NCBI GenBank assembly: GCA_038060295.1 | Contig: JBBTHR010000019.1 | Span: 1,582 to 65,581, forward strand | Length of the DNA stretch: 64,000 nt | Origin: Candidatus Eiseniibacteriota bacterium | GTDB taxonomy: Bacteria; Eisenbacteria; RBG-16-71-46; SZUA-252 | Direction of reading: 5' to 3' | Shown: one piece after another, positions 1 to 64,000 of the stretch | Numbering within the stretch: the first letter of the stretch is position 1 | Layout: each line of letters begins with the position of its first letter | Position numbers and translations under genes: made by a program | The notes under the pieces: model-generated | Seen by the model: the letters and a program-made list of their open reading frames with translations, nothing else | Database searches by the model: none | Told to the model about the DNA's origin: nothing

Positions 1-1628
1 TCTACTCGGGCGTCCAGGACGCGCTGATGCAGTGGTGGTACGGGCACAACGCGGTAGCCTTCTTCCTGACGACGCCGTTCCTGGGCCTGATGTACTACTT
101 CATGCCGAAGGCGGCCGATCGGCCCGTCTTCTCCTACCGGCTCTCCATCCTCCACTTCTGGACGCTGGTCTTCATGTACATCTGGGCCGGCCCGCATCAT
201 CTCCACTACACGGCGCTCCCCGAGTGGGCCTCCACGCTCGGGATGCTCTTCTCCGTGATGCTCTGGATGCCGTCGTGGGGCGGCATGGTGAACGGGCTCC
301 TGACCCTGCGCGGGGCGTGGCACAAGGTGGTGGAGGATCCGGTCCTCAAGTTCTTTGTCGTCGCCGTCACCGCGTACGGCATGTCGACGTTCGAAGGTCC
401 GATGCTCTCGGTGAAGAGCGTGAACGCGCTGGCGCACTACACCGACTGGATCATCGCGCACGTTCACACCGGGGCCCTGGGGTGGAACGGATTCCTCACG
501 TTCGGAATGATCTACTGGCTCCTCCCGCGGGTCTTCCAGACGAAGCTCTTCAGCACCAAGCTGGCGGAAGCGCACTTCTGGTTCGGGACTTTCGGCATGC
601 TCCTCTACGTCGCGGCCATCTACAGCGCCGGCTTGACGCAGGGGCTCATGTGGCGCGCCTTCGACGAAACCGGCCGCCTTCAGTTCCCCGATTTCATCGA
701 GACGACCGTCAAGCTCCTGCCGATGTACTGGGTCCGCGTGCTCGGCGGCAGCCTCTACATCGTCGGCATGCTCCTCTGCGGGTACAACATTTTCCGCACC
801 TGGATGGCGCGACCGAAGACATACGAGGAGCCGGTCATCCAGGCGCCGGCGCTGGTGAAGCGCGCTCCGGCGCCGGAGCACGCGCCGGCCGGGCAGCCGG
901 GCAATCTCTGGGCCACCTTTACGTCGGTCCGGTGGCACCGGAAGTGGGAGGGCCTCCCCGTCACGTTCACGGTGCTGACGGTCCTCACGGTGGTCGTGGC
1001 GTCGCTCTTCGAGATCGTTCCGACGTTTCTCATCCGCTCGAACGTCCCGACCATCGCGGCCGTGAAGCCGTACACGCCGCTCGAGCTGGCGGGACGCGAT
1101 CTCTACATCCGCGAAGGGTGCTTCAACTGCCATTCCCAGATGGTCCGCCCGCTACGGCACGAGACCGAGCGTTTCGGCGAGTATTCGAAGCCGGGCGAGT
1201 TCGTCTACGACCACCCCTTCCTCTGGGGATCGCGCCGCATCGGGCCCGACCTGGCCCGCGAGGGGGGCAAGTACAGCGACATCTGGCACGTGCGCCACAT
1301 GGAGGAGCCGCGCTCGATCGCCGCGCGCTCGATCATGCCGCCCTATCCGCACCTGTCGCGCCAGAAGCTCGATTTCGATGGAATTCAGAGCCGTGTCGAC
1401 GCGATGTCGATGCTCGGCGTGCCGTACGGCGAAGCGGTGAATCACGCGCCGGCGATCGCCCGGGAACAGGCGGGCGCCGTGGCCGCCGCCATCGCGGAGC
1501 AGGGCGGGCCGCGCGGGCTGGAAGATAAGGAGATCACCGCGCTCATCGCCTATCTCCAGCGGCTCGGCACCGACATCAAGAAGCCGACGCTCACGCTGGG
1601 AGATGCCCCGGCGGAGGGAGGCCGGTAG
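1..1628 (+). CDS. ccoNO: cbb3-type cytochrome c oxidase subunit I/II fusion (CcoN-CcoO). It is 5'-partial and the gene continues upstream of the window.
   Basis: The translation carries the CcoN C-terminal helices ([30 protein letters not shown]). These are followed in the same frame by the CcoO monoheme motif [11 protein letters not shown] and [12 protein letters not shown]. The reading frame is open from base 3 with no upstream stop. Confidence 0.9.
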
Positions 1629-1629
1629 C

Positions 1630-1839
1630 ATGAAGCTCTCCGACATCATGGGAAATTCGGGACTGGCGCTCTATGCGGAGATCGCGCTGGTTCTCTTCAT
1701 CGTCGTCTTCGTGGCGATCGTCGTTCAAATCTTCGCCACGCGCCGTTCCGACATGGACCGTCAAGCCCGGCTACCGCTGGACGATGGCGAACGCCCGGCG
1801 AAGGAGAACAAACCGGTGAAGGAGAATCATCATGATTGA
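1630..1839 (+). CDS. ccoQ: CcoQ-like small membrane subunit of cbb3 oxidase
   Basis: A 69-aa protein with a single TM helix (LALYAEIALVLFIVVFVAIVVQIF) followed by RRSD...LPLDD, resembling FixQ/CcoQ. It sits between ccoNO and ccoP. Confidence 0.55.
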   Translation: MKLSDIMGNSGLALYAEIALVLFIVVFVAIVVQIFATRRSDMDRQARLPLDDGERPAKENKPVKENHHD

Positions 1840-2461
1840 GAATCCCCCGGGCGCGCCGGAGGAGGATCGCCTCCTCGACCACGAGGTCGACGGCATTCGG
1901 GAGTACGACAATCCGATGCCACGCTGGTGGCTCTACATCCTCTACGCCACGATTCTCTATGCCGCGATCTACGCGCTGAACATCATCCCCGGCGTCGGGA
2001 CCGGTCGGGGGCGGATCGCGAACTACGAAACCGAGATGGCGGCGATGCGAAGCGCGCGGGAGGCGGCCGCGGCGAGCGCCGGGCCGGTCACGCCCGAGGC
2101 GATCATGGCCGTCGTGGCGGATGCCGGAGCGCTGGCGAAAGGGCGGGAGCGCTTCAAGGCGACCTGCGCCCCGTGCCATCGCGAGGACGGCGGCGGCAAC
2201 ATCGGCCCGAATCTCACCGACGATTTCTGGATTCACGGCGGGCAGCCCCTCCAGATTCTCACGACCGTGAACGAAGGCATGGTGGCGAAGGGAATGCCGG
2301 CGTGGGGGCAGGTGCTGAAGCCGGACGAGATCACCGCGGTCGTCGCCTACGTGACGACGCTCCGAGGGACGAACCCGGCCAACGCGAAGGCTCCGCAGGG
2401 GGACCGCGCCGTCTCGGGAACCGCGGCCGCCGGCGCGGACTCCGCGAAGGCCTCGCCGTGA
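1832..2461 (+). CDS. ccoP: cbb3 oxidase subunit III CcoP, monoheme form
   Basis: An N-terminal DNPMPRWW motif and a TM helix, with a single CxxCH (CAPCH) and GMPAWG. Only one heme-binding site is present instead of the usual two. Confidence 0.8.
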   Translation: MIENPPGAPEEDRLLDHEVDGIREYDNPMPRWWLYILYATILYAAIYALNIIPGVGTGRGRIANYETEMAAMRSAREAAAASAGPVTPEAIMAVVADAGALAKGRERFKATCAPCHREDGGGNIGPNLTDDFWIHGGQPLQILTTVNEGMVAKGMPAWGQVLKPDEITAVVAYVTTLRGTNPANAKAPQGDRAVSGTAAAGADSAKASP

Positions 2462-2465
2462 GATC

Positions 2466-3941
2466 GTGATGTCCGCCGCGACGGGCGCCGCGCATCCGCC
2501 CAGGGGGCCGATGGCCTCGCCTCCGGGGCGCGTCCTCTCCACGCTCAACGAAGACGGTTCCCGCCGCCGCATCCGGCCCCGCTTCTCCAAGGGCCGCTAT
2601 CACCTCCGTCGCCGCCTGACGGCCTACGCCCTGATGCTGATCTTCTTCCTCATCCCCTATCTGAGGATGGGGGGGAAGCCGCTCATCCTTCTCGATCTCC
2701 CTCGTCGTGAATTCACCCTCTTCGGCACGACCTTCCTGTCGACCGAGACGGTGCTCTTCATGTTCCTCTCCATCGGGCTCATCCTGCTCATTTTCCTCGC
2801 CACGGCGCTGCTGGGACGCGTCTGGTGCGGCTGGGGGTGTCCCCAGACGGTCTACATGGAGTACCTCTTCCGTCCGGTGGAGTACTGGCTGGAAGGGGGA
2901 TGGCGTGGGGCGAAGAAGCTCGATCGGAAGAAGGGGATTCACGCGAGGCGGCTGGCGAAGCAGGCGATCTACCTCGTCCTCTCCATGTTCCTGGCGCACA
3001 CGTTTCTGGCCTACTTCGTCGGCATCGAGCGCTTGGCCCAATGGGTGCAGCGCTCTCCGGTGGAGCACCCGACGTCGTTCTTGGTCATGCTCGGGACGAC
3101 GCTCCTCATCTTCGCCGACTTCGCCTGGTTCCGCGAGCAGACCTGCCTCGTCGCCTGCCCTTACGGGCGCCTGCAGTCGGTCCTGCTCGACCGCCGCTCC
3201 CTCATCATTGGGTACGACACCAAGCGGGGCGAGCCGCGCCAGAAGGGGATTCTGGAACGACCCTCCACGGCGGGGGACTGCGTGGCGTGCCAGCTCTGCG
3301 TCCTCACCTGCCCGACCGGCATCGACATTCGCGAGGGGCTGCAGATGGAGTGCATCCACTGCACCCAGTGCGCCGACGCGTGCGACTCGGTGATGCTCCG
3401 CGTCGGAAAGCCGCCCGGCCTGATCCGCTACGGCTCACGGGACGAGTTCGAAGGGCGGATGAGTTCCGGGTCCCGCCCCCGGGTCATCCTCTATCCGCTG
3501 GCGCTGGCGGTCACGATCGGGGCCTTCGTCTGGCTCCTCGGCACGCGCGCCGACGCCGAGGTGACGATCCTCCGAGGCCTGGGAGATCCCTACACGCTCC
3601 AGGCCGACGCCGCCGTGGCGAATCATATCCGCATCAAGGTGGCGAATCGCGGCAGGAGCGACCGCGCCTACCGCATCGCCATCGAGGGAGCGCCGGAGGC
3701 GACGGTGATCGCGCCGATGAACCCGCTCTCGGTTCCGGCGGGGGAGACGCGGAGCACCAGTGTCTTCGTGGTTCTGCCTCGCAAGTCGTTCGTGAAGGGA
3801 GAACATGCCGCCTCGGTCTCGCTGAGCGACGGCGATCGCTTCTCGGCGACTCTTCCATACCGGCTGCTGGGGCCGGAGAGCGACGATGACGACGACGACG
3901 ACGACGACGGGGATACGCCCGAGGGAGGAACGACGCCATGA
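2466..3941 (+). CDS. ccoG: CcoG/FixG 4Fe-4S ferredoxin-type cbb3 assembly protein with a C-terminal poly-Asp tail
   Basis: Contains the motifs CGWGCPQT, CVACQLCVLTCPTGIDIREG and ECIHCTQCADACD. The C-terminus ends with nine consecutive Asp residues. Confidence 0.85.
   Translation: MMSAATGAAHPPRGPMASPPGRVLSTLNEDGSRRRIRPRFSKGRYHLRRRLTAYALMLIFFLIPYLRMGGKPLILLDLPRREFTLFGTTFLSTETVLFMFLSIGLILLIFLATALLGRVWCGWGCPQTVYMEYLFRPVEYWLEGGWRGAKKLDRKKGIHARRLAKQAIYLVLSMFLAHTFLAYFVGIERLAQWVQRSPVEHPTSFLVMLGTTLLIFADFAWFREQTCLVACPYGRLQSVLLDRRSLIIGYDTKRGEPRQKGILERPSTAGDCVACQLCVLTCPTGIDIREGLQMECIHCTQCADACDSVMLRVGKPPGLIRYGSRDEFEGRMSSGSRPRVILYPLALAVTIGAFVWLLGTRADAEVTILRGLGDPYTLQADAAVANHIRIKVANRGRSDRAYRIAIEGAPEATVIAPMNPLSVPAGETRSTSVFVVLPRKSFVKGEHAASVSLSDGDRFSATLPYRLLGPESDDDDDDDDDGDTPEGGTTP
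3882..3908 (+). repeat. (GAC)n trinucleotide tract, nine Asp codons (GAC GAT GACx7) inside the ccoG 3' end
   Basis: Direct read: gacgatgacgacgacgacgacgacgac. Confidence 0.9.
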
Positions 3942-4414
3942 AACCAGCCGCGCTCTGGCCGGCCGCCGTCATCGGGGCCCTCGTCGTGACGGTTGCCGCG
4001 AACGTCGTTCTCCTGATGGCGGCGAACGATCCGCGACACTCGGCGGTCGAACCGAATTACTATCGGAAGGCGGTCGCCTGGGATTCCACCATGGCCCAGC
4101 AGGGACGGAACGAGGCGCTCGGCTGGAGCATCGCCGCGACGTTGGAGGCCACCGCCGAGGGAGCGATCGTGCGCGCCCAGATATCCGACCGCGCGGCGGC
4201 TCCCCTGTCGGGCGCCCGGGTCACGCTCGAGGGAATTCACAATCTCGATTCGGGGCGCCGCGTTCTCGGTGAGCTTCGGGAGACCGGGCCGGGCGCCTAC
4301 GAGGCGGTCTTGCCGCTGCGGAGGGCCGGTCTCTGGGAGCTTCGCTTCACCGTGGATCGCCAAGGAGAACAGTTCACCGCCGACCTGAGGCGGGATCTGA
4401 ACCATCGGCCATGA
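3938..4414 (+). CDS. ccoH: FixH/CcoH family protein
   Basis: An N-terminal TM helix and NDPRHSAVEPNYYRKAVAWD, typical of FixH. Its position between ccoG and ccoI supports the call. Confidence 0.7.
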   Translation: MKPAALWPAAVIGALVVTVAANVVLLMAANDPRHSAVEPNYYRKAVAWDSTMAQQGRNEALGWSIAATLEATAEGAIVRAQISDRAAAPLSGARVTLEGIHNLDSGRRVLGELRETGPGAYEAVLPLRRAGLWELRFTVDRQGEQFTADLRRDLNHRP

Positions 4415-5172
4415 TCGAACTCGCGGGCGCCGTCCTGGGCGCCACCCTTCTCGGAAGCCCCCATTGCGCCGGCATGTGCGGCGGGTTCGTCTGCTTCGTC
4501 ACGGGGGACGCCTCGGGGCAGCGCCGCTGGCTCGTCCAGGCCGCCTACCATCTCGGCCGGCTCGTCTCCTACGGCACGCTGGGGCTGATCGCCGGGCGAC
4601 TGGGAGAGGGGATCGAGGGCGCGGGAGCCTCCATTGGACTCTTCCGCGCGGCGCCGATCGTGGCCGGAGTCCTCATGATCGTCTGGGGCGGAACGAACCT
4701 GCTCCGCGCCATCGGCGCACGCGCGTCGCGTCCGGCGGCGCCGTCGCCCCTCGGCCGCCTGCTCGCGCCGTTCGTCCGCGGCATGCGCGACTGGCATCCG
4801 CTGGCCCGCGCCTCGGCCATCGGGCTCGTCACGACGGTGATCCCATGCGGATTTCTTTACGGTTTCGTCGCCGTTGCGGGCGGCACCGGATCGCCGCTCG
4901 CCGGTCTTCTCGTCATGATCGTGTTCTGGGCCGGCACTCTTCCCGTCCTGGCGAGTCTCGGCTTCCTGGCCGACCGTGCGCTTGGCGCGCTTCGCGTCCG
5001 GTTGCCGGTCGTCTCGGCGTTGATCCTGATCGTCCTCGGCCTCCTGACCCTCGCCGGGCGGATGCAACCGCTCGGCGCGCACAAGCACCACGCGGCGATT
5101 CCGGTCTCCGGATCGAATCCTTCCCTCGCGCCCAGCTTGCCGTCGCACGCCACGTCGCATGGCGCTCGCTGA
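4411..5172 (+). CDS. DsbD_2/UreH-like polytopic membrane protein with an HCxxMCGG motif
   Basis: LLGSPHCAGMCGGFVCFV followed by multiple TM helices. It lies between ccoH and ccoI and overlaps both neighbours. Confidence 0.55.
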   Translation: MIELAGAVLGATLLGSPHCAGMCGGFVCFVTGDASGQRRWLVQAAYHLGRLVSYGTLGLIAGRLGEGIEGAGASIGLFRAAPIVAGVLMIVWGGTNLLRAIGARASRPAAPSPLGRLLAPFVRGMRDWHPLARASAIGLVTTVIPCGFLYGFVAVAGGTGSPLAGLLVMIVFWAGTLPVLASLGFLADRALGALRVRLPVVSALILIVLGLLTLAGRMQPLGAHKHHAAIPVSGSNPSLAPSLPSHATSHGAR

Positions 5173-7597
5173 GGCCCCGTTCCGCGAGGCCGCGGCGCGC
5201 GAGGGCGAGCCGGGCGTTCGTTGCACGCACTGCGGGCTTCCGGTCCCCTCGGGGATGGAGGCGGGCGGCATCGGCGAGCCGATCTTCTGCTGCGCCGGCT
5301 GCGCCACGGTCTACGGAATCCTCCGCGAGGGGGGGCTCGACGCCTACTACCAGATGGCCGAGCGCCGGCAAGCGCCGGTCTCGGCGACCGGCCGCCGATT
5401 CGAGGAATTCGACCACCCCTCCTACCACGAACTCTACGTGACCGCGCGGCCCGACGGCCTTCTCGAGACCTACTTCTACCTGGAGGGGGTCGCCTGCGGC
5501 TCGTGCGTCTGGCTCGTCGAGCGTGTGCCGCTCCTGGTTCCGGGGATGTCGCGCGCCGAGCTCGACGCGCGCCGCGCCCGCGTGCTGGTGGTCTGGGACG
5601 GCGCGAGCGTGGCGCTCTCCTCCATCGCGCGCACGCTCGACACGCTCGGCTATCGCCCGCATCCCTATCGCGGTCTTCGCGCCGAGGCGCTCCGCCGTTC
5701 GGAGGATCGCGCGGCACTGGCCAGGATCGGCGTGGCCGGCGCCATCGCCGTGAACACGATGCTCGCCGCGCTGGCGCTCTACAGCGGCTGGCTGACCGGC
5801 ATGGAGCCGGCCTACGAGCGCTACTTCCGCTGGATCAGCCTCCTCCTCGTGACGCCGGCCATGTTCGGACCCGGCCTCGTCTTCTTCCGCGGCGCCTGGG
5901 GCGCCATCCGGACGCGATCGCTTCACATGGATCTCCCGATTGCCATCGCGCTCGCGGCGGGCTACGGCCGCGGGCTGACGAACACGGTCACCGATTCCGG
6001 GCCGATCTACTTCGACGGCGTCACGCTTCTCATCTTCCTCCTCCTCGTCGGGCGCTTCCTGCAGCAGCGGGCGCAGCGCGCCGCCGGCGACTCGGCCGAA
6101 CTCCTCTACTCGCTCTCGCCCTCGACCGCCCGCGTGGTGGAGGGGGAGACGGCGAGAGAGATTCCGGTCGAGGCGCTCCTCCCGGGGATGATCGTCGAGG
6201 TGCGCGCGGACGAGACGCTCCCCGCGGACGGCGTCGTCGTGGAGGGCCGCTCGGCGCTCGACCTCTCGCTCCTGACCGGAGAGTCGCGGCTGGCGACGGT
6301 GGAGATGGGCGCACCCGTCTTCGCCGGCACGGTGAACCGCGGCGCGCGACTCCGGATGCGGGTCGATCGCGCGGGCGAGGCGACCCGGCTCGGGCGGATC
6401 CTCCGGGAGGCCGAGGCGGGGGCGTTGCGCCGCGCGCCGGTCGTGGCGCTGGCCGACCGTATGTCGGGCGCCTTCGTCCTCGCGGTCCTGGCGCTCGCGC
6501 TCGCCACGCTCGCGCTCTGGTGGCGGACGTCTCCCTCCTTCGCCGTCGATCAGGCGATTGCGCTCCTGATCGTGACCTGTCCCTGCGCGCTCGCGCTCGC
6601 CACGCCGCTCGCCGTGTCGGTGGCGATCGGGCGGGCGGCGCGCTCTGGGATTCTCGTGCGAGGCGGAGCGGCGCTCGAGTCGCTGGCCCGCCCCGGCACG
6701 ATCTTTCTCGACAAGACTGGAACCGTCACCGAGGGGCGCACGGCGCTTTTGAGCTGGGAGGGACCGGAGGACGCCAAGCCGCTGGTTCTGGCGCTGGAGC
6801 GGCATTCGTCCCATCCGCTCGCCCGGGGGTTCGAGGCTGCATGGGCGGGAATCGCGGCGCCCGAGGCGACCGAGGCGCTGTACACGGCCGGTGGAGGGCT
6901 GGAGGGCGTCGTGGGCGGCTGCCGCGTCGTCGTCGGTTCGCCGGCGTTCGTAGCCGCGAGCGCGAAGGCCGGAGCGCAGGCCGCGGAGAGCGGCGAGGGG
7001 ACTCCGGTATGGGTCGCGGTCGACGGGGAGGTGGTCGGGCGCGCGCGCTTCGGCGACAAGGTCCGCGCCGACGCCGGCGAGTCGCTGGCATGGCTTCGCG
7101 CGCGCGGCTTCACGCCGAGGCTTCTCTCGGGGGACGATCCCTCGGTCGTCGCCTCGGTCGGCGCCGCGCTGGGATTCGCTCCCGACGCCTGCCGCGGCGC
7201 CGCGACGCCGGAGGAGAAGCTCCGCGTCGTGGAGGAGGAATCGCGGCGCGGCCCCGTCGTCATGGTGGGGGACGGAGTCAACGATGCCGCGGCCATCGCG
7301 CGGGCCACGGTCGGAGTCGGCGTGAGCGGAGGCGCGGAAGCCTCGCTGGCGGCGGCCGACGTCTACCTGACCCGCCCGGGACTCGGCAGCCTCGTCGCGC
7401 TGGTCGACGGCGCCCAGCGGACACTCCACGTGATTCGCCGGAACATCGTCTTCTCGATCGCCTACAATCTGGTCGGCGCGGGTCTGGCGATGGCGGGGCT
7501 GATCAATCCCCTCCTGGCCGCGATTCTAATGCCGGCCAGTTCCATGACCGTCGTGCTGGCCTCCTGGAAGAGCACCACGTTCGAGACGAAATCATGA
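5159..7597 (+). CDS. ccoI: Copper-translocating P1B-type ATPase CcoI/FixI
   Basis: An N-terminal Cys-rich metal-binding region ([29 protein letters not shown]). The transmembrane CPC, DKTGT and GDGVND motifs are present. Confidence 0.85.
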
Positions 7598-7782
7598 GCG
7601 TTCTCTACATCGTCCTCCCGCTTGCGCTCCTCGTCGTGGGTGTCGCGGTGTTCGCGTTCGTCTGGGCGGCGAAGCGGGGCCAGTTCGACGATCTGGAAAC
7701 GCCGGCGATCCGCGCGCTCCACGACGATCCCGCCGCGCGGGCGCACGAAGAGCCCAAGAGCCCACGCCGCGAGAAGCCGTGA
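7594..7782 (+). CDS. ccoS: CcoS/FixS cbb3 oxidase maturation protein
   Basis: A 62-aa protein, [33 protein letters not shown]. The ATG at 7594 overlaps the ccoI stop. Confidence 0.7.
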
Positions 7783-7820
7783 CCACCTCGACCGCCTTGA
7801 TCCCCACAAAGGAGGAACCG

Positions 7821-8555
7821 ATGACGATGAGCGCACCCCGAACTCGGCGTGGGCCCGGGGCCGGCAGGCCGCTCGCCGCGATTCTCTTCTGGTTCGCCGT
7901 CGCCGCGCCCGTCGCCCGCGCGGCCAATCCGGCGCCCGCGCCGCAGGGGGTCCGCTACGTCTACCTGATCCGCCACGGCACGTACGAAAGCGTCGACTCG
8001 CTCGACGATCGCGTCGCGAACGGCGTGAACGCCCTGGGGCGGGAGCAGGCCCGGCTCCTGGGAAAGCGCCTTGCCGGACTCCCCGTGAAGCCTAGCCTCC
8101 TCGTGAGCAGCGATCTGACGCGCGCGCGCGAGACCGCCGACGAGATCGGCGCACTGCTCCACGTGACGGCGGAGCCCGACACGCTGATCGCCGAATGTTT
8201 GCCGCCTTCGTCGCGCCCGGGGTTCGACCAGGAGCACGACGCCGCCGAGATGGCGCTCTGCGCGGCGACCCTCGAGGCCGCCTGGGCCAAGTACTGCCGC
8301 CCCTCGCCCGAGCGGGATGTCCACGACATTCTGGTCTGCCACGGAAACGTGATCCGGTGGTTCGTGAATCGAGCGCTGGGGAACGACGTCCGTCACTGGA
8401 CATCTCTAGACATCGGGAACGGCTCGCTGACCATCCTCGCGGTGCGTCCCGATGGAACGACACGCCTCGTGATGTACAGCGATGTGGGGCACCTGCCGGT
8501 GGAGAAGCAGACTTGGGTGGGACGCGGAGCGGGATGGGGTGCGCCGGCGAAGTAG
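7821..8555 (+). CDS. Histidine phosphatase (phosphoglycerate mutase-like) family protein, secreted
   Basis: A signal peptide followed by the RHG catalytic motif (YLIRHGTY), LTRARETA and VCHGNVIRW. Confidence 0.65.
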   Translation: MTMSAPRTRRGPGAGRPLAAILFWFAVAAPVARAANPAPAPQGVRYVYLIRHGTYESVDSLDDRVANGVNALGREQARLLGKRLAGLPVKPSLLVSSDLTRARETADEIGALLHVTAEPDTLIAECLPPSSRPGFDQEHDAAEMALCAATLEAAWAKYCRPSPERDVHDILVCHGNVIRWFVNRALGNDVRHWTSLDIGNGSLTILAVRPDGTTRLVMYSDVGHLPVEKQTWVGRGAGWGAPAK

Positions 8556-8598
8556 GGCGGCACGCTGGATCCCGCGGGCTAGGTCGGTGCCTGGATCA

Positions 8599-9525
8599 CT
8601 ACCGCGGACGAAGGCGTGCGATCCCGTTCACGATCGGGTAGTCGATGGCGCAGCGACTGCAGGTCACGATCGTCTCGGACCACGTGACGTCGCCCCTGCA
8701 GGCGGGGCAGACGACGACCTCGCGAAGATCGACCCGGCGCCGGGGTCTCGTACGGGCGACGACCGACTTCCCCCAGGCGGCAAGCGATCGCGGAACCAGC
8801 CGCTTGATCTCCGAGATCCAGCGGCGCGGCCAGCGTGACGGCCTCTTCCGCTCCCTCAGTTCGCTCAGCACGGCGAGGAGCGCATCGCTTGCTCCGGCGG
8901 CTGTCGCGGTCGTTTCAGCCATCCGCTCCGCCTCGACTTCGTATCGGATTCGCCCCTCCCACTCGTGACGCACGAGGAGCACGTGGCCGTGGGTGTCGTG
9001 AAATCTCCTGAACTCCGGATCGATGCGTGCCAGTTCATGAAACAGCTGGCCGAACGGAGAGGTGAAGTCTTTCCTGCGGACAACGAGCTTGCCCTGATCT
9101 TCCCTGACGACCGAGCGATGGAACTCCCATCCATAGAGCCACTCCGCGATTTCCGAGGGCGTCTCGATGTATCCCTTGGAGGCGACGCGCATCAATTCCC
9201 GAAGCATCCGCTCCGGCTCCGGCACGTGCTCCAAGACCTGGGCGGCGATCACATAGGCGAAGGCGCCGTCACGGAAGGGGAGAGCCTGGGCGTCTCCCTC
9301 CACGATCGGCCGATCCGCGACGATCTGCCCGCCTCGCTCTCCGTCGTCTTCGATCGCGAAGTCGCAGAGGATGTCCGATCGAGTGCGGGGATTATTGCCG
9401 CTCCCGATCTCCAAGACCAAGTCGGTCGGGCTGATCCTCAAGGTGGCGCCTCCAGTAGCATGGCGAGCGAACTCCGAGCCATCATGTCGCTGCGAGGTGT
9501 ATCGCAGTTGCACGCCGTTTGCCAA
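8599..9525 (-). CDS. Class I SAM-dependent methyltransferase with a C-terminal Trm112-like zinc ribbon
   Basis: The SAM motif LEIGSGNN and the acidic loop VIAAQVLEHV are present. The C-terminus carries CPACRG...CSRC. Confidence 0.65.
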   Translation of the reverse strand: MANGVQLRYTSQRHDGSEFARHATGGATLRISPTDLVLEIGSGNNPRTRSDILCDFAIEDDGERGGQIVADRPIVEGDAQALPFRDGAFAYVIAAQVLEHVPEPERMLRELMRVASKGYIETPSEIAEWLYGWEFHRSVVREDQGKLVVRRKDFTSPFGQLFHELARIDPEFRRFHDTHGHVLLVRHEWEGRIRYEVEAERMAETTATAAGASDALLAVLSELRERKRPSRWPRRWISEIKRLVPRSLAAWGKSVVARTRPRRRVDLREVVVCPACRGDVTWSETIVTCSRCAIDYPIVNGIARLRPR

Positions 9526-9565
9526 GGGGAAGTCCCCGGTTGGCGGCCCCAGGGGCGGGAGGGGG

Positions 9566-10912
9566 TCAGGGGCTCCAGCGCTCGGGGCCCCAGCCGAGCT
9601 TCTTCATCTTCTTGTAGAGGTGGCTCCGCTCCAGGCCGAGCCGCGCCGCCGCCTTCGTCATGCTTCCGCCCTCGGCCAAAAGCGCGCTCTCGATGCGCCC
9701 TCGCTCGAACTCCCGCACCGCCTCCGCGAGTCGCGCCGGCCCCGGCGGAGGGCCTACGGCGGCCTCATCCGCGCGCGGAAGGACCGCGGCCACCTCCTCG
9801 GCGCCGATCCGGGGGCCGCGCGCCATGATCAGGAGACGCTCCACGAGATTCCGAAGCTCGCGCACGTTTCCTGGGAACGAGTAGCGGCGAAGGAGATCCA
9901 GGGCGGCCGGGGCGAAGCGGTGCGGCGGCGCCCCCGCCTCCCTGGCGATCTGACTCGCGAAGTGTTCCACGAGGAGCGGCACGTCCTCGGGGCGATCGCG
10001 AAGCGGGGGCACAGTGATGGGCACGACCGCTAGGCGGTAGTAGAGGTCCTCCCGGAAGCGCCCCTCCTTCACGAGCGTCGCCAGGCCGCGATTCGTCGCC
10101 GCGATGACGCGGACGTCCACCTTGATCGCGCGATTCCCGCCGACGCGGGTCAGTTCCTGCTCTTGGAGAACGCGCAGGAGCTTCGTCTGCGCGCGCTGGC
10201 TCAGATCGCCGACCTCGTCCAGGAAGAGCGTCCCGCCATGGGCGTCCTCGAAGCGTCCCCTCCTCGCCTGCGTGGCCCCGGTGAAGGCGCCACGCTCGTG
10301 TCCGAAGAGTTCCGACTCGATCAGCTCGTCGGGGATGGCCGCGCAGTTCACGGCGACGAAGGAGCGGTCGCGGCGGGGGCTCGCGGCGTGGAGGGCGCGC
10401 GCCACGAGCTCCTTGCCGGTTCCGTTCTCCCCCTCGATCAGCACGCGCGCGCCCCGCTCCCCCGCGACCTCGATCTCCCGTAGGAGCTGCCGCACGGCCG
10501 GAGAGTCGCCGACGATCGGATGCGACGCGTCGCTTCGCAGTCGCCGCAGTTCCGCGCGGAGCGTCAGCGAGGCCGTCGCGTTTCGAAGGAGGATCAGGAG
10601 CCGCTCCAGGGAGAGCGGCTTCTCGAGAAAATCGAACGCCCCGAGCCGTGTAGCCCGCACCGCGGCGTCGATCGTCGCGTGCCCCGACATCATGATGACC
10701 GCCGTCTCGGGATGTCCCGCCAGGATCTCCGGGAGAAGGTCGAGCCCGCTCCCGTCGGGGAGCCAGACATCGAGGAGGACGACGTCGTACGCCTCGCGGA
10801 GCCGCGCCCGCGCCTCGGCCAGATTCGCCGCCACGTCGGTCTGGTAACCGTCCCGGCCCAGCGCGCCTTGCAGGCTGGAGCGGATGTTCGCTTCGTCGTC
10901 GACGAGGAGAAG
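9566..10912 (-). CDS. ntrX: Sigma-54-dependent response regulator, NtrC/NtrX family
   Basis: A REC domain (LLLVDDE...LLDVWLPDGSG) followed by an AAA+ sigma54-interaction domain (GENGTGKE, GAFTGA, ESELFGHE) and a C-terminal HTH. The GTG start is read as MPTLLLVDDE. Confidence 0.85.
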   Translation of the reverse strand, partial: LLLVDDEANIRSSLQGALGRDGYQTDVAANLAEARARLREAYDVVLLDVWLPDGSGLDLLPEILAGHPETAVIMMSGHATIDAAVRATRLGAFDFLEKPLSLERLLILLRNATASLTLRAELRRLRSDASHPIVGDSPAVRQLLREIEVAGERGARVLIEGENGTGKELVARALHAASPRRDRSFVAVNCAAIPDELIESELFGHERGAFTGATQARRGRFEDAHGGTLFLDEVGDLSQRAQTKLLRVLQEQELTRVGGNRAIKVDVRVIAATNRGLATLVKEGRFREDLYYRLAVVPITVPPLRDRPEDVPLLVEHFASQIAREAGAPPHRFAPAALDLLRRYSFPGNVRELRNLVERLLIMARGPRIGAEEVAAVLPRADEAAVGPPPGPARLAEAVREFERGRIESALLAEGGSMTKAAARLGLERSHLYKKMKKLGWGPERWSP

Positions 10913-10923
10913 GGTCGGCACGA

Positions 10924-12543
10924 TCAGGCCCCTCGCGCGAGGGGAAGGCGGATCTGGAACGTGGTTCCCTGACCGGGGGCCGTTTCGACCGCGATGGAGC
11001 CTCCATGCTCGCTGACGATCCGCTCGACGATGGTCAGACCGAGGCCGCTCCCGTGCGCCTTCGTCGTGAATCCCGGAACGAAGAGGCGAGCCCGCTCCTC
11101 GGGAGCGAGCCCCCGGCCGCTGTCGCGGACCAGGAGCAGCGCGTCGCGTCCGGAGCGCGCGGCCGAGAGTGTGACGGTCCCCGCTTCGCCCGCGGCATCG
11201 AGTCCGTTCAGGATCAAGTTGAGCAGGGCCTGGCGAAGCTGCCCGCGATCGGCGGAGAGTTCGAGCGGTTCCGCGGGACGCTCGATCGCGAGGCGGCCCT
11301 CGGTGATCTCGCGGGCATGGAGCGCGGCGAGATCGGCGAAAAGTTCGGAGAGCGCGCACGGGGCCAACTGCGGCGCGGGGAAGCGGGCGAATTCCGAAAA
11401 CTCCTGGAGCAATCGCTTCAGCGTCTCCACCTCGTCCGCGATGGTGCGGGCCGCCTGATCGAGAATCTCGGGGAAGTCGGGGCGCTTCTGCTCGTAGCAC
11501 CGCTTCAGGTCGGCGATCGAGATGGCGATCGGCGTCAGCGGATTCTTCACCTCGTGCGCGACCGCACGCGCCATCTGGCTCCACGCCGCGTGGCGCTCGC
11601 TCACGACCAGTTTCTCGCGGTAGGCGCTCAGGTCGCGGCGCATCCGATCGAGCGCCTCCACGAGCGTCTCCAGCTCCCGCACGCTCCGGAGATGGAGCGG
11701 CTCGTCCCACGCGCCCTCCGCCACCTGGCCGGCGAAGGCAGCGAGGCGCTCCACCGGCTTCGAGACCTGGGAAGACCAGAAGACCCCGAGAATCACGGCG
11801 ATGGCGATGCAGAGCACCGCCAGCACCAGCGTGGCCGCGCGAAGCGCGCCGATCGCGCGATCCGCCGGCTCCGTGGAGGCGAAACCGGTGAGGGTGGCGG
11901 ATCGCTTGGGTCCGATCTCGAGCGCGATCTGCCGCCCCCAGAACCAGCGACCCCCGATGGCGACGCGAGCGTTCGATTCCACGTCCGTGCGCCTCGGTTC
12001 GATCCGCGGATCGAGCGTGTGGGCGACCACGGCGCCGGAAGCGTCGCGGAGGATCAGGTCGATCCCTCCGTTCGTGCCGAGACGCTCGAGCACGGCCCGA
12101 TCGAAGAGGATGCCGCCGTGGACGATCCCCACGACGTCACCCTGGTAGCGGATCGCGGCCTCGGCCTCCTGGGTCAGGCCGGCGCCCGGCCTCTCGCCCG
12201 CGACCACCGTCGCGGAGGCGTCGGTGACGTAGAGAAAATCGAACCCGAGTAGGAACCGCCGTTCGGCCACGTACTCCGACAGCTCCTGCTCGCTGCCGGG
12301 TCGGAGGAGGTAGAGACGCTTCAGTTGCGGATCGCGCCCGAGGATGGCGAGCCGCTCGGTGAGACGCTTGCCTTCGGTCTCCACCTGCTGCTGAAGCGTG
12401 CCGAGCGTGGCGCCCAGCCGCTCGCGTGCCTCCTCCTTCACCATCGACTCGATTCGTGAACCGAGGAGCGCCATCGCGATCGCGAGCGGCACCAGCGCGA
12501 CGACCGAGAAGGCGACGATGAGCCTGGCGCGAAGCGAGTTCAC
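10924..12543 (-). CDS. ntrY: Sensor histidine kinase, NtrY-like
   Basis: Two TM helices flank a periplasmic domain. The HisKA H-box (AHEVKNPLTPI) and HATPase_c (GSGLGLTIVERIV, GQGTTFQIRLP) are present. The GTG start at 12543 is preceded by GGGAGG; the track start at 12567 is a TTG. Confidence 0.75.
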   Translation of the reverse strand: MNSLRARLIVAFSVVALVPLAIAMALLGSRIESMVKEEARERLGATLGTLQQQVETEGKRLTERLAILGRDPQLKRLYLLRPGSEQELSEYVAERRFLLGFDFLYVTDASATVVAGERPGAGLTQEAEAAIRYQGDVVGIVHGGILFDRAVLERLGTNGGIDLILRDASGAVVAHTLDPRIEPRRTDVESNARVAIGGRWFWGRQIALEIGPKRSATLTGFASTEPADRAIGALRAATLVLAVLCIAIAVILGVFWSSQVSKPVERLAAFAGQVAEGAWDEPLHLRSVRELETLVEALDRMRRDLSAYREKLVVSERHAAWSQMARAVAHEVKNPLTPIAISIADLKRCYEQKRPDFPEILDQAARTIADEVETLKRLLQEFSEFARFPAPQLAPCALSELFADLAALHAREITEGRLAIERPAEPLELSADRGQLRQALLNLILNGLDAAGEAGTVTLSAARSGRDALLLVRDSGRGLAPEERARLFVPGFTTKAHGSGLGLTIVERIVSEHGGSIAVETAPGQGTTFQIRLPLARGA

Positions 12544-13454
12544 GGCCCACCGCCTCCCGCGCCGCAATCGACCATGGCGAGGAACGCCGGCGCGCCGAGG
12601 GCGCGAACGTAGGGGCCGAATTCCGGCGGGGTGAGAACGGGACAGTCGGCGGCCAGGTGGATCTGCCAGCGCGGCGCCGCTCGCGTCCGCGCGGAGAGTT
12701 CGCCCGGTTCGAAGAGGGCCACGTCGAGGTCGCCTCTCTCGAGCGCGATCTCTTCCTCGGCCGCGTCGTCGAAAAGGCTCGCGACGATCGTGTCGGGCCA
12801 GGAGGCGGTGCGCCCGAGAGCGCCGCCGCCCGAGGCGGAGACGCCGGAGAGGCTGTCGGTGGAATCGCGCGTCAGCCGGTAGCCGAGCCGTCCCATCGGT
12901 TCCACTCGATAGGCCATGCCCAGGGGCGGCCGGAGCGTCCAGCGGTCGCAGCCCGTGCGATTCGCCGCGCGCCGTCCCGAGGGAAATCCCACGCGAATCG
13001 TGGAGGGCGAGGGAAGCGGCCTGCGCGCCGCCAGAACGCGCAGGCGGTCGAGCTTTCGCTCTCGCGCGAGCGTGCCCGAGACGAGGCGGGCCACGGCCAG
13101 CCCTCCCTCGGCGATGCTCACGATCGGCGCCGCCGCGACCTGCTTCTTGCCGGATCGAATGAGGAGCGTGTCGCCGGGCGCCACGCTGCCCGAATCGCCG
13201 AGGACGACGTAGACGTGATCGGCGCGGTGCCAGACGACGCGCGCGTCGAGCGGCTCAGGAAAACTCGGCGCGGCCGAAGCGGGAAGGGACAGAGAGACGA
13301 GAATCGCGTAAATCGCGAACGCGACCGAGATGGAGAATGAGCCGCGCGATCCGATCCGGCGCTCGATCCGGCGAGTGGACGCCAGGGGACATCGCGTGTC
13401 CAAATTGCCACGCGAACGCAAGGCATTGCCAACACTCGTCTTTGCCATGTTCAT
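12540..13454 (-). CDS. Hypothetical signal-anchored periplasmic protein upstream of ntrYX
   Basis: Start assigned at MNMAKTS (GGGAG is 7 nt upstream). The protein has a hydrophobic anchor (FSISVAFAIYAILVSLSLPASA) and no recognisable motifs. Confidence 0.4.
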   Translation of the reverse strand: MNMAKTSVGNALRSRGNLDTRCPLASTRRIERRIGSRGSFSISVAFAIYAILVSLSLPASAAPSFPEPLDARVVWHRADHVYVVLGDSGSVAPGDTLLIRSGKKQVAAAPIVSIAEGGLAVARLVSGTLARERKLDRLRVLAARRPLPSPSTIRVGFPSGRRAANRTGCDRWTLRPPLGMAYRVEPMGRLGYRLTRDSTDSLSGVSASGGGALGRTASWPDTIVASLFDDAAEEEIALERGDLDVALFEPGELSARTRAAPRWQIHLAADCPVLTPPEFGPYVRALGAPAFLAMVDCGAGGGGP

Positions 13455-13476
13455 GAGCCTGCTCCCAAAGTTTCTC

Positions 13477-13494
13477 CGTGTCAAGGTTGACACG
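13477..13494. promoter_or_regulatory. 18-bp perfect palindrome cGTGTCAA-GG-TTGACACg in an AT-rich intergenic island; candidate operator
   Basis: Direct read. It lies 23-40 bp upstream of the start of the minus-strand gene 12540-13454. Confidence 0.35.
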
Positions 13495-13507
13495 AAATGG
13501 CTCTGCC

Positions 13508-13523
13508 GTGGCAGCAGCATTTC
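13508..13523 (+). promoter_or_regulatory. Weak sigma-54-like -24/-12 element (TGGCAG-N5-TTTCA). A second near-match (GGCACG-N4-TTGAA) lies at 13558-13573.
   Basis: The match to TGGCAC-N5-TTGC is only partial and the conserved GC dinucleotide of the -12 element is absent, so this is low confidence. The ntrX-type activator is encoded adjacent. Confidence 0.15.
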
Positions 13524-13717
13524 ACGTAACTCGTTGTGAAATAATCAAATAAACGCACGGCACGGCGATTGAATAGGTGTCTGATCACCGGCCGCGCCAG
13601 AGCGGCGTTGCCGGAATCCGGAGTGCGGGAGTGAGAGTCCGCGCCGGACGACCAGAGGCCACACGCCGGCGGCATCCCTCTGGTTGTACTCCGCGGTCGC
13701 CGGCTGGGAGCAGGATC

Positions 13718-14335
13718 ATGATTCGCCAGGAGAAGAAGTCGAACGTGCTGGGCCTCACGCGTGGGGACGTCGCTGTCGCCGCCTCGTTTCTGCTGCTGCT
13801 GGTGGCGCTGGGATGCGGCAAGGAGGAGAAGCGGGTTTCTGCGTCCACCAGCGACGCGCGGGGCTTGGCCGTGGTCGCCGCTCCGGTCTCGACCCCCGCC
13901 CAGGGGGACGGCGCCTCCCGGACGACGCTCACGTCGGGCGTCGCGGAGATCCAGGGGGGCGTGAGTCACGACGAGGCGTCGAGCGAGGCGCCGGCGGCGG
14001 AAGGGGACGGCGCGCTCCCTCCGGAAGTCGTCGTGAGTGTTCCCGACTCCCTCGCCGTGCCGGGAAGCATCGTGGAGATCACCGCGGAGGGATCGGCCGA
14101 CGTGACCGCAATCACCTTGTCGGATGGTCGTGGTCAGACGCGACCCTTCGCCTATGACGCCGGGGCGAACGTCTGGCGCGCCTCCTACCGCGTGCCGCTT
14201 CGGAGCGCGACCGAACGTCTCGGGCTCTCGGCCACGGCGACGAACGGTGGAAATCGCTGGAAGCGGGTCTGGATCTTCCTGAACGTGCTGCCGAAACAGA
14301 CGACCGCGGCGGTCGATTCGAGTGGAGGGTGCTGA
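13718..14335 (+). CDS. Hypothetical lipoprotein
   Basis: Start assigned at MIRQEKK with a lipobox (LLVALGCG). The protein is rich in Ser, Ala and Thr and has no catalytic motifs. Confidence 0.45.
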   Translation: MIRQEKKSNVLGLTRGDVAVAASFLLLLVALGCGKEEKRVSASTSDARGLAVVAAPVSTPAQGDGASRTTLTSGVAEIQGGVSHDEASSEAPAAEGDGALPPEVVVSVPDSLAVPGSIVEITAEGSADVTAITLSDGRGQTRPFAYDAGANVWRASYRVPLRSATERLGLSATATNGGNRWKRVWIFLNVLPKQTTAAVDSSGGC

Positions 14336-14378
14336 GTGGCGGAGGTCTCGTCCGAAGCGTGGTCCGGAGCCCTCGGGG

Positions 14379-14807
14379 TCATGACCCCGGGGGCTCACCC
14401 CTATCCCGATTGGGGGAAATCACCTCCAGGCGGACGCGAGCCACGCCCGCCCGTAGGAATCCCAGATCGCGCGCCGCGCGCCGCGAGACGTCCACGATGC
14501 GACCTCGACGGAAGGGGCCGCGATCGGTGATCGTCACGACGACGCTTCGCCCGTTCTTGAGATTCGTCACCCGCACGCGCGTCCCGAAGGGAAGCGTGCG
14601 ATGCGCGGCGGAGAGTTCGTCCGAGTCGTAGCGCTCGCCGCTTGCGGTGGTCCGCCCGTGGAACTCGGGGCCGTAATACGAGGCGAAACCCACGATTTCC
14701 GAACCGGCGCGAGACCCGTCACCCGATCCGATCGCCGGATGAGAGCCGGCGCAACCGGTGGCGAGGAGGAGCGACGCGAGCAGGGCGGTCGGAAGCAAAG
14801 ATCGCAT
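14379..14807 (-). CDS. rlpA: RlpA-like septal ring lytic transglycosylase / DPBB-domain lipoprotein
   Basis: A lipobox (LLLATGCAG) followed by ASYYGPEFHGRTTASGERYD...AAHRTLPFGTRVRVTN. Confidence 0.75.
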   Translation of the reverse strand: MRSLLPTALLASLLLATGCAGSHPAIGSGDGSRAGSEIVGFASYYGPEFHGRTTASGERYDSDELSAAHRTLPFGTRVRVTNLKNGRSVVVTITDRGPFRRGRIVDVSRRAARDLGFLRAGVARVRLEVISPNRDRGEPPGS

Positions 14808-14928
14808 CCTCGACCCATCGGCAGAAACAGCGCGTGACTGTAGGCGGTCGAAAGCGGGAATCGATCGGATGGTCGTATTGGGCCATCTCACCCGCCATGT
14901 GGGATGCGCCGCCCCGGAGTCCGGCTCC

Positions 14929-16575
14929 CTACCGATGCACCCCCGCGGCCTCGCTCCCGGTGCGCTCCACGAATTCCACGTAGGAGCCGCCGTAGGCGAA
15001 GGGGGGGAGTCCCGGCGCGCCATCCCCGTCCCCGGGCCGGAGCTCCAGCACGCGATTGCTGAGCCCCTTCAGGAATGTGCGATCGTGGCTCACGAAGAGC
15101 ATCGTCCCCTCGAAGTTCCCGAGCGCCTCCACCAGCATCTCCTTCGTCTCGAGATCGAGATGATTCGTCGGCTCGTCGAGGATGAGGAAATTCGGCGGAT
15201 CGAAGAGCATCTGGGCCAGCACGAGTCGCGACTTCTCGCCGCCGGAGAGAACGCGGACCGGCTTCTCGTGGTCGGCGCCGGAAAAATGGAAGGCGCCGAG
15301 AAGGTTCCGAAGCACCCCCTGGCCTTCCATGGGGCAGCTCTGCTGGATCTGCTCGAAGACCGTGAGCGACGGGTCGAGTTGCTCCAGCGACTGCTGGGCG
15401 AAGTATCCCACCTTGAGGCCGGCGCCTAGTCGCACGGAGCCGTGGTCGGGATCGATCGCGCCGGCGACCAGCTTCAGCAAGGTGGTCTTGCCGGCGCCGT
15501 TTCGGCCCATGACGCACCAGCGCTCGGTCCGGCGGATCACGAAGTCAAATCCGTCGTAAAGAACCCGCGACCCGTAGGCCTTCGACACGCCCGAGAGCAT
15601 CGCGACGTCCTCTCCGGAGCGCGGCGGCTGGCGGAAGTCGAACTGCACGACCTTTCGCCGCACCGGCAGCTCGACGACATCCAGCTTCTCGAGCTTCTTC
15701 ACGCGGCTCTGCACCTGGGCGGCCTTGGCCGCGTGCGCGGCGAAGCGCTCGATGAAGCGGCGCTCCTTCGCCAGCATCGCCTGCTGGCGCGCGTAGGCCG
15801 CCTCGCGGTTCGCCTCGGCGATCGCCCGCTCGCGGACGTAGTAGTCGTAGTTCCCGGTGAAGGTGCTGAACTCGCCGCCGTCGATTTCCACGATGCGGCT
15901 CACGACGCGGTTCATGAAATCCTTGTCGTGGCACGTCATGAGCACCGCGCCGGGGTAGTCGCGAATGAACTCCTCCAGCCAGAGAATCGATTCGATGTCG
16001 AGGTGGTTCGTCGGCTCGTCCATCAGGAGGACGTCGGGCCGGCCCAGGAGCACGCGGACCATGCCGACGCGCATCTTCCAGCCGCCCGACATGGCGCCGA
16101 CGTCGGCGTCGATCTGGCGGTCATCGAAGCCGAGCCCATGGAGCACCTCGCGGGCGCGCGCCTCCAGGTCGTAGCCGCCGCCGTCCTGATAGGCCCCCTG
16201 CACCTCGCCGAAGCGCTTGAGGATTTTCTCCATCTCGCCGGCGCGCTTCGGGTCGGCCATGGCGTGCTCGAGGTCCTTCAGCTCGTGGTGAAGGTCTCCC
16301 AGCTTCCCGCTGCCCGCGATCGCCTCGTCCAGCACCGAGCGGCCCGACATCTCGCCGACGTCCTGGCGGAAGTAGCCGATGGTGGTCCGCTTGGGAATCG
16401 AGATCTCGCCCTCGTCGGGGATCTCCTCGCCGACGATCATCCGGAAGACGGTCGTCTTCCCGGTGCCGTTCGGCCCGACGAGGCCGGCCTTCTCCCCGGC
16501 GTTGAGCTGGAAGGAGGGCTCCACGAAGAGAACCTGGCGTCCGTACTGCTTGCTGATGTTGCTGAGGGAGATCAT
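14929..16575 (-). CDS. ABC-F family ATPase (tandem ABC domains, no TM domain)
   Basis: Two Walker A sites (GPNGTGKTT and GRNGAGKTTLLK), two LSGG signature motifs and a linker region. Confidence 0.85.
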   Translation of the reverse strand: MISLSNISKQYGRQVLFVEPSFQLNAGEKAGLVGPNGTGKTTVFRMIVGEEIPDEGEISIPKRTTIGYFRQDVGEMSGRSVLDEAIAGSGKLGDLHHELKDLEHAMADPKRAGEMEKILKRFGEVQGAYQDGGGYDLEARAREVLHGLGFDDRQIDADVGAMSGGWKMRVGMVRVLLGRPDVLLMDEPTNHLDIESILWLEEFIRDYPGAVLMTCHDKDFMNRVVSRIVEIDGGEFSTFTGNYDYYVRERAIAEANREAAYARQQAMLAKERRFIERFAAHAAKAAQVQSRVKKLEKLDVVELPVRRKVVQFDFRQPPRSGEDVAMLSGVSKAYGSRVLYDGFDFVIRRTERWCVMGRNGAGKTTLLKLVAGAIDPDHGSVRLGAGLKVGYFAQQSLEQLDPSLTVFEQIQQSCPMEGQGVLRNLLGAFHFSGADHEKPVRVLSGGEKSRLVLAQMLFDPPNFLILDEPTNHLDLETKEMLVEALGNFEGTMLFVSHDRTFLKGLSNRVLELRPGDGDGAPGLPPFAYGGSYVEFVERTGSEAAGVHR

Positions 16576-16833
16576 GGGCCGGGAATTGTAGCATCGATGG
16601 CTGGCGCGGGGCGGCCGGAACCGGTACTCTCCAAGCAGAGTTTCGAATCGAGAGCCTAGTCGGGGGGCAGGCGACCGTTCTCAGCGCTCCGTCGCAACAA
16701 ATTCGCCAGGGTCGCTCCCCCACGGGAGTGGGCGGTTCGGGAGGAAGCCATCAACAACGCCACCGCAGGAACGAATCCCGCCACCTCTCGAGTCATCTTC
16801 GCCCCCGCCCAGGCCGCCGGGTTCGGCGAGGAT

Positions 16834-17871
16834 GTGAATCGCCGCGTCGCCGCCTACTTCGAGTCCCGCGACCTTTCCCCGAAAGCCAACGCCTCGATGG
16901 TGATCAAGACCATCGTCATCCTCCTGGTCACGTTCGGGTCGTACGGCATGATCCTGAGCAATCAGTTCTCGCCGTGGCAGATGCTCGGCCTGGCGGTATT
17001 GATGGGGGTGGGCACCGCGGGCATCGGATTCAGCATCGCGCACGACGCGCTGCACGGGGCGTACTCCTCCCGGCCCTGGATCAACAAGCTTCTCGGATTC
17101 AGTTTCGAACTGGCGGGCGCGAGCGGATACATGTGGAAGATCACGCACAACGTGATCCACCACACCTACCCGAACATCCACGGTCTGGACGAGGATTTGG
17201 AGGTCTCGCCGCTCCTGCGACTATCTCCCGAGGCGAAGCTGAAGCCGATCCACCGATTCCAGCATCTCTACGCCGTCGTGGCCTACAGCCTCTCGACCCT
17301 CAACTGGGTCTTCGTGAAGGACTACAAGTACTTCCTGATGCGGGAACTGGGTCCGTTCCACGGTAAGCGGCACCGCTTCTCCGACGTCGCCACGCTCCTC
17401 GGGTCGAAGGTCTTCTACTACGGCTACACGATCGCGATTCCACTCCTCGTCCTGGACGTCGCGTGGTGGCAGTTCGGAATCGGATTCCTGATCATGCATC
17501 TGACCGCGGGGTTCATTCTCGGAATCGTCTTTCAGCTGGCGCACGTCGTCGAGGAAACCGAACACCCCATCCCCGCGCCGGACGGCACGATGGAAACGGC
17601 GTGGACGATCCACCAGATGGAGACGACGTCGGACTTCGCGACCTCGAATCGCTGGCTCTCGTGGTACGTCGGCGGGCTGAACTTCCAGGTCGAGCACCAT
17701 CTCTTCCCGAAAGTCTGCAGCGTCCATTACCCCGCGATCAGCAAGATCGTCCGGGAGACGGCCGCGGAACACGGGGTGCCGCACCACCATCACGAGACGA
17801 TGCGCGAGGCGGTCCGGTCCCATCTCCTGACGCTCAAGAGACTCGGAAACCCGACCGCCTCGGCCGCGTAA
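16834..17871 (+). CDS. Membrane fatty-acid (acyl-lipid) desaturase, DesD/delta-6-like, lacking a cytochrome b5 domain
   Basis: Three His boxes (HDALH, HNVIHH, QVEHHLFP). The N-terminus RVAAYF...ASMVIKTIVILLV resembles the Synechocystis DesD N-terminus. The GTG start is taken from the track. Confidence 0.8.
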   Translation: MNRRVAAYFESRDLSPKANASMVIKTIVILLVTFGSYGMILSNQFSPWQMLGLAVLMGVGTAGIGFSIAHDALHGAYSSRPWINKLLGFSFELAGASGYMWKITHNVIHHTYPNIHGLDEDLEVSPLLRLSPEAKLKPIHRFQHLYAVVAYSLSTLNWVFVKDYKYFLMRELGPFHGKRHRFSDVATLLGSKVFYYGYTIAIPLLVLDVAWWQFGIGFLIMHLTAGFILGIVFQLAHVVEETEHPIPAPDGTMETAWTIHQMETTSDFATSNRWLSWYVGGLNFQVEHHLFPKVCSVHYPAISKIVRETAAEHGVPHHHHETMREAVRSHLLTLKRLGNPTASAA

Positions 17872-17893
17872 GTCGGACCGGGCGGGCCGGGGC

Positions 17894-20695
17894 CTACTTC
17901 GCCCCCGCCTCCGCCTTCTCCGCCTTCTTCACCTTCGCGAAATCGCCCGCCTGAACCATCGTGATCTTGTTCAAGTCGATCTTCTTCCGCATCGCCGCGA
18001 GGATCTGCTCCGCCGTCAGGTTCTGAATCGCCTTCTCCACGTCCCGGTCGAAGGTGAGCGCGCGGCCCTCTTCCAGCCTGCTGGCGAGGGTCCCCATGAG
18101 TTCGCGATCCTGGGACCGCGATACCTGCCGGGCCTGGAGCCAGCCCTTCTTCGCCTCGGCGATCTCGTCGTCGGCGAATCCGGTCGCGAGCATCTTCGCC
18201 ATCTCGTCCTTGAAGGCGGCCTCCAACTTGGTCGCGTTTTCGGGAGCGTAGAGGGCGATGGCGAAGAACCGAGCGTCGTCGTCCCACGGGCCGGCAATGA
18301 AACCGGAGCCGACGCCATAGCTGAGTCCCTCGACGCGGCGGATCCGGGTCGCCAGGCGGGAGTTGATGAATCCTCCACCCGTCATGAAATTGCCCAGGAT
18401 CATGGCGGGGTAGTCGGGGTCGCTGTCACGCATCTGGATGCGCAACGAGGCCTGCATGAAGGCGCTCTGCTTGTCCGGCGCCTCGATCGATTGAATCAGG
18501 GCGGGCCGATCCTCGTAGGGGGTGGCCAGCCGGGCGTAGGGCCGAGGACTCTTCCAGGCGCCAAGGAGCTCGCTCAGGAGATCCTGAGTCGCCTTCGCGT
18601 CGAAATCTCCGACGATGCTGACCTCTCCGTCGGACGCGCCGTAGAAATCGGCGTGGAACTGCTTCGCCTCCGCGACCGTGACTCGCTTGGTCGACTCCAG
18701 CATCTCATCGGGCGTGGCGATGTAGCGGGGGTCGTCGGCGGTCCGCGGAACCAGATAGCGACCCGCCGCCGTGCTCGCCAGCTGGCGCGGATCGGTCTTC
18801 GATTCCTCCACCGCCGCGATCACTTCCTGGCGTAGGAGTTCCAGCTCGGTCGCGGGGAACGTCGGCTCGCGCAAAGCTTCCACCGCCAGGCGAAGCGCCT
18901 GGGGAAGGGTCTCCTTGGTGGCCTCGATCGTCACCCACGCCCCGGTGGCGGCTCCGTCCACGCGCACGGTGGCCTTCAGCCGGTCGATCTCATCCTTCAG
19001 CTCCTGTCGGGTGTGCTTCGACGTGCCGCGCATCAGCATGCTGCCCGCCATCTCGGCGGCGCGCTTCCGTCCCTTCAGGTCGGTCGGGTTTCCGAAATGG
19101 AGCCGGATCACGGCCTGGACTGTCGACCCGCGTGTCTTCTTCGGCAGGAAGACCACCTTCAACCCCGAGGGAAGCGCCGAGCGGGTCAGGCGAGCCTCGA
19201 TGGCGTCGGGCGACGGATCGAACGCCTCGCCCGCGCTGAGCGCCTCGCCGCCCTTGTAGTCCTTCACCACGGCGGCGATGTCCTGAAGCGCGGGCACGGT
19301 CGCGCGATCGGGCTCCTTCGTCGGGAGGAACATCCCGGAGGTTCGGTTCGACGATTTGAGATAGGCGCCGGCGACCTTTGTGACGTCGTCCACGGTCACC
19401 TTCTGAAGCCGGTCGCGGTGGAGGAAGATGAGGCGCCAGTCGCCCATGGCGGACCACTCCGAGAGCTGGAGCGCGGCCCGCTGCGACTCGCGCATGGTGA
19501 GGTCCCACCGCTTGAGAAGGTTGTCCCGCGCGCGCGCCACTTCCTGCTCCGTTGGCGGCGTGGAGGCGAATCCCTCCAGCGTGCGGATCATCGTGTCGCG
19601 GGCCTCCTCGATGGCGCCGTCCGACGTGGTGGTCGCGTCGACGTAGAGGAGACCGGGATCGCGGAATTCGGAGACGTCGGTCGAGATTGTCGCGGCTTTC
19701 TTCGTCTCGACCAGCGCCTTGTAGAGCCGGCCCGAGGGTACGTCGCCGAGGATGAAGCCGAGGACGCCGACGGCGGCGTGCTCAGGATCCGATCCCGCCG
19801 GGATGTGATAGGCAGCCGAAGCAACCTTCGTGTCGCCCACGCGCCGCAATGTCACCGACCGTTCACCGTCCTGCACCGGCTCGACCGTGTAGGTGCGCTC
19901 GATCGGCTGCTTGGAGCGGGGAAGGACGCCGTACTTCTTCTCGATCGTCCGCAGCGTCTTCGCCTCGTCGAACTTGCCGGCGACGACCAGGATCGTGTTG
20001 TCCGGTTGGTACCATTTCCGATAGAACGCCTGCAAACGCTCGATCGGGACGCCCTCGAGGTCGGAGCGCGCGCCGATCGTCGACTTGCCGTAGTTGTGCC
20101 ACAGGTAGGCGGTCGAGAAGACGCGCTCCGTCAGGATCGACCTGGAATCGTTCTCGCCGATCTCGAACTCGTTCCGGACGACCGTCATCTCGGAATCGAG
20201 GTCCTTCTTCGCGATGAAGCTATTCACCATCCGGTCGGCTTCCAGATCGAGCGCCCAGTCGAGGTTCTCGTCGGTCGCCGCGAACGTCTCGAAGTAGTTC
20301 GTGCGATCGAACCACGTCGTTCCGTTCGGGCGGGAGCCGTGCGAGGTGAGCTCCTGGGGAATGTCGCGATGGTTCTTCGAGCCCTTGAAGAGGAGATGCT
20401 CCAGGAGATGGGCCATCCCCGTCTCGCCGTATCCCTCGTGCCTAGACCCGACCAGGTAGGTTATGTTCACCGTGGCCGTCTGCTTGGAAGGATCGGGGAA
20501 GAGGAGGACGCGCATGCCGTTCGCGAGGTGGTATTCGGTGATTCCCTCGACCGAGGCGACCTTCTCGGCGCGAGCCGCGGCGGCGGGCGACGCTTTGCGG
20601 GACGCGGCGGAACGTGTTTGGGCCTCGGCCGGCGCGAGAACCGACGCCAGCCCCAAGGCGACCACCGCCGTGAACAGAATTCGGCGCAGATTCAT
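17894..20695 (-). CDS. M16-family zinc peptidase (pitrilysin/insulinase-like, two M16 units), secreted
   Basis: Start assigned at MNLRRILF with a signal peptide. The inverted zinc motif HLLEHLLFKGS is present. At about 930 aa the protein is consistent with tandem active and inactive M16 halves. Confidence 0.8.
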   Translation of the reverse strand: MNLRRILFTAVVALGLASVLAPAEAQTRSAASRKASPAAAARAEKVASVEGITEYHLANGMRVLLFPDPSKQTATVNITYLVGSRHEGYGETGMAHLLEHLLFKGSKNHRDIPQELTSHGSRPNGTTWFDRTNYFETFAATDENLDWALDLEADRMVNSFIAKKDLDSEMTVVRNEFEIGENDSRSILTERVFSTAYLWHNYGKSTIGARSDLEGVPIERLQAFYRKWYQPDNTILVVAGKFDEAKTLRTIEKKYGVLPRSKQPIERTYTVEPVQDGERSVTLRRVGDTKVASAAYHIPAGSDPEHAAVGVLGFILGDVPSGRLYKALVETKKAATISTDVSEFRDPGLLYVDATTTSDGAIEEARDTMIRTLEGFASTPPTEQEVARARDNLLKRWDLTMRESQRAALQLSEWSAMGDWRLIFLHRDRLQKVTVDDVTKVAGAYLKSSNRTSGMFLPTKEPDRATVPALQDIAAVVKDYKGGEALSAGEAFDPSPDAIEARLTRSALPSGLKVVFLPKKTRGSTVQAVIRLHFGNPTDLKGRKRAAEMAGSMLMRGTSKHTRQELKDEIDRLKATVRVDGAATGAWVTIEATKETLPQALRLAVEALREPTFPATELELLRQEVIAAVEESKTDPRQLASTAAGRYLVPRTADDPRYIATPDEMLESTKRVTVAEAKQFHADFYGASDGEVSIVGDFDAKATQDLLSELLGAWKSPRPYARLATPYEDRPALIQSIEAPDKQSAFMQASLRIQMRDSDPDYPAMILGNFMTGGGFINSRLATRIRRVEGLSYGVGSGFIAGPWDDDARFFAIALYAPENATKLEAAFKDEMAKMLATGFADDEIAEAKKGWLQARQVSRSQDRELMGTLASRLEEGRALTFDRDVEKAIQNLTAEQILAAMRKKIDLNKITMVQAGDFAKVKKAEKAEAGAK

Positions 20696-20945
20696 CGAGA
20701 AGTACCTCCCGTGGAAGGGCGCGGAAACGTGACGAAAGGAGACCCCGGATTGTACGGCATTCGCCGGGCCTAGGGGAGCAGGCGGAATCGGGCCGGGGAG
20801 GCCTCCGCCGGAGGTGCCCTTTGTGCGCCCTGCCACATACTACGAGGGGCCACCTTGCGAACGCCCCGACATGGTCGAGAATGGTACTGATGGGGCGTCC
20901 CGGCGGGTCGTCGTAGGCGCCGTTGTCGAAAGGGGTTACGCCATC

Positions 20946-23252
20946 ATGGTCGATGCGTTGCGGAAGGAGTCGCTGGAGTATCACCGGGGCGGGCGGCCCG
21001 GCAAGATCGAGGTCGTATCCACGAAGCCTTGCGCCACCCAGAAGGATCTCTCGCTTGCCTACACGCCGGGCGTCGCCGAGCCCTGCCTCGCGATCGAGAA
21101 GAATCCCGACCTGGCCTACGAATACACGGCGAAGGGAAATCTCGTCGCCGTCATCACGAACGGCACCGCCGTTCTGGGGCTGGGCGACATCGGCCCGCTG
21201 GCGGGGAAGCCCGTCATGGAGGGAAAGGGAATCCTCTTCAAGCGCTTCGCCGACATCGACGTCTTCGACCTCGAGATCGACTCCAAGGACCCGGAGGAGA
21301 TCGTTCGCGTCTGCCGCGCCCTGGAACCGACCTTCGGCGGCATCAACCTCGAGGACATCAAGGCGCCAGAGTGCTTCGTCATCGAGGAGAAACTTCAGTC
21401 GCTCGTCTCGATCCCGGTATTCCACGACGACCAGCACGGGACCGCCATCATCACCGGTGCCGCGCTCCTGAACGCGCTGGAAGTCACGGGTCGGACGATC
21501 ACGGACATCCGAATGGTCATCGTCGGGGCCGGTGCGTCCGGCATCGCCTCCGCCCGGCTCTTCACGCGGCTCGGCGTCCGGCGGGAGCAGATCACGATGT
21601 GCGACCGAATCGGGGTCATCTACAAGGGGCGCACGGAGGGGATGAATCCCTACAAGGCCGAGTTCGCTGCCGAGACCACGGCGCGGACGCTGGCGGACGC
21701 GGTGCGCGGGGCGGACGTCCTCCTCGGACTCTCGAGCGCGGGTCTCGTGACGCCCGACATGGTCCGCTCCATGGCGGACCGTCCGATCATCTTCGCCTGC
21801 GCGAATCCCGATCCGGAGATCAGCTACCCCGACGCGAAGGCGGCGCGGCCCGACGCGATCATGGCGACGGGACGCTCCGACTATCCGAATCAGGTGAACA
21901 ACGTTCTCGGCTTCCCGTTTCTCTTCCGCGGGGCGCTCGACGTTCGCGCGACGCGGTTCAACGACGAGATGAAACTGGCCGCCGTCCGCGCGCTGGCCGG
22001 GCTCGCGAAGGAGGATGTTCCCGACGCGGTGGCGAAGGCGTACGGCGTCGAGACGCTCCACTTCGGGCCCGACTACCTGATCCCGAAGCCGTTCGATCCG
22101 CGCGTCCTCCTGTGGGTGGCGCCCGCCGTGGCGGAAGCTGCCATGAAGACCGGCGTGGCGCGGCTCCAGCTGAACCTCGACGAATACCGTGAGCGCCTCG
22201 AGGCGCGTCTCGGGAAATCGCGCGAGATCGCGCGCGCCGTCATCCACCGGGCCATCCGCGACCCGCGCCGCATCGTCTTCCCGGAGGGACTTCACCCGCG
22301 CATACTCCGCGTGGCAGCGCACCTCGTCGCGGAGGGGATCGCCCGCCCGGTTCTCCTGGGGAAGACGGAGGAGATTCAGCGCGCGGCGCGGCATCTGGAC
22401 GTGTCGCTCGAGGGAATCGAACTGATCCACCCGCGGAAGCACCCGAAGCGGGAGGCGTACGCGGACGAGCTCTATCGGCTCCGACAGCGGAAGGGACTCC
22501 GCCGAAAGGACGCCGAGCTCCTCATGCGGGATCCGAATTACTTCGGCACGATGATGGTCCACCTGGGCGAAGCCGACGGCCTCGTTTCGGGCGTCACGCA
22601 GCACTATCCCGAGACGATCCGCCCCGCGCTCCAGATCATCGGGCTCCGCCCCGGCATCACGCGCGTCTGCGGCGTCTACTGCATCATCTTCAAAGGGAAG
22701 TGCTACTTCTTCGCCGACACCACGGTGAACATCCAGCCGAACGCGGAAGAACTGGCGGAGATCGCGATCCTGGCGGCCGGCGTGGCGCGGGAGTTCGGCT
22801 TCGAGCCGCGCGTCGCCATGCTCTCCTTCTCCAGCTTCGGGTCGGCGAAGCACCCGGTCGTCGACATCGTCCGCGACGCCGTGGCCCTCGTCATGAAGCG
22901 CGCTCCGGATCTCCGCGTGGACGGGGAGATGCAGCTCGAGCCCGCCATCGATCCCGAGGCGGCGCGCGAGCACTTCCCGTTCAGCCGCATCCAGGGCGAC
23001 GCGAACGTCCTCGTGTTTCCCGATTTACATTCGGGTAATCTCGCCTACAAACTGATGCAGCGGCTCGCCGGCGCGGAGACGATCGGTCCCATCCTCACCG
23101 GCCTGGCGAAGCCGATCCACATCGTGACCCATACGTCGGACGACAACGAGATCATCCACATCGCGTCGATCGCGGTGGTGGAGGCGCAGCAGCGGGACGC
23201 CGGCAGCGCGCCGGCGTCGAAACGCCGCGCGATGATCGAGGAGCTGGTCTGA
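20946..23252 (+). CDS. maeB: NADP-dependent malic enzyme with a C-terminal phosphotransacetylase-like domain (MaeB type)
   Basis: Start assigned at [21 protein letters not shown], the canonical MaeB N-terminus. The malic enzyme NAD-binding region [11 protein letters not shown] is present. The C-terminal 330 aa form a PTA-like domain. Confidence 0.85.
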
Positions 23253-23253
23253 G

Positions 23254-24387
23254 ATGGACGTCGGAATCCTGAAGGAGACTTACGCGGGAGAGACCCGCGT
23301 CGCCCTCATCCCGTTCGCCGTGGGGGAACTCGTCCGGCAGGGGAACCGGGTCGTCATCGAAACGGAAGCGGGGGTTGGGTCGGGCTTTCTCGACCAGGCG
23401 TACCGCGACGCGGGCGCGACCATCGTCTACTCGGCCGAGGAGGTGATCGGCCGGTCGCGTCTCGTGCTCAAGGTCATTCCACCCTCGTGGGAGGAGTGCC
23501 GGAAACTCGACGAGGGGCAGATCCTCTTCTCGTTCCTCCAGCTCTCGAACGCGCCGAAGGGGCTGGTGACGCTTCTCCTGGACCGCCAGATCACCGCCAT
23601 GGGCTTCGAGGCGATCGAGGAACAGCGCGGCGAGAGGCCGGTCCTCACGGCCATGAGCGAGATCGCGGGAAAGCTTGTCATCCCGATCGCGGCGCACCTC
23701 CTTCAGGCGAGGCAGGGGGGGCGCGGAATCCTGCTCGACGGCATTCCCGGAGTTCCGCCCGGCGTCGTCGTAGTACTGGGGGCGGGGATGGTCGGGGCGA
23801 CGGCGGCGCGCCGCGCGGCGGCGATCGGGGCGCAGGTCATCGTCCTCGACCAGAACGTCGACCGCCTGCGTAGCGTGATCGACCGCGTGGGCGGTTCGAT
23901 CGTGACGGCCGTGGCGACTCCCTACAACGTCGAACGCTTCGTGCCGGTCGCCGATGTCCTCATCGGGGCCGTCTTCATGGAGCTGGAGGCGACCCCTCAC
24001 GTCATCGATGAGGCGCTGATCCGGAAGATGCGCCCCCGCTCGGTTTTCATCGACGTCTCGATCGATCAGGGTGGCTGCTCGACCACGTCGCGTCCGACCA
24101 CCATCGTCGAGCCGACCTACATCAAGCAGGGGATCACGCACTTCTGCGTGCCGAACATTCCGGCGCTCGTTCCGCGCACGGCCACGGTGGCGCTCTCGAA
24201 CATCCTCCTCCCGTATCTGGGTGAGTTGACTCGTCAGGGACCGGAAGCGATTCTCCGGTCGAACCCGGCTCTCGCGCGCGGCGTCTACACCCACGGCGGA
24301 TTCTGTCTCAAGAGGAAGATCGCCTCGGCGCTCGATCTCCCGTACCGGGGCGTCGAGAGCGAATGGAGCTACGATGTCGCCCGATAA
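23254..24387 (+). CDS. Alanine dehydrogenase/PNT-family NAD(P)-dependent dehydrogenase
   Basis: The N-terminus (MDVGILKETYAGETRVALIPFAV) matches the AlaDH N-terminal pattern. A Rossmann motif (VVVLGAGMVGATAA) is present. The start is 1 bp after the maeB stop. Confidence 0.7.
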   Translation: MDVGILKETYAGETRVALIPFAVGELVRQGNRVVIETEAGVGSGFLDQAYRDAGATIVYSAEEVIGRSRLVLKVIPPSWEECRKLDEGQILFSFLQLSNAPKGLVTLLLDRQITAMGFEAIEEQRGERPVLTAMSEIAGKLVIPIAAHLLQARQGGRGILLDGIPGVPPGVVVVLGAGMVGATAARRAAAIGAQVIVLDQNVDRLRSVIDRVGGSIVTAVATPYNVERFVPVADVLIGAVFMELEATPHVIDEALIRKMRPRSVFIDVSIDQGGCSTTSRPTTIVEPTYIKQGITHFCVPNIPALVPRTATVALSNILLPYLGELTRQGPEAILRSNPALARGVYTHGGFCLKRKIASALDLPYRGVESEWSYDVAR

Positions 24388-25714
24388 CGCCGCCACGCTG
24401 TCGGCGGTCACGAACCGCCGCTCCGCGCAAGCCGCGTTCCACGAGAAGCTCGTGACGGCCGAGGTGGCGCTCCAGACGGTCTGCTCCGGCGACACGGTCT
24501 ACGTGCACCCCGGCTGCGCGGCGCCGCTGCGGCTTCTCGACGCGCTCGTGGCGCGTCGAGAGGAGTTGGAGAACGTCCGGATCGTCCATATCATGTCGCT
24601 CGGTCGCGCCGAGTACGTGAAGCCGGGGATGGAGAAGCACTTCCGGCACATGGCCCTCTTCATCGGGAGGAACGTTCGCGACGCGGTGAACGAGGGGCGC
24701 GCCGACTACGTCCCGGTCTTCCTCTCGGAGATTCCGCGTCTCTTCACCAGCCGGACCATTCCGGTCGACGTGGCCCTCATCCACGTCTCCCCGCCCGACG
24801 AGCACGGCTTCTGCAGTTTCGGCGTGGGCGTCGAGTGCACGAAGGCCGCCGCTTCCACGGCGAACGTGGTCGTCGCGCAGGTGAATCCCCATATGCCGCG
24901 CGTCCTGGGGGACAGCTTCATCCACGTGCGGAACGTCACCTACTTCGTGGAGGCCGACGAGCCGCTGGTGGAACTCCCGCGGGTGCGGATGTCGCCGGCG
25001 TTCGACGAGATCGGGCGGAACGTGGCGGGGCTGGTGGAGGACGGGGCGACGCTTCAGCTCGGGATCGGCGGAATTCCGGACGCGGTGCTCCACCATCTCC
25101 GCGACCGCAAGCACCTGGGCGTCCACACCGAGATGTTCTCGGACGGCATGGTGGAACTGGTGGAGGCGGGAATCGTCACCAACGAGCGGAAGACGCTCCA
25201 TCCCGGGAAGATCGTCTCCTCCTTCGTCCTCGGGTCGAAGCGGCTCTTCGACTTCATCCACAACAATCCGATCGTGGAGTTCCATCCCAGCGACTACGTG
25301 AACGATCCCTTCGTGATCGCCATGAACGACAAGATGGTGGCGGTCAATTCCGCCATCCAGGTCGATCTGACCGGGCAGATCTGCTCCGATTCCATCGGCG
25401 ATACCGTCTATTCCGGGTTCGGCGGGCAGGTCGACTTCGTCCGCGGCGCCTCCCGGGCAAAGGGCGGCAAGGCGGTCATCGCGCTCCTCTCGACCGCCAA
25501 ATCAGAGGGGATCTCGCGGATCGTGCCCTATCTGGACGAGGGGGCCGGCGTGGTCACGTCCCGAGCCGACGTCCACTTCGTGGCCACCGAGTACGGCGTG
25601 GCCGACCTGCATGGGCGATCGATGCGGGAGCGCGCGCGCGCACTCATCGGCATCGCGCACCCGAAGTTCCGCGAGGAGCTGGAAGCGGGAGCGCGGAAAC
25701 GAAAGCTCGTCTAG
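24374..25714 (+). CDS. Acetyl-CoA hydrolase/transferase family protein (4-hydroxybutyrate or succinyl-CoA:acetate CoA-transferase-like)
   Basis: The family pattern is present (GDTVYVHPGCAAP...FIGRNVRDAVNEGRADYVPVFLSEIPRLF...SGFGGQVDFVRGA). It overlaps the previous gene by 14 bp. Confidence 0.75.
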   Translation: MSPDNAATLSAVTNRRSAQAAFHEKLVTAEVALQTVCSGDTVYVHPGCAAPLRLLDALVARREELENVRIVHIMSLGRAEYVKPGMEKHFRHMALFIGRNVRDAVNEGRADYVPVFLSEIPRLFTSRTIPVDVALIHVSPPDEHGFCSFGVGVECTKAAASTANVVVAQVNPHMPRVLGDSFIHVRNVTYFVEADEPLVELPRVRMSPAFDEIGRNVAGLVEDGATLQLGIGGIPDAVLHHLRDRKHLGVHTEMFSDGMVELVEAGIVTNERKTLHPGKIVSSFVLGSKRLFDFIHNNPIVEFHPSDYVNDPFVIAMNDKMVAVNSAIQVDLTGQICSDSIGDTVYSGFGGQVDFVRGASRAKGGKAVIALLSTAKSEGISRIVPYLDEGAGVVTSRADVHFVATEYGVADLHGRSMRERARALIGIAHPKFREELEAGARKRKLV

Positions 25715-25793
25715 GGCCGTGCCGGCCAGCCTCGACGGGTTGTCGCATCGGCCGGTTGCGGGCAGGGCGCGCCTCCCCTAGACTCCGGGCTCC

Positions 25794-26981
25794 ATGCTCA
25801 AGACCACCCCCTTCCATCCTCGTACTTCGGCCCTGGTGCGCGCGCAGACGTGGCGCCGGTGGGCGGGGTATCAGATGGCCAGCGCCTACGATCCGCACCC
25901 CGATCGCGAATACGCCGCGATCCGCAGTGCGGCGGCGCTGATCGACGTCTCGCCCCTCTACAAGTATCGAATCGCCGGGCGCGACGCGATGCGGCTTCTC
26001 GATCGAACGATCACGCGTGACATGACGAAGCTGAAGCCCGGTCAGGTCTACTACACCCCCTGGTGCGACGCGGACGGGAAGGTGGTCGACGACGGCACGG
26101 TCACCCGCCTCGACGAGGGATCCTACCGGCTCACCAGCGCCGATTCGTCCCTTCGCTGGCTCCACCTGAACGCCGCGGGAATGGACGTCCGGGTCGACGA
26201 CATCTCGGAGCGCGTCGGCGCCGTCTCGCTCCAGGGTCCCTTGTCGCGCGCCATCCTGGCGACCGTCTCTCCCCTCGATCTGCGGTCGCTCCCGTACTTC
26301 CGCTATGCCGAGACGACGATTCGCGACATTCCCGTCGGCCTCTCGCGCACCGGATACACCGGAGACCTCGGCTACGAGATCTGGGTCGACGCGGAGCGCG
26401 CCGTGCCTCTCTGGGACGCGCTCATGGAGGCGGGGAAGCCATTCGGGCTCACGCCCGCCGGCGTCTGGGCGCTCGACATCGCACGAATCGAGGCCGGGCT
26501 CATCATGATGGACGTCGACTACTACTCCTCGCACCACGCGCTCATCGAGCAACGAAAATCGTCGCCCTACGAGATCAACCTCGGGTGGGCCGTGAGCGCC
26601 GGCAAGGGGCCCTTCAACGGGCGCCGCGCCCTGGCGGCGGAACGGACCCGCGGCGCCGCGTGGGGCTTTGTCGGCCTCGAGATCGAGTGGGAGTCGTTCG
26701 AGCGGCTCTTCGCGGCGCACGGCCTGCCACCTCAGATTTCCAACGTGGCCTGGCGCGCGAGCGCGCCGATCTACGATGCCGGGCGTCAGATCGGCTACGC
26801 CACAAGCGGCTGCTGGTCTCCGCTCCTCAAGAAGTTGCTCGCGCTGGCTCACCTGCGCGCCCCCTACTTCACGCCCGGCACGCGCGTCGAGCTGGAGATC
26901 ACGGTCGAACACCAGCGCCGACGGGCCAACGCCGTCGTGCGAAAGCTCCCCTTCTTCGATCCCGAGAGGAAGAAGGCGTGA
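25794..26981 (+). CDS. GcvT-family aminomethyltransferase (folate-binding glycine-cleavage T-protein fold)
   Basis: IDVSPLYKYRIAGRDAMRLLDRTITRDMTKLKPGQVYYTPWCDADGKVVDDGTV is the GcvT/DmdA-type N-terminal pattern. A C-terminal barrel domain follows. Confidence 0.75.
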   Translation: MLKTTPFHPRTSALVRAQTWRRWAGYQMASAYDPHPDREYAAIRSAAALIDVSPLYKYRIAGRDAMRLLDRTITRDMTKLKPGQVYYTPWCDADGKVVDDGTVTRLDEGSYRLTSADSSLRWLHLNAAGMDVRVDDISERVGAVSLQGPLSRAILATVSPLDLRSLPYFRYAETTIRDIPVGLSRTGYTGDLGYEIWVDAERAVPLWDALMEAGKPFGLTPAGVWALDIARIEAGLIMMDVDYYSSHHALIEQRKSSPYEINLGWAVSAGKGPFNGRRALAAERTRGAAWGFVGLEIEWESFERLFAAHGLPPQISNVAWRASAPIYDAGRQIGYATSGCWSPLLKKLLALAHLRAPYFTPGTRVELEITVEHQRRRANAVVRKLPFFDPERKKA

Positions 26982-28558
26982 CCCCGCGCTACGACGCGAT
27001 CGTCGTCGGGGGAGGCCACAACGGGCTCGTGGCCGCGGCGTATCTGGCGCGCGCGGGGCGGAGGACTCTCGTTCTCGAGCGACGCCACGTCCTCGGCGGC
27101 GCGGCGGTGACCGAGGAGATCTTTCCGGGCTTCAAGTTCACGGTCTTCTCCTACGTGGTGAGCCTCCTTCGCCCCGAGATCATCCGCGATCTCGAGCTGC
27201 CGCGACACGGGCTCCAGATCCTTCCGCTCGAGAGCACCGTCACGCCGCTCGACAACGGCGACTATCTGGCGGGGTGGGCCGACCCCGACGAGACGCGGCG
27301 CGAACTCTGCCGCCACTCGCCCCGCGACGCCGACGCCGCGGTCGTCTTCGGGCGCTTGATGCATCACATGGCGATGGCGGTGAAGCCGATCCTCGGCATG
27401 GTGCCGCCCGACCCGACCTCGCTCTCTCCCGGGGATCTTGCGGGGCTTCTGAAGCTCGGCGGCCATTTCCGCTCGCTCGGCCCGGAGCGCTTCCACGCGC
27501 TCCACAAGCTGATGACCATGAGCAGCGCAGACTATCTCGACGAGTGGTTCGAGTTCGGCCCCCTGAAGGCGACCAAATCGGCCAGTGGCATCATCGGGAC
27601 GTTTCTGGGCCCGCGGTCCCCTGGTACCGCCTACGTGCTTCTTCATCACTACATGGGGGAACTTGACGGCGCGTTTCGCGCCTGGGGCTTCCAGAAGGGC
27701 GGAACGGGCGGCATCAGCGAGTCGATCGCCGGCGCGGCACGCGCGCACGGCGTGACGATTCGCACCAGCGCGGCGGTCGAGCGCGTGCTCGTGCGAAACG
27801 GCCAAGCCACGGGCGTCGTTCTGGAGGGCGGTGAGGAAATTCCCGCGAAGATCGTCGTCTCGGGGCTCGACCCGCGGCTCACCTTCACGCGTCTCGTGGA
27901 GCCGAAGGATCTCCCCGATTCGCTCGTCGAGGCCGTGAGGCGGTTCAAGTTCCGCGGCTCGTCGGGGAAGGTGAATCTGGCGCTGGCGGGGCTGCCGAAC
28001 TTCACCTGTATCCCCGGCGAGGGGCCCCATCTTCGCGGGGCGGTCTCCATCAGCCCCAGCGTCGAGTACCTCGAGCGCGCCTACGACGACGCCAAGTATG
28101 GCGAGTTCTCCCGCCATCCCTACATGGACATCGTCATCCCTTCGATGATCGATCCGAGCATGGCGCCTCCCGGGAAGCACGTGATGAGCGTCTTCGTCCA
28201 GTACGCCCCCTACAACTTGAATGGCGGCTGGACGGACGCGAAGCGCGAGGCGTTCGGTGACACGGTGGTCGACACGATCGCTCGATACGCGCCCAATTTG
28301 AAGTCGCTCATTCTCCATCGGCAGGTTCTCACGCCGCTCGACATGGAGCGGATAACAGGCCTTTCCGAGGGAAACATCTTTCAGGGCGAACTCGCCCTGC
28401 AGCAGCTCTTCTTCCTGCGGCCGGCGCCGCGATGGGCCAAGTACCGCACGCCGATTCGAGGCTACTGGCAGTGCGGCGCGGGCACCCATCCGGGCGGTGG
28501 GATCATGGGCGCCTCGGGGCGCCTCGCGGCGATGGAGATCTTGAGGTCGACGCCGTGA
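26978..28558 (+). CDS. NAD(P)/FAD-dependent oxidoreductase, phytoene-desaturase/amine-oxidase (CrtI-like) family, paralog 1
   Basis: GTG start (GTGA overlap with the gcvT-like stop). The dinucleotide motif YDAIVVGGGHNGLVAAAYLARAG is present. The protein is about 526 aa. Its first 305 codons in the track ORF 26063-28558 are out-of-frame read-through. Confidence 0.7.
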   Translation: MTPRYDAIVVGGGHNGLVAAAYLARAGRRTLVLERRHVLGGAAVTEEIFPGFKFTVFSYVVSLLRPEIIRDLELPRHGLQILPLESTVTPLDNGDYLAGWADPDETRRELCRHSPRDADAAVVFGRLMHHMAMAVKPILGMVPPDPTSLSPGDLAGLLKLGGHFRSLGPERFHALHKLMTMSSADYLDEWFEFGPLKATKSASGIIGTFLGPRSPGTAYVLLHHYMGELDGAFRAWGFQKGGTGGISESIAGAARAHGVTIRTSAAVERVLVRNGQATGVVLEGGEEIPAKIVVSGLDPRLTFTRLVEPKDLPDSLVEAVRRFKFRGSSGKVNLALAGLPNFTCIPGEGPHLRGAVSISPSVEYLERAYDDAKYGEFSRHPYMDIVIPSMIDPSMAPPGKHVMSVFVQYAPYNLNGGWTDAKREAFGDTVVDTIARYAPNLKSLILHRQVLTPLDMERITGLSEGNIFQGELALQQLFFLRPAPRWAKYRTPIRGYWQCGAGTHPGGGIMGASGRLAAMEILRSTP

Positions 28559-30180
28559 GCGCCCCGGGGAACGGCGGCGCCCGCGGCGCGGCCTTCGACG
28601 CCGTCGTCATCGGCGCGGGCGCGAACGGGCTGGTCGCGGCGGCGCGGCTGGCCAAGGTGGGACTCCGCGTCCTTCTCCTCGAGCGGGCGGAGTCGCTCGG
28701 CGGCCAGGGCGCCGTCATCGAATTCGCGCCCGGCTTCCGCGCGGCGCCCCTGGGGCAGGATCCGGGCTGGGTTCCTCCGGCCGTCGTCCGCGGCCTCGGC
28801 CTCGAGTCTCTCGCGGCCGACCCGGCGGACGCTCCGCTCAGCGTGGCGATCGGCCCCGGCTCGTTCCTGACTCTCTCGCGCGACGCGGAGCGTGCGGCGG
28901 AGGCGATTCGCGTGCATTCCGTCTCCGACGCGGCGAAGTGGCCGGCGTTCACGAGCCAGGTACACCGTCTTGCGGGCTTTCTGGGCGAGCTCTATCGGAC
29001 GCCCGCGCCCGATGTCGGTCTGACGTCGCTCGGCGACGTTCCCGCGCTGCTCGGCCTCGGGCTCAAGTACCGCGCCCTCGGCGGCGAGGGAATGATCGAG
29101 TTCCTTCGCACGCTCCCGCTCTCGGTATGGGAGCTGCTGGACGACTGGTTCGAGTCCGCGCCGCTCAAGGCGGCCGTGGCGACCGGGGGAATCCAGGATT
29201 ACCGCCAGGGCCCGCGCTCGGGCGGGACGGGGTTCGTCCTCCTCCACCATCTCGTGGGCGCTCCCGTGGGGTCGATGCGCGGGCGGCTCCCGTGGCGCGG
29301 CGGTCCCAGCGCGTTCACCGAGGCGCTCGAGCAGGTGGCGCGCCGCGCCGGCGTCACGATTCGGACCGGCGCCGCCGTCGCGCGGGTCACGGTCCGCGAC
29401 GATGCCGCGGAGGGCGTGATCCTCGCCAACGGGGAGGAGATCGCGACCCGTGCGGTCCTTTCCACGGCCGATCCGACCCGGACTCTCCTCGAGTGGGTCG
29501 ATCCAGTCTGGCTCGATCCCGAGTTCATGCACGCGGTGGGGAATATCCGCTATCGCGGCTGCACGGCAGTCGTGATGTTCGCCCTCGACGCGATTCCCGA
29601 GTTCCCGGGGCTTGCCTCGCAAGAGGCCCTGGCGGGACTTGTCTCGCTCACGCCGAGCGTCGTGGCCCTGGAGAAGGCGGCGGACGCCGCGAAGTACGGC
29701 GATGTCTCCGAGAACCCTCATGTCGAAATCACGGTCCCGACGCTGCGTTCGCCGGCGCTCGCCGACGGCGGCAGGCACGTCCTGGTCGCTCGTGTGCACT
29801 ACGCGCCCTACCGGCTCCGCGACGGCGCCGCGTGGGATCCCGCGCGGCGTGACGCGTTGGCCGATCGGGTGACGGAGGCGATCGAAGCGGTATCGCCCGG
29901 GTTCGGCGCGCGCGTACTGCACCGGGTCGCGATGTCGCCCCAGGACCTAGAAGAACGCTACGGACTTCGCGAGGGTGCGCCCACGCAGGGGGAATTGGGC
30001 CTCGACCAGATCCTCTTCATGCGCCCCGTCGCGGGCTGGGGCCGCCACGCCACGCCGATCGCGGGACTTTATCTCGGTGGCGTCGGGACGCATCCCGGGC
30101 CCGGAATCCTCGGCGGCGCCGGATGGCTGGCAGCGAATCGCCTCCTCGGAGATCGCCGCGGCGGGAAGGGGCGCGCGTGA
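28555..30180 (+). CDS. NAD(P)/FAD-dependent oxidoreductase, CrtI-like family, paralog 2 (tandem duplicate)
   Basis: GTG start overlapping the upstream stop (GTGA). FDAVVIGAGANGLVAAARLAKVG is present. The protein is colinear with paralog 1 throughout. Confidence 0.7.
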   Translation: MSAPGNGGARGAAFDAVVIGAGANGLVAAARLAKVGLRVLLLERAESLGGQGAVIEFAPGFRAAPLGQDPGWVPPAVVRGLGLESLAADPADAPLSVAIGPGSFLTLSRDAERAAEAIRVHSVSDAAKWPAFTSQVHRLAGFLGELYRTPAPDVGLTSLGDVPALLGLGLKYRALGGEGMIEFLRTLPLSVWELLDDWFESAPLKAAVATGGIQDYRQGPRSGGTGFVLLHHLVGAPVGSMRGRLPWRGGPSAFTEALEQVARRAGVTIRTGAAVARVTVRDDAAEGVILANGEEIATRAVLSTADPTRTLLEWVDPVWLDPEFMHAVGNIRYRGCTAVVMFALDAIPEFPGLASQEALAGLVSLTPSVVALEKAADAAKYGDVSENPHVEITVPTLRSPALADGGRHVLVARVHYAPYRLRDGAAWDPARRDALADRVTEAIEAVSPGFGARVLHRVAMSPQDLEERYGLREGAPTQGELGLDQILFMRPVAGWGRHATPIAGLYLGGVGTHPGPGILGGAGWLAANRLLGDRRGGKGRA

Positions 30181-31301
30181 GCGACTTTCGCGCCACCACG
30201 ACGAGCTACCGGCAGGGCGCGCGAACGCTCCCCCGCGAGTACTACACCTCCGACGCGATTTTCGGCGAGGAGCGCGAGAGGATCTTCGCGACCGGCTGGA
30301 ACTGCGCCGGACGGGCGTCGCGGCTGCGAGAGCCGGGCGACTTCTTCCTCCGGGAGATCGCGGGCGAATCGATCCTCGTCGTACGCGACAAGAGCGGGGG
30401 CGCGCGCGCCTACTTCAACATCTGCCGCCACCGCGGCACGCGTATCTGCCGCGAGGCGTCGGGCCGCTTTCACGATTCGATCCAGTGCGCCTATCACGCG
30501 TGGACGTACTCGCTCGATGGAAGGCTTGTCGGAGCCCCGCACATGAAGGAGGCCGGCGATTTCGACATGAAGGCGTATCCGCTTCACGAGGCCGCCATCG
30601 CGGAGTGGGAGGGATTCCTGTTCGTGAACGTGGCAGAAATCCCCACGCCGTTCGAAGCGGCATGGGAGCCGCTCCAGGGCCGTTTCGCGAGATTCGGCCT
30701 CCGCGGGCTCGCGATGGGGCACCACGTCGTCTATGACGTGAAGGCGAACTGGAAACTCGTCTTCCAGAACTATTCCGAGTGTCTCCACTGCCCGACGATT
30801 CATCCGAAACTGGCGACCGTCCTTCCGTACCTGAGCGGGGCGAACGATCTTACGGAGGGCCCGTTCCTCGGCGGTTACATGGGGATCAAAGCGCCGAATG
30901 AGAGCGCCACCATGAGCGGGCGTGCGTGCGGGCGTCCGGTGAGCGACGACATTCCCGAGGAGGATCGGAAGCGCGCCTTCTACTACTCCATCATGCCGAA
31001 CATGCTCCTGAGCATTCACGCCGATTACGTGAACTACTACATCCTCCGTCCCGTCGCGGTCGATCGCACGGAGGTCGAGTCGGAGTGGCTCTTCCACCCC
31101 GATACGCTCGCCGATCCCGGCAACAACATTCGCGACGCGATCGAGTTCTGGGACCTCACCAATCGGCAGGATTGGGACATCGTGGGGCAGAGCCAGCTCG
31201 GCGTCGCCTCGCGGCGCTACGCTCCCGGACCCTATTCGCCTCGAGAGAGCGTCCCCGCGGCGTGGGATCGGGAGTATCGGGGGTGGATGGGAAAGGGCTG
31301 A
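30177..31301 (+). CDS. Rieske [2Fe-2S] non-heme iron oxygenase, alpha-subunit-only type
   Basis: The Rieske motif CRHRG...CAYHAW and the mononuclear-iron motif N-x2-E-x2-H-x4-H (NYSECLHCPTIH) are present. The GTG start overlaps the upstream stop (GTGA). Confidence 0.75.
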   Translation: MSDFRATTTSYRQGARTLPREYYTSDAIFGEERERIFATGWNCAGRASRLREPGDFFLREIAGESILVVRDKSGGARAYFNICRHRGTRICREASGRFHDSIQCAYHAWTYSLDGRLVGAPHMKEAGDFDMKAYPLHEAAIAEWEGFLFVNVAEIPTPFEAAWEPLQGRFARFGLRGLAMGHHVVYDVKANWKLVFQNYSECLHCPTIHPKLATVLPYLSGANDLTEGPFLGGYMGIKAPNESATMSGRACGRPVSDDIPEEDRKRAFYYSIMPNMLLSIHADYVNYYILRPVAVDRTEVESEWLFHPDTLADPGNNIRDAIEFWDLTNRQDWDIVGQSQLGVASRRYAPGPYSPRESVPAAWDREYRGWMGKG

Positions 31302-31316
31302 TTCGGTTCGATCGCG

Positions 31317-32411
31317 CTATTCGGCCAAGGCCATCGGGGATGCCGCAGGGGCGGGGAACCAGTGCCGGGTCCGGTTACAGAAGGCGCAGACCGTGAGCAT
31401 GACCGGCACCTCCACGAGCACGCCGACGACGGTGGCGAGCGCGGCGCCGGAGTCGGGGCCGAAGAGCGTGATCGCCACCGCGACCGCCAGCTCGAAGAAG
31501 TTGCTCGCCCCGATGAGCGCTCCCGGCGCGGCCACGTTGTGCGGGATGCGGAACCACTTCATCAGCCCGTAGGCGAGGCCGGCGTTGAAGTAGACCTGGA
31601 TCAGGATCGGAACCGCGATCAGGAGAACGTGGAACCAGCGGCCGGTGATGTTGTCGGCCTGGAAGGCGAAGATCAGGACGAGCGTCGCGAGGAGCGCGAT
31701 CGTCGTGATCGGCTGAAAGAAGGGGAGGTAGACGCGCTCGAACCAGTCGCGCCCCTTCGTCCGAAGAAGCAGGACCCGGCTCAGGCTCCCGAGGGCGAGG
31801 GGGATGACGATGAACACCACGACGCTTGTGAGGAGCACCTGGAACGGCACCGTCAGGCTGCTCGCTCCCGCCACCAAGAGCCCGACGATCGGCGCGAAGA
31901 GCACCAGCATGATCAGGTCGTTGAGCGAGACCTGGACCAACGTGTAGGCCGGATCGCCGTCCGTGAGATACGACCAGACGAAGACCATCGCCGTGCACGG
32001 GGCCGCGGCGAGGATGATGGTTCCCGCGATGTATTGGTCGGCGAGTTCCGGGCCGATGAGCGGCAGGAAGAGGTGCTTGAAGAAGACCCATCCCAGGAGC
32101 GCCATCGAGAACGGCTTAACCAGCCAGTTGACGAAGAGCGTCACGAGGATTCCGCCCGGGCGTCGCCGGACGCCGAGAATGCTCGCGAAGTCGATCTTGA
32201 GCATCATGGGGTAGATCATCAGCCAGATGAGGAGCGCGATCGGCGCGTTGATCCGGCTCTTCTCGCCGAACTCCATCGCGCGTAGCGCGCCGACGGCGCC
32301 CGGCGCCAGCTTGCCGAGGAGCACGCCGGCCACCATGCAGAGCGCCACCCAGAGAGTCAGGTAGTTCTCGAAGAAGTTGAGGCGCTTCGCCGGCTTTGGC
32401 GAATCGGTCAT
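31317..32411 (-). CDS. acr3: Arsenite efflux transporter, ACR3 family
   Basis: MTDSPKPAKRLNFFENYLTLWVALCMVAGVLLG and a 10-TM profile typical of ACR3/ArsB(ACR3). Confidence 0.85.
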   Translation of the reverse strand: MTDSPKPAKRLNFFENYLTLWVALCMVAGVLLGKLAPGAVGALRAMEFGEKSRINAPIALLIWLMIYPMMLKIDFASILGVRRRPGGILVTLFVNWLVKPFSMALLGWVFFKHLFLPLIGPELADQYIAGTIILAAAPCTAMVFVWSYLTDGDPAYTLVQVSLNDLIMLVLFAPIVGLLVAGASSLTVPFQVLLTSVVVFIVIPLALGSLSRVLLLRTKGRDWFERVYLPFFQPITTIALLATLVLIFAFQADNITGRWFHVLLIAVPILIQVYFNAGLAYGLMKWFRIPHNVAAPGALIGASNFFELAVAVAITLFGPDSGAALATVVGVLVEVPVMLTVCAFCNRTRHWFPAPAASPMALAE

Positions 32412-32415
32412 CGCC

Positions 32416-32838
32416 TTACTCCGCCTTCTCGGCAGCGCGCGCGGCCGTCCCGATCAGCTTGTGGACCAGCCCCTCGATTCGATCCCGCACCGCGCGGAAT
32501 CCGTCGTCGTCCAGGTGCTTCGGGTCGGGGATGTCCCAATCGAGCCGGTGCCGCGCCGGGAGGTGGGGACAGGCGTCGCCGCAGCCCATGGTGACCACGT
32601 AGTCCCATCGCACGGCCGGCAAGTCGTCGAACCCCTTGGAGCGCTGGAGATTCAGATCGACGCCTTTCTCGGCCATGAATTCCGTCGCGCGGGGGTTCAC
32701 ATGCCCCGACGGGCGCGATCCCGCGCTATGGGCAATGACGCGATCGTGCCCCTGCGCGCGCGCGAAGCCTTCGGCCATCTGCGAACGGCAGGAGTTCTCG
32801 ACGCAGACGAAGAGAAGGGAGGGGGTCGCTTCAGACAC
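32416..32838 (-). CDS. arsC: Arsenate reductase, LMW-PTP/thioredoxin-coupled type
   Basis: The CVENSCRSQMAEG P-loop (CX5R) and the downstream Cys pair (GCGDACP) are present. Confidence 0.85.
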   Translation of the reverse strand: MSEATPSLLFVCVENSCRSQMAEGFARAQGHDRVIAHSAGSRPSGHVNPRATEFMAEKGVDLNLQRSKGFDDLPAVRWDYVVTMGCGDACPHLPARHRLDWDIPDPKHLDDDGFRAVRDRIEGLVHKLIGTAARAAEKAE

Positions 32839-33256
32839 GCGGGCGCTCCTTCCGGCGCGGGCGGTTCCGGTTCGGCGTGGTCATGGCCATCGCGCGGGCC
32901 GGCGTGGCCGCGCAAAGCTCCATGAGGGGAATGGCCTTGATCTCGCGGAGCCGCTTGCGGTCGGCGGCCACGGCCGGATCCCGGTCGAGCGGGCCGTGGA
33001 GCATCGCCAGGACGCGGTTTGCGTACGGGTTCCGGCCCTCGGTGGCGAGGGCGTACTCGATCCACTTTCCGTCTCGTTGGTCCGCGACGAGCCCGGCCGC
33101 CTTGAGGATCGCGAGATGCTTGGAAACGGTCGAGGGTGCGAGGCCGAGGACGGCCTGCACCTGGCAGACGCAGAGTCCGCCGCCCTCGAGAACTTTCAGG
33201 ATGCGCGTCCGCGTCGGATCGCCCGCGGCTTTCAGCGCCAGTTCGAAGTCACGCAT
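32831..33256 (-). CDS. arsR: ArsR/SmtB family metalloregulator
   Basis: Start assigned at MRDFELALKAAGDPTRTRILKVL. The wHTH domain and the As(III)-binding CVC motif (LCVCQVQAVLG) are present. Confidence 0.8.
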   Translation of the reverse strand: MRDFELALKAAGDPTRTRILKVLEGGGLCVCQVQAVLGLAPSTVSKHLAILKAAGLVADQRDGKWIEYALATEGRNPYANRVLAMLHGPLDRDPAVAADRKRLREIKAIPLMELCAATPARAMAMTTPNRNRPRRKERPRV

Positions 33257-33274
33257 GGAGGTTCCTTTCGTCAA

Positions 33275-33290
33275 TTCGTCACATGACGAA
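33275..33290. promoter_or_regulatory. 7-2-7 inverted repeat TTCGTCA-CA-TGACGAA; candidate ArsR operator
   Basis: Direct read. It lies 19 bp upstream of the arsR ATG, in the divergent arsR / M23-peptidase intergenic region. Confidence 0.3.
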
Positions 33291-33345
33291 GTGTACCGGT
33301 CGGGGCCGGAGCCGTCAACCGCGAGCCTGTGCTACAGTCCGGCAG

Positions 33346-35418
33346 ATGGTGCGATCGCGACAGACCTTCGTCACGTTCTTGACCGCGGTCGGGTCTCTCC
33401 TCGCGAGTTGTGTCCTTCCGCCGAGCGGCTCCGCGGGCTCGCCGGCGGAGCCGCGCCCCGCGTCGCCCGGCAGTAGCGTCGTCCGGCCGTCCCCCTTCGA
33501 GACACGACTGCACCGGTCTCCCCTCGGCACTTCCCTGATCGTCAATGGAGGATTCGGCGAGTACCGTGGCGGGCACTTCCACGCGGGGCTCGACCTCGGC
33601 ACCGGCCGCCGCACCGGGCGCCGGGTCCTCGCGCCGGAGAGCGGCTGGATCGAACGCGTGCGAAGCTCGGGCGTCGGCTACGGCCGCGCCCTGTATCTCC
33701 GTACTCGGGACGACCGCACCCTCGAGTTCGGCCATCTCGACGCGTTCGCCGGGCCGCTTGCCGCCTTCGTAGAGCACGCGCAGGACTCGACCGCCCACTA
33801 CGAGCAGGACCTAGGGCCGCCCCGGGGGCGTTTCCCGGTGCGCGCGGGGGACGTCATCGCCTGGTCCGGAGAGAGCGGGGCGGGAGGGCCGCACTTACAT
33901 TTCGAAATCCGACGAGGCGACGTGGCCTACAACCCGGTCCGCGCGGGACTCTCCCTCCCCGATCGAGTTCCGCCCACGCTCCTCGAACTCACACTTGAGC
34001 CGCTCGACAACGTCTCTCAGGTCGAGGGTCGTTACGGGCCCTACACGCTGGATCTCGCCCGCACGGATACCGTGAGTGCGATGGGGCGGATGCGAGCCAT
34101 TGTCAGGGCGCGCGACCAGACCTCACGCGGCGGAGCGCGTACGGTGCCCTGGAGCGTCGGCATGGAATGGAACGGCCGCCGCACGGAATGCCGGTTCGAC
34201 AGCGTCTCGTGGGCCAGCGACATGCCCGAGGCCGACTACGTCTACGATGCCGGCCGCGTCACCGGTAGGAAGGGACTCGTGCTCTGGGCCGCCGCCGGGT
34301 TTCGCCCTCGCGTCCTGCGTGCCGACGCGCCGATCGGCGAGGAGGCGGGAACGGTTGAGATCCGGCTGGGAGATCCGCCGCGTGCGCTCCTCGTTTGGGC
34401 ACGAGATCTGGGAGGCCGCGTGGTCAAGCGGCGCGTTGTCGTCCGCCCGGGAAAGCTTCCACCGCAGGCGAATCCCGGATGGTGGCGCGGCGAGGAGCCG
34501 TGGGACAGCACCGCGGCCGGATTCGCTTCGTTTCCGGGAGGGTTCCTTCGGATCGGTGTGCCGGTTCAGACGGCGAAGAACGGACTCGAGCTTCAGCTAG
34601 GCGACGAGGCGCGGCGCGCGACTCGGAGCGACGGCGTCTGGTCCGCGACCTTCGCGGTATCCCAGGAAGCCCGCGCCCGGACGATGCGCCTGCCGATCGC
34701 TCTCCGCGCCCAGGATCCCGCCGCGGCCGCGGTGGGGCGCGGCGGCTTCGTATGGGCGAGGCACGCCTCCGCCGCGGACTCGTTCGAACTCGCGGACGAG
34801 TCGGGTGAAGTGCGAGTAGGACTCGCCTCCGGAGCTCTCTTCGAAGATGCGACCCTGCTGGCCTTCGCCCTTACAGTGAGCGCGCCGACCGGCCTTGTTT
34901 CGGTGGGTCGCGCCTGGCAAGTGGAGCCAGGGACACTCCCGCTTCGCCGCGCCGCTAGGATCGCGATCGCGGCGCCCGCCGGCGCTCCCATCGACCGGAT
35001 TGGCCTCTACCGACTCGATGCCGGCAAGTGGCAGTGGATCGGCGCGCGGCTCGACCCGGAGACGCGCGCGGTGAGGGGCGATTCGCGGCGGTTGGGGGGC
35101 TTCGCCCTCTTCCGGGACGAAGTCGGGCCGCGAATCACGCTCCTGCAGCCGGCCGCCGCGTCGGTGAAGAACCGTCCGTACAGCCGCTGGTCCGTCGAGG
35201 CGACGGTGGCCGAAGAAGGAAGCGGCATCGATGCGGTGAACTCGTACTTCGAGCTCGACGGTGGGCGCGTTCCGACCGAGTGGGATCCCGATGTGGATCG
35301 CCTCCGTTGGCGGCCCCTCGAGCCCCCGGCGCCGGGGACGCACGCCGTCGTCATGGTCGCCGCGGACCGCGCCGGGAACACGACCCGCGCGACGGGCACA
35401 TTTCGGATGGGGCCATGA
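33346..35418 (+). CDS. M23-family metallopeptidase lipoprotein with a large C-terminal beta-rich extension
   Basis: Start assigned at MVRSRQTF with a lipobox (LLASC). The M23 motifs HFHAGLDLG and GGPHLHFEI are present. Confidence 0.7.
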   Translation: MVRSRQTFVTFLTAVGSLLASCVLPPSGSAGSPAEPRPASPGSSVVRPSPFETRLHRSPLGTSLIVNGGFGEYRGGHFHAGLDLGTGRRTGRRVLAPESGWIERVRSSGVGYGRALYLRTRDDRTLEFGHLDAFAGPLAAFVEHAQDSTAHYEQDLGPPRGRFPVRAGDVIAWSGESGAGGPHLHFEIRRGDVAYNPVRAGLSLPDRVPPTLLELTLEPLDNVSQVEGRYGPYTLDLARTDTVSAMGRMRAIVRARDQTSRGGARTVPWSVGMEWNGRRTECRFDSVSWASDMPEADYVYDAGRVTGRKGLVLWAAAGFRPRVLRADAPIGEEAGTVEIRLGDPPRALLVWARDLGGRVVKRRVVVRPGKLPPQANPGWWRGEEPWDSTAAGFASFPGGFLRIGVPVQTAKNGLELQLGDEARRATRSDGVWSATFAVSQEARARTMRLPIALRAQDPAAAAVGRGGFVWARHASAADSFELADESGEVRVGLASGALFEDATLLAFALTVSAPTGLVSVGRAWQVEPGTLPLRRAARIAIAAPAGAPIDRIGLYRLDAGKWQWIGARLDPETRAVRGDSRRLGGFALFRDEVGPRITLLQPAAASVKNRPYSRWSVEATVAEEGSGIDAVNSYFELDGGRVPTEWDPDVDRLRWRPLEPPAPGTHAVVMVAADRAGNTTRATGTFRMGP

Positions 35419-35532
35419 AAGCGAAAACGCTGGCCGGCTACAAGATCACCCGCTGACATCCAGGGTAGTTCGCGGCTAAAGTCGTCGTTCATGCCGAACA
35501 TCGTCGGATCCGCTCGCTGACTGGAGGATTTC

Positions 35533-37068
35533 TTGAAGGCCTATGACGCACTGAAAGTACGCCTGCTCGAGGTGGACGATCTCAACCGGGCGGCGGCCGT
35601 GCTCCAATGGGATCAGGCCACCTACATGCCCCCCGGCGGCGCGCCCGCTCGCGGCCGCCAGACCGCAACGTTGTCGAGGCTCGCGCACGAGCAGTTCACC
35701 GCGGCCGAGACGGGCCGGCTCCTCGATGCCACGGCGAAGGAGACCGAATCGCTCCCCTTCGATTCGGACGAGGCGTCGCTCGTGCGGGTCACCCGCCGGT
35801 ACTGGGATCTGGCGGTGCGCCGACCGTCCAGCCTCGTGGCCGAGTTCCAGGCGCACGAGGCCGAAAGCTATCAGGCGTGGACCGTCGCGCGGCCGGCGAA
35901 CGATTTCGCCAGCGTCCGGCCTCTCCTGGAGAAGACGCTCGAGCTGTCGCGGCGCACCGCCGAATGCTACCCGGGCTACGACCACATCGCCGACCCCCTG
36001 ATCGACTTCTCGGACTACGGCATGAAGGCCGCCTCGGTGAGGAAGCTATTCGCCGAGCTGCGCAGCAGGCTGGTGCCGATGGTGCGGGCCATCACGTCGC
36101 GCCCGGTGGCCGACGGCTCGTGCCTCCTCCAGCACGCTCCCGCCGCCGAGCAACTGGCCTTCGGGCTCGATGTGATCCGCTGTTTCGGATACGACTTTGA
36201 GCGGGGGCGGCAGGACCTGACCCATCATCCGTTCCAGACCACGTTCTCGTCCGGGGACGTGCGCATCACGACTCGCGTGCGCGAGGACGACATCACCGAC
36301 GCGCTCTTCTCCACGCTGCACGAATCCGGCCACGCGCTCTACGAGCAGGGCGTAGACCCGCGCTTCGAGGGCACGCCGCTCGCGCACGGCACGTCGGCGG
36401 GCGTGCACGAGAGCCAGTCCCGCCTCTGGGAGAACCTGGTGGGCCGGAGCCGCGGGTTCTGGGAGCACTTCTACCCGCGGCTTCAGGAGTCCTTTCCGGC
36501 CCAGCTTAAGGGCATCGCACTCGACACGTTCTACCGGGCGGTCAACCGCGTGGAGCGCTCGCTCATTCGCGTGGATGCCGACGAGGTGACGTACAACCTC
36601 CACGTCATGCTTCGATTCGATCTCGAGCTCGATCTGCTGGAGGGCAAGCTTGCCGTGAAAGACCTGGCGCGCGTCTGGCGCGAGCGCGTCGAGGCCGACC
36701 TCGGCCGGCCCGTGCCGGACGATCGGAACGGCGTGCTCCAGGACGTCCACTGGTTCGCGGGGCGAATCGGGGGCGTGTTCCAGGGCTACACGCTCGGCAA
36801 CATCCTCTCGGCGCAGTTCTACGACGCGGCTCTTCGCGCGAATCCGGGTATTCCGGGTGACATCTGCAGGGGCGAGTTCGCGCCGCTCCACGGCTGGCTC
36901 AAGGAAAACATCTACCGCCACGGGGCCAAGTTCACGGCGCCGGAGTTGGTGAAGCGCGTGACCGGCAGCGATCTCACGATCGAGCCCTACCTTGACTATC
37001 TCTGGGGCAAGTATCAGCCGCTCTATGGCCTACGCGAGGAAGAGCGCCAACCGGCCGGCGTGGCCTGA
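35533..37068 (+). CDS. M32 carboxypeptidase (Taq-type)
   Basis: The HESGHALYEQG (HExxH) and HEAESYQAW motifs are present. The TTG start is preceded by GGAGGA. Confidence 0.85.
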   Translation: MKAYDALKVRLLEVDDLNRAAAVLQWDQATYMPPGGAPARGRQTATLSRLAHEQFTAAETGRLLDATAKETESLPFDSDEASLVRVTRRYWDLAVRRPSSLVAEFQAHEAESYQAWTVARPANDFASVRPLLEKTLELSRRTAECYPGYDHIADPLIDFSDYGMKAASVRKLFAELRSRLVPMVRAITSRPVADGSCLLQHAPAAEQLAFGLDVIRCFGYDFERGRQDLTHHPFQTTFSSGDVRITTRVREDDITDALFSTLHESGHALYEQGVDPRFEGTPLAHGTSAGVHESQSRLWENLVGRSRGFWEHFYPRLQESFPAQLKGIALDTFYRAVNRVERSLIRVDADEVTYNLHVMLRFDLELDLLEGKLAVKDLARVWRERVEADLGRPVPDDRNGVLQDVHWFAGRIGGVFQGYTLGNILSAQFYDAALRANPGIPGDICRGEFAPLHGWLKENIYRHGAKFTAPELVKRVTGSDLTIEPYLDYLWGKYQPLYGLREEERQPAGVA

Positions 37069-37128
37069 GGGTCGCGGGGGCCTCGACGCCGCGGGGGAAT
37101 CGAAGGCGGATAGGAGGAGGTTCACCGA

Positions 37129-38094
37129 ATGAAAAGCGTCACCGCGCTCCACCATGTCACCGCCATCGCCGGTCCCGCCCAGGAGAACCTCGATTTCTAC
37201 GCGGGCGTCCTCGGGATGAGGCTGGTGAAGCGGAGCGTCAACCAGGACGACCCCGGGACGTACCACCTCTTCTACGCCGACGCGGAAGGGCACGCCGGGA
37301 CCGACCTGACGTTTTTCCCTTGGCCGGAACTCGCGCCCCCACGTCCGGGCCACGGAATGTCCAACGAGGTCGCGCTCGCGATCCCAGCGGGGAGCCTTGT
37401 GTGGTGGGGAGAGCGGCTTTCGCGCTACGGCGCCGCCGTGGGTGCGACCGAGACGCGCTTTGGGGAGAAGGCGCTCCCCTTCGCCGATCCGCACGGCCTG
37501 CGCGTCGCCCTCGTGGAGACCGAGGAGCCGTCGCATCGTTCGTTCATCGCGTATGAGGCAAGCCCCGTCCCGCCCGAGCGCCAGATCCGTGGTCTTCACG
37601 GCGCCCGGATGCTGGAGCGGGCTCTCGCTCCGACGGCGTCGTTCCTGGAAGAGGTGATGGGATTCCGGCGCGTGGGGACGGAGGGATCGTGGCACCGCTA
37701 TGCGCTGCCGGCGGGCGGATCGGGGACCCTGCTCGACGTCGCCGAGTCGCCGAACACCCCGCGCGGCATCTGGGGCATCGGCGCGATTCACCACCTTGCA
37801 TGGCGCGTGGACGACGACGAACATGAACTCGCGGTGCGCGAGCGGATCGAGGCGGCCGGTGCGAGGCCGACGCCGGTGATCGATCGGTTCTGGTTCCGGT
37901 CGGTCTACTTCAAGGAGCCGGGCGGCGTGCTCTTCGAACTGGCCACCGACGGTCCGGGCTTCGGCGTGGACGAGGAGACCGCGCACCTCGGCGAGAAACT
38001 GGTGCTGCCGCCGTGGCTGGAGCCGCGCCGCGCGCAGATCGAGTCCGCGCTCCCCCCGCTCGCCATGCCGAACGCGGCCGAAACGTCCAGATAG
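37129..38094 (+). CDS. Two-domain VOC (glyoxalase/ring-cleaving dioxygenase) family protein
   Basis: Tandem beta-alpha-beta-beta-beta modules (HHVTAIAGPAQENLDFY and IHHLAWRVDDDEHE). Confidence 0.65.
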   Translation: MKSVTALHHVTAIAGPAQENLDFYAGVLGMRLVKRSVNQDDPGTYHLFYADAEGHAGTDLTFFPWPELAPPRPGHGMSNEVALAIPAGSLVWWGERLSRYGAAVGATETRFGEKALPFADPHGLRVALVETEEPSHRSFIAYEASPVPPERQIRGLHGARMLERALAPTASFLEEVMGFRRVGTEGSWHRYALPAGGSGTLLDVAESPNTPRGIWGIGAIHHLAWRVDDDEHELAVRERIEAAGARPTPVIDRFWFRSVYFKEPGGVLFELATDGPGFGVDEETAHLGEKLVLPPWLEPRRAQIESALPPLAMPNAAETSR

Positions 38095-38130
38095 ACCGAG
38101 AGGGCACGTTCGGCGTGACCGGCATGGCCC

Positions 38131-40731
38131 TCAGGCCGTTCTCGAAGTCGCAGTTTGCCCGATTGCCTGGACAAGTCGATCGGTCGCAGCAATGACTCGG
38201 TCGAGCGCCACTGTGGCCGCATCGAGGCGGCCTTCCTCGGCCAGGGCTTCGAGAGCCGCCGCCGCCGCCGACAATTCACGTCCACCGATCGCTGCGGCGC
38301 TTCCCTTGAGTGCGTGGGCAGTGAAACGGAGACCATCACCATCTCCGGTGCTTAGGGCCGCACGCAATGCGGAGATCCTCTTTGGAAGATCGGTGCTAAA
38401 GTCACGAAGGAGTTCGTCCACGAAGCTACGGTCTTGCCCGACGAGATCCGCGAGGGCGTCGAGCTGCAGCACATCTTCGACTTGTCCAGTAGGGTGGATT
38501 GCAGCACCGCGTCCAACCGCAGTGTGCCCGCCCCAGATCCGAAGCACCTCCAGGAGCTGGCGCGCGTCCACGGGCTTCGAGACATAGTCGTCCATGCCGG
38601 CGGCAAGACAACGCTCCCGGTCTCCCTGCAACGCCCGGGCGGTCATCGCGATGATCGGCGTGTGGCGATCGGTATTCTCTTCATGCCGCCGAATGGCCTG
38701 GGTCGCGTGGAGACCGTCCATCTCTGGCATCTCGACGTCCATCAGCACCAGATCGTACGGCGCCAACGCCAGCGCATGAATCGCTTCCGCTCCGTTCGCC
38801 ACGGCCTCGGCACGGCAGCCCCACCGCTCGAGAATACGCAGGGCCAGCTTTCGATTGACGACGTGGTCCTCGGCAACCAGCACGCGCAGTCCGAGGGACG
38901 CTGCCGGGGTGGCGCCGGGGATGGTCTGCGCCACCTCCGCTGGGGATGAGCCCTTCGGTCTCACCGCCGTCACGACAATCTTCGACAACTGTGAGCGGTG
39001 GACTGGTTTCATCAGTATCGCGGTGAAGAGTGCGGCATCCGCTTCCGCCAGCCGTCCGATTCGCACGGAAGAGAGCAGTACGATCGGGATCGTGGCGAAC
39101 CTGGGGACACTGCGGATCGCCCGCGCGGTTTCGAGGCCATTCATTCCCGGCATGTGCATGTCGAGCAGAACGAGTCCGAAAGGATCTTCCTCCTGGGCCG
39201 AACCCAGGCACTGCAGGGCCAGGACACCATCCTCGGCCTGCTCCGTGCGACAGCCCGAAGCCCGCAGCTGGTCGGCCAGCACACGTCGATTCGTGGTGTT
39301 GTCGTCCACCACGAGAACTCGCACGGGACCGATGGGAATCGACTCGTCGATCGACGTTTCGATCGGGCTGGTCGAGCGCGAAAACGGAATCTCGACCCAG
39401 AACGTGCTGCCACGGCCGGGCTCGCTTTCGACCCCGATCCGGCCTCCCATCATCTCGGCGAGCCGCCCGCTGACCGTGAGCCCGAGCCCGGTGCCACCAT
39501 ACCGGCGCGTCGTCCCGGCCTCGGCCTGGGTGAAGCTCTCGAAGATCGCCTCGTGCCTGTCCTTGGGAATCCCGATGCCGGTGTCGCGCACGAGGAGGCG
39601 CAGCAACGCCACCGCATCACGCTCCGACACCAGCTCCACCTCGATGGCCACCTCGCCGAGAGAGGTGAACTTGATGGCGTTGCCCGCGAGATTGACGAGG
39701 ATCTGCCGCAATCGGCCCGCGTCGCCCCGGAGGCGTTCAGGCACATGTTGTGGCACCACGCACACGAGTTCCAGGCTCTTCTCCTGCGCCTGGCTGCTGA
39801 GCAGGTCCGCCACCTCCTCGTACAGCGCGCGCAAATCGAAGTCTTCGTTTTCGATGGTCATCTTGCCCGCTTCGAGCTTCGAGTAGTCCAGGATCTCGTT
39901 GATGATGCCGAGCAAGGCATCGGCGCTGCCACGGATCGTGGTGACGTAGTCGAGCTGCTCCGGGGAGAGCGGCGTGTCGAGGAGAAGGCCGGTCATGCCC
40001 ACCACGCCGTTCATCGGCGTGCGGATCTCGTGGCTCATGCTGGCGAGGAACTCCGCCTTCGCCAGCAGGGCACGGTCCGCAGCATCCTTCGCCGCGGCCA
40101 ATTCGATCGCCTGCCGCTGGAGACGCTCTGCGTGCTGGTCAGCCTGTAAGCGGGCCTCGTTCGCTTCCGCCAGGGCCTGAGAAAGCTTCTCACGGGCCTT
40201 CCTACGCTCGGTGACGTCGCGCAGGATGGCGAATGCGGTCCAACCCTGATTGGAACCGAATGTCCCCATCGTCAGGTCCGTGGTGAATAGGGATCCGTCC
40301 CGTCGCACCGAGGGCACTTCGTCGATCGCGCGCGGGAACCTCCCTTGAGGATCGCGCATGTCCAACGTGAAGATCTGGCGGTGCCGGTCGCGCTCGGACG
40401 CGGCGATGAGTGTGTCGAAGGGACGGCCGACGATCTCGTGTTCCTCCCAGCCGAAGAGGTGGGTGGCTGCGGGGTTGAAGGAGCCAATCAGGCCGTCCGC
40501 TCGTGCCGTGACGATGGCGTCCGGCGAGGCGTGGACCAGCGCGCGTGCACGGGCCGATTCCCGGAGCGCGAGCGATCGGATCGGGCGCAGTACGATGAGC
40601 CACAGCACGGGAGCCAGCACGCTACCGAGGATGAGCGCGTCCAGGAGGGAGCACAGCCACTCGGGCAGCGAGGGGGCGACGTGGCCCATGACCGCCATGA
40701 TGAGGAGTTCCGTGGCGACGATGGTTCCCAT
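38131..40731 (-). CDS. Hybrid sensor histidine kinase with the domain order TM-PAS-HisKA-HATPase-REC-REC-Hpt
   Basis: The motifs are SHEIRTPMNGV, GTGLGLTVS, two D-boxes (LLDMHMPGMNG and LMDVEMPEMDG) and a C-terminal Hpt (FTAHALKGSAAAIG). The start is placed at MGTIVATELL because the Arg-rich 44 aa upstream look non-coding. Confidence 0.75.
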   Translation of the reverse strand: MGTIVATELLIMAVMGHVAPSLPEWLCSLLDALILGSVLAPVLWLIVLRPIRSLALRESARARALVHASPDAIVTARADGLIGSFNPAATHLFGWEEHEIVGRPFDTLIAASERDRHRQIFTLDMRDPQGRFPRAIDEVPSVRRDGSLFTTDLTMGTFGSNQGWTAFAILRDVTERRKAREKLSQALAEANEARLQADQHAERLQRQAIELAAAKDAADRALLAKAEFLASMSHEIRTPMNGVVGMTGLLLDTPLSPEQLDYVTTIRGSADALLGIINEILDYSKLEAGKMTIENEDFDLRALYEEVADLLSSQAQEKSLELVCVVPQHVPERLRGDAGRLRQILVNLAGNAIKFTSLGEVAIEVELVSERDAVALLRLLVRDTGIGIPKDRHEAIFESFTQAEAGTTRRYGGTGLGLTVSGRLAEMMGGRIGVESEPGRGSTFWVEIPFSRSTSPIETSIDESIPIGPVRVLVVDDNTTNRRVLADQLRASGCRTEQAEDGVLALQCLGSAQEEDPFGLVLLDMHMPGMNGLETARAIRSVPRFATIPIVLLSSVRIGRLAEADAALFTAILMKPVHRSQLSKIVVTAVRPKGSSPAEVAQTIPGATPAASLGLRVLVAEDHVVNRKLALRILERWGCRAEAVANGAEAIHALALAPYDLVLMDVEMPEMDGLHATQAIRRHEENTDRHTPIIAMTARALQGDRERCLAAGMDDYVSKPVDARQLLEVLRIWGGHTAVGRGAAIHPTGQVEDVLQLDALADLVGQDRSFVDELLRDFSTDLPKRISALRAALSTGDGDGLRFTAHALKGSAAAIGGRELSAAAAALEALAEEGRLDAATVALDRVIAATDRLVQAIGQTATSRTA

Positions 40732-41010
40732 CGCGACGAAGAACGATCGCTTGGCGGACAGGAAGCGGCCAGGTTGACGCACTCGGACTCTCCTCCATCG
40801 CTGAGGGACCCGGGTGACGTACTGGCCCCGTCCGCGCGGGCGGCGGGAGGACAGCAAGCGCAACCCATGAGCCGGTTCAATACTTCCTGTCAGGTTCGGC
40901 GCGCGGGGGCGTGTTCTTTAGAGGCATTGTCGGCGACCTCGCGCGGCAGAACGCGGAGGCGAAGCCGATTCGCTGCCGGTGGCGCTGGAGGTAGCCGCCC
41001 CGCGCCCGCG

Positions 41011-41781
41011 CTAACGGGGCGAGACGGTAAGGCTAAGGACCCAGCCGGGCTTGGTCGCTTCCGCGTCCCGGAAGTCCCGATTCTCCCAAGACCAGAGCCG
41101 AGTGAGGGAAGGCTGCAGCGCAAACCGCCCCCACGCGGCCGTCACGCCTACGCCGGTCTCGAGGCCGGATATCCCCGTCATCTGGTAGTAGTGCTCATGG
41201 ACGTAAAGTTTCGATGTGAGCCCCAAGGAGGCCTTGGAGCCGGACAATTCGTGACCCAAGCCGAACGCCCAGTAGCGTCCGCGTCCCTGGTCGACGTCCC
41301 AGTGGACGCTCACCGAGGGCTGGAGCGGCGCGTCGAGGGAGAGGTCAGCGAATACTTCCTGCGATGACTTCCAATCGGGGCGGTTCGGATAGTCCAGGTA
41401 CACGTAGCCGAGGGCTCCGGAGAGCGGCCCGCGCCCCCAATCCCTCTGGACCGTTCCGTCCACTTCGTTCAGCTCGCCACGCGTCTGGTCGAGATTCCCC
41501 CACACGCTCAGCGAGAAGCGATTCAGCCCGCACGTCACCTGAGGCTGGAGCACGGGTCGGCCCTCACTGTAGTCGAGTCCCTGGAACGAGTACCTGGATG
41601 CATAGGTCGCGCTCCATTCGATCCGCGGCCCGGGCTGGGGCGAATCGGCGTCGCGGGGCGTATCCGCGGGGTAGGCGGATCCGGTGCCGTCCTCAAGGCG
41701 GTAGGGCGCGGCCTCCGCCGCGGCGGTCCCGCACAGGATTGTGACGGTGACCAGGAAACGGGCGATCGCGTGCGGGTTCAT
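41011..41781 (-). CDS. Putative outer-membrane beta-barrel protein, secreted
   Basis: A signal peptide (MNPHAIARFLVTVTILCGTAAAEA) and alternating amphipathic strands rich in Tyr, Trp and Gly. The ATG overlaps the TGA of the upstream kinase (ATGA). Confidence 0.45.
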   Translation of the reverse strand: MNPHAIARFLVTVTILCGTAAAEAAPYRLEDGTGSAYPADTPRDADSPQPGPRIEWSATYASRYSFQGLDYSEGRPVLQPQVTCGLNRFSLSVWGNLDQTRGELNEVDGTVQRDWGRGPLSGALGYVYLDYPNRPDWKSSQEVFADLSLDAPLQPSVSVHWDVDQGRGRYWAFGLGHELSGSKASLGLTSKLYVHEHYYQMTGISGLETGVGVTAAWGRFALQPSLTRLWSWENRDFRDAEATKPGWVLSLTVSPR

Positions 41782-43589
41782 GCGCTCATTCTCCATTTCT
41801 CCTCCGGGGCCGGTGGCGTCGTCGACGCAGCAGCCGGCCCTTCGATGGGCACCTCGAAGATCAGACGCGTGCCGCTGCCCGGACGGTTTTCGGCCCAGAT
41901 GCGGCCTTCGTGCGCCTCGGCGATCTCGCGGCAGAGGGCCAGACCGAGGCCCGTGCCGCCCGTCCGAGGATTGGTGTGACTGGCTTGCGTGAACTTGTCG
42001 AAGATGAGCTCGAGCTCGCCCTCGGGCACGCCCATGCCCGAGTCATCGACGACCACGCGTGCGAATCGCCCAGAGGTTTCTGCGCGCATCGTCACATGCC
42101 CGCCCGGTGGCGTGAACTTCGCCGCGTTCGAGAGAAGGTTCCGAAATACCTGTAAAACCTTCATCTGATCGGCGCAGATGGGCGGTAGGCCATCCTCGAT
42201 GTCCACCTCTAGGGTCAACTGGCGATCGTTGTAGAGGGAGGCGAACTCGTCCGCGGCCGCGTTCGCGACCTCGTCGAGAGACACCTCCGCGAACTCGAAC
42301 TTCATCCGGCCCGCGTCGAACTTCGCCAGGTCCAGCAGATCGTTCAACAGCGCCAGCAGGCTCTGGCCGCATTCCTCGACCTGCCTGAAGTTCTCCAACA
42401 GCTCCTCGCGCTCCGCCGTCATCGCCTCGCGAAGTCCGAACCGCGAGTAGCTCAGGATTCCGTGCATCGGAGTCCGCAGCTCGTGCGAGATGTTGGCGAG
42501 AAACTGCGACTTGGCGACCGCTGCGGCTTCGGCCGCCTCACGGGCCTCGATGAGGCTTTGGCGCTGCGCGAAGAAATCCCTGACCAACCTGGCGAGATGC
42601 CCGAACTCGTCGTGCTGCTCCGTCGTGCGGCGGAGCAGAGCGGGATCTTGGCGGCCCAGAGAGGCGGTGATGACGGCGAGGGGACGTCCGACCCATCGGG
42701 AGATGGCCCCCGCGAACACCAGAAACGATACCAAGGCGCCGCTCAGCATCACGATCAGGGACAGGCGGAGCGCGTCGCGCACCCGCGGCGCCATCGGATA
42801 GGTCGTTCGATACAAGAGTGCAGCAACGGGATGGCCGTCGAGACCCATGAGCGGTATGGCGATTCCGATCCGCCCCGTCGCGGCCGAGCCCGCGGATCCG
42901 GCGGCGATGGAGCCAGGGGACTCCAACGATGCCGTTCCGTCCGAGAGCCTGGCCAGCTCCCCGAGCCGCGCGGTCGTCCACAATCGGCCGATGATGTAGT
43001 AACCGCTGGGGGGGCTCTTGCGTGAGAAGTCCTCCGACGGCTGGATGGAGGAGGTCCACACTTCGAGCACGCCCTTGCGCGTCCGGGCGAAGAAGTGGCT
43101 GATCGGACTCGCCTTCAGGGCGGACGCGAAGGTCGTGAGCGGCACGGGAAGGGGGGCGAGAGCCGGGTCTTCCGTCTGGTTGGCGGTGAAGACAAGGTCG
43201 AAGCGGTCGTTCAGCACCCAGGCGACGTTCACGCCGAAGTTCGCGACGCTCTCCGTCAGATTAATCTTTCCCCAGTGCGGGTCGGGGCGCTGGGCAAACG
43301 CCACGAAATCGTCCCACTGCGAATAGTCATTCGCGTGGATGCGCGCGCCGCTCGCTCGGAGGTCCAGGATCCTTCGCAGCACACGGTCGGTCTCCGCGAC
43401 ACGCTCGCGGAACAGCAGGTCGACCTGGGATTTCTGGTTCTCCTGTATGGCGATGAAGATCGTGGTGGAGACCGCCGCCAGGGTCGCCAGCAAGATCATC
43501 ATGCGCGCCTGCACGCCAACCGCGCGCGACGCCTTCGGATCATCTGCAGCGGGCGTCGCTGCCTTGGAAGTGTCCGACGGGGCAGTCAT
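41778..43589 (-). CDS. Sensor histidine kinase with a periplasmic domain of about 250 aa
   Basis: Two TM helices, the HisKA motif SHELRTPMHGI and the HATPase motif GGTGLGLALCREIA. Confidence 0.8.
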   Translation of the reverse strand: MTAPSDTSKAATPAADDPKASRAVGVQARMMILLATLAAVSTTIFIAIQENQKSQVDLLFRERVAETDRVLRRILDLRASGARIHANDYSQWDDFVAFAQRPDPHWGKINLTESVANFGVNVAWVLNDRFDLVFTANQTEDPALAPLPVPLTTFASALKASPISHFFARTRKGVLEVWTSSIQPSEDFSRKSPPSGYYIIGRLWTTARLGELARLSDGTASLESPGSIAAGSAGSAATGRIGIAIPLMGLDGHPVAALLYRTTYPMAPRVRDALRLSLIVMLSGALVSFLVFAGAISRWVGRPLAVITASLGRQDPALLRRTTEQHDEFGHLARLVRDFFAQRQSLIEAREAAEAAAVAKSQFLANISHELRTPMHGILSYSRFGLREAMTAEREELLENFRQVEECGQSLLALLNDLLDLAKFDAGRMKFEFAEVSLDEVANAAADEFASLYNDRQLTLEVDIEDGLPPICADQMKVLQVFRNLLSNAAKFTPPGGHVTMRAETSGRFARVVVDDSGMGVPEGELELIFDKFTQASHTNPRTGGTGLGLALCREIAEAHEGRIWAENRPGSGTRLIFEVPIEGPAAASTTPPAPEEKWRMSA

Positions 43590-43593
43590 CGGG

Positions 43594-44742
43594 CTAGCCC
43601 GCGGCCGCCCCGGCGGCCGTCGCGGGCAAGTCGAGACGGAAGGTCGCACCACCGCCGTCCCCGCCCTCGACCGCGATGCTGCCTCCATGCTGCCCCACGA
43701 TCGAGCGCGCGATGGCGAGACTCAGCCCGTGTCCATGGCTGTGGTGCGCGACGTCGGCGACCGCGAACTCCTCGAACAGGTGCGGGAGCAGCTCCGGTGC
43801 GATCCCGGGTCCCCGGTCGGATACCGAGAGGATGGAACGCGAATCGGAGGTCCACGTGCGCACGACCACCGTTTCGCCCTTCGGGCTGACGCGGATCGCG
43901 TTGTCGAGCAGCGCTCCGACGGCCCGCTGCAAATGCTTTGGGTCTCCATTCACCGGAGCGGGATGTTCGATCTCGAGCGCAACCCGGATTCCCGCGCTCT
44001 CGGCCGTCTCGCGAGCACTTTCGATCGCGGCCTGAGCGATCGACCTCAATTCCTGTCGTTCCGGCACGAAGGGGACCGAGCCCGCCTTGAGTTGGCTGAG
44101 GAACGAGACCCTCTCGAAGAGAGCGAGCAGGCGACGCGCGCCCGATTCCACCATGGTCAGGATCCGGCGCTGCTGGTCGGTCACGCCGGGGCTCTCGAGG
44201 AGCAGCGCGATGGGACTCAGAATGACGGTGAGCGGCGTGCGAGTCTCGTGGCTCAGGAGATTGAGCACATCCGTCTTGAGGCGGTCCACCTCCTCGACGG
44301 ACTTGAGGCGGAGGTAGACGCGCACTTTTGCCAACATCTCTTCGGGGTCGAAGGGTTTGACCATGTAGTCATCCGCTCCCGCCGCGTAGCCCTCGAGACG
44401 CTCGGAGGTCATCGCCTTCGCGGAGACCATGATGATCTTGGTCCACGAGAGCCGTGGGTTCGCCCTGAGGCGCCGGCAGGTCTCGTAGCCGTCGATCCCC
44501 GGCATCATGATGTCGAGGAGAACGAGATCCGGTCGGAGTCGATATGTCGCCTCGATGGCCTCTTCACCCGACGCGACGGGCACGAAGTCGTAATCCTGGC
44601 CGAGAATCTTCCGGAGGATCGCGAGATTGCGGGGATTGTCGTCGACTCCGAGAATCAAAGGTTTGATCGACACGGAATTTTTCCTATGGAGGGGGACGGG
44701 GCGGCCCACGTCGGGACTCGATCCACGGACCGGCCGGGTCAT
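43594..44742 (-). CDS. Response-regulator/histidine-kinase hybrid (N-terminal REC, then HisKA-HATPase)
   Basis: LVLLDIMMPGIDG (REC), LSHETRTPL (H-box) and a C-terminal GHGLSLAIARSIV. Confidence 0.75.
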   Translation of the reverse strand: MTRPVRGSSPDVGRPVPLHRKNSVSIKPLILGVDDNPRNLAILRKILGQDYDFVPVASGEEAIEATYRLRPDLVLLDIMMPGIDGYETCRRLRANPRLSWTKIIMVSAKAMTSERLEGYAAGADDYMVKPFDPEEMLAKVRVYLRLKSVEEVDRLKTDVLNLLSHETRTPLTVILSPIALLLESPGVTDQQRRILTMVESGARRLLALFERVSFLSQLKAGSVPFVPERQELRSIAQAAIESARETAESAGIRVALEIEHPAPVNGDPKHLQRAVGALLDNAIRVSPKGETVVVRTWTSDSRSILSVSDRGPGIAPELLPHLFEEFAVADVAHHSHGHGLSLAIARSIVGQHGGSIAVEGGDGGGATFRLDLPATAAGAAAG

Positions 44743-45000
44743 TCATGTTCAGGTATCGGCATCGCGCTCAGGGACGTTTAGCCGGATTCGGATCCTGATT
44801 GACGCACGGACATTCCTGTGTTTGGGTGACGGGCTCGGAGCCAAATCCTCCTTATCTGTATCTGTGCTAAGGCAGCGCGCGCGGGGCGCCGATACATCCG
44901 AGGGTAAACCGTCGACGCCGGGGCACTTGTTCGGGCCAGCAACGGAACCTCGACCACGGGCCCCTACCGAAGTCGTAGGTGCCACTCACGGGAGCGGACT

Positions 45001-47187
45001 TTGGCTAGTGAGTCTCGCGATCACGCTTCAGCGTCATTTCGGTACGTTTCTCCCTACGCCGGCGCGGCAGCCATTGGTGTTGGGACCCTCGTGCTTCTGG
45101 GGTGGCAGTTCGGCAGCCCCCTTCTGAAGAGCATCGTCCCCGGGCTCGTCGCGATGAACCCCGCCACGGCCCTGGGCTTCATCCTCTCTGGTCTCTCCCT
45201 CCGACTCCTGCACTCGGGGCAGAGGTCCGGTCGTTCGTGGGGCATCGGACAGGCCTGTGCCTGGGCCGTCGTAATCCTCGGTTGTCTGAAAGTCGTCGGG
45301 GTCATTGTCGGGTGGGACTCGGGCATCGACCGGCTGCTGTTCTCCGGGAAGTTGAGCGCCGACGCGAGTCTCGTTCCCAATCGGATGGCGCCGAATACCG
45401 CGCTAAACTTCGTGCTCGTCGGCCTGGCCCTGCTCACCTTGAACGTGGAGGTGAAGGGTGGGCACCGTCCATCCAAGTACTTCGCCCTCGTGCCGCTCCT
45501 CCTCTCTCTGCTGGCGTTAACCGGCTATGCGTACGACGTTCGGTCCTTCTATGGTCTCAGCTCCTACATCCCGATGGCTCTCAACACCGCGCTGACCTTC
45601 CTACTCATATCCACCGGCATCCTCCTGGCACATCCGGACCGGGGCCTGACGCGCGTGTTCACGAATGATGACCTCGGCGGCTCTCTTGCGCGGCGGCTGT
45701 TTCCGTTCGCGGTCGGCGCGCTGCTCGTGCTCGGCTGGTTACGTCTTCAGGGAGAGCGGCTCGGCCTCTACGATGCGCAGCTCGGCGTCTCGCTGACCGT
45801 ATTCGTCAGCAGCGTGCTCATGGGAGCCGTGATCTGGACGAGCGCCCACTCCTTGAGCCGGGCCGACGCCGACCGGAGGCGAGCCGCGGATGCCCTGCGG
45901 AGCGCGCATGACGGGCTGGAGCTGCGTGTCCAGGAGCGGACCGCTCAGCTTTGGAACGTCAACCGGGACTTGGAGCGCGAAATCGCCGAGCGCGAACAAG
46001 CGGAGGCGGCGTTGCGCGCGAGCGAGGAGCAGCTCCGCCAGGCGCAGAAGATGGAAGCGATCGGGAGGCTCGCCGGCGGGGTGGCCCACGACTTCAACAA
46101 CATGCTGACGGCGATCATGGGCTACAGCCAGCTCATACGTCTCCGGATGTCGCCGCATGATCCGGCGTACGGCAACACGGAGGAGATCGAGAAGGCCGCG
46201 ACGCGAGCTGCCTCGCTGACCCGCCAACTCCTCGCCTTCAGCCGGCAACAGGTGCTTCAGCCGAGGGTGCTGGACCTCAACGTCCTGATCGGGGAGATCG
46301 ATAAGATGCTGCGGCGTGTGATCGGGTCGGACATCGACCTCCTGACCGCGCCCGGGCCATCGCTCGGCCGCGTGAAAGTCGATCCCGGTCAGGTCGAGCA
46401 GGTACTCCTGAATCTCGTCGTGAACGCCCGGGACGCGATGCCGCGGGGCGGCAAGATCACTATCGAGACCGCGAACGTGGAACTGGACGAGACATACGCC
46501 CGTGGGCGGGTCGGGGTCCGCGCGGGGCGGTACGTCCTGCTCGCCGTGAGCGACACCGGCTGCGGGATCGACTCCGAGACCCAATCGCGAATCTTCGAGC
46601 CGTTTTTCACGACGAAGGAAGCCGGCAAGGGAACGGGCCTCGGCCTCTCGACCGTCTACGGGATCGTGAAGCAGAGCGACGGCCACATCGAGGTCTACAG
46701 CGAACCCGGACGCGGCGCCGCATTCAAGATCTACCTACCGGTGGCCCTGGGGCCTCTGGAGGTGATCGAGTCGTTGAATCCAAGCGTCGGTCCTCGCGAT
46801 GGATCGGAGACCGTGCTCGTGGTGGAGGATGAGGATCTGGTGCGCGCGGTGATCCGAAAATCCCTGGAACTCCACGGCTACAAGGTGATCGAGGCGCGGG
46901 ACGGGAGGGAGGGGCTTGACCTGCTCGAACGGGACTCCACGGTCGTCGATCTCATCGTGACCGACGTGATGCTGCCTCAGATGTCCGGCCTCGAGCTTGC
47001 CCAGCGCGCGGCCCGGCTGAATCGGGATCTCAAAGTCCTCTACATCTCCGGCTACACGGACAAGGCGATCGTCCACCAAGGAGTGCTCGCTGCCGGGGCG
47101 GCCTACCTTCAAAAACCATTCGTGCCCGACGCGCTCGCGCGCAAAGTGCGCGAGGTGTTGGATGGGGCTCGCACCGAGGCCGCCTGA
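45001..47187 (+). CDS. Hybrid sensor histidine kinase with a multi-TM N-terminal sensor, a coiled coil, HisKA-HATPase and a C-terminal REC
   Basis: [14 protein letters not shown] (H-box), [13 protein letters not shown] and a C-terminal REC ([13 protein letters not shown]). The true start may be at the ATG at 45154 because the first 50 codons have low GC3. Confidence 0.7.
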
Positions 47188-47290
47188 TTCGCTGCCGGCG
47201 GCCGCAGCGGGCGCCGGGAACCCCACCGAGGCGCGCTGCCGGATGTCGTTCTCCTCTCGCCCCGCCTGGGGTAGGATGCGCGGTGAACCC

Positions 47291-48070
47291 ATGGCCTTTC
47301 CGAACTTCCGCAACAAGCACGCGCACGAAGCCCTGGTCACACCCCGGGCCTTCCTCGCGTACGCCCGATCGCGGGGCACCGTCCCGAAGGGCTGCCCGCC
47401 CGAGGGGCTCATCATCGCGTACCACCGAAATCTCATGCGGTACGTGCTCCAGCACCATCGAACCCGGAGGGTGAAGGGGTTCTTCGGGGAGATGTTCCTC
47501 CTGCACGAGACCCGCAACCGGGTGGCCATCATCGGAAACTTCGGCATCGGGGCACCCGGTGCCGTCATCCACCTCGAGGAGTTCATCGAATGGGGTGTGC
47601 CGAAGTTCGTTTCCGTCGGCACCGCCGGCGGACTCCAGAAGGGCCTCAAGATTGGTGACCTCGTCCTTTGCGAACGGGCGATCCGCGACGAGGGGTGCTC
47701 CCACCACTACCTCCGGCCCTTGAAGTACGCGTACCCCTCGCCAGCGCTAACGGACCGGGTCCGAGCGGCCCTTCAGGCGGGCCGCCTCAAGTTCACGAGT
47801 GGCACGAGCTGGTCGATCGATACCCCCTACCGCGAGACCGTCTCCGAGGCCCGACGGTACCGGCGCCAGGGTGTGCTCACGGTCGAGATGGAGGCCGCGG
47901 CATTATTCGCCGTGGGGAAGTACCGCAAGGCGCAGGTGGCCTCGCTCTTCTCGATCAGCGATTCTTTGGCCGAACTGCCCTGGGAGCCGAAGTTCCACCT
48001 CCGAAGGAACCAGACCGGGCTCGAGAAAATTTACCGGGTTGCGGTCGAGGCGCTGGCAACACAAGGCTAG
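47291..48070 (+). CDS. Nucleoside phosphorylase (PNP/UDP phosphorylase family 1)
   Basis: GFFGEMFLLHETRNRVAIIGNFGIGAPGAV...VGTAGG...EMEAAALF, the family pattern. Confidence 0.6.
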   Translation: MAFPNFRNKHAHEALVTPRAFLAYARSRGTVPKGCPPEGLIIAYHRNLMRYVLQHHRTRRVKGFFGEMFLLHETRNRVAIIGNFGIGAPGAVIHLEEFIEWGVPKFVSVGTAGGLQKGLKIGDLVLCERAIRDEGCSHHYLRPLKYAYPSPALTDRVRAALQAGRLKFTSGTSWSIDTPYRETVSEARRYRRQGVLTVEMEAAALFAVGKYRKAQVASLFSISDSLAELPWEPKFHLRRNQTGLEKIYRVAVEALATQG

Positions 48071-48107
48071 GCGGCCGCGGGGTGAGGTAGATTCCGCGGC
48101 CGCGGAG

Positions 48108-48584
48108 TTATGACTCGGACGCCGCGGAAGCGACTTCAGCCGCGCCGAGGATCTCGATCGCGTCACCCGGCCGGACCGTGCCCGCGCGGAGCACCTTGCC
48201 GAAGATTCCTTCCTCGGGGAAGACGCACTTGCCCGTGAGCTGCATGATCTCGCAGCCGCTGTGGCACTTCTTGCCGATCTGGGTGATCTCGAGAAGCGCG
48301 TCGTTTCCGATCCGAAGCCGCGTGCCGACAGGGAGGGCCTTCAGCACGATCCCACGAGTCGTCAGGTTCTCCGCGAAGTCCCCGTGCTCGACCGTGAGAT
48401 TCCAGAGCGTCCGCGCCCGCGCATAGCTCTCGTCACCCAAGAGCGAGACCTGCCGGTGCCAGGCGCCAGCGTGGGCGTCGCCCTCCAGCCCCCAGTTCTC
48501 GACGAGCGAACCCTCGGCGATTCTCTGCTTTCGCGTGCGCCTCGCTTCCGAGCGGCAGACGGCGACGATGGACGGTTCGTTCAA
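48108..48584 (-). CDS. MOSC-domain protein (YiiM-like)
   Basis: The TTG start has GGAGG 5 nt upstream and overlaps the moeA stop (TTGA). SLVENWGLEGDAHAG...HRQVSLL and C-terminal IGKKCHSGCEI are present. Confidence 0.6.
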   Translation of the reverse strand: MNEPSIVAVCRSEARRTRKQRIAEGSLVENWGLEGDAHAGAWHRQVSLLGDESYARARTLWNLTVEHGDFAENLTTRGIVLKALPVGTRLRIGNDALLEITQIGKKCHSGCEIMQLTGKCVFPEEGIFGKVLRAGTVRPGDAIEILGAAEVASAASES

Positions 48585-49810
48585 GCGCGCCTCCAGGGAA
48601 GGGGGTGGACCCGCACCGGGGATCCGGCCGCCAGCGGGCGGCCCGGTCCTGGGGGGACGACGACGAGACAATCGTTCCCGAGAAACGAGCGGAGGAGATT
48701 CGAGCCCTGCCGTCGGTCGACGGTGACGCGCCAACCGCGTTCGCCCTCTTCCAGGCGCCCACGCAGAAATCGCGTCTTCGACTCGACGCGCGTGACCGGC
48801 GCCGTGAGCCGCGCGATCCACGTCTCGGGCGCTCCATGCGCTTCACCGAGCATCGCGCGAAGGGCGGGGCGCACGTATTCGCAATAGCAGACCACCGTGG
48901 AGGCGGGATTCCCCGGAAGGCCGAAGACCTTCACGCCGCGGCGGCTCCCGAAATAGAGCGGCTTGCCCGGCCTTTGAGCCACGTTCCAGAAAATCGTGCG
49001 CGTCCCGAGCGACGAGAGCGCGGGCCGCACGAGGTCGCGCTCTCCCACTGAAACGCCTCCGGTCGCGACCACGAGGTCGGCGCGCGCGCAGGCGCGCTCC
49101 AGGGCTTTGCGGATGTCAGTCGCCCGATCGCGCGCGTACGTCACGAGTGACGGCGAGATCCGGAACTCCTTCAAGGCCGACGCGAGAAACGCGGCGCTCG
49201 AGTCGTGGACCGCGTAGTCGGGCAACGAGCGCGCAGCCGGCGGGCGGACCTCGCTCCCCGTCACCACGATCGCCACGCGAGGCGCTCGGCGCACCTCGAC
49301 CTGCCGCACGCCGAGGATCGACAGGAGCGCGATCGCTCCCGGCTGGAGGCGCGTCCCTTTCGGGACGATGATGTCGCCGCGGCGGCAATCCTCCGCTGCG
49401 CGCCTCACGTTCCGTCCCGCGCGCACGGGACGCGTCACGAGGAGCGCGCCACCCTCGAGACGCGCCTCCTCCTGTGGCAGAACGGCATCCACGCCCGCCG
49501 GAAGCGGCGCGCCGGTCATGATGCGCACGGCGGCGCCCGACGCGAGGTGCGGGTCGGGTTTCGACCCCGCGAAAATGGCGCGCGGACGGAGCCGCAAACG
49601 AACCGGGCGCGCCCTCGTGGCGCCCCGTGTCGCTCGGCTCGAGAGGGCGTAGCCGTCCATGGAGGATGCCGTGAAGCGGGGTAGGGCGAATGGCGCGCGG
49701 AGATCTCGGATCGTGATCCTCCCATCCGCGTCGGGAAGCCGCACTCGTATGGCCGGCATCGGCCGCGTCCGCGCGAGGATCAGCCGCAGCGCTTTCGCCG
49801 CCGGAATCAC
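48581..49810 (-). CDS. moeA: Molybdopterin molybdotransferase MoeA
   Basis: FTASSMDGYAL and LVVATGGVSVGERD are present. The GTG start overlaps the tauE-like stop (GTGA). Confidence 0.8.
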   Translation of the reverse strand: MIPAAKALRLILARTRPMPAIRVRLPDADGRITIRDLRAPFALPRFTASSMDGYALSSRATRGATRARPVRLRLRPRAIFAGSKPDPHLASGAAVRIMTGAPLPAGVDAVLPQEEARLEGGALLVTRPVRAGRNVRRAAEDCRRGDIIVPKGTRLQPGAIALLSILGVRQVEVRRAPRVAIVVTGSEVRPPAARSLPDYAVHDSSAAFLASALKEFRISPSLVTYARDRATDIRKALERACARADLVVATGGVSVGERDLVRPALSSLGTRTIFWNVAQRPGKPLYFGSRRGVKVFGLPGNPASTVVCYCEYVRPALRAMLGEAHGAPETWIARLTAPVTRVESKTRFLRGRLEEGERGWRVTVDRRQGSNLLRSFLGNDCLVVVPPGPGRPLAAGSPVRVHPLPWRRA

Positions 49811-50559
49811 AGCGCCTTCGCTCCGTTCAGGACCGCCACGACGACGAGCACCGCCCCGAAGACGCGCTGCGTCCACACCGTCGGGAGCCATCGCACGGCG
49901 GCGAACGCCCCGGCGATGGCGCCGACAACCGCGGCGGCGCCGAGCGGGATCCAGAGGTCGAGCACGGGCTCGATGCGGGTCAGGTGCCCCGCGAGACCCG
50001 CGGCGGAGTTGAAGAAGACGAACCCGCTCGTGATCGCGGGGACGGTCTCGAGATCGCCCGCGCCTCGAAGAAGGAGAATGGGGGCGAGGTAGACGCCGCC
50101 ACCGATCCCGGTCATTCCCGCGAGGAGGCCGATCCCGAGGCCGACGATCAGAAGCGCGCCGTTCGACATTCCACCTCGCCCGCCGTCACGCGCGACCGCG
50201 CGGCGGAGCCTCGATCCAAGCAGGAACCGCAGTCCCGCGAGGAGAAGCGCAAACGCGAGGAGGAACAAGAAGTGACGCTCGCGCAGGGGAACAAGCCCGC
50301 CGGCGAACGCCGCGGGGATCGATGTCGCGAGAAGCGGCGCGAGAATGGAGTAGGGAACGCGGCCGGCGCCATGAAAGCTCGCATACGCGCTTCCCGCCAC
50401 GAGGAGATTCAAGCTCAGCACCAGGGGAGGAATCTGGGTATAGGGGACGTCGGTGAGGCTCAGGACCGCTGCGTAGGCGGTGGCGCCGCCGAGGCCGACC
50501 GACGCGTAAGCCGAGGCAATCAGCGCGAAGGCCGGTAGCGTCCAGAGCGGGGCGTTCAT
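49807..50559 (-). CDS. TauE/SafE-family anion exporter embedded in the MoCo operon
   Basis: A 250-aa, 8-TM protein with an internal repeat (GLGGATAYAAVLSL and GIGGGVYLAPILLL). The ATG overlaps the moaC-mogA stop (ATGA). Confidence 0.7.
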   Translation of the reverse strand: MNAPLWTLPAFALIASAYASVGLGGATAYAAVLSLTDVPYTQIPPLVLSLNLLVAGSAYASFHGAGRVPYSILAPLLATSIPAAFAGGLVPLRERHFLFLLAFALLLAGLRFLLGSRLRRAVARDGGRGGMSNGALLIVGLGIGLLAGMTGIGGGVYLAPILLLRGAGDLETVPAITSGFVFFNSAAGLAGHLTRIEPVLDLWIPLGAAAVVGAIAGAFAAVRWLPTVWTQRVFGAVLVVVAVLNGAKAL

Positions 50560-51470
50560 TCGGGGTGCCCCCCGCCGGCAATCATCGCCGCCGCGTGAAG
50601 GAGCGCCGGGAGGAGCGCGGCCAGCGATTCGCGGACCCCCTTGGGACTCCCGGGCAGATTGACGATCAGCGTCCGGCCACGGATCCCCGCGATGCCGCGA
50701 GAGAACATCGCCTTCGGCTCCCGCGCCTGGCCGAAGCCGCGCGCCGCCTCCGCGATGCCGGGCGCCTCGCGCTCGATCACCGCGCGGGTGGCCTCCACGG
50801 TGACGTCCCGCGGCCCCAATCCGGTGCCACCCGTCGTCAGCACGAGATCGCACGCGCCTTCGTCGCAAAGCCGGCGCAGCGTCCGATCGATCACCTCCTG
50901 GTCGTCGGGAATCGACTCCGGCGCCGACGCCGCGACGCCATGCGCTCCCAGGATCTCCACGATGGCCGCGCCCGAGGCGTCCTTCCGGCGGCCCGCGGCC
51001 ACGCTGTCGGAGATCACCACGACCGCGGCGCGGATCGGCCTCTTCGGCGCCTCGCCTCGGTCGGACGCGCCCCCACGCTTCTCGAGGAGCCTGACATGCA
51101 CGATCTCCAAGTCGTCGTCGAGCGGCTTGAGCATGTCGTAGAGGGTGAGCGCGGCGACGGTCGCGGCCGTGAGCGCCTCCATCTCGACGCCGGTCGCCCA
51201 CACCGCCGACACCGAGGCCGTGACCGCGATCGCCTCGGGTCGGATCTCGAACGCGACCTCGACGTGCGTGAGGGGAATGGGATGGCAGAGCGGGATCAGC
51301 TCAGGCGTTCGCTTCGCCGCCAGGAGACCCGCCGCGCGCGCCGCTTCGAGCACGTTTCCTTTGGGCACGCTGCCATTCCGCACGCGCTCGATCGTCTCCG
51401 GCCGGGCGCGCAGGAGCGCCTCGGCGCGCGCCGTGCGGTGGGTGCTCGGCTTCCCGGAGATGTCGCGCAT
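50556..51470 (-). CDS. moaCB: MoaC-MogA/MoaB fusion (cyclic pyranopterin monophosphate synthase fused to molybdopterin adenylyltransferase)
   Basis: The N-terminal half is MoaC (LIPLCHPIPLTHVEVAF...GVEMEALTAATVAALTLYDM). The C-terminal half is MogA/MoaB (AAVVVISDSVA...VLTTGGTGLGPRDVT...NLPGSP). Confidence 0.8.
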   Translation of the reverse strand: MRDISGKPSTHRTARAEALLRARPETIERVRNGSVPKGNVLEAARAAGLLAAKRTPELIPLCHPIPLTHVEVAFEIRPEAIAVTASVSAVWATGVEMEALTAATVAALTLYDMLKPLDDDLEIVHVRLLEKRGGASDRGEAPKRPIRAAVVVISDSVAAGRRKDASGAAIVEILGAHGVAASAPESIPDDQEVIDRTLRRLCDEGACDLVLTTGGTGLGPRDVTVEATRAVIEREAPGIAEAARGFGQAREPKAMFSRGIAGIRGRTLIVNLPGSPKGVRESLAALLPALLHAAAMIAGGGHPE

Positions 51471-51472
51471 CG

Positions 51473-52438
51473 CTAGCCTCCGATGCTCTGGATCTGGAGC
51501 CGGCGGGGGTCCTCGAGACCGGCGAGAACCGCGTTCCGTTCCGGCTTCGATGCCACGGCCCGGGCGAACGCGTCGCGGAGCGCATCGTCGCCGGCCCCCG
51601 CCGCGAGCAGGGGGACCAGGTCGACCTCCCGCGCGGAGAAGAGGCAGGGGCGGAGCGTTCCCCAGGCGGTGAGCCGCATCCGGCGGCACCCGTCGCAGAA
51701 GGGCTCGGACATCGTCGGGATGAACCCCAGACGCGCGCCCTCGTCGGTGACGAAGCGCGTCGCCACGCCCTCCGGCGCGAGGGGACGAAGCGCGCGCACG
51801 CGGCCGAGGCGCTCGCGCATCGTCCGAGCGCTGAGGAAGAGCCCCGGACTCCAGCCCGTGCCGCCGAGGGGCATGAACTCGATGAACCGCACCTCCACGT
51901 CCCGATCCGCGGCGAAGCGCGCGAAGTCGTCCAATTCGTCCGCGTTCCAACCGTCGAGCGCCACGGTGTTGATCTTCACGTGGTAGCCGAGTTCGCGGGC
52001 GAGTTCGAACGCGCGGAGCGTCGCCGCGAGATCTCCTCCGCGCGTGATCCGTTCGAACCGGTCGGGCCGCAGGCTGTCGATCGAGAGATTGATGCGGCGA
52101 AGGCCCGCGCTGTAGAGCGTCGCCGCGAACCGATCCAGACGACTCCCGTTCGTCGTGATCGAGAGATCCTCGATCCCCGGGAGCGAGCTGAGCCGCTCGA
52201 CGAGCGCGATGATGTCGCGGTACAGGAGCGGTTCGCCGCCGGTCAGCTTGATCTTCCGAACGCCGAGGCCGACGCCGACGGCCGCCAGGCGGAGGAACTC
52301 ATCGGTTTCGAGGTATCGGCGGGCCGGTCCCGGAGCGGGCCCGGGAGGGGGAGCGCAGTAAACGCAGCGGAAGTTGCAGCGGTCGGTGACCGAGATGCGG
52401 AGGTAGTCGATGGTTCGCCCGAATGAATCGACCAGCAT
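51473..52438 (-). CDS. moaA: GTP 3',8-cyclase MoaA (radical SAM)
   Basis: DYLRISVTDRCNFRCVYC and a C-terminal FCDGCRRMRLTAWGTLRPC. Confidence 0.85.
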   Translation of the reverse strand: MLVDSFGRTIDYLRISVTDRCNFRCVYCAPPPGPAPGPARRYLETDEFLRLAAVGVGLGVRKIKLTGGEPLLYRDIIALVERLSSLPGIEDLSITTNGSRLDRFAATLYSAGLRRINLSIDSLRPDRFERITRGGDLAATLRAFELARELGYHVKINTVALDGWNADELDDFARFAADRDVEVRFIEFMPLGGTGWSPGLFLSARTMRERLGRVRALRPLAPEGVATRFVTDEGARLGFIPTMSEPFCDGCRRMRLTAWGTLRPCLFSAREVDLVPLLAAGAGDDALRDAFARAVASKPERNAVLAGLEDPRRLQIQSIGG

Positions 52439-52525
52439 CGATCGCCTCCCGACTCCCGATCCCACGATTGGCACCCGGCGGCCGGTGCAAGCCGGATCGC
52501 CGGCCCAGCCGCCATCTGAACCATC

Positions 52526-52531
52526 TATAAT
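52526..52531 (+). promoter_or_regulatory. Perfect TATAAT hexamer 47 nt upstream of the mocA ATG, in the divergent moaA/mocA intergenic region
   Basis: Direct read. No good -35 hexamer lies at 17 bp spacing. Confidence 0.2.
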
Positions 52532-52577
52532 ACAGCACGACAGGGCAGCCACCCACGTACCCCGGAGCGATCACGAG

Positions 52578-53183
52578 ATGCCGGTTGGCGGCGTGGTCCT
52601 GGCGGCGGGCAGCTCCGCCCGGATGACTCGGCCCAAGCTGCTCCTCCCCTTTAGGGGCAAGCCCCTGGTCTGCCATGCCGTCGCGTGCATGGCCGGGGCG
52701 CCGGTCGCGCCCGTCGTCTGCGTCCTGGGCCACCACGCCCGGGACCTGGAAGCAATACTACGCTCGTACCCCTTCCCACAGCCCCTCCTCCTCCGGAACA
52801 ATGACGACTACCAGTCGGGACGCGCCTCTTCCGTGCGGACAGGGATCGAATCGCTGCCCGAGGAGTGCGCCGCCGCGGTCTTCCTCCCGGGGGACATACC
52901 GCTCCTCCGCTCGGAGGATGTCGCCGCGCTCGTGGCGCGGTTCGAGCGTACCGGCGCGTCCGTCGTCGTGGCGGTGGACGAGCAGGGGGAGCGGGCACAC
53001 CCCGTTCTCTTCGCGCGCGATCTCTTTCCGCGCCTCGCGGCGCTGTCGGGAGACGAGAGCGGCCAGGGGCTGATCCGGGAATACTGGGCGCAAGCCGAGA
53101 AGGTGACCGTGTCGCGATCGCGTTGCGTGGACGTCGACACCGAAGAGGACTACCGGCGCCTCCTCGCCGGGGAGGAAGGCTGA
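52578..53183 (+). CDS. mocA: MobA-like nucleotidyltransferase, probably MocA (Mo-MCD synthesis)
   Basis: GGVVLAAGSSARM...KLLLPFRGKPLV. Its position ahead of xdhC and the CoxL-type subunits supports the call. Confidence 0.65.
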   Translation: MPVGGVVLAAGSSARMTRPKLLLPFRGKPLVCHAVACMAGAPVAPVVCVLGHHARDLEAILRSYPFPQPLLLRNNDDYQSGRASSVRTGIESLPEECAAAVFLPGDIPLLRSEDVAALVARFERTGASVVVAVDEQGERAHPVLFARDLFPRLAALSGDESGQGLIREYWAQAEKVTVSRSRCVDVDTEEDYRRLLAGEEG

Positions 53184-53184
53184 G

Positions 53185-54024
53185 GTGCGGGACTTCTACG
53201 ATCGTGTCACCCGACTGCTGACGGAACACGTCTCCTTCGCGGTCGCCACCATCGTCAAGGTGGGCGGGTCGAGCCCGCGCGATCTCGGCGCGAAGATCAT
53301 CGTATTCCGGGCCGGCACGGTGGAGGGAACGCTGGGGGGCGGGAAACTCGAAGCCCAGGTGATCCGCGACGCGCTGGAATGCCTCGGCCGGCGTTCCGCC
53401 GCGACCAAGTCGTACTGGCTTTCCGACGAAGGGCTTGGAATGAAGTGCGGCGGCACGGTCGAAGTCTACTTCGAACCGGTCACTCCCGCGGCGCGACTCG
53501 TGATCTTCGGAGGCGGCCACGTGGGCCGCGCCATCGCGCGCCTGGCACCGTCGGCCGGCTTCGATGTCGAAGTCGTGGACGACCGCCCCGAGCACCTCGA
53601 CGCCGCGGCGTATCCCCCCGGAGTCCGGCTTCGGCCCACCGATCCGGAATTTCGCGACGGGTTCGAACCCCTTTCTTCCGAGGACTACGCCGTCGTCGTC
53701 ACGCGCGACGCGGCCACGGACGCCGCCCTCGCGGGCCGCCACGCACCCCACTGCGCCTATGTCGGCGTGATGGGGAGCCAGGCCAAGCGGGCCTACATGG
53801 AGCGCACGCTGGCCTCGACGGGAATCTCGAAGCAGGTCTTCGCCCGTGTGCGCTGCCCGATGGGTGTCGACATTGGGGCGGACACGCCGGAGGAGATCGC
53901 CGTGAGCGTCGTGGCCGATCTGATCTCCCTCCGCGCTTCGCGGCGGTCGTCGGCCGCCAAGGCCGCGGGCGAAGCCTCCCCTCGCAAGACGCGCGCCACC
54001 GGGAAGAAGCGGGTCGTCCGATGA
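53185..54024 (+). CDS. xdhC: XdhC/CoxI-family molybdenum hydroxylase maturation factor
   Basis: The XdhC_CoxI N-domain (FAVATIVKVGGSSPRDLGAKII) plus the Rossmann C-domain (LVIFGGGHVGRAIARLA). Confidence 0.75.
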   Translation: MRDFYDRVTRLLTEHVSFAVATIVKVGGSSPRDLGAKIIVFRAGTVEGTLGGGKLEAQVIRDALECLGRRSAATKSYWLSDEGLGMKCGGTVEVYFEPVTPAARLVIFGGGHVGRAIARLAPSAGFDVEVVDDRPEHLDAAAYPPGVRLRPTDPEFRDGFEPLSSEDYAVVVTRDAATDAALAGRHAPHCAYVGVMGSQAKRAYMERTLASTGISKQVFARVRCPMGVDIGADTPEEIAVSVVADLISLRASRRSSAAKAAGEASPRKTRATGKKRVVR

Positions 54025-54833
54025 AGCCAATCGCGGTCGTTCGAGGAGCAGGAGACCTCGCCACGGCCGTCGGCCGAAGGCTTCATCTCTGCGGCTTCTC
54101 CGTCGCCCATCTCGAGATCGCCCAGCCCACCGTCATCCGCCGCACCGTCGCGTTCGCATCGGCCGTGTTTCGAGGGCAAGTCACGGTCGAAGGCGTGGAA
54201 GCCGTCTTGGCTCCGGACGTCGCCGCGGCGCGATGGCTCCTGGAGCAGGGAAGAGTCGCCGTGCTCATCGATCCCGAAGCGGCAAGCATCGAGTCGCTCC
54301 GACCTGTCCTGGTCGTCGACGCCATCCTCGCCAAGAGGAACCTGGGGACGCGCCTCGACATGGCCCCGCGCGTCGTGGCCCTCGGCCCCGGTTTCGAGGC
54401 TGGCGTGGACGTTCACGCCGTGGTGGAAACCTGCCGCGGACACGATCTGGGACGGGTCTACACGTCGGGCGGGGCGCGGCCAGACACCGGTGTTCCGGGC
54501 GCGATCGGAGGCGTCGGCGCGGAACGGGTCCTCCGCGCCCCGGCGGATGGCACGATTCGCCCGTCGAAAGACATCGGGCAGATGGTCAAGCCCCAGGAGC
54601 TCGTCGCCGAAGTCGACGGCGTGCCGCTCCGATCGACGATCGGCGGCGTGCTTCGCGGGATACTCCACTCCGGCCTTTCTGTGTTCAAGGGCCAGAAGGT
54701 GGCCGACGTGGATCCCCGCGGAGACCCCTCGCTCTGCTTCACGATTTCCGACAAGGCCAACGCGGTCGCGGGCGGTGTTCTCGAAGCGGCATTTCGCGAG
54801 GGCGCCGGTCGGTCCCTTGTGACCATGGAGTGA
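54021..54833 (+). CDS. Second Rossmann-type accessory protein, resembling YqeB/EF2563-family molybdenum-hydroxylase system proteins
   Basis: MKPIAVVRGAGDLATAVGRRLHLCGFSVAHLEIAQP. The ATG overlaps the xdhC stop (ATGA). The family assignment is from memory of the N-terminal pattern and is not verified. Confidence 0.45.
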   Translation: MKPIAVVRGAGDLATAVGRRLHLCGFSVAHLEIAQPTVIRRTVAFASAVFRGQVTVEGVEAVLAPDVAAARWLLEQGRVAVLIDPEAASIESLRPVLVVDAILAKRNLGTRLDMAPRVVALGPGFEAGVDVHAVVETCRGHDLGRVYTSGGARPDTGVPGAIGGVGAERVLRAPADGTIRPSKDIGQMVKPQELVAEVDGVPLRSTIGGVLRGILHSGLSVFKGQKVADVDPRGDPSLCFTISDKANAVAGGVLEAAFREGAGRSLVTME

Positions 54834-54839
54834 ACTGAC

Positions 54840-55715
54840 ATGGCGATGCCGGCATTCCAGTTTCATCGTCCCCGCCGACTCGAGGATGCCCTGGCCCTCC
54901 TCGGCGACGCGGGAGCGGACGGGCTGGCGAAAGCGGGAGGCACCGATGTGATGGTGCTCCTGAAGCACGCCGCGGTCGCGCCGCGAGTGATCGTGGGGTT
55001 GTCGGCCCTGCCGGAGCTGAAGGGGATTCGCCTGGAGAATGGCGCCGTCTCGATCGGCGCCGGCACGACCATCGCGGAACTGGAGTCGGATCCGCTCCTG
55101 ACCCGCCACGCGCGTGGCCTCGTCGACGCCGCTCACCGCATGGCGACGGTGCAGATCCGCACGGTCGCCACCGCCGGGGGCAACCTGGCATCCGCCGCGG
55201 CCTGCGGCGATCTGGCGCCGGTCTTGATCGCCCTCGGGGCCACGCTCCACCTCCGCTCCTCGCGCGGGAAGCGCGTCCTGCCGCTATCCGATTTCTTCAC
55301 CGGCCCGCGCACGACGGTGCTTGCTCCCGGAGAGCTCATCACGCGCCTTCAGATCCCGGCCGCGGAGCCCGGGGCCGCTTCCTCCTATGTGAAATTCGGC
55401 TATCGCGGTGGCTCGCAGATCGCCGTGGTGTCGGCGGCCGTGTCGCTCGTCCACGAGAATGGAGCGGCGAAGCGGGTTCGCCTCGTTCTCGGGGCGGTGG
55501 CGCCGGTTCCGTTCAGCGTCAAGGGCGCCTCCGTTCTGGTGGGGCGTCCGGTCGAAGGGCCCGCGCTCGACGCGGCGTGCGCCGCGGCGGCCTCCGAGTG
55601 CCGTCCGATCTCGGACATCCGCGGCAGCGAGTCCTATCGGCGAGCCGTGGTCCCGGTCATCGCGCGCCAGGCACTGGAGCTGGCGTGGCGGCGGAGCAGA
55701 GGAATTGAATCCTAA
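54840..55715 (+). CDS. Molybdenum hydroxylase FAD-binding (medium, CoxM/XdhB-like) subunit
   Basis: GGTDVMVLLK...IGAGTTIAELE...TAGGNLASAAACGDLAPVLIALGA. Confidence 0.8.
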   Translation: MAMPAFQFHRPRRLEDALALLGDAGADGLAKAGGTDVMVLLKHAAVAPRVIVGLSALPELKGIRLENGAVSIGAGTTIAELESDPLLTRHARGLVDAAHRMATVQIRTVATAGGNLASAAACGDLAPVLIALGATLHLRSSRGKRVLPLSDFFTGPRTTVLAPGELITRLQIPAAEPGAASSYVKFGYRGGSQIAVVSAAVSLVHENGAAKRVRLVLGAVAPVPFSVKGASVLVGRPVEGPALDAACAAAASECRPISDIRGSESYRRAVVPVIARQALELAWRRSRGIES

Positions 55716-58557
55716 CGTCGAGCAGAGCCGGACAACGGCGACCGAAGCGACGGAAATCCTCCTCAGGCTCCGCGTGAATCGGCGCGACGTCTCGGTGGCC
55801 GCGCGCCCGAACGCGACCCTTCTCTCCGTCCTGCGGGACACGCTCCAGATGACCGGCACCAAGTGCGGCTGCGGCGAGGGAGACTGCGGAGCCTGCACCG
55901 TGCTCCTCGACGGCGAACAGGTGAACTCCTGTCTCTTCCTCGCGGCGGAGGCGCAGGGGACCGAGATCACGACGATCGAGGGCCTGTCCCCGAATGGCGC
56001 CCTCCATCCGGTTCAGAAGGCGTTCGTCGAGACCGGTTCGATCCAGTGCGGTTTCTGCAGTCCCGGAATGATCCTGTCGGCGAAGGCGCTCCTCGATCGA
56101 AATCCCGACCCGACCGACGAGGAAATCCGGAACGCGCTCGCCGGAAACCTCTGCCGCTGCACGGGGTACGTGCGGATCTTGGAAGCGGTGCGGCGCGTGG
56201 CGCACCCCGAGCTGCCGCGGCGCGTGGAGGAGGGCGAGAGCGACGACACCTTCTCCGTCGTGGGGAAGAGCGTTCCCAAGAAGGACGCCGCCGACAAGGC
56301 GACGGGGAAGGCGACCTACACCGGCGACTTCCGCCTCCCCGGGATGCTCCGTGGGAAGCTGCTCGGGAGCCCGCATCCCCACGCCAAGATTCTCTCCGTG
56401 GACACCAGCGAGGCGGAAGCGCTCCCCGGCGTCCACGCGGTCATCACGGCGAAGGACGTCCCGGACGTTCCGTACGGCGTGAGCCCGGCCCGTTACGACG
56501 AGCAGGTGCTCGCCGGCGACCGGGTCCGCCACGTGGGCGACGCCGTCGCTGCCGTGGCCGCCGAGGACGACGACACGGCGGAACGCGCCCTGGAGCTGAT
56601 CCGCGTCGAGTACGAGATCCTCCCCGGCGTCTTCGGGATCGAGGAGGCGCTCGACCCTGGCGCGCCGCAACTGCACGACGCCTATCCGCGGAACATCAAC
56701 ACCGAGATCCATCACGATTTCGGCGACGTCGACAAGGCGTTCGCCGAGGCGGACCTCGTCCGGGAGGACGTCTTCCGGGGCCAGCGGGCCATGCAGATCC
56801 CGCTTGAGCCGCACGTTTCGCTCGCGCGCGTCGAGTCGGACGGCCGCATCACCATCTGGACCGCGAACCAGGCGCCGCACTACGTCCAGCATCAGCTCTC
56901 GCGCGTGCTGGACGTGCCGATGGGCCGGATCCGAGTCGTGAAGCCGGCCATGGGGGGTGGATTCGGCGGAAAGGCCGAGGCCACCAGCCTCGATTTCTGC
57001 TCCGTGATCCTGGCGAAGAAGACGGGACGCCCCGTGCTCATGGAGTTCTCCCGGAAGGAGACCTTCCTGCACGGCCGGGGACGCCACGCGCAGGTCATCC
57101 GGCTCAAGACGGGCGTGCGCAAGGACGGCACGCTCCTCGCGGTCCAGGCGGACATCACGCTCGACGGCGGGGCCTATACCAGTTTCGGAATCATCACCTC
57201 GTACTATTCGGGCGTCATGCTCACGACGCCGTACCGCCTCCCCAACTTCCGGTTCGACGGGAAGCGCGTCTACACGAACCTCCCGGCCTGCGGGGCGATG
57301 CGAGGAAACGGCACGCCACAGCCGCGATTCGCCTTCGAGAGCCAGCTCGACCTGATCGCCGCGGATCTCGGCCTCGATCCGATCGAATTGCGACGGCGGA
57401 ACGCGCTTCACACGAACGATCTCACGGTGAACGAGTTCCAGATCACTTCGTGCGAGTTCCAGCAGTGCCTCGATCTCGTGGAGGAACGATCGGGCTGGAA
57501 GGAGAAGCGGGGAAAGCTCCCCTTCGGGAAGGGGATCGGAATCGCCTGCGGCTGTTTCATCTCGGGCGCGGGGTACCCGATCTACCGGAGTTCGTTCCCC
57601 CATTCCTCGGCGATCGTGCGACTGAGCGAGGACGGTACCTCGGCCATGGTCTTCGCGGGCGCCCCCGACATCGGCCAGGGATCCGACACGGTCCTTTGCC
57701 AGATGGCCGCGGAGGAACTTGGCCTGCGCTACGAGGACGTGAGCATCATCTCGAGCGACTCGGCCGTCACTCCGACCGACCTCGGGGCCTACGCGTCGCG
57801 CATCACCTACTTCGCGGGCAACGCGGTTCGAGACGCCGCGGCCGCCGCGAGGCGCGCCGTGGCGGAGGTCGTGGCGGAGGAGTGGGGCCTTCCGGTGGAG
57901 GAAGTCTCCTTCCGGAATGGGCATTTCCACTCGCCGGACGGCTCCAGAACCCGCTCGATCCAGGAGGCCGCCGCGCTTGCCTTCGGCAGGCGCGGACCGG
58001 TCGTCGGCAAGGGGGAGTATTCACCACCGCCTCTCGGGGGAAAATTCAAGGGGGCTCCGATCGGAACGTCGCCGGCCTACTCCTTCTGCGCGCAGGTGGC
58101 GGAAGTCGAAGTCGACACCGAGACCGGCACCGTTCGGGTGACCGACTTCTACGACGCCCACGACTGCGGAACCGTCATCAATCCCATGAACCTCCACGGA
58201 CAGGTGGAGGGATCGCTGGTCATGGGGATGGGCGAGAGCCTCTGGGAAGAAGTGATTCACAAGGACGGCAGGATCGTGAATCCGAACCTGCACGACTACC
58301 TGATCCCCACGGCCGCCGACGCGCCGCGCATCCATTCGTTCGTCGTGAAGTCGTACGACCCGGGTGGCCCGTTCGGCGCCAAAGAGGTCGGCGAAGGGGC
58401 GTCGCTCCCCGTGATGGGGGCGGTGGCCAATGCCGTGGCGAACGCGATCGGCGTCCGCCTGACCGAGTTGCCGATCACGCCGGAGAAGGTGCTGCGCGCC
58501 CTGGGAAAGATACCCCCGGACGCGGAGGGCCCCGGCACGGCGGTCTGTCGACTGTGA
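55705..58557 (+). CDS. Fused [2Fe-2S] small subunit plus molybdopterin-binding large subunit of a xanthine-oxidase-family hydroxylase
   Basis: The TTG start has an AGAGGAA SD upstream. The N-terminal ferredoxin domains (CGCGEGDCGACTV and CGFCSPGM...CRCTGY) continue directly into the Mo-cofactor domains. The protein is about 950 aa. The first 99 codons of the track ORF 55408-58557 are frame read-through over the FAD subunit. Confidence 0.8.
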   Translation: MNPNVEQSRTTATEATEILLRLRVNRRDVSVAARPNATLLSVLRDTLQMTGTKCGCGEGDCGACTVLLDGEQVNSCLFLAAEAQGTEITTIEGLSPNGALHPVQKAFVETGSIQCGFCSPGMILSAKALLDRNPDPTDEEIRNALAGNLCRCTGYVRILEAVRRVAHPELPRRVEEGESDDTFSVVGKSVPKKDAADKATGKATYTGDFRLPGMLRGKLLGSPHPHAKILSVDTSEAEALPGVHAVITAKDVPDVPYGVSPARYDEQVLAGDRVRHVGDAVAAVAAEDDDTAERALELIRVEYEILPGVFGIEEALDPGAPQLHDAYPRNINTEIHHDFGDVDKAFAEADLVREDVFRGQRAMQIPLEPHVSLARVESDGRITIWTANQAPHYVQHQLSRVLDVPMGRIRVVKPAMGGGFGGKAEATSLDFCSVILAKKTGRPVLMEFSRKETFLHGRGRHAQVIRLKTGVRKDGTLLAVQADITLDGGAYTSFGIITSYYSGVMLTTPYRLPNFRFDGKRVYTNLPACGAMRGNGTPQPRFAFESQLDLIAADLGLDPIELRRRNALHTNDLTVNEFQITSCEFQQCLDLVEERSGWKEKRGKLPFGKGIGIACGCFISGAGYPIYRSSFPHSSAIVRLSEDGTSAMVFAGAPDIGQGSDTVLCQMAAEELGLRYEDVSIISSDSAVTPTDLGAYASRITYFAGNAVRDAAAAARRAVAEVVAEEWGLPVEEVSFRNGHFHSPDGSRTRSIQEAAALAFGRRGPVVGKGEYSPPPLGGKFKGAPIGTSPAYSFCAQVAEVEVDTETGTVRVTDFYDAHDCGTVINPMNLHGQVEGSLVMGMGESLWEEVIHKDGRIVNPNLHDYLIPTAADAPRIHSFVVKSYDPGGPFGAKEVGEGASLPVMGAVANAVANAIGVRLTELPITPEKVLRALGKIPPDAEGPGTAVCRL

Positions 58558-58609
58558 TCGCGGGAAGGGGCGGAACGGCCGCCCTCAGACCGCGGCGCGA
58601 GGAGAGGCC

Positions 58610-59875
58610 ATGATCGAACCCGCGGCATCGGACCTGATCTACGAGTGGAACCAAGGGAACGATCCCGGAGACCGCCCGGCCGGAGTGGTGGAGGTCGCCG
58701 ACGAGACGCTCCGAGACGGGCTCCAGTGTCCCTCCGTGGCGGATCCGTCCATTGAGCAGAAGATCCAAATGCTCCATTTCCAGGCGCGCCTCGGCGTGCA
58801 CGGGGTGGATCTCGGACTGCCCGGCGCCGGCCCGCGTGTCCAGGCTTCGGTGCTCGCCCTGGCCAGGGAGATGGTCTCCGCCAAACTGCCCATGGAGCCC
58901 TACTGCGCGGCGCGGACGCACGTCGCCGACATCGACCCGATCATCGACGTGGTGCAGAAGACCGGGCTCGCGATCCACGCGGCGACCTTCCTCGGCTCGA
59001 GCCCCATTCGCCACTACGCCGAAGGGTGGGATCTGGACCGGCTCCTGAGGACGACGGAGGAGGCGGTCGGTTATGCGGTCCGGCACGGTCTCCAGGTCAT
59101 GTTTGTGACCGAGGACACGACGCGGGCGAAGCCGGAGATGCTCCGTCAGATCTACACGGCGGCGATCCATGCCGGTGCGAATCGAATCTGTGTCGCCGAC
59201 ACGGTCGGCTACGTGACGCCGCAGGGCATCACACGGCTGATCCGGTTCATTCGCTCCGTCGTGGATGCGACGGGTGCGAAGATCCCCATCGATTTCCACG
59301 GGCACCGGGATCGTGGCCTCTGCATCGCCAACGTGCTCGCGGCCTTCGCCGCCGGAGCCGACCGGGCGCATGGGACGATCCTCGGCATCGGCGAGCGGGT
59401 GGGGAACGCGCCGCTCGATCTTCTCCTGATCAATCTGAAGCTCCTCGGATGGCTCGACCGGGATCTGACGGCGCTGCCGGAGTATTGCGACCTGGTCTCG
59501 CGCGCCTGCGGCGTGCCGATCCCGCCGAGCTACCCGGCGTTCGGTCGGGACGCGTTCCGCACCGCGACGGGTGTGCACGCGGCGGCCGTGATCAAGGCGA
59601 AGAAGAAGGGGGACGCGGCCCTGGCGGACCAAGTCTACTCGAGCATCCCGGCCAGCATGCTGGGACTCACACAGGTGATCGATGTGGGACCGATGTCGGG
59701 CGAATCGAACGTGGTCTACTGGCTGGAGCATCACGGGTACGAAGCCGACCGCCCTCTCGTGGAGCACCTCTTCCGATTGGCGAAGGAGCGGGATCGCGTC
59801 TTCGAGAGCACGGAGTTGGAGGCGGCAATCGCGAAATTCCGCGCGTCGCGGAGCGTCGCGGGGTCGGCGTCATAG
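58610..59875 (+). CDS. HMGL-like / 2-isopropylmalate-homocitrate synthase family (DRE-TIM metallolyase) protein lacking the LeuA regulatory domain
   Basis: VEVADETLRDGLQ...IDFHGHRDRGLCIANVLAAFAAGADRAHGTILGIGERVGN (the HxH metal site). Confidence 0.7.
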   Translation: MIEPAASDLIYEWNQGNDPGDRPAGVVEVADETLRDGLQCPSVADPSIEQKIQMLHFQARLGVHGVDLGLPGAGPRVQASVLALAREMVSAKLPMEPYCAARTHVADIDPIIDVVQKTGLAIHAATFLGSSPIRHYAEGWDLDRLLRTTEEAVGYAVRHGLQVMFVTEDTTRAKPEMLRQIYTAAIHAGANRICVADTVGYVTPQGITRLIRFIRSVVDATGAKIPIDFHGHRDRGLCIANVLAAFAAGADRAHGTILGIGERVGNAPLDLLLINLKLLGWLDRDLTALPEYCDLVSRACGVPIPPSYPAFGRDAFRTATGVHAAAVIKAKKKGDAALADQVYSSIPASMLGLTQVIDVGPMSGESNVVYWLEHHGYEADRPLVEHLFRLAKERDRVFESTELEAAIAKFRASRSVAGSAS

Positions 59876-59928
59876 GTCGAGAAGTGTCGCCGGATCGCGG
59901 GGGGCGAACACAACTGGAGGAACGACAG

Positions 59929-61890
59929 CTAGCGTCGTTCGGGGCGACTCGTTTCAGTTGGCCGGGTGGGGACAGGCGGGGGAAGGAAGGCCACATCGAG
60001 ATCCTGACCCGAATCAGCGGATCTTACGGTGCCTCCGTCGGGCGCCTCGGCTCCGCGCTGAACCACGAGCGCCTCCATGGCGTAGTACTCCGGCAGTCCG
60101 AGCTGATCGACCAGCCGCGCCGTTCCCTTGTTGCGCTCTTCCACGCGCTGCCAGAACTCGCGCTCGTCGACCCCGGGGAACGGCGCGCGGTCCTTCTGGC
60201 TCTGGTGCTTGAAGATGGCGCTGATCTTCAGCCGTAGTTCCTCCTCCGACATCGGTACGAGAATGTCGGCTTCGGCGATGGGCCATTCCTCCCAGGCTCC
60301 GCGATAGAGCCAGGTCTCCGGCGCCTCGCCGGAGTACCGCTCGAGCGCCAGTTCGATCGCCTCCTTGCACATGCGGTGCGTGCCATGCGGATCGGAGAGG
60401 TCTCCGGCGACGAGGATGATCTCCGGTCGATGCTCCTCGAGCAGGGAGAGGATGATCTCGACGTCCCGATCTCCGACCGGATCCTTCCGGACGCTCCCCG
60501 TCTGGTAGAAGGGGAGGTTCAGAAACCGGGACTGGTCCGGCCGCAGGCGCAGCGTCTCGATGGCGGATACCGCCTCGACCTCGCGGAGCCGGCGCTTGAG
60601 CATCTGGACCGTTTCGGAGTCCACCTGCCCCGGCTGCTTACGGTTTAGGAATTGCTCGACCTCCTCCAGTAGCGACCGCAGGCGGTCGTTCCCGTATTCG
60701 AAATCGCTCGCGGTTCGGCGTACGAATTCGAGGTAGCGGCGGACCTCGTGATCGAAGACGGCGATGTTGCCCGACGTCATGTACGCCACGACGATCTCGT
60801 TCTCGTTCTGGCGGAGCTTGTGGAGCGTTCCTCCAGCGGAGATGACGTCGTCGTCAGGGTGGGGGGAGAAGACAACGATGCGCCGCCCCCGGGGGAGCTT
60901 GCTGCGTCCGCGGATCTTGGTGCCGAGCGCGTTGAAGACGACCCCGTTCAGCGCGGCCGAGGAGCCGTGGCGGGCGAGGAGCGCGCCCAGATGGTGTTCG
61001 CGATAATCGCCGTCGGCCAGCTTGAGCACGGACTTCCCGGTGACTTGGGAGAGCCAGACGACCGCCTCGATCGCGAGGAGCGGGGTCCACTCGATTTCGC
61101 GGCGCAGCCAGGGCGTCTTCAGGCGGGTCAGATCCGCCGCGGCCGCAGGGTCGAGATAGACAGTCGCATCCGGGTGCTGTTGGAGATACGTCGCGGCCAC
61201 GGAGCGGTCGATGTCGCCCTCGACCGAGCGCCTCACGATCGCGGCCTTGTGCTCGCCCGTCGCGATGAGCGCGACCTCTCTGGCCTCGAGGATTGTCGCG
61301 ACGCCCATCGTGATCGCCTCGTTCGGAACGTTTTCGGTTCCGAAGAAGTCCGACGCGGCGACGCGGCGTGTGATCGTGTCGAGGACGACGAGGCGCGTGC
61401 GCGAACCGGGGCTCGATCCGGGCTCGTTGAACCCGATGTGTCCCGTCTGCCCGATTCCCAGAATCTGGAAGTCGATGCCGCCGGCATCCGCGATCGCCCG
61501 TTCGTAGTCGCGACAGTGCTCATTGACCGCGTCTCGGGGAAGGTCTCCGCGCGGAATGTGCACGTTTCGCGGGTCGATGTTGACGTGGTCGAAGAAATTC
61601 TCCCACATGAAGCGGTGGTAGCTATGAACGTTGTCCGGCGACATGGGGTAGTACTCGTCGAGATTGAACGTCTTGACCCGGGACCAATCGAGACCTTCCT
61701 CGCGGTGCATCCGGATCAGTTCTCGGTAGACACCGATCGGCGTCGAGCCGGTGGCGAGCCCGAGCACGGGCGTTCGTCCGCTCGCGTGCCGGTCACGGAT
61801 GATCTCGGAAACGCGCCGCGCGATGAGCTTCGCGATGAGGTCGTACGACTCCGTCGCGAGGACGGGGATTCGTTCGGAGTTCTCGTCCAT
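59929..61890 (-). CDS. nagB: Glucosamine-6-phosphate deaminase (NagB) fused to a PIG-L/LmbE-family deacetylase
   Basis: The N-terminus has LGLATGSTP...NLDEYY...ILGIGQTGHIGFNEPGS. The C-terminus has VVFSPHPDDDVISAGGTL and HPDH...DH motifs. Confidence 0.75.
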   Translation of the reverse strand: MDENSERIPVLATESYDLIAKLIARRVSEIIRDRHASGRTPVLGLATGSTPIGVYRELIRMHREEGLDWSRVKTFNLDEYYPMSPDNVHSYHRFMWENFFDHVNIDPRNVHIPRGDLPRDAVNEHCRDYERAIADAGGIDFQILGIGQTGHIGFNEPGSSPGSRTRLVVLDTITRRVAASDFFGTENVPNEAITMGVATILEAREVALIATGEHKAAIVRRSVEGDIDRSVAATYLQQHPDATVYLDPAAAADLTRLKTPWLRREIEWTPLLAIEAVVWLSQVTGKSVLKLADGDYREHHLGALLARHGSSAALNGVVFNALGTKIRGRSKLPRGRRIVVFSPHPDDDVISAGGTLHKLRQNENEIVVAYMTSGNIAVFDHEVRRYLEFVRRTASDFEYGNDRLRSLLEEVEQFLNRKQPGQVDSETVQMLKRRLREVEAVSAIETLRLRPDQSRFLNLPFYQTGSVRKDPVGDRDVEIILSLLEEHRPEIILVAGDLSDPHGTHRMCKEAIELALERYSGEAPETWLYRGAWEEWPIAEADILVPMSEEELRLKISAIFKHQSQKDRAPFPGVDEREFWQRVEERNKGTARLVDQLGLPEYYAMEALVVQRGAEAPDGGTVRSADSGQDLDVAFLPPPVPTRPTETSRPERR

Positions 61891-62037
61891 GCTTGATCTT
61901 ATCGGCCTCCGCGACGCGGACATTGATGATGGCCCGCCGGCCGCCGCCGCCGGGCAATTGCCGATCTTGCGCCCAGCGTCAACCGCGCTAGACTCAACCA
62001 CTTGCGGGGGTGGTCGGCCCTCGGGGCGAAGCCGCGG

Positions 62038-62067
62038 CAAGGAGGTAACGTCTCATGAGCCTCCTTG
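62038..62067 (+). promoter_or_regulatory. 8-bp perfect hairpin CAAGGAGG / CCTCCTTG with a 14-nt loop containing an ATG, inside the 517-bp leader of the KamA-like gene
   Basis: Direct read (stem 62038-62045 and 62060-62067). The GGAGG is paired with the CCTCC. Confidence 0.25.
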
Positions 62068-62407
62068 GGCTTGGTGCATCGAGTGTCCAACCATGGCCAC
62101 CGATCGCCCCCGCCCCGCACGGTTCGGTCTCCCACTCGTCGTGGACGCCTGAAGTCGCGCCGCCACCATCCCGGCCATCCACGCGGCGCCGCGCCGATCC
62201 CCCAGACTTGCCCCAAGATCACCGCACTCGACGGCGGATCCACCCTTCCCCCTGCTACCTCCTGCTACTTTTGTGCCAATTGCCAGCGTCCAACCAGGGT
62301 GGGAACCTCACCGCACGGTGGGCGCTGTCCCGCCGATGGCGGTTCCGAGCGTCGATGGCCCGAGCACGGATAAGCTCCTCCCTGGCATGGGTTCTTGGAG
62401 AATTGAC

Positions 62408-64000
62408 ATGTCGAACACCAAAGAGGTCAATCCCGTGAGTTCCTCGGTAGAACCGATCTCCTCCACGGTCACTCCGGCGGACATCGAAGCGATGATGACC
62501 CGTTTCGGTTACTCGCCCGAGACGCGGCAGATCATCGCGACGGAGAACCTGCTGCCGGCCGGGCTGCTCAGTCGGTTGCACGCGACGTATCCGCAGCACT
62601 CCGGGCTTCTCGAGCGGGGGAAGACCCTGTTCAGCGATTCCGATCACTACTCCGAGCTGGAGGGGTTCCGGCGTGTCGCCGAGATCCTGGAGCAGCACGG
62701 AATCCACCTCGGCGACATGACCGAGCGGGAGTTGTTCGTCGAAGTGTACCGCTTCAAGGTGTCGCGTCACGCGCTCAACAGTATCAACTGGAAGAACTAC
62801 CAGCGCGATTCGATGTTCCAGCTCATGTTCCCGCAGCCGGGAATGATGAAGGAGGAACTGCTCGACGCGTACACCGCCACGGCATCACCCGAAGAGCGGA
62901 CACGCATCGCCAGCGAGTACGTTCACAAGACCAACCCCCACGATGGCCATCAACTCCTGAACAAGCCGTGGATCGAACAGGACGACGGCGGGATCGACGT
63001 CGTCGAAGGCAGTCAGCACAAGTACCCGCAGTGCCAGCTCGTCTTCGACCGGACGACGCAGGAGTGTTTCGCCTTTTGCACCTACTGCTTCCGTCACGCG
63101 CAGGTCCGCGGTGACGAGGACATGTTCGTGCAGGAGGACGTCGCGCAGATCCACGACTACCTTCGCGGCCACCCTGAAGTCACCGATCTGCTCATCACCG
63201 GCGGGGACGCGGGATACATGCCCGTCGAACGACTGCGGCAGTACGTCATGCCGATCGTCGAAGACCGCCGCTTGCTGCAGGTGCGCACGGTCCGCCTCGG
63301 CTCACGCATGCTGACGTATCAGCCCGAGAGGGTCCTCACGCGGCAGTACGAGAAGATGCTGGCCCTGTTCGACGTCGTGCACGACAACGGGGTTCAATTG
63401 TCGTGGATGGCGCATTTCTCCACGCCACGGGAGCTGTTGAATCCCAGCACGATCGCCGCCATCCGCAGGCTCCAGCGACACGGCGTCGTGGTGCGCAGCC
63501 AAAGCCCCATCATGAACCACATCAGCCTGTTCACCGATGACCGGGGCCACGTGGACGTCCAGCGTTCGGCGCAGAACTGGATCGACCTGGCCAACGTGCT
63601 TGGGACGCTGCTGGTGCGCTTCCATTCGATGTACTGCGCCCGCGCGACCGGCGAGCATCACTATTTCACCGCGTCGCTGGCCGACATCGAGAAGATCGCC
63701 AACCTGGTCTACCGTTCGCTCTCATCGCTCAACCGGCCGTCGAGGTACATCACGATGACCACGTCCGCCGGCAAGGTCTCCATCCTCGGGACAGCCGAAG
63801 TCGGCGGGCAGACGGCCTTCGCGCTGAAGTTCAACGAGAGCCGGAACATGGCATGGATGGATCGCGTATTCCTCGCCAAGTACGACAGCCAGACGAACCG
63901 CGTCGACTTCCTGACGCCCTTCGACACGTCCGAGTTCTTCTTCGAGAAGGAGCTGCACGAGATCGAGCAGAAGCTGATCGACGTGCACCATCGGCGCCGG
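62408..64000 (+). CDS. KamA-family radical-SAM/PLP aminomutase (lysine 2,3-aminomutase-like) with an N-terminal extension of about 75 aa. It is 3'-partial (no stop in the window) and absent from the supplied ORF track.
   Basis: Translated by hand; GGAG lies 8 nt before the ATG. The C-x3-C-x2-C motif (CFAFCTYCFRH) follows HKYPQCQLVFDRT. LITGGDAGYMP, VRLGSRMLTYQPERV and the PLP-Lys region TMTTSAGK match KamA landmarks. At least 531 codons are open. Confidence 0.8.
   Translation, partial: MSNTKEVNPVSSSVEPISSTVTPADIEAMMTRFGYSPETRQIIATENLLPAGLLSRLHATYPQHSGLLERGKTLFSDSDHYSELEGFRRVAEILEQHGIHLGDMTERELFVEVYRFKVSRHALNSINWKNYQRDSMFQLMFPQPGMMKEELLDAYTATASPEERTRIASEYVHKTNPHDGHQLLNKPWIEQDDGGIDVVEGSQHKYPQCQLVFDRTTQECFAFCTYCFRHAQVRGDEDMFVQEDVAQIHDYLRGHPEVTDLLITGGDAGYMPVERLRQYVMPIVEDRRLLQVRTVRLGSRMLTYQPERVLTRQYEKMLALFDVVHDNGVQLSWMAHFSTPRELLNPSTIAAIRRLQRHGVVVRSQSPIMNHISLFTDDRGHVDVQRSAQNWIDLANVLGTLLVRFHSMYCARATGEHHYFTASLADIEKIANLVYRSLSSLNRPSRYITMTTSAGKVSILGTAEVGGQTAFALKFNESRNMAWMDRVFLAKYDSQTNRVDFLTPFDTSEFFFEKELHEIEQKLIDVHHRRR

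Follow-up and report, generated by a model that had tools for sequence, protein, structure and literature searches.

What common task is served by four genes that run into one another on the forward strand of a 64,000-nucleotide stretch of DNA (the window, analysed whole), and that encode a GcvT-like protein, two flavoproteins and a Rieske oxygenase? A preliminary description had read them as a set joined by GTGA overlaps and acting in the stepwise N-demethylation of a methylated amine, in a combination that matched no precisely nameable pathway, and our literature search likewise found no publication describing the module. The host is a soil bacterium.

Gene layout and the GcvT-fold protein

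The GC3 frame profile and the list of open reading frames placed G1 at 25794-26981 (395 aa), G2 at 26978-28558 (526 aa), G3 at 28555-30180 (541 aa) and G4 at 30177-31301 (374 aa), all on the forward strand. Read directly from the letters of that strand, the three junctions at 26978-26981 (G1/G2), 28555-28558 (G2/G3) and 30177-30180 (G3/G4) are all GTGA, the downstream GTG start overlapping the upstream TGA stop, so the overlaps described earlier were confirmed to the base. Purine-rich runs resembling Shine-Dalgarno sequences lie 6-14 nt 5' of the G2, G3 and G4 starts. Four-base overlaps are frequent in operons and are by themselves weak proof; the same gene order, again with 4-base overlaps, was found in two related contigs (L001 and L002). 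Upstream of G1, a forward-strand spacer of 79 nt (25715-25793) separates the stop of an acetyl-CoA hydrolase/transferase gene (24374-25714) from the G1 ATG; it presumably serves as the promoter or 5' UTR region, and searches of it returned no sigma-70-like promoter, terminator or Rfam match. In the window, the module is not flanked by any transporter, regulator, folD, purU or glyA gene. The domain calls of the preliminary description were matched for all four proteins (GCV_T and GCV_T_C in G1, Amino_oxidase/NAD_binding_8 in both G2 and G3, Rieske and Ring_hydroxyl_A in G4), and every match of these proteins to a curated HMM fell below the cutoff of the model.

G1 is a stand-alone GcvT-fold protein that is predicted to bind tetrahydrofolate (THF). 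It carries a full-length GCV_T folate-binding domain (PF01571, 218 bits, profile positions 10-255 of 255), the C-terminal barrel (GCV_T_C, PF08669, 49.5 bits) and the motifs of the family, of which DGKVVDDGT and SRTGYTGDLGYEI, and likewise DD and GYTG(E/D)xGxE, align with the Tdm, GcvT and DMGO structures. The closest match to it, in NCBIfam as in the PDB, was the C-terminal, THF-binding half of the TMAO demethylase Tdm (positions 386-760 of 763, 273 bits; 9q5a, E 1.8e-49), with GcvT (1yx2) and DMGO (1pj5) also among the nearest solved structures, and it aligns with the folate domains of DMGO and SoxA. Tdm proper, a two-domain protein of about 760 aa, was rejected because G1 covers profile positions 386-760 only and is missing the N-terminal catalytic half. 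GcvT proper was rejected as well, since G1 scored below both curated GcvT models (NF001567, 214 bits against a cutoff of 300; TIGR00528, 154.5 bits against 235.85) and no GcvH or GcvP domain was found among the scanned window genes. The preliminary description had named a YgfZ-type (Fe-S repair) identity as one of two results that would speak against its reading; G1 scored 15.7 bits to the YgfZ model (cutoff 219, E 0.005) against 273 and 214 bits to Tdm-C and GcvT, and this candidate was also dismissed. G1 matched both LigM (56 bits) and DesA (49 bits) weakly. A homolog on pSymA of S. meliloti, 40% identical, lies in another gene context and without flavoproteins.

The paired flavoproteins and the Rieske oxygenase

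G2 and G3 had been described as split amine oxidases of the CrtI family. The first part of this did not hold, as each is a complete FAD protein of about 530 aa and the two are paralogs (39% identity over 524 residues), G3 carrying its own predicted FAD-binding motifs (GAGANG, N-terminal, and THPGPG, C-terminal). The family label was right as to the broad fold, and the Pfam Amino_oxidase superfamily is common to G2, G3 and the CrtI, CrtD and CrtO proteins, but it proved imprecise: CrtO was the top curated HMM for both, with full-length alignments, yet the scores lay far below the cutoffs for G2 (CrtO 296 bits, cutoff 1000; crtI_fam 106, cutoff 238; CrtD 69, cutoff 580) and for G3 (183, 94 and 68 bits respectively). 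Membership of the PYROXD2 family fits instead. Along its whole length G2 resembles oyster PYROXD2 (46% identity, residues 4-522 on 42-578, E 1.5e-136), and it is 43% identical to mayfly PYROXD2, both names being confirmed by cluster look-up. Its relatives from different phyla in the genome survey are 53-83% identical to it, and those in many soil contigs 86-92%. We assign it as the A-type PYROXD2-family FAD flavoprotein, the proposed catalytic amine dehydrogenase or oxidase, and G3 as its divergent, B-type paralog within the family. In the AlphaFold2 model of G2 (pLDDT 80), the nearest solved folds were the carotenoid desaturases (CrtD-like 4rep and CrtI, 4dgk), with NicA2, putrescine oxidase and MAO also among them, none above 18% identity; the fold cannot separate C-C from C-N oxidation. 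Clustering with CrtI or CrtD, the other result named beforehand as adverse, was seen for neither protein, and crt genes were absent from the window, from the recurrent neighbour families of 82 loci and from about 170 related loci.

G4 is, as judged from its sequence, an alpha-only Rieske non-haem-iron oxygenase resembling GbcA, Stc2 and CntA. Its CRHRG...CAYHAW and ECLHCPTIHP stretches can be aligned with Stc2 and CntA, both the Rieske motif (CxH...CxxH) and the mononuclear-iron motif (ExxHxxxxH) are intact, and no beta-subunit gene was found in the window. The nearest solved structures (E 1e-40 to 1e-45) were 3n0q, 3vca, 4qup (a demethylase) and CntA (6y8j). GbcA, an equivalog model, was the top NCBIfam match, and GbcA proper was rejected because G4 reaches 198 bits against a cutoff of 670 and is without an adjacent GbcB-type reductase. 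It is also shorter than the GbcA model (374 aa against 420 positions), and whereas GbcAB, the stachydrine demethylase Stc2 and CntAB are its closest relatives, G4 has no adjacent GbcB/CntB-type reductase and sits in an operon with flavoproteins. Neither the window nor the related loci yielded a gene for a reductase of the PDR/FNR or GbcB type or for a plant-type ferredoxin.

Conservation and neighbourhood of the gene set

The genome survey covered 68 loci with adequate flanks from at least 12 phyla, picked solely by similarity to G2. A GcvT-like gene lay within 8 kb in 65 of the 68, a B-type gene followed directly downstream (<700 bp) of the A-type gene in 63, and the complete trio of GcvT, A and B was found in 58. 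The Rieske gene is not as general: it is missing beside the flavoprotein pair in 37 of 54 loci. Of the co-occurrence suggested for all four genes, the trio recurs and the four-gene set as a conserved unit was not borne out: the conserved core is GcvT with the two flavoproteins, to which certain lineages add the Rieske gene. Gene structure, family assignments and this core kept across phyla are shown by the data. Where the G4-type Rieske gene does occur it is nearly always joined to the core. The order 1-2-3-4 was invariant in the 80 metagenome loci found using G4, and a flavoprotein gene lay directly upstream of it in 53 of the 59 with enough upstream sequence, which is far above chance. Other lineages carry different Rieske genes beside the trio, three of them in Parasedimentitalea marina, and all those tested best match GbcA in NCBIfam.

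As far as their predicted functions go, the genes that recur nearby would suit the uptake of amines, the disposal of C1 units and the use of a primary amine formed as product. They include an APC permease (19 loci), PurU (9 loci) and a PuuC/BADH-like aldehyde dehydrogenase (9 loci), together with PotD/F-type ABC transporters, class III aminotransferases and other GbcA-like Rieske genes. In a Steroidobacteraceae locus, the flavoprotein and GcvT genes adjoin a carnitine-3-dehydrogenase-like gene (559 bits, cutoff 592). The same holds for Shinella sumterensis, where the operon also contains crotonobetainyl-CoA-hydratase-like and BKACE genes; the end product of carnitine catabolism is glycine betaine. 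In Pyrinomonadaceae loci, a gene for a PLP-dependent aldolase (Beta_elim_lyase family, with a weak threonine-aldolase match) follows the flavoprotein pair.

Proposed reactions, their alternatives and the link to PYROXD2

Taken together, the four genes probably constitute a self-contained, THF-linked oxidative N-demethylation module. In the proposed sequence G4 would hydroxylate a methyl group of a quaternary (trimethylammonio) amine, releasing formaldehyde and leaving the amine tertiary; the PYROXD2-type pair of FAD proteins would then oxidise N-methyl C-N bonds to iminium ions, first in the tertiary and afterwards in the secondary amine, with G2 as the conserved catalytic A subunit and G3, the divergent B paralog, as a partner subunit or second-step enzyme; and G1 would bind THF and trap each C1 unit as 5,10-methylene-THF, not as free formaldehyde. 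As substrate we tentatively favour the series from glycine betaine through dimethylglycine and sarcosine to glycine, the alternatives being N-epsilon-methylated lysines and other omega-N-methylated amines or polyamines. Every functional link within the module is drawn from gene neighbourhood, and it is on this footing that we infer its chemistry, the physical association of its proteins, its electron acceptor and its substrate. The original idea of C1 capture by a GcvT fold, a Rieske enzyme for the quaternary amine and flavoproteins for the lower amines was, as an account of function that we infer, supported by everything that was tested. Several observations nevertheless weigh against the reading: the desaturase-like nearest folds of the flavoproteins, the missing reductase and ferredoxin genes, the lack of a transporter, regulator, folD, purU or glyA beside the module in the window, curated-HMM scores below cutoff throughout, the PYROXD2-family genes that have no GcvT neighbour, and the differently placed S. 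meliloti homolog of G1.

The proposed logic is that of DMGO, DMGDH/SARDH and SoxBDAG, in which oxidation of an N-methyl C-N bond by a flavoprotein is coupled to capture of the C1 unit by a THF-binding GcvT-fold module, giving 5,10-methylene-THF, and PurU neighbours are shared by sox operons and loci of the module. Those systems differ in drawing their flavoprotein part from the DAO/sarcosine-oxidase family and in having the GcvT module either fused to it or within the alpha subunit, whereas here there are two PYROXD2/CrtI-like paralogs and a free-standing GcvT protein.

Other readings of the same genes were weighed against N-demethylation. That G2 and G3 are carotenoid or isoprenoid desaturases or ketolases (CrtO/CrtI-like), next to G1 and G4 for no functional reason, would suit their top curated HMM and nearest solved folds, but we regard it as highly improbable given scores far under the cutoffs, a much closer match of G2 to PYROXD2 (472 bits) than to the CrtO model, the absence of crt genes from all loci examined and a linkage to C1 and amine genes, with GcvT in 65 of 68 loci across phyla, that it leaves unexplained. 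It is also very unlikely that the genes process methoxylated aromatics, with G1 as a THF-dependent O-demethylase of the LigM/DesA type, G4 as a ring-hydroxylating or VanA-like enzyme and the flavoproteins as auxiliary oxidoreductases. The weak LigM and DesA matches, the generic ring-hydroxylating alpha-subunit domain of G4 and the PurU neighbours, which are compatible with THF-dependent O-demethylation too, are set against a G1 score to Tdm-C and GcvT five times that to LigM, closest relatives of G4 that are amine demethylases and not VanA or ring dioxygenases, and neighbours that are amino-acid/polyamine transporters, aminotransferases and carnitine-dehydrogenase-like genes, with no aromatic ring-cleavage genes.

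Two further alternatives keep the amine chemistry and differ in its details. In one, to which we give little probability, electrons from the tertiary and secondary amines pass from G2 and G3 to the Rieske cluster of G4, so that the later demethylations pay for the first monooxygenation and a separate NAD(P)H reductase is unneeded. The lack of any reductase or ferredoxin gene in the loci, the translational coupling of G4 to G3 with its attachment to the flavoprotein pair in 53 of 59 loci, and an electron count that by our reckoning would balance (two 2-electron oxidations against one 2-electron need) are in keeping with this. Because the pair stands without a Rieske gene in 37 of 54 loci, however, the flavoproteins must have another acceptor; Rieske reductases are moreover often encoded elsewhere in the genome, and we know of no precedent for direct flavin-to-Rieske transfer without an iron-sulfur carrier. 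There is likewise a small chance that the flavoproteins cleave a non-methyl C-N bond in the manner of polyamine or amino-acid oxidases, with G1 handling a glycine-derived aminomethyl unit in an alternative route of glycine or sarcosine cleavage, as could be read from the putrescine oxidase and MAO among the structural neighbours, from the PotD/F transporters, aminotransferases and aldehyde dehydrogenases that recur nearby and from the aldolase gene of the Pyrinomonadaceae loci. Against this, gcvH and gcvP were absent from the window and neither was recognised among the recurrent neighbour families of related loci, the association with GbcA-like Rieske genes points towards methylated amines, and all characterised GcvT-fold partners of amine oxidoreductases known to us capture a C1 unit derived from an N-methyl group.

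The N-demethylation reading bears on animal PYROXD2, an orphan mitochondrial flavoprotein. Five eukaryotic PYROXD2-like sequences, of which two carry the name PYROXD2, align with G2 along its whole length at 42-46% identity, and about 15 signature residues that all A-type proteins have and that G3, the B-type paralog, lacks also occur in the consensus of these five. In a neighbour-joining distance tree with very short internal branches, the eukaryotic clade grouped among single-copy bacterial subfamilies and not within the A-type clade of bacteria. Some family members (Sphingobium, Mesorhizobium) have no GcvT neighbour, so the functions within the family are mixed. To our knowledge PYROXD2 has no GcvT partner and the human protein no assigned reaction. 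We consider it a real possibility, at somewhat less than an even chance, that PYROXD2-family flavoproteins, perhaps including the human mitochondrial enzyme, are N-methyl-amine dehydrogenases and that those of bacteria work in A/B pairs, together with a free-standing GcvT-fold protein from which the C1 unit passes to THF. Variants of human PYROXD2 associate with trimethylamine, dimethylamine and N6,N6-dimethyllysine derivatives (PMC13352909, PMC5310055, PMC3169529), and if the proposal is true it would account for these shifts in trimethylamine, dimethylamine and methyl-lysine. It would also make the family a third lineage of flavoproteins, so far unrecognised, in the role of dimethylglycine or sarcosine dehydrogenase, and the recurrence of the trio in at least 12 bacterial phyla gives the PYROXD2 family a testable function.

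Gene structure of the module and its surroundings

In the window, whose GC content is high (~68%), genes were called from the GC3 profile of each frame together with the ORF table, and four consecutive genes forming an operon were found on the + strand: G1, encoding a GcvT-fold protein (25794-26981, 395 aa), G2 and G3, encoding an A-type and a B-type PYROXD2-family flavoprotein (26978-28558, 526 aa, and 28555-30180, 541 aa), and G4, encoding a Rieske oxygenase (30177-31301, 374 aa). Read directly, all three junctions are GTGA, with the downstream GTG start overlapping the upstream TGA stop, and the starts of G2, G3 and G4 each have a purine-rich Shine-Dalgarno-like run upstream. The gene positions, overlaps and domain calls of the preliminary description were thus borne out, the last of these by Pfam. 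No Rfam family, riboswitch or regulatory RNA was found upstream of G1, and a scan of 25400-31600 found no promoter-like or terminator-like sites.

On the same strand, genes for a malic enzyme/PTA fusion, a member of the alanine dehydrogenase family and an acetyl-CoA hydrolase/transferase lie 5' of the module, and an ArsR-ArsC-ACR3 arsenic resistance operon (31317-33274, - strand) is convergent on it, with 15 nt between the ACR3 and G4 stops and no terminator-like structure between them. Pfam annotation covering most of the window's large ORFs turned up neither a transporter nor a regulator for the module, no folD, purU or glyA, and no Rieske reductase or ferredoxin. Elsewhere in the window are an M32 carboxypeptidase gene, a cbb3-type cytochrome oxidase cluster (27-7597; COX1 (CcoN) and FixO domains in one ORF, followed by FixP, a FixG-like 4Fe-4S protein and a P-type ATPase), four closely packed histidine kinases or hybrid sensor kinases on both strands (38131-47187; PAS, CHASE4, Hpt and receiver domains), and a molybdenum cofactor/molybdoenzyme cluster (51473-58557) encoding MoaA, XdhC and a 1049-aa protein of the xanthine dehydrogenase family to which 2Fe-2S domains are fused. 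A convincing gene call is absent from 33300-35500: the codon-position GC signal of a 760-aa + strand ORF (33136-35418) is weak, and no family match was obtained for several short - strand ORFs.

Family assignment of the four proteins

Pfam shows G1 to contain the whole GCV_T folate-binding domain and the C-terminal barrel. Among curated models it matches best the C-terminal half of the TMAO demethylase Tdm (273 bits), followed by GcvT (214 bits, under the cutoff of that model), SoxA and DmdA. The nearest solved structures are Tdm (9q5a), GcvT (1yx2 and 1woo) and dimethylglycine oxidase (DMGO; 1pj5), and the G1 motifs DGKVVDDGT and SRTGYTGDLGYEI align with the folate-site motifs of the Tdm, GcvT and DMGO structures. 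A YgfZ-type identity, which the preliminary description regarded as incompatible with its reading, was ruled out by HMM score (15.7 bits, against 273 bits for the Tdm C-terminal half). A G1 homolog, 40% identical, was also seen on pSymA of S. meliloti 1021 (1202046-1223230, at 10001-11185 of that locus), with no PYROXD2-like genes beside it; on its 3' side come genes for MTHFR-like and PurU-like proteins, a class V aminotransferase, a 2-hydroxyacid dehydrogenase and SHMT, and after them those for an AraC regulator and a VanA_C oxygenase. The locus resembles a distinct tetrahydrofolate (THF)-dependent demethylation or serine-cycle cluster, and as an unrelated C1/serine-type cluster without flavoproteins it offers no handle on the module in a model organism.

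G2 and G3 are both full-length FAD proteins, 39% identical, so the proposal that they act as split amine oxidases was dropped: each is a complete paralog. The label 'CrtI-family' also proved imprecise. Neither protein reached the crtI_fam, CrtD or CrtO cutoffs and no crt genes occur among the recurrent neighbour families of the loci, so a true CrtI/CrtD/CrtO identity was rejected, and with it the clustering with CrtI/CrtD beside crt genes that would have refuted the preliminary description; scores and full-length similarity place G2 with PYROXD2, and no model of NCBIfam release 20 claims either protein. An exhaustive HMMER search placed G2 in a family of 2,955 clusters (50% identity, E <= 1e-30) that takes in eukaryotic proteins with N-terminal extensions. 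PYROXD2 of oyster (46% identity, residues 4-522 to 42-578, E 1.5e-136) and of mayfly (43%), both named by cluster look-up, are closer to G2 than G3 is.

In a PDB fold search, an AlphaFold2 model of G2 (pLDDT 80, pTM 0.84) matched best the CrtD-like 4rep (TM 0.75), 3ka7 and CrtI 4dgk, and next the flavin amine oxidoreductases NicA2, 6-hydroxynicotine oxidase, putrescine oxidase and MAO, which places the fold between carotenoid desaturases and amine oxidases. All matches were at <=18% identity. The search confirmed the flavoprotein fold but did not separate an amine oxidase from a carotenoid desaturase; the predicted fold is compatible with C-C or C-N chemistry alike.

In a tree, the A-type proteins formed a single tight clade and the B-type proteins were divergent and paraphyletic; eukaryotic PYROXD2-like proteins fell outside the A clade, on very short internal branches, and are thus only candidate orthologs. 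About 15 positions (G2 numbering: S58, Y59, S62, L63, R65, I206, H224, G227, W236, F303, F406, Y409, N466, I467 and F468) are invariant in the A-type, agree with the consensus of five PYROXD2-like sequences from eukaryotes, which are themselves invariant at most of them, and are replaced in the B-type. Several of these residues lie within the low-confidence model loops 227-237 and 464-482, which are plausibly active-site loops. Five loci (L073, L077, L078, L082 and L086) carry A and GcvT only, without B. We read A as the putative conserved catalytic subunit, with an active site common to PYROXD2; B would either partner it as a subunit or catalyse the second step. Conservation and abundance of the A-type flavoprotein are unusually high: the best 120 G2 relatives listed (P0001-P0120, clusters at 90% identity), mostly from soil metagenomes, are 86-100% identical, and the co-encoded B-type falls to 68-94% identity over the same depth.

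G4 has Rieske and catalytic domains with its cluster and iron ligand motifs kept. Its best curated match is GbcA (198 bits, cutoff 670); the best relatives of solved structure (E 1e-40 to 1e-45) are 3n0q, 3vca and 4qup, both entries for a demethylase, and the carnitine monooxygenase CntA.

Conservation of the core and its Rieske partners

One genome per GTDB species was scanned with a profile of G2 relatives, giving 80 loci (53-83% identity) in Gemmatimonadota, Acidobacteriota, Chloroflexota, Dormibacterota, Actinomycetota, Planctomycetota, Zixibacteria, Neomarinimicrobiota, Oligoflexales, Bacteroidota and Gammaproteobacteria; with Eisenbacteria and Latescibacteria, found beyond the scan, the linkage of the flavoprotein to a folate C1-capture gene spans a dozen or more phyla. 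Among the 68 loci with adequate flanking sequence, a GcvT-like gene lay within 8 kb in 65, the gene of a B-type flavoprotein <700 bp downstream in 63, and the complete set of GcvT, A and B genes was present in 58. Of the 54 loci flanked by 6 kb or more on each side, 7 had a G4-type Rieske gene (identity >=40%), 10 had only a distant Rieske gene and 37 had none. The conserved unit is therefore GcvT, A and B, with the Rieske gene as an add-on, so that of the four-gene set proposed in the preliminary description the three-gene core held as a unit but the full set did not. PYROXD2-family genes of Sphingobium and Mesorhizobium have no GcvT linkage, so the family is not uniform.

With G4 as query, a reciprocal test recovered its clade in metagenome contigs at 67-88% identity. 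A flavoprotein gene was immediately upstream of the G4-type Rieske gene in 53/59 of these loci and 0.6-1.4 kb away in 4 more, and the order 1-2-3-4 was always kept; within its own clade, the G4-type Rieske protein is committed to the module. In three of the four gapped loci an unrelated gene, for MgtE in two of them and for an AAA_28 protein in the third, separates G3 from G4; these insertions were uninformative. GbcA was the best curated match of every distant Rieske gene tested beside the trio in other lineages, which indicates that several independent GbcA-like lineages were recruited to the same flavoprotein/GcvT core. When all related loci were searched for a 2Fe-2S motif, no reductase or ferredoxin to serve the Rieske protein turned up. 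One 3.9-kb contig labelled Methanobacteriota archaeon has a G4-like Rieske gene (42%) directly 5' of an A-type gene (58%; 778-3484), an assignment reflecting either horizontal transfer or a binning error.

Substrate context and proposed function

Neighbouring ORFs of all loci were clustered and recurrent families annotated. An APC-family amino-acid permease was near the core in 19 loci, PurU (formyl-THF deformylase) in 9, a PuuC/betaine-aldehyde-dehydrogenase-like aldehyde dehydrogenase in 9, and class III aminotransferases and PotD/F-type ABC systems in several. Typically, Terriglobia have a permease and a divergent GcvT gene, then A-B-PurU; in nine of these loci (L013, L018, L027, L030, L032-L034, L043 and L045) a conserved protein of ~498 aa with no Pfam or NCBIfam match follows, and genes for a class I SAM methyltransferase (in 7 loci) and a DmpA-like S58 peptidase (in 5) recur near the permease. 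In Pyrinomonadaceae the gene 3' of the flavoprotein pair encodes a PLP-dependent aldolase that belongs to the Beta_elim_lyase family and weakly matches threonine aldolase, and a Steroidobacteraceae locus has a carnitine-3-dehydrogenase-like gene (559 bits, cutoff 592). In cultured alphaproteobacteria, Rhizobium sp. SL42 and Parasedimentitalea marina among them, this trio stands under a regulator of the TetR family and has genes for an ABC transporter, an aminotransferase and alpha subunits of Rieske enzymes close by. Shinella zoogloeoides and Ensifer adhaerens are further cultured carriers. The P. marina trio sits in a methylated-amine 'island' (pW43C locus, 1-25587) with three GbcA-like Rieske genes, a 679-aa OYE/Fe-S flavoenzyme, BKACE, histone-deacetylase-family and GNAT genes and two ABC transporters. 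Shinella sumterensis has one PYROXD2-like gene and gcvT in an operon with crotonobetainyl-CoA-hydratase-like, CoA-ligase, carnitine-dehydrogenase-like and BKACE genes. Because carnitine catabolism ends in glycine betaine, these carnitine-type genes make the series glycine betaine, dimethylglycine, sarcosine, glycine the leading guess at the substrates, a tentative one drawn from gene context.

Amine oxidation in DMGO, SoxA, DMGDH and Tdm is paired with a GcvT-fold partner, which traps the C1 unit from the N-methyl group on THF, and the substrates of the alpha-only Rieske enzymes GbcA, Stc2 and CntA, of the same group as G4, are quaternary amines. Building on the operon structure, family assignments and conserved linkage, THF-linked oxidative N-demethylation is probably the general mechanism of the module: G4 would convert a quaternary to a tertiary amine, G2 and G3 would oxidise tertiary and then secondary N-methyl groups, and G1 would capture each C1 unit. 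The N-demethylation reading of the preliminary description was right in substance, with its split enzymes, family label and conserved unit corrected. The module would work in the same way as DMGO and sarcosine oxidase, but its flavoproteins are of a different lineage.

Full-text literature searches gave no description of this gene set and no reaction for PYROXD2, which papers up to July 2026 describe only as a mitochondrial protein. PYROXD2 variants associate with trimethylamine, dimethylamine and N2-acetyl-N6,N6-dimethyllysine in metabolite GWAS (PMC13352909, PMC5310055, PMC3169529), and a severe metabolic disorder of infancy has been reported with biallelic variants of human PYROXD2 (PMC8777681). 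Bacterial relatives of PYROXD2 are here locked in an operon with a folate C1-capture protein and, in some lineages, also with GbcA-like Rieske demethylases, a link of interest beyond microbiology. The module is very abundant in soil metagenomes and so is possibly a major unrecognised route from methylated amines to folate-bound C1 units, one that may serve Acidobacteriota, Gemmatimonadota, Chloroflexota and related groups and would cover betaines, carnitine products and methyl-lysines.

Follow-up and report, generated by a model that had tools for sequence, protein, structure and literature searches.

The 64,000-nt stretch of DNA from Candidatus Eiseniibacteriota bacterium analyzed here (GCA_038060295.1 JBBTHR010000019.1:1582-65581; hereafter the window) contains, at positions 52578-59875, a gene cluster whose operon we are inclined to regard as encoding a reductive aryl-CoA dehydroxylase of the 4-hydroxybenzoyl-CoA reductase type (4-HBCR type), fused, loop-less and equipped with its own maturation set. 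The enzyme 4-HBCR dehydroxylates 4-hydroxybenzoyl-CoA in the oxygen-free breakdown of aromatic compounds. The predicted enzyme would be made up of two polypeptides, a FAD subunit and a subunit in which two [2Fe-2S] clusters and the Mo-pterin site are joined, and homology and context suggest that it yields benzoyl-CoA by taking the para-hydroxyl off 4-hydroxybenzoyl-CoA or another aromatic acyl-CoA closely similar to it. The direction of the reaction and the electron donor are predictions as well. The original prediction had left the substrate unknown; the choice is now narrowed, though not fully settled, by relatives that lie in benzoyl-CoA-pathway clusters.

Gene layout and integrity of the fused subunit

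All six genes of the original prediction were found on the plus strand, in the order it gave. They code for a MocA-like Moco cytidylyltransferase (52578-53183, 201 aa; PF12804), an XdhC-family Moco chaperone or insertion factor (53185-54024, 279 aa; PF02625 and PF13478), a YqeB-family protein (54021-54833, 270 aa; TIGR03309), a CoxM/CutM-like FAD-binding (beta or medium) subunit (54840-55715, 291 aa; PF00941 and PF03450), a [2Fe-2S]+Mo fusion of 950 aa with a TTG start (55705-58557), and an HMGL-like DRE-TIM enzyme without a regulatory domain (58610-59875, 421 aa; PF00682). An independent gene caller (public contig) places the limits of these six genes identically. Since the genes from mocA to the fusion are spaced by only -11 to +6 nt, they are taken as one operon; the HMGL-like gene starts 52 nt after the fusion ends, and no terminator-like site was detected in that gap.

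Upstream, the unit reaches further than first described, as far as an operon for Moco biosynthesis that runs divergently on the minus strand (48108-52438). This comprises moaA (51473-52438, GTP 3',8-cyclase, 321 aa; TIGR02666 322.6 bits, cutoff 284; start taken from the gene call of the public contig), a fusion of MoaC with a MoaB/Mog-type domain (50556-51470, 304 aa; PF01967 and PF00994, same gene call), a TauE/SafE-family membrane permease (49807-50559, 250 aa; PF01925), MoeA, for molybdenum insertion into molybdopterin (48581-49810, 409 aa; PF03453, PF00994 and PF03454), and a MOSC-domain protein (48108-48584, 158 aa; PF03473). The MOSC gene is the last of the operon and overlaps moeA by 4 nt. 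Between moaA and mocA lie 139 nt of divergent intergenic sequence (52439-52577), which presumably hold both promoters; a consensus promoter scan found nothing there.

The fusion consists of an N-terminal two-[2Fe-2S] domain equivalent to a gamma subunit (residues 1-166, 55705-56202; PF00111 and PF01799), a linker in continuous reading frame (residues 167-184, 56203-56256) and an HcrA-like molybdopterin-binding (alpha) domain (residues 185-950, 56257-58557; PF01315, PF02738 and PF20256). Both [2Fe-2S] Cys motifs are intact, at residues 56-76 and 115-152, and the hammerhead and MoCoBD_1/2 domains follow the FeS part in one ORF. Together with the two domains of the FAD subunit, this completes the domain set of xanthine-oxidase-family enzymes, and the Pfam assignments agree with the earlier description of a molybdenum hydroxylase cluster in which FeS and Mo parts share one subunit, FAD has a subunit of its own, and maturation factors accompany them.

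That the fusion might be a frameshift artefact, for which positions 55700-55720 had been singled out, is ruled out. These positions hold merely the 11-nt overlap between the stop codon of the FAD gene and the start codon of the fusion; the true FeS-Mo junction lies near 56200-56260, in a single uninterrupted ORF. Contigs of at least three separate assemblies or samples encode an identical 950-aa protein, the best 120 homologues (56-88% identity) are fused without exception (907-974 aa), and 92 additional fused loci were recovered, bringing full-length fused relatives to more than 200. In an unfused relative from Pelotomaculum the FeS/Mo junction carries a stop codon (TAA), an AGGAGG site and an ATG, so that fused and split forms should easily interconvert.

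The architecture, which the original prediction set apart from PaoABC, CoxSML and XdhABC, has precedents. Enterococcus faecalis EF2570 is a fused CoxS+CoxL protein (PMC2432076). The ygfM (FAD) and xdhD (fused FeS+Mo, 956 aa) genes of E. coli K-12 have the same order and the same fusion, with an accessory set (MocA, an XdhC-like module and a YqeB module) resembling that of the window. XdhD is 32-36% identical to the fusion and shares its architecture but not its clade.

Relationship to 4-hydroxybenzoyl-CoA reductase

The Mo domain scores 956.7 bits against TIGR03194 (4-hydroxybenzoyl-CoA reductase alpha; cutoff 994.55), missing the cutoff by 38 bits and standing 361 bits above the next family (595). 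Its top PDB match is 1RM6_A (596 bits, 41% identity to Thauera aromatica HcrA). The original prediction had likened the protein to the Desulfovibrio gigas aldehyde oxidoreductase, which reaches 381 bits against the fusion with the FeS domain counted in; the nearest characterized relative is HcrA instead. D. gigas MOP (1VLB/1SIJ) is like the window protein in having FeS and Mo domains fused (approximately 900 aa) and in its use of MCD, but unlike it has no FAD subunit. Fused relatives linked to benzoyl-CoA reductase (BCR) likewise fall slightly under the TIGR03194 cutoff (922 and 984), and the unfused Pelotomaculum relative (Mo domain 56% identical), whose neighbors are a CoA ligase and YqeB, passes it with 1148.6. 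Based upon these comparisons, the fusion is placed in a large, uncharacterized sister clade of HcrA; we know of no characterized member of the fused clade, and none appeared in the literature searched.

The active-site residues that the original prediction proposed to inspect support this placement. Gln389, Tyr501 and Glu897 align with HcrA Gln214, Tyr326 and Glu726 and are invariant in the 120 fused homologues. We take Glu897 and Gln389 to be the equivalents of bovine Glu1261 (catalytic) and Gln767 (contacting Mo=O), respectively. Ala424 and Ser502 stand at the presumed positions, judged by motif, of bovine XDH Glu802 and Arg880, and equivalents of these two residues are absent. The pocket differs from that of HcrA in having Tyr500 for Leu325, Asn535 for His360 and GCFISGAGYPIY in place of SHFVSGTSTPKH. 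The window protein and the BCR-linked protein P0016 have nearly all active-site positions examined in common.

The FAD subunit is less HcrB-like. Its best PDB match is CutM (141 bits), with HcrB at only 56 bits, and it scores 117 against the HcrB model TIGR03195 (cutoff 405); the FeS part of the fusion is also below the cutoff of the HcrC model. Residues 119-284 align to HcrB 157-322, an offset of 38 residues, and the protein has only three Cys residues. The [4Fe-4S] loop is absent, and no such insertion was present in the partner FAD subunits of 80 fused loci. Compared with T. aromatica HcrCAB (1RM6/1SB3), the nearest characterized system for the Mo domain, the chain of FAD, two [2Fe-2S] clusters and Mo-MCD is the same. 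The differences are that gamma and alpha, separate from each other and from beta in HcrCAB, form one chain here; that the beta subunit of HcrCAB carries a loop of approximately 40 residues through which ferredoxin electrons enter, where the window has a CoxM-like subunit; that several pocket residues have changed and the alpha, beta and gamma models all score under cutoff; and that a yqeB gene is attached.

If the enzyme works like 1RM6 and Ucdh, electrons would move from the FAD subunit to Mo by way of both [2Fe-2S] clusters in the N-terminal domain. Since the loop which takes ferredoxin electrons in canonical HcrB is missing, the donor is probably either NAD(P)H or a carrier that docks in a different way, as in Ucdh. 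This reductive phenol dehydroxylase of the xanthine oxidase family (Enterocloster bolteae UcdCFO) contains MCD, needs XdhC and MocA, has a FAD subunit without a [4Fe-4S] loop, uses NADH as donor and is reported to be approximately 33% identical to HcrA (PMC12771579, PMC11760930). From its published description it differs in having three separate subunits and in acting on a free polyphenol lactone without a CoA thioester; by analogy it may be the best functional model for a loop-less enzyme running reductively.

The maturation genes are consistent with such an enzyme. The divergent operon (moaA, moaC/mog, tauE, moeA and MOSC) would make Mo-MPT, to which MocA, judging by its family resemblance (best NCBIfam match TIGR03310, 139 bits, under the cutoff of 186), would add CMP to form the cytosine dinucleotide cofactor, MCD. 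The cofactor of 4-HBCR is MCD (PMC12771579), and the presence of mocA fits this. XdhC and YqeB, each the counterpart of one half of E. coli YqeB, may then hold, finish and insert the cofactor.

Genomic context in relatives points in the same direction. Among relatives of 52-75% identity, the FAD and fusion pair is found inside clusters for the benzoyl-CoA pathway, next to a class I benzoyl-CoA reductase, which is as expected for an HcrCAB-type function. BCR, Oah or Had genes occur in 17 of the 48 fused-clade loci having at least 8 kb of flank and in 11 of the 28 having at least 15 kb. Two loci with orthologs of 74-75% identity (L019 and L008) show the order CoA ligase, Oah-like, SDR, thiolase, Dch-like, mocA, xdhC, yqeB, Had-like, FAD, fusion, BcrC, BcrB, BcrA, BcrD, with BcrC, BcrB and BcrD exceeding their NCBIfam cutoffs.

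Alternative functions

Against the reductive dehydroxylase stand the near miss of TIGR03194, the mere 41% identity with HcrA, the failure of the FAD and FeS parts in the HcrB and HcrC models and the altered pocket positions; moreover, benzoyl-CoA reductase, aromatic CoA ligase, Oah, Dch and Had genes are all absent from the 64-kb window, and no benzoyl-CoA-pathway genes are found at the five closest loci (81-89% identity). These context and pocket data would also suit an oxidative hydroxylase or dehydrogenase of another aromatic, an N-heterocyclic or an aldehyde substrate, passing electrons from the substrate through Mo, FeS and FAD to NAD+ or a quinone-type acceptor; this role, which is that of the aldehyde oxidoreductase with an added flavoprotein in the original prediction, we consider possible but doubtful. 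The CoxM/CutM-like FAD subunit offers no low-potential [4Fe-4S] entry, 31 of the 48 well-flanked fused-clade loci have no aromatic-CoA context, and the organism encodes a cbb3 oxidase, which makes an oxidative role possible. In addition, a Sinorhizobium meliloti relative (43% identity) lies among nucleobase permease, amidohydrolase and UbiD genes; that protein, however, scores only 588 with TIGR03194 and lacks the Tyr-Tyr and GAGYPIY signature of the clade. The aldehyde-oxidoreductase models are far under cutoff (NF045668 526 against 1100, PaoC 333 against 1180), and orthologs of 74-75% identity that share the pocket residues of the window protein lie between Had-like and BcrCBAD genes. The FAD subunit, with CutM and CoxM flavoproteins as its best PDB matches, might also recall a CoxSML-type aerobic CO dehydrogenase. 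The CuSMo signature VAYRCSFR, for which the original prediction had asked, is missing, no AYRCSFR or AY.CSFR motif is present in the fusion (the aligned loop reads CGAMRGNGT), the CoxL models give 304-372 bits against cutoffs of 950-991 (TIGR02416, 304 against 991), and coxD, coxE, coxF and coxG were not found by Pfam annotation or in the gene call of the public contig. This identity is effectively refuted.

A classical selenium-dependent purine, xanthine or nicotinate hydroxylase is suggested by a YqeB over its cutoff, a MocA-like gene adjoining the enzyme and an architecture like that of ygfM-xdhD, whose ygf/yqe context in E. coli is purine catabolism; known enzymes of this kind act on purines or nicotinate. 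We think this very unlikely, since XDH (NF043082, 595 against 780), Se_dep_XDH (TIGR03311, 554 against 830) and Se_sel_red (TIGR03313, 468 against 1102) all remain under cutoff and below the 957 bits of HcrA, Ala424 and Ser502 replace the XDH residues, and none of the genes for purine catabolism (ygeW/X/Y, hyuA, ssnA, ygfK and permeases) occurs in the 64-kb window. The YgfM-type model TIGR03312 gives 60 against 242. The HMGL-like gene raises another alternative, namely that it and the Mo enzyme serve one pathway, with a C-C bond step on the product of the latter, as the original prediction hinted. Its protein (PF00682, 161 bits; best NCBIfam match 212 against a cutoff of 517; best PDB match homocitrate synthase 6KTQ, 140 bits) resembles a Claisen condensing enzyme of the homocitrate/isopropylmalate synthase type, which would join a 2-oxoacid and acetyl-CoA, a chemistry without evident connection to an aryl-CoA product. 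The downstream position on the same strand, across the 52-nt gap, holds in the window and at all five loci of the clade with at least 81% identity, but this clade is too shallow for synteny to count as independent evidence, and the gene is absent from all 87 other fused loci (<80% identity), the 74-75% orthologs included. The gene is tied to the Mo enzyme by position only, weakly, and a common pathway is unlikely.

YqeB and the selenium question

The third accessory protein, earlier described as a second Rossmann-only protein, is a YqeB: it has no Pfam match and scores 335 bits against TIGR03309 (cutoff 220). Its identity with E. coli YqeB, over the C-terminal half of the latter, is 51%, that with the Peptoclostridium acidaminophilum protein 52% and that with the E. 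faecalis protein 45%; identities with YqeB of these three and of haloarchaea span 45-52%, dropping sharply thereafter (next match 37% or less). The N-terminal half of the E. coli protein aligns instead with the window XdhC, at 31% identity. In E. coli the XdhC-like and YqeB modules form one 541-aa protein with YqeC adjacent, whereas the window has two genes. The AF2 model of YqeB (pLDDT 93.9), for which no full-length PDB match was found, shows a Rossmann-like N-terminal domain and a biotinyl/lipoyl-like barrel-sandwich C-terminal domain.

YqeB is a marker of selenium-dependent molybdenum hydroxylases (SDMHs) and has until now been tied only to those enzymes. We advance, as a speculation to which we give rather little weight, that YqeB-associated HcrA-like reductive dehydroxylases are selenium-dependent, with a terminal selenido instead of sulfido ligand; this would span the clade of the window, the BCR-adjacent Thermoanaerobaculia clusters, the Pelotomaculum enzyme and one locus with YqeC. 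Were this so, the range of the labile-selenium cofactor would widen from the fermentation of purines and nicotinate to the anaerobic degradation of aromatic rings, and to phyla in which the trait had not been described. The SDMHs known so far use purine or nicotinate substrates, and one of them, DOPDH, runs reductively and takes oxygen off urate (PMC2276186, PMC11448449, bioRxiv 10.1101/2025.04.24.650524), a recent finding which the selenium reading would fit. The characterized SDMHs (Eubacterium barkeri nicotinate dehydrogenase 3HRD, and clostridial XDH, purine hydroxylase and DOPDH) belong to the same family, come from organisms carrying YqeB and have demonstrated selenium dependence, but their Mo domains lie in other clades; the 3HRD subunits give matches of 269, 209 and 164 bits.

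Only the pair YqeB and YqeC is accepted as a signature of the Se-cofactor trait (PMC5029168). YqeC was not found in the 64-kb window, either by Pfam/NCBIfam annotation or by tblastn with the E. coli and L025 sequences, and L033 alone has YqeC near a fused relative. SelD was found neither in the window nor in approximately 100 related loci; it is usually not adjacent to such loci (PMC2432076). The MOSC protein is a candidate carrier of sulfur (or selenium) for the terminal Mo ligand, and its gene is conserved in loci L006, L007, L020 and L021. In the last two of these the TauE permease also occupies the identical position within the Moco operon, and the MoaC and MoaB/Mog-type fusion is likewise present.

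Organization of the operon and the fused subunit

Six forward-strand genes occupy 52578-59875 of the window, the G+C content of which is 63-73%: a mocA-like gene (52578-53183), xdhC (53185-54024), a 270 amino acid accessory gene which is yqeB (54021-54833; TIGR03309), the FAD subunit (54840-55715; FAD_binding_5 and CO_deh_flav_C), the 950 amino acid fusion, which has a TTG start (55705-58557; Fer2, Fer2_2, a/b hammerhead domain and both Moco-binding domains), and an HMGL-like gene (58610-59875). The intergenic gaps from mocA to the fusion range from -11 to +6 nt. The original prediction described these six genes correctly. A second, independent gene caller made identical calls on the public contig, TTG start included. 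The operon is real and well delimited. Consensus scans of 47.9-62.5 kb revealed no promoter-like sites, and terminator-like sites not above shuffle expectation; these scans are uninformative on the operon limits.

A frameshift artefact at 55700-55720 had been envisaged as the source of the fusion. This site is only the overlap between the FAD subunit stop and the fusion start, and the fusion is no artefact. The FeS-Mo junction lies at approximately 56200-56260, within a single unbroken frame, an identical protein is found on contigs of at least three assemblies, the best 120 database homologues (907-974 amino acids) are all fused, and 92 additional fused loci were retrieved; the observation stands. 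The MAG of this organism includes ENA contig Hain_H41_02um_R3_173 (assembly ERZ1292630), and NCBI lists the identical protein under a 'Candidatus Eisenbacteria bacterium' MAG. That fusion and fission are here trivial events follows from a Pelotomaculum sp. PtaB.Bin013 MAG (3176-9770 of locus L024; PaaK-like CoA ligase, FAD subunit, FeS subunit, Mo subunit, YqeB), in which the FeS and Mo genes share one frame with only TAA, AGGAGG and ATG between them.

The original prediction regarded the layout as unlike known types, which is true only in part, and its uniqueness was overstated. Escherichia coli K-12 ygfM-xdhD, which adjoins yqeB, yqeC and mocA, has exactly the same order and fusion, and the CoxS-CoxL protein EF2570 of Enterococcus faecalis, which lies beside yqeB, is likewise fused (PMC2432076). 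The new element is that an HcrA-clade Mo domain, a gamma-alpha fusion, a beta subunit lacking the insertion loop, and YqeB occur together.

Relationship to 4-hydroxybenzoyl-CoA reductase

The Mo domain scored 956.7 bits against TIGR03194 (alpha subunit of 4-hydroxybenzoyl-CoA reductase, or 4-HBCR; cutoff 994.55), the runner-up model being XdhA with 595. Its best match in the PDB is Thauera aromatica HcrA (1RM6_A, 596 bits), followed at lower scores by Desulfovibrio gigas aldehyde oxidoreductase (381, FeS domain included), bovine XDH (323) and CoxL (at most 288), and the resemblance to the D. gigas enzyme which had been proposed was thus overstated. The Mo domain aligns with HcrA over 744 columns at 41% identity. 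Pocket residues were placed by phmmer alignment and bovine XDH motifs. Gln389, Tyr501 and Glu897 correspond to HcrA Gln214, Tyr326 and Glu726, and are invariant among 120 fused homologues. Ala and Ser occupy what we take, from those motifs, to be the positions of bovine Glu802 and Arg880. The AYRCSFR loop of CODH is not present in the fusion, in agreement with the original prediction.

The fused clade possesses a pocket signature of its own, Tyr500-Tyr501 and G-x-F-(V/I)-S-G-A-G-Y-P-I-Y; the HcrA counterparts are Leu-Tyr and S-H-F-V-S-G-T-S-T-P-K-H. The unfused Mo subunit of Pelotomaculum (56% identical to the Mo domain) carries this signature and lies above the TIGR03194 cutoff at 1148.6 bits. 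Fused relatives linked to class I benzoyl-CoA reductase (BCR) are, like the window protein, under the cutoff (922 and 984 bits). A homologue on Sinorhizobium meliloti pSymB (43% identity), by that measure no more distant than HcrA, was rejected as a functional guide, having just 588 bits against TIGR03194 and no clade signature.

The flavoproteins nearest to the FAD subunit, which contains three cysteines, are CutM and CoxM. The subunit is missing the insertion loop which in HcrB holds an extra [4Fe-4S] cluster, and no HcrB-type insertion was found in any of the 80 partner FAD subunits across the fused clade. Cysteine-rich stretches in nine of these were considered and rejected as such insertions, being located around a conserved GGN-x-C motif. 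The upstream FAD subunits of three loci (L048, L072 and L073) show an extra Cys pattern at this motif, for example GGNFCGAVPCADTPPVC, which is not the HcrB loop and may form a small metal site. The FAD-fusion pair is kept throughout, with the partner upstream in approximately 80 of 92 related loci; in most loci with no detected partner, the fusion is near a contig end. Compared with the only studied enzyme, the fused family differs structurally in three respects, namely the fusion of gamma with alpha, the absence of the ferredoxin-accepting [4Fe-4S] loop, and altered pocket residues.

Cofactor genes, YqeB and selenium

The unit is larger than originally reported, and includes a divergent Moco operon on the complementary strand (48108-52438), separated from mocA by 139 nt. 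This codes for MoaA, a MoaC-MoaB/Mog fusion, a TauE/SafE-family permease, MoeA and a small MOSC-domain protein, and is tightly packed, neighbours being either 4-nt overlapping or 2 nt apart. With it, the locus encodes most of the steps by which GTP is converted to a cytidylylated cofactor and this is inserted. The closest relatives (L007, L020 and L021) share this pair of divergent operons. The permease gene (49807-50559, complementary strand), which overlaps moaC/mog on one side and moeA on the other by 4 nt each, is placed likewise in L020 and L021; its product may transport an oxyanion that the cofactor requires (molybdate, or sulfur or selenium species). Literature searches gave no such link, and nothing on TauE in selenium comparative genomics. 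Directly upstream of the Moco operon region are four hybrid histidine kinases or response regulators (38131-47187; PAS, CHASE4, Hpt).

The gene after xdhC, which the original prediction left unrecognized as a second Rossmann-only protein, is YqeB (TIGR03309, 335 bits; cutoff 220), although it has no Pfam match. E. coli YqeB (541 amino acids) combines an XdhC-like half and a TIGR03309 half in one chain, to which the adjacent window XdhC and YqeB align with 31% and 51% identity, respectively. Among isolate replicons, window YqeB shows 45-52% identity to the YqeB proteins of Peptoclostridium acidaminophilum, E. coli, E. faecalis and haloarchaea, and beyond this group similarity falls sharply to 37% or less; Haft and Self described the same kind of fall-off for the selD-linked family (PMC2276186). 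Its AlphaFold model (pLDDT 93.9) has a Rossmann-like N-terminal domain and a C-terminal barrel-sandwich, biotinyl/lipoyl-like domain, with no full-length structural match in the PDB.

In Clostridium difficile, selenium-dependent purine use requires yqeB, as it does selD (PMC11448449). Above-cutoff YqeB proteins lie beside HcrA-like enzymes in separate lineages, namely the window clade, L008/L019, L010 (304 bits), L069 (273 bits), Pelotomaculum and L033 (256 bits), and a recently described selenium-dependent relative, DOPDH, works reductively (bioRxiv 10.1101/2025.04.24.650524). The selenium-cofactor trait signature is accepted only with YqeB, YqeC and SelD together (PMC5029168). selD, which seldom adjoins yqeB (PMC2432076), was found neither in the window nor at any relative locus, and yqeC is absent from the 64-kb window and from the neighbourhood of most relatives. 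Among the loci seen, YqeB and YqeC are found together near this family only in L033, an organism of approximately 40% G+C, where yqeC (137 bits, cutoff 73), mocA, yqeB and xdhC form an operon (16225-19359, complementary strand). It is 3.5 kb from a fused homologue (9968-12709) having benzoyl-CoA-pathway-like neighbours, but a second XDH-family Mo subunit (19654-21915) flanks its other side, which makes it ambiguous which enzyme the operon serves. Our literature searches found no paper connecting selenium-dependent Mo enzymes with 4-HBCR, and nothing on selenium or benzoyl-CoA in Eisenbacteria. Selenium dependence of the HcrA-like enzyme is therefore a lead rather than a finding. The recurrent linkage bears on the role of YqeB, and on which enzymes take the labile selenium cofactor.

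Genomic context and probable substrate

Beyond its own clade, the window protein has its nearest relatives in L008 and L019 (Acidobacteriota/Thermoanaerobaculia MAGs, 74-75% identity), where the genes are arranged as CoA ligase, Oah-like hydrolase, SDR, thiolase, Dch-like hydratase, mocA, xdhC, yqeB, Had-like Zn-dehydrogenase, FAD subunit, fusion, BcrC, BcrB, BcrA and BcrD, with BcrC, BcrB and BcrD above the NCBIfam cutoffs. A 64% identical relative lies just 3' of a different four-gene BCR-like cluster with a ferredoxin (by Pfam, two HGD-D and two BcrAD_BadFG proteins, whose similarity to Bcr of L019 is only weak). Within 10 kb, genes of the BCR, Oah-like or Had-like kinds occur in 17 of the 48 fused-clade loci with at least 8 kb of flank, and in 11/28 with at least 15 kb. 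These frequencies are probably far beyond chance, since the benzoyl-CoA pathway takes up a few kb of a multi-megabase genome. BCR, Oah, Dch, Had and aromatic CoA ligase genes are absent from the 64-kb window and from the five loci of its clade (81-89% identity). A recurring three-gene block, to which 8055-9083 of L002, 8036-9088 of L008, approximately 8100-9124 of L010, 8015-9025 of L011 and 8063-9100 of L019 belong, is not present in the window.

The original prediction called the substrate unknown; family and the context of the relatives narrow it, with moderate confidence, to a 4-hydroxybenzoyl-CoA-type compound. We infer the direction and electron donor of the fused enzyme as we do its substrate. 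The literature searched contained no study of a member of the fused clade. By analogy with 1RM6 and urolithin C dehydroxylase (Ucdh), electrons would enter at FAD and pass through the two [2Fe-2S] clusters of the fused N-domain to Mo-MCD (the cytosine dinucleotide form of Moco), where the para-hydroxyl of an aryl-CoA, most likely 4-hydroxybenzoyl-CoA, would be removed. 4-HBCR is reported to use the cytosine dinucleotide form (PMC12771579), the source of which would here be MocA. XdhC and YqeB would hold and finish the cofactor, and established knowledge of MOSC domains makes the MOSC protein a candidate donor of the terminal chalcogen. In Ucdh, the family's second reductive member, the FAD subunit likewise lacks the loop, and the donor is NADH (PMC12771579, PMC11760930).

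The window also contains a cbb3-type oxidase (3-3941, forward strand; a single ORF for joined CcoN and CcoO [NF011053, 896 bits], then CcoP and CcoG), which shows that the organism is able to respire oxygen at low tension; this is a reason for caution over the 4-HBCR reading, as are the missing pathway genes of the window and its clade and the sub-cutoff TIGR03194 score. "4-hydroxybenzoyl-CoA reductase alpha" is a frequent automated metagenome label for the fused family (many JGI names among the homologues). Should 4-hydroxybenzoyl-CoA prove to be dehydroxylated by the fused enzyme, many uncultured Acidobacteriota, Thermoanaerobaculia and related lineages probably use this form, which would alter the interpretation of phenol, p-cresol and lignin-monomer breakdown in metagenomes from sediment and groundwater. 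A further question is what drives so thermodynamically hard a reduction when the extra cluster is missing.

The HMGL-like gene, which starts 52 nt after the fusion, is of the homocitrate/isopropylmalate-synthase type with the regulatory domain missing. It is found downstream in the window and all five closest-clade loci, though in L021 by tblastn (79% identity), the gene call there being a 317 amino acid product without a Pfam match. As this clade is too shallow, the synteny is not independent evidence, and none of the 87 other fused loci has the gene. The proposal that it acts on the product of the Mo enzyme is weakly supported; the gene is a neighbour, possibly co-transcribed, rather than a demonstrated pathway partner. 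L006 and L007 against L005 and the window carry conflicting labels (Bacteroidota, Hyphomicrobiales and Candidatus Eisenbacteria MAGs) even though their proteins are 82-88% identical and their synteny is the same. Mis-binning or very recent transfer would appear to be the cause, and the taxonomic labels of the window's clade are not to be relied upon.

Convergent with the HMGL-like gene is a fusion of NagB (glucosamine-6-phosphate deaminase) and a PIG-L/LmbE-type deacetylase (59929-61890, complementary strand; NF002557, 868 bits). Beyond it is a long ORF (62408-64000, forward strand; 537 amino acids on the public contig) without Pfam or NCBIfam match, followed past the window end by CoA-transferase subunits, an aminotransferase and a thiolase. 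The cbb3 genes are followed by a P-type heavy-metal ATPase (5048-7597). At 25782-31301 (forward strand), a GcvT-like aminomethyltransferase, two amine-oxidase-type flavoproteins and a Rieske ring-hydroxylating oxygenase alpha subunit may constitute a methylated-amine or aromatic-amine demethylation set, which is approximately 22 kb from the Mo-enzyme operon and has no evident link to it. Next to this set is an arsenic-resistance-like trio (31317-33331, complementary strand) comprising an ArsR-family regulator, a low-molecular-weight phosphatase/ArsC-type protein and an SBF/ACR3-like permease.

Follow-up and report, generated by a model that had tools for sequence, protein, structure and literature searches.

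The least understood biological use of selenium is as a labile ligand in some molybdenum hydroxylases, and the best genetic marker for this route is YqeB. We know of no biochemical activity, function or structure for any YqeB protein. Members of the family, modeled as TIGR03309, occurred in no genome without selD, and the family was defined by that restriction (PMC2276186); the joint presence of SelD, YqeB and YqeC is required as the signature of the selenium-cofactor trait (Zhang, PMC2432076; Peng, PMC5029168). About 80% of the organisms with this trait are anaerobes (PMC5029168). The founders of the short form of the family, EF2563 (HP1) of E. faecalis and CD3478 YqeB of C. difficile, are stand-alone proteins of ~270 aa (PMC2276186; PMC2432076). 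A labile-selenium protein of ~30 kDa from E. faecalis matches HP1 and HP2 in size (PMC2432076). In C. difficile, deletion of yqeB phenocopied selD mutation on xanthine and urate, and deletion of yqeC gave no phenotype (PMC11448449). Both XDH and DOPDH of C. sporogenes require SelD (bioRxiv 10.1101/2025.04.24.650524).

In E. coli, YqeB (b2875, annotated as 'XdhC-CoxI family protein YqeB') is one fused polypeptide of 541 aa, and Haft and Self described the same XdhC-YqeB fusion in Haloarcula (PMC2276186). The E. coli gene adjoins mocA and has yqeC next door, in a purine/urate cluster with xdhD, ygfK and ssnA. Two further systems serve for comparison with the genes around the yqeB described here. 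One is XdhC of Rhodobacter capsulatus, a maturation factor whose gene accompanies that of its client enzyme; Neumann and colleagues reportedly found in 2006 that it binds the molybdenum cofactor (Moco) and has a part in its insertion. The other is the 4-hydroxybenzoyl-CoA reductase of Thauera aromatica (1RM6).

The window, by which we mean the whole 64,000-nucleotide stretch of DNA that was analysed, comes from a contig of the Hainich groundwater assemblies and belongs to a Candidatus Eisenbacteria MAG. Its yqeB is the third gene on the plus strand in the order mocA-xdhC-yqeB-FAD subunit-FeS/Mo subunit-HMGL-like gene, and a complete Moco-biosynthesis operon lies upstream, divergent to it, on the minus strand (Table 1). 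From mocA through the Mo subunit gene the genes are closely packed: xdhC and yqeB share an ATGA overlap, and the other gaps or overlaps are 1–11 nt. Thus yqeB is associated at this locus with XdhC, with a MocA-type transferase and with a hydroxylase of the xanthine-oxidase family. The locus resembles that of E. coli in having mocA adjoin, and differs from it in having two ATGA-coupled genes in place of one fused polypeptide and in having none of yqeC, xdhD, ygfK or ssnA in the window. An Rfam scan gave no match, neither to a Moco riboswitch nor to a SECIS element.

Table 1. Genes of the yqeB locus and the divergent Moco operon (window coordinates)
Feature	Position	Strand	Basis
yqeB (EF2563/HP1 family, short stand-alone form)	54021..54833	+	270 aa; TIGR03309 match
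xdhC, XdhC-family Moco chaperone, 279 aa	53185..54024	+	PF02625 + PF13478
MocA-like cytidylyltransferase for Moco (MobA-like NTP transferase); opens the operon	52578..53183	+	PF12804; TIGR03310 139 bits, cutoff 186
FAD-binding medium subunit of Mo hydroxylase, CoxM/CutM-like	54840..55715	+	PF00941, PF03450
Fused [2Fe-2S]/molybdopterin-binding large subunit, 950 aa, presumed client	55705..58557	+	Fer2, Fer2_2, Ald_Xan_dh_C, MoCoBD_1, MoCoBD_2
HMGL-like protein (isopropylmalate/homocitrate-synthase-like)	58610..59875	+	PF00682
moaA, heading the divergent operon for Moco biosynthesis	51473..52438	-	TIGR02666 323 bits, cutoff 284
moaC/moaB fusion	50556..51470	-	NF002947 384 bits, cutoff 285
TauE/SafE-family permease inside the Moco operon	49807..50559	-	PF01925
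moeA, 409 aa	48581..49810	-	MoeA_N, MoCF_biosynth, MoeA_C
MOSC-domain protein, last gene of the Moco operon	48108..48584	-	PF03473

An earlier note on this DNA had described a 270-aa gene coupled by ATGA to an xdhC that already contains both XdhC domains, and each part of this description was verified. The yqeB reading frame opens with ATG at 54021, ends with a stop codon at 54831–54833, and encodes a product of 270 aa whose N-terminus, MKPIAVVRGAGDLATAVGRRLHLCGF, is as quoted in that note. The junction occupies 54021–54024, where the yqeB ATG (54021–54023) shares bases with the xdhC TGA (54022–54024). A codon-usage model trained on the long genes of the window picked exactly these boundaries, and codon usage was in favor of coding; the same boundaries were called independently on eight contigs from ENA and Logan assemblies, and the start residue of YqeB is the same in close homologues. 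In the upstream product, Pfam places PF02625 (XdhC_CoxI) at residues 12–77 and PF13478 (XdhC_C) at residues 105–246. This XdhC thus belongs to the Pfam family of the R. capsulatus protein, but reached the cutoff of neither curated XdhC equivalog (TIGR02964, 146 vs. 161.6; NF045664, 205 vs. 350).

The same note had seen in the N-terminus of the 270-aa protein a resemblance to the YqeB/EF2563 family and had proposed a search with TIGR03309. That search was positive: the NCBIfam equivalog (matur_yqeB) matched with 335 bits where the cutoff is 220, at E 2.9e-100, and the alignment was full-length, with residues 6–258 of the protein on model positions 2–254 of 256. No other NCBIfam model matched the protein. 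The window protein has all 32 of the invariant residues and all 31 of the near-invariant (≥95%) residues found when 85 family members are aligned, among them the C-terminal half of E. coli YqeB and the protein of Eubacterium barkeri. Every family motif is present (the GxGD N-motif, PTVIRR, DAxxAK, GPGF, ETxRGH, KxGDxDPR and CFTISDK), and Cys239 in CFTISDK is the sole conserved cysteine, found in 83 of the 85 members. In this alignment the E. coli sequence is 52% identical to the window protein, and that of E. barkeri, an organism with a biochemically proven Se-Mo enzyme, is 55% identical. The gene is therefore almost certainly, as judged from its sequence, a member of the YqeB/EF2563/HP1 (TIGR03309) family. 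Nothing about this identity is new; because GenBank lists the identical protein, MEK7347621.1, as 'MAG: selenium-dependent molybdenum cofactor biosynthesis protein YqeB [Candidatus Eisenbacteria...]', the assignment that the earlier note proposed was already the public annotation.

It might instead be supposed that the gene is just a duplicate of the XdhC Rossmann domain, an XdhC_C paralogue with no YqeB identity. The N-terminus does have a beta-alpha-beta motif like that of XdhC_C, and there is a weak tblastn match (E = 1.5) to residues 102–139 of E. coli YqeB. When the protein was compared with an XdhC profile by hhalign, the alignment covered this motif alone (36 columns) at a probability of 20%. 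Pfam gave no family at E≤1 for the 270-aa protein, PF13478 included, so the possibility that XdhC_C would simply be its best match fell away. XdhC, moreover, has no counterpart of the C-terminal beta domain of YqeB, and the TIGR03309 match spans the full length. We therefore rejected the duplicate, which we regard as extremely improbable; unlike the R. capsulatus factor, the product of this gene is a YqeB and no XdhC.

The relationship between the two adjacent genes became apparent on comparison with E. coli YqeB. Residues 2–253 of the E. coli protein aligned to the window XdhC with 31% identity, and residues 257–522 aligned to the window YqeB with 51% identity, in the same order as the genes. 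Because the E. coli protein is collinear with xdhC followed by yqeB, the two genes are, by this alignment, to be read as a split pair corresponding to the single fused protein. The claim of the earlier note that the downstream gene is a separate factor must be qualified accordingly: it is separate in being a gene of its own after a complete xdhC, but it is not unrelated to that gene, since the pair is collinear with one polypeptide in E. coli. Among 1.84 billion cluster representatives, 620 relatives were found at E≤1e-30. Fusions are common among YqeB proteins: many family representatives are 450–600 aa long and carry an extra N-terminal region, YqeB making up one end.

The predicted structure was examined with an AF2 model built from a 42-sequence alignment (pLDDT 92, pTM 0.89). 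The model consists of an N-terminal Rossmann-like alpha/beta domain, a beta-rich (barrel-sandwich) domain, and a C-terminal helix that follows Cys239. In the N-domain, G9 and G11 are invariant, D12 is present in 81 of the 85 aligned members, and E32, at the end of strand 2, is also present in 81. This pattern, a GxGxxA motif with Glu32, looks like a dinucleotide-binding fingerprint. A Foldseek search of the PDB with the model found no global match (TM <0.3); the only matches were local ones, to barrel-sandwich (biotinyl/lipoyl-like) domains and to Rossmann proteins, and the fold therefore yields no functional assignment. A PDB sequence search with the 42-sequence profile found nothing below E 0.09 and returned generic Rossmann motifs only; no solved structure of a YqeB family member was found by sequence.

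These local matches, the fingerprint, and the resemblance to AccB noted for C. difficile YqeB (PMC11448449) would suit a protein unrelated to Moco that merely resides in the operon, such as a biotinyl/lipoyl-like carrier or an NAD(P)-dependent enzyme. Such a function is very unlikely. The linkage of yqeB to genes for XdhC, MocA, YqeC and Mo hydroxylases recurs across phyla; the protein is fused to XdhC in E. coli, and forms of 450–600 aa are common; and the phenotype of the C. difficile yqeB deletion is purine-specific (PMC11448449). We consider it probable, with good confidence, that YqeB acts with XdhC in Moco maturation.

The presumed client of this maturation was characterized through its two subunits. 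The Mo subunit resembles the Thauera enzyme most closely: its best PDB match was 1RM6_A, the alpha subunit of 4-hydroxybenzoyl-CoA reductase, with 596 bits, the next match scoring 381, and nicotinate dehydrogenase (3HRD) was a distant match. The score against TIGR03194 was 956.7 bits, slightly short of the cutoff of 994.55. The flavoprotein matched CutM (1FFU_C) best in the PDB, with 141 bits, and scored 117 against a cutoff of 404 for TIGR03195, the model for the beta subunit of 4-hydroxybenzoyl-CoA reductase. HcrB (1RM6_B) aligned to it with 56 bits, from residue 157 only and with a register offset of ~38 residues. HcrB contains an insertion, the loop carrying its 4Fe-4S cluster, and the window flavoprotein lacks that insertion. 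A true 4-hydroxybenzoyl-CoA reductase was rejected on the flavoprotein subunit: because this is CoxM/CutM-like and lacks the HcrB insertion, we take the client, from its sequence, to be an HcrA-like hydroxylase and not a true reductase. The window enzyme further differs from that of Thauera in carrying the FeS and Mo subunits on one polypeptide. The client would also fall outside the known classes of selenium-dependent hydroxylase, as its sequence scored below the cutoffs of TIGR03311 Se_dep_XDH (554 vs. 830) and TIGR03313 (468 vs. 1102).

Assignment to the YqeB family does not prove that selenium is used in this organism. The earlier note had seen no selD or yqeC homolog there, and none was found: tblastn with the E. 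coli proteins gave only noise (best E 0.8 and 2.4, respectively), and HMMs built from 20 SelD and 55 YqeC sequences had no match at E≤10 among all six-frame window ORFs of at least 60 aa. No selenium-related Pfam family occurs among the ~50 window genes. Pfam gene tables showed neither selD nor yqeC in ~4.4 kb past the 5' end and ~8.3 kb past the 3' end; SirA/YedF-like, selA/B/U and cysteine-desulfurase genes were likewise absent from the window and the flanks read. A tRNA scan of the window found no tRNA, tRNA-Sec included.

Six members make up the window clade in an approximate neighbor-joining tree: the window itself, its closest relatives L088, L090 and L092, and two GTDB genomes, a Thermoanaerobaculia MAG (L009) and an Acidobacteria MAG (L011). 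YqeB is 69–72% identical in L088, L090 and L092, which keep the module among unrelated flanking genes. L009 and L011 are the nearest GTDB genomes, with YqeB 61% identical, and the scan of GTDB genomes found no relative above that value. Both retain the order mocA-xdhC-yqeB; in L009 the FAD and Mo subunits come after yqeB, and in L011 the contig runs on for 1.4 kb beyond yqeB and then stops. In none of the six is selD or yqeC found close to yqeB (within 10 kb, less where contigs end). The 55-sequence YqeC HMM had no match at E≤10 in L088, L090 and L092, and L009 and L011 have no yqeC nearby. In the best 80 GTDB yqeB loci, in contrast, yqeC lies ≤10 kb away in at least 55 and selD in at least 20, counts that are lower bounds because some of these loci are on short contigs. 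These fresh data confirm that the YqeB family is linked to selenium metabolism.

The difference between the clade and the other loci raises the possibility that YqeB of this clade works with XdhC as a general maturation partner for cytosine-dinucleotide Moco, one that would aid sulfuration or insertion of a cofactor with an ordinary Mo=S group, so that its name over-predicts selenium. The module looks self-contained, including its MOSC-domain protein, and the window encodes a cbb3 oxidase. In published surveys YqeB alone is no signature of the selenium trait, and homologues may serve processes unrelated to selenium (PMC5029168; PMC2432076). Such a selenium-independent variant is a real but minority possibility, since the window YqeB falls firmly within the SelD-linked subfamily. 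It has all invariant residues and is 47–62% identical to the homologues in the best 80 GTDB loci, whereas for the SelD-unlinked homologues that Zhang et al. described the figure is just ~33% (PMC2432076). Genomes with YqeB only, such as that of Thermomicrobium roseum, are still SelD-positive (PMC5029168, Table S1). Nor do absent neighbors exclude selenium use, as selD, yqeB and yqeC are scattered and unlinked in C. difficile as well, and the dispensability of yqeC there fits a locus that lacks it (PMC11448449). In the window genome, too, yqeC may sit at a distance from yqeB.

The explanation that we favor, with somewhat more than even confidence, is that this short-form YqeB, coupled to XdhC, helps to install a labile chalcogen on molybdenum before the cofactor is inserted into the apo-enzyme. 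The divergent operon would make Mo-MPT, MocA would add CMP to give the cytosine dinucleotide form, and XdhC would hold this cofactor. YqeB, as the physical partner of XdhC, would then contribute to placing the labile terminal chalcogen on molybdenum, possibly with its N-domain engaged in nucleotide-type binding and with a persulfide or perselenide on Cys239. In the family as so far characterized, the chalcogen is selenium derived from SelD. For this organism we put selenium at even, or slightly better than even, against sulfur. Counting against the favored explanation are the lack of selD, yqeC and tRNA-Sec in the DNA searched, the absence of selD and yqeC near yqeB throughout the clade, the published demand for SelD, YqeB and YqeC together, the cbb3 oxidase in view of the mostly anaerobic selenium-cofactor organisms, and a client outside the selenium classes.

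The host also stands apart from the organisms in which the short form was first described. E. faecalis and C. difficile are anaerobic or facultative Firmicutes that have SelD, YqeC and purine-degrading clients. The window comes from a high-GC groundwater Candidatus Eisenbacteria MAG with a cbb3 oxidase and an HcrA-like client, and selD and yqeC, present in the Firmicutes founders, are not in the window or the flanks read. It is conceivable, though we advance it tentatively, that the module in Candidatus Eisenbacteria and in the Acidobacteriota-type L009 and L011 encodes a new class of selenium-dependent Mo hydroxylase that is matured by YqeB without YqeC. If so, the class would operate in oxygen-respiring groundwater bacteria, and the labile-selenium cofactor would extend beyond the purine and nicotinate enzymes of anaerobic Firmicutes. 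The value of the locus lies in its split xdhC/yqeB pair, in a compact yqeC-less module conserved in uncultured relatives, and in a client that appears to lie beyond the selenium classes. If selD turns up in complete genomes of the clade, the module would offer a small, portable test system for what YqeB does; if it does not, the family name would over-predict selenium dependence.

In eukaryotic Moco sulfurases, sulfur is carried on a domain of the MOSC type, and both the MOSC-domain protein and the TauE/SafE permease are conserved in L088, L090 and L092; no tie of TauE/DUF81 or MOSC to selenium was found in PMC5322559. The HMGL-like gene follows the Mo subunit gene in two of these three closest relatives (L088 and L090) and is absent from L092. 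The Mo subunit is 82–88% identical in clade relatives and is thus better conserved than YqeB, at 69–72%.

The closest PDB match of the Mo subunit of the client, the hydroxylase encoded after yqeB, was 1RM6_A (596 bits), and the subunit's score against TIGR03194 fell slightly under the cutoff. The FeS subunit is fused to the N-terminus of this Mo subunit, and the FAD subunit lacks the insertion characteristic of HcrB. The pairing of an HcrA-like Mo subunit carrying a fused FeS subunit with a CoxM/CutM-like FAD subunit is unusual. Immediately downstream of the Mo subunit gene is an HMGL-like gene. Of the three loci closest to that of the window, L088 and L090 share this arrangement, whereas L092 lacks it.

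Coordinates of genes and gene clusters (window positions unless stated otherwise)
Feature	Position	Strand	Remarks
cbb3-type oxidase CcoN-CcoO fusion	3-1628; full gene, L095 2025-4247		COX1 and FixO domains
GcvT-like aminomethyltransferase, two FAD amine-oxidase/phytoene-desaturase-like proteins, Rieske ring-hydroxylating oxygenase alpha subunit	25794-31301		
Arsenic-resistance set: ArsR-type regulator, LMW-phosphatase-type ArsC, ACR3/SBF-family transporter	31317-33256	-	
Four hybrid histidine kinase/response-regulator genes	38131-47187		PAS, CHASE4, Hpt domains
PNP_UDP_1 nucleoside phosphorylase-family gene	47162-48070		After hybrid kinase run
Moco biosynthesis operon	48108-52438	-	Includes TauE/SafE-family permease and MOSC-domain protein
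Client FAD subunit	54840-55715		CoxM/CutM-like
Client Mo subunit	55705-58557		Closest to 4-hydroxybenzoyl-CoA reductase alpha
HMGL-like gene	58610-59875		Isopropylmalate/homocitrate-synthase-like
537-aa protein, first gene of operon	62408-64000 and beyond (L094)		

In many yqeB loci from the GTDB genome scan (L010, L013, L014, L016, L017, L019, L021, L027, L036, L037, L060, and others), a single long stop-to-stop ORF of approximately 450–550 codons contained both the YqeC and MocA matches. Because the two matches share one ORF, these results suggest that YqeC-MocA fusions beside yqeB are frequent. The MocA of the window (201 aa) has no YqeC domain.

The permease and MOSC-domain protein are housed in the Moco biosynthesis operon of all three closest relatives as well as that of the window. 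PMC5322559 contained nothing linking TauE/SafE or MOSC proteins to selenium or molybdate transport. The closely packed hybrid kinase genes lie a short way upstream of the Moco module.

Farther upstream, the cluster containing the GcvT-like and Rieske proteins may encode a pathway for demethylation or amine oxidation. At the other end of the window, the 537-aa protein had no Pfam domain; the operon that it begins continues in L094, the sequence running past the window end, with CoA-transferase A and B subunits, a class-III aminotransferase, and a thiolase. The cbb3-type oxidase gene cut at the window start is complete in L095, where CcoN and CcoO form a single 740-aa ORF, followed downstream by ccoP, ccoG, FixH, a DsbD_2 protein, the P-type ATPase CcoI, and CcoS.

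Follow-up and report, generated by a model that had tools for sequence, protein, structure and literature searches.

Several known systems of bacterial gene control offer a comparison for the locus described here. In class II promoters of the CRP/FNR type an inverted repeat overlaps the −35 element; the FNR consensus is TTGAT-N4-ATCAA. Sigma-54 promoters follow the −24/−12 consensus TGGCAC-N5-TTGC, with the two critical dinucleotides spaced as GG-N10-GC. At the RNA level there are switches that sequester a ribosome-binding site (RBS), such as RNA thermometers and translational riboswitch platforms, and a lysine riboswitch (the L-box, RF00168) reportedly lies upstream of lysine-utilisation kamA operons in some Firmicutes. 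Our locus resembles this last system in that a KamA-family gene is preceded by a long non-coding stretch. It differs in that Rfam at gathering threshold matches nothing in the entire window (the whole 64-kb stretch of DNA that was analysed), RF00168 included, and nothing upstream of the KamA-like genes at 16 related loci; moreover, the encoded enzyme scores far below the cut-offs for lysine 2,3-aminomutase.

The stretch in question comprises the 517 bp (61891–62407) that separate a NagB/LmbE-like gene (minus strand, start at 61890) from a divergently oriented KamA-like gene (plus strand, start at 62408). We lean towards reading it as an ordinary divergent intergenic region, in which the module proximal to the KamA-like gene would be a promoter and operator with a short leader. 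The features of the locus are as follows.

59929–61890, minus strand: NagB/LmbE-fusion gene, glucosamine-6-phosphate deaminase-like, 653 aa (NCBIfam NF002557, 864.7 bits)
61891–61927, minus strand: stretch directly upstream of the NagB-like ATG, including GGCCGATAAGAT, in which a TAnnnT-type box ends 5 nt before the ATG
61950–62251, no strand assigned: spacer of ~300 bp in which no conservation was detected, C-rich on the plus strand, holding the hairpin below and most of the 127-codon ORF
62038–62067, plus strand: GGAGG/CCTCC hairpin flagged earlier, with arms CAAGGAGG (62038–62045) and CCTCCTTG (62060–62067) and a 14-nt loop
62055–62438, plus strand: 127-codon ORF, not a gene (GC at codon positions 1/2/3 = 0.62/0.66/0.66)
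62263–62280, plus strand: core of block 1, the invariant 18-mer TGCTACTTTTGTGCCAAT, identical in the window, L001, L083, L084/L094 and L110
62280–62308, plus strand: promoter-shaped segment, with a −35-like TTGCCA (62280–62285), a 17-nt spacer and an extended −10-like TGG GAACCT (62300–62308)
62309–62349, plus strand: variable GC-rich middle, 25–70 nt in relatives, with local hairpins such as CCGCC-GAU-GGCGG (alignments A2, A4 and A6)
62350–62407, plus strand: block 2, CCCGAGCACGGATAAGCT, with TAAGCT at 62371–62376, conserved in all seven close loci including L081
62408–64000, plus strand: KamA-like radical-SAM gene of a 537-aa family, its last 6 codons removed by the end of the window

According to its Pfam matches (Glucosamine_iso and PIG-L), the minus-strand protein is a glucosamine-6-phosphate-deaminase-like domain fused to a PIG-L/LmbE deacetylase-like domain. 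Its start at 61890 is confirmed by an identical 653-aa protein (P0121) in a public collection, and the ortholog at locus L147 (87% identity, on a 3.1-Mb contig) opens at the same ATG, with MDENPERIPV. Beyond this gene, an HMGL-like gene ends at 59875. The KamA-like ATG is at 62408; homologs are 66–93% identical, mostly 508–583 aa long with query coverage of 92–100%, and the alignments of the closest ones begin at the first residue of the query. KamA-family models in NCBIfam give 65–69 bits on the gene, as against cut-offs of 199–650 (KamA subfamily; lysine, arginine and glutamate 2,3-aminomutases). We do not adopt an identification as lysine 2,3-aminomutase, the scores being below every NCBIfam equivalog and subfamily cut-off; judged by its sequence the downstream gene is KamA-like. 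In relatives the gene leads an operon that continues with CoA-transferase A and B, a class-III aminotransferase and a thiolase.

The gap between the two genes is non-coding. Its GC content is equal over the three codon positions in all six frames (0.65–0.70); for the flanking genes the values are 0.84–0.87 at the third position and 0.39–0.46 at the second. A codon-periodicity scan places the longest flat run of the window at 61831–62520. A preliminary description of this DNA had likewise called the gap non-coding, and its further claim that this is the longest non-coding stretch of the window is plausible given the flat run. It had also pointed to the ORF at 62055–62438 and doubted that it was a protein gene. 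The ORF exists, with its final 31 nt overlapping the KamA-like gene out of frame, and the doubt was justified: codon-position GC is flat, no Pfam or NCBIfam family matches, no homolog appears at E ≤ 0.01 among 5.8 × 10^9 proteins, and tblastn in 81 related KamA-like loci finds no match. For the ORFs of the gap in general the same searches (Pfam, NCBIfam, tblastn against the 81 loci and the 5.8-billion-protein collection) were all negative. By eye we saw no conserved upstream ORF before the KamA-like gene, and the sole in-frame upstream ATG, which would extend the N-terminus of the KamA-like protein, is not conserved in L084.

The preliminary description went on to propose that a hairpin at 62038–62067 hides a strong RBS and thereby controls a leader peptide or attenuator, the 127-codon ORF, governing the aminomutase-like gene. 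Its structural premises largely hold, in that the 8-bp stem is perfect, the ATG at 62055 lies in the 14-nt loop, a GGAGG precedes that ATG (its end is 9 nt away, rather than the 7 nt given), and the ORF does overlap the KamA-like start. The hairpin is nevertheless within chance. Its local fold has z = −1.29, with 17 of 200 shuffles folding equally well; a perfect 8-bp hairpin with a 3–20 nt loop appears in 17.5% of dinucleotide shuffles of the 517 bp; across the 64-kb window 62 such hairpins occur (~0.5 per 517 nt), and GGAGG is found 169 times; and the entire gap folded as RNA gives z = +0.06. We also found no conservation of the hairpin or leader at orthologous loci, the outcome that the preliminary description had itself named as refuting its proposal: the segment is absent from L081, the relative with 93% KamA-like identity, and cannot be aligned in L001, L083, L084, L110, L138 or L147. 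Since the hairpin precedes a non-gene, is statistically ordinary and lies in a stretch conserved with the loci of neither flanking gene, it is unsupported as an RBS-sequestering element.

The leader-peptide part of the proposal fares similarly. We rejected a leader-peptide attenuator on the grounds that no terminator-like site was found in 61700–62600 and that neither the upstream ATG, compared by eye with L084, nor the 127-codon ORF is conserved; to our knowledge, 127 codons also far exceeds the length of known leader peptides. A known riboswitch is not in evidence either. The Rfam scan that had been recommended as a check gave no relevant match, the best at E ≤ 10 in 61700–62600 being CcsR1 with 21 bits versus a 65-bit cut-off, inside a coding region. 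Moreover, the conserved promoter-like module described below sits downstream of both hairpin and ORF. We therefore regard the model of a hairpin-controlled leader peptide as extremely improbable and close to refuted. Both the hairpin and the 127-codon ORF are products of chance in a C-rich, 67% GC spacer, and we assign them no function; in GC-rich spacer DNA of this sort chance alone is expected to yield an 8-bp GGAGG/CCTCC hairpin and a long ORF, and neither warrants annotation as a gene, riboswitch or attenuator. The broader expectation that the gap is regulatory non-coding DNA was better founded, as the KamA-like gene is indeed preceded by a conserved element, situated ~200 bp downstream of the hairpin.

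That element is the last ~150 bp of the gap (62252–62407), which are conserved and accompany the KamA-like gene in six lineages whose upstream genes are unrelated (the window, L084/L091/L094, L001, L110, L083 and L138; 80–84% KamA identity). The upstream genes of these lineages are a NagB-like gene, DUF1684, a HAD hydrolase, a methyltransferase and an unassigned 165-aa ORF beside an acyltransferase gene. In all of them the module ends at the ATG. The gap as a whole had been described as a 517-nt leader, a description that does not suit a divergent gap whose counterparts in the other module lineages measure 206–268 bp and in the closest relative only 60 bp. This closest relative, L081, has 93% identity in the KamA-like and 96% in the HMGL-like protein; here the HMGL-like stop is joined to the KamA-like gene by the 60 bp, which contain block 2, and the NagB-like gene, the spacer and block 1 are lacking (all sequence up to ~62345 is missing). 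The module is absent from L082, L002, L003/L139 and L140–L146, several of which carry canonical TATACT-type −10 boxes instead.

Within the module, the 18-mer of block 1 is identical at 18 of 18 positions in five lineages, versus an identity of 0.50–0.65 at four-fold degenerate sites between these lineages, which indicates strong constraint on block 1. Together with the preceding base (62262, C here and T in four relatives) it forms a 7-4-7 inverted repeat, TTGsTAC-TTTy-GTGCCAA, and an extra CTGCTAC copy lies 10 bp upstream of it (62252–62258). The sixth lineage, L138, has the variant TGGTACTTTCGTGCCAAT, in which two substitutions raise the symmetry of the repeat to 6/7. Downstream of the 18-mer, every one of the six lineages has GTGGGA after a spacer of exactly 18 nt whose sequence varies; across lineages the second box reads (G)TGGGA[A/T/G][C/G]CT, or TGGGAAsCT. 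The middle of the module differs between lineages in both length and sequence. Block 2 has the consensus CCCGAG..ACGGAyAAsCT, a tract CTCyTyCC, a short hairpin, GGGAGAA and the ATG. In the window these correspond to the pyrimidine tract CTCCTCCC at 62375–62382, the small hairpin CCC-UGGCAU-GGG at 62380–62391, and the RBS GGAGAA at 62397–62402, which ends 5 nt before the ATG (its GGAG core, 62397–62400, ends 7 nt before). Block 2 is kept in L081, where block 1 is missing.

Beyond these lineages the module was not recovered. A scan of metagenome sequence for the 18-mer gave 53 matches. Only three of these are genuine, namely L110 and the two loci matching L084 (L091 and L094); the remaining 50 are chance matches, most of them in low-GC DNA and a few of them resembling coding sequence. 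This result implies that the motif does not mark other genes in that collection. We considered and rejected the 18-mer as the end of a repeat or mobile element: it is single-copy in the window, and in GC-rich metagenome DNA it occurs only before KamA-like genes. Profiles of blocks 1 and 2 run with nhmmer over all related loci collected found no new block 1, and block 2 matched L081; its 3′ half can be made out by eye in L002, and nhmmer placed L002 (E = 0.036) and L140 (E = 3.3) below significance. A covariance model of the module, run over 97 sources (the window and 96 related loci), recovered no additional copy. The element is known only from one uncultured clade, for which Candidatus Eisenbacteria MAGs (L001, L060) are the nearest named records; we know of no cultured representatives of the phylum.

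Where might transcription begin? At L083 the upstream gene has a strong terminator-like hairpin whose end is 10 nt short of block 1, and in no lineage did we find conserved sequence upstream of the 18-mer that could act as a promoter; these two observations together indicate that the promoter must lie inside the module. A promoter-shaped arrangement is present there. The boxes TTGCCA and TGG-GAACCT are separated by a spacer of fixed length and variable sequence, and the window has a single match to TTG-N17-TGnGAnnCT (0.3 expected), at a position conserved in six lineages. The proposed −10 element GAACCT fits the consensus only at A2 and T6, with the upstream TG in addition. Another promoter form that we tried and rejected is the Bacteroidetes-type −7 box (TAnnTTTG): TACTTTTG in the 18-mer is its only instance in 64 kb, versus 1.5 expected, and L138 has TACTTTCG.

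A different promoter reading takes the 18-mer as a minus-strand sigma-54 promoter, ATTGGCAC-AAAAG-TAGCA, which would direct transcription away from the KamA-like gene (in the window, towards the NagB-like gene). The likeness is considerable, since the reverse complement of the 18-mer has TGGCAC-N5-TAGC, fitting the consensus at 10 of 11 positions with exactly the correct GG-N10-GC spacing, and the window does have a minus-strand gene downstream of it. However, such a promoter would be misoriented for the gene with which the 18-mer is found. The motif travels with the KamA-like and not with the NagB-like gene, and the NagB-like ortholog locus L147 is without it. In L083, L110, L084/L094, L138 and L001 the upstream gene is on the plus strand, leaving no downstream target in these other lineages, where the promoter would give antisense RNA only, and nothing is conserved on that side of the 18-mer. 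L138, furthermore, turns the critical −12 GC into CC. The resemblance is accounted for if TTGGCAC is one half-site of the inverted repeat, and we consider a sigma-54 promoter very unlikely.

We return to the promoter–operator reading. By its conservation, 62252–62407 would be a clade-specific control module of the KamA-like operon, most likely read as DNA. The module shows its conservation pattern and fixed spacing with neither coding potential nor membership of a known RNA family, and a DNA signal is suggested by three of its properties: the spacer is fixed in length and free in sequence, the changes in L138 increase dyad symmetry, and the blocks show invariance and not covariation. All six lineages have a conserved inverted repeat whose distance from the promoter-like boxes is fixed, as expected of a promoter with an operator. 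We propose the 18-mer as a binding site for a dimeric regulator. In the mechanism that we envisage, a dimeric transcription factor would bind the 18-bp inverted-repeat operator, which overlaps the putative promoter (TTGCCA, 17 nt, TGG-GAACCT), so that block 1 would receive both the regulator and RNA polymerase. From the position of the predicted transcription start, a transcript of roughly 95–100 nt would follow ahead of the gene, carrying at its 3′ end the conserved pyrimidine tract and the GGAGAA RBS. The regulator may respond to the substrate of the pathway.

The same module can be set beside CRP/FNR-type class II promoters. Like these, it has a short invariant 7-4-7 repeat overlapping the −35-like box, and its fixed-length, free-sequence spacer leads to a second conserved box; it lies directly after the terminator of the upstream gene and before a catabolic-looking operon, and it is conserved without covariation. 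It differs in that the half-site TTGsyAC and the geometry TTG-N12-CAA appear to match neither the FNR nor the CRP consensus, and in its non-canonical −10. Two observations weigh against a promoter with an operator, namely that a strict sigma-70 consensus scan of 61700–62600 returned 0 sites and that no regulator gene adjoins the KamA-like operon in any locus checked.

What the analysis yields as a by-product is a bounded, strongly constrained cis-element before the KamA-like operon, with an invariant 18-bp inverted repeat and a partner box at fixed spacing. This offers a handle on the regulator of the operon, on its inducer (and hence its substrate) and on the form of promoters in the lineage.

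A possible objection is that the module acts as RNA. It could be a structured leader, either a new riboswitch-like element or a protein-binding translational switch, in which the purine block GGGUGGGAA (62297–62305) and the RBS GGAGAA (62397–62402) compete for the pyrimidine tract CUCCUCCC (62375–62382); this competition would turn translation of the KamA-like gene on or off according to a metabolite of the pathway. RBS-sequestering switches offer a partial parallel, since the tract, 15–20 nt upstream, can pair with the KamA-like RBS and a second purine block in the module could compete for it. The three conserved purine and pyrimidine blocks are indeed mutually complementary. RNAalifold on alignment A6 pairs UGGGAA with yUyCCUG, with 86% of cells paired. 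For the A4 structure, 84% of cells are paired versus 79% in shuffles, with 9 doubly-changed pairs versus 5.0, and the covariation score of 0.286 versus 0.204 was reached by 1 of 500 shuffles; the controls for the pair counts were shuffled and slid, and the structures derive from the same few related sequences that were tested. These six-sequence pairing values, slightly above controls, also count against a promoter with an operator. The persistence of block 2 in L081 without block 1 would suit an RNA role, as would the long untranslated regions before the gene in several lineages (the TATACT box of L082 is ~205 nt upstream).

Other results speak against a switch. Two RNAalifold runs on the same sequences differ in consensus structure: the first gave −13.0 kcal/mol over 211 columns with an unfavourable covariation term (+1.31), and on a second alignment the structure was different, UGGGAA pairing with the pyrimidine tract. 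The predicted hairpin between tract and RBS is weak (−3.08 kcal/mol), its covariation term likewise unfavourable (+0.86). Here the module departs from known RBS-sequestering switches, its pairing being weak (−3 kcal/mol for the consensus) and without supporting covariation, and its RBS not consistently occluded; the hairpin flagged earlier involves another GGAGG, which serves no gene. Of the seven individual leaders, five have folds no more stable than those of shuffles (z from −2.15 to +0.10 over the seven), and accessibility of the RBS is not consistently low (0.33–0.67). The conserved blocks do not covary but are invariant, the fixed-length spacer is free in sequence, inclusion of block 1 in the transcript would need a promoter in upstream DNA that lacks conservation, and the covariance model found nothing further. 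A long-range pairing between UGCCA of the 18-mer and UGGCA of block 2 was rejected as well, the block 2 side varying (UGACA, UGCCA, GGUCA, GGAAA) without compensation, as judged by eye in A2.

We consider a structured leader RNA of either kind unlikely; were the module such a switch, it would represent a new regulatory RNA class of narrow distribution. A specific form, which we hold to be quite improbable, is that the 150–185-nt module is a new clade-restricted riboswitch-like leader, the invariant GCUACUUUUGUGCCAAU and GGGUGGGAA forming a ligand- or protein-binding core. Pairing of the pyrimidine tract with the RBS would depend on this core, and the element would then control an uncharacterised operon (aminomutase, CoA-transferase, aminotransferase and thiolase) that is widespread in uncultured bacteria.

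The rest of the gap shows little conservation. The ~40 nt upstream of the NagB-like ATG (TCAAyGTCC...GGCCGATAmrA) can be aligned with L147 and are the only distal part alignable with an ortholog; in blastn the gene alignment extends 9 nt upstream, and a further 28-nt match follows (82% identity, E = 0.02). At L147 the neighbour of the NagB-like gene is a Ser/Thr kinase gene and not a KamA-like gene. We suggest that the ~40 bp adjoining the NagB/LmbE-like gene would serve that gene, with 61891–61927 as its putative promoter. The spacer at 61950–62251 has no significant blastn or tblastn match in the 81 KamA-like loci or in the NagB-like ortholog locus. GC skew over 62100–62299 is −0.33. Two short direct repeats ~200 nt apart raised the idea that the spacer is a decayed tandem copy of the proximal module; we rejected it, the local alignment scoring 20 versus a shuffle mean of 18.5, with 83 of 300 shuffles scoring as well.

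A minor observation concerns block 2. Its GGAyAAsCT resembles, by eye, the GGACTATACT −10 box of L002 and L140; MAFFT prefers another register, and we mention homology between the two as a possibility only.

Comparison with L081, the closest relative of the window (93% identity in the KamA-like gene), revealed an additional 2.47 kb in the window (59876-62345, against 2889-2948 in L081), lying between the stop codon of the HMGL-like gene and block 2, the conserved segment that precedes the KamA-like ATG. This extra segment holds:

59876-62345, the NagB-like gene, the spacer, block 1 (the conserved 18-mer inverted repeat and its partner box) and the variable middle

Because more distant lineages share block 1 with the window, its absence from L081 is most likely due to deletion there; such a deletion would have brought the KamA-like gene under the control of read-through from its HMGL-like neighbor. 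The short sequence GTCGA is found at both window edges of the extra segment (about 59877 and 62352).

Only the window (62252-62268) and L084 (131-147), its nearest module-bearing relative, have a direct repeat CTGCTAC-CTC-CTGCTAC, an extension of the 18-mer's left half-site; the repeat's start-to-start distance of 10 bp is one helical turn, and the extra CTGCTAC copy could be an additional half-site.

More distant relatives without block 1 show a recurring near-consensus -10 box, (G)GACTATACT or GAGCTATACT, which lies 55-205 nt before the ATG of the KamA-like gene:

L002, ~3941-3950, -10-like box
L140, ~2942-2951, -10-like box
L082, ~3790-3800, -10-like box
L142, ~71-80, -10-like box

By eye, GGATAAGCT of the window (62368-62376) could be a degenerate homolog of this box; MAFFT alignment did not support the register that pairs the two.

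On the other side of the gap, the divergent NagB-like gene has a promoter-like element close to its start codon:

within 61891-61927, minus strand, TAnnnT-type box TAAGAT, ending only 5 nt before the NagB-like ATG

The gene also has a GGAGG 15 nt upstream, in the same minus-strand region (61891-61927). The L147 ortholog retains GGCCGATAC and has GGAG at a similarly long distance, with ~37 extra nt intervening. The NagB-like transcript may on this showing be leaderless or have a very short leader.

The entire gap between the two genes (61891-62407) is 38% C on the plus strand, and GC skew reaches -0.33 at 62100-62299; this strong strand asymmetry accounts for the Pro/Arg-rich ORFs on the plus strand and the G-runs on the minus strand.

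The KamA-like gene (62408-64000) is a member of a highly conserved ~537-aa family whose representatives occur in MAGs labeled Eisenbacteria, Actinobacteria, Planctomycetota, Verrucomicrobia, Sumerlaeota, Bacteroidales and Desulfuromonadales, and also in cultured Photobacterium. It scores far below all curated 2,3-aminomutase cut-offs. Downstream regions of six loci (L001, L082, L083, L141, L142, L145) give the operon order KamA-like gene, CoA-transferase A and B, class-III aminotransferase, thiolase, a gene set that suggests a pathway from amino acid to beta-amino acid to beta-keto(acyl-CoA) and then thiolysis; an acyl-CoA beta-transaminase has precedent (PMC3149608). Within the KamA-like coding sequence, plus-strand positions 62439-62514 match the Rfam model of CcsR1, an sRNA that carries a CCUCCUCCC motif, at 21.1 bits (E = 0.015), below the 65.3-bit cut-off. 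This match is almost certainly due to chance and driven by a CUCCUCC string.

Elsewhere in the window, 1.7 kb (13336-15015) has weak codon periodicity and nevertheless contains plausible genes, among them:

14379-15023, minus strand, RlpA-like lipoprotein ORF

Gene calling by composition is unreliable at 13336-15015.
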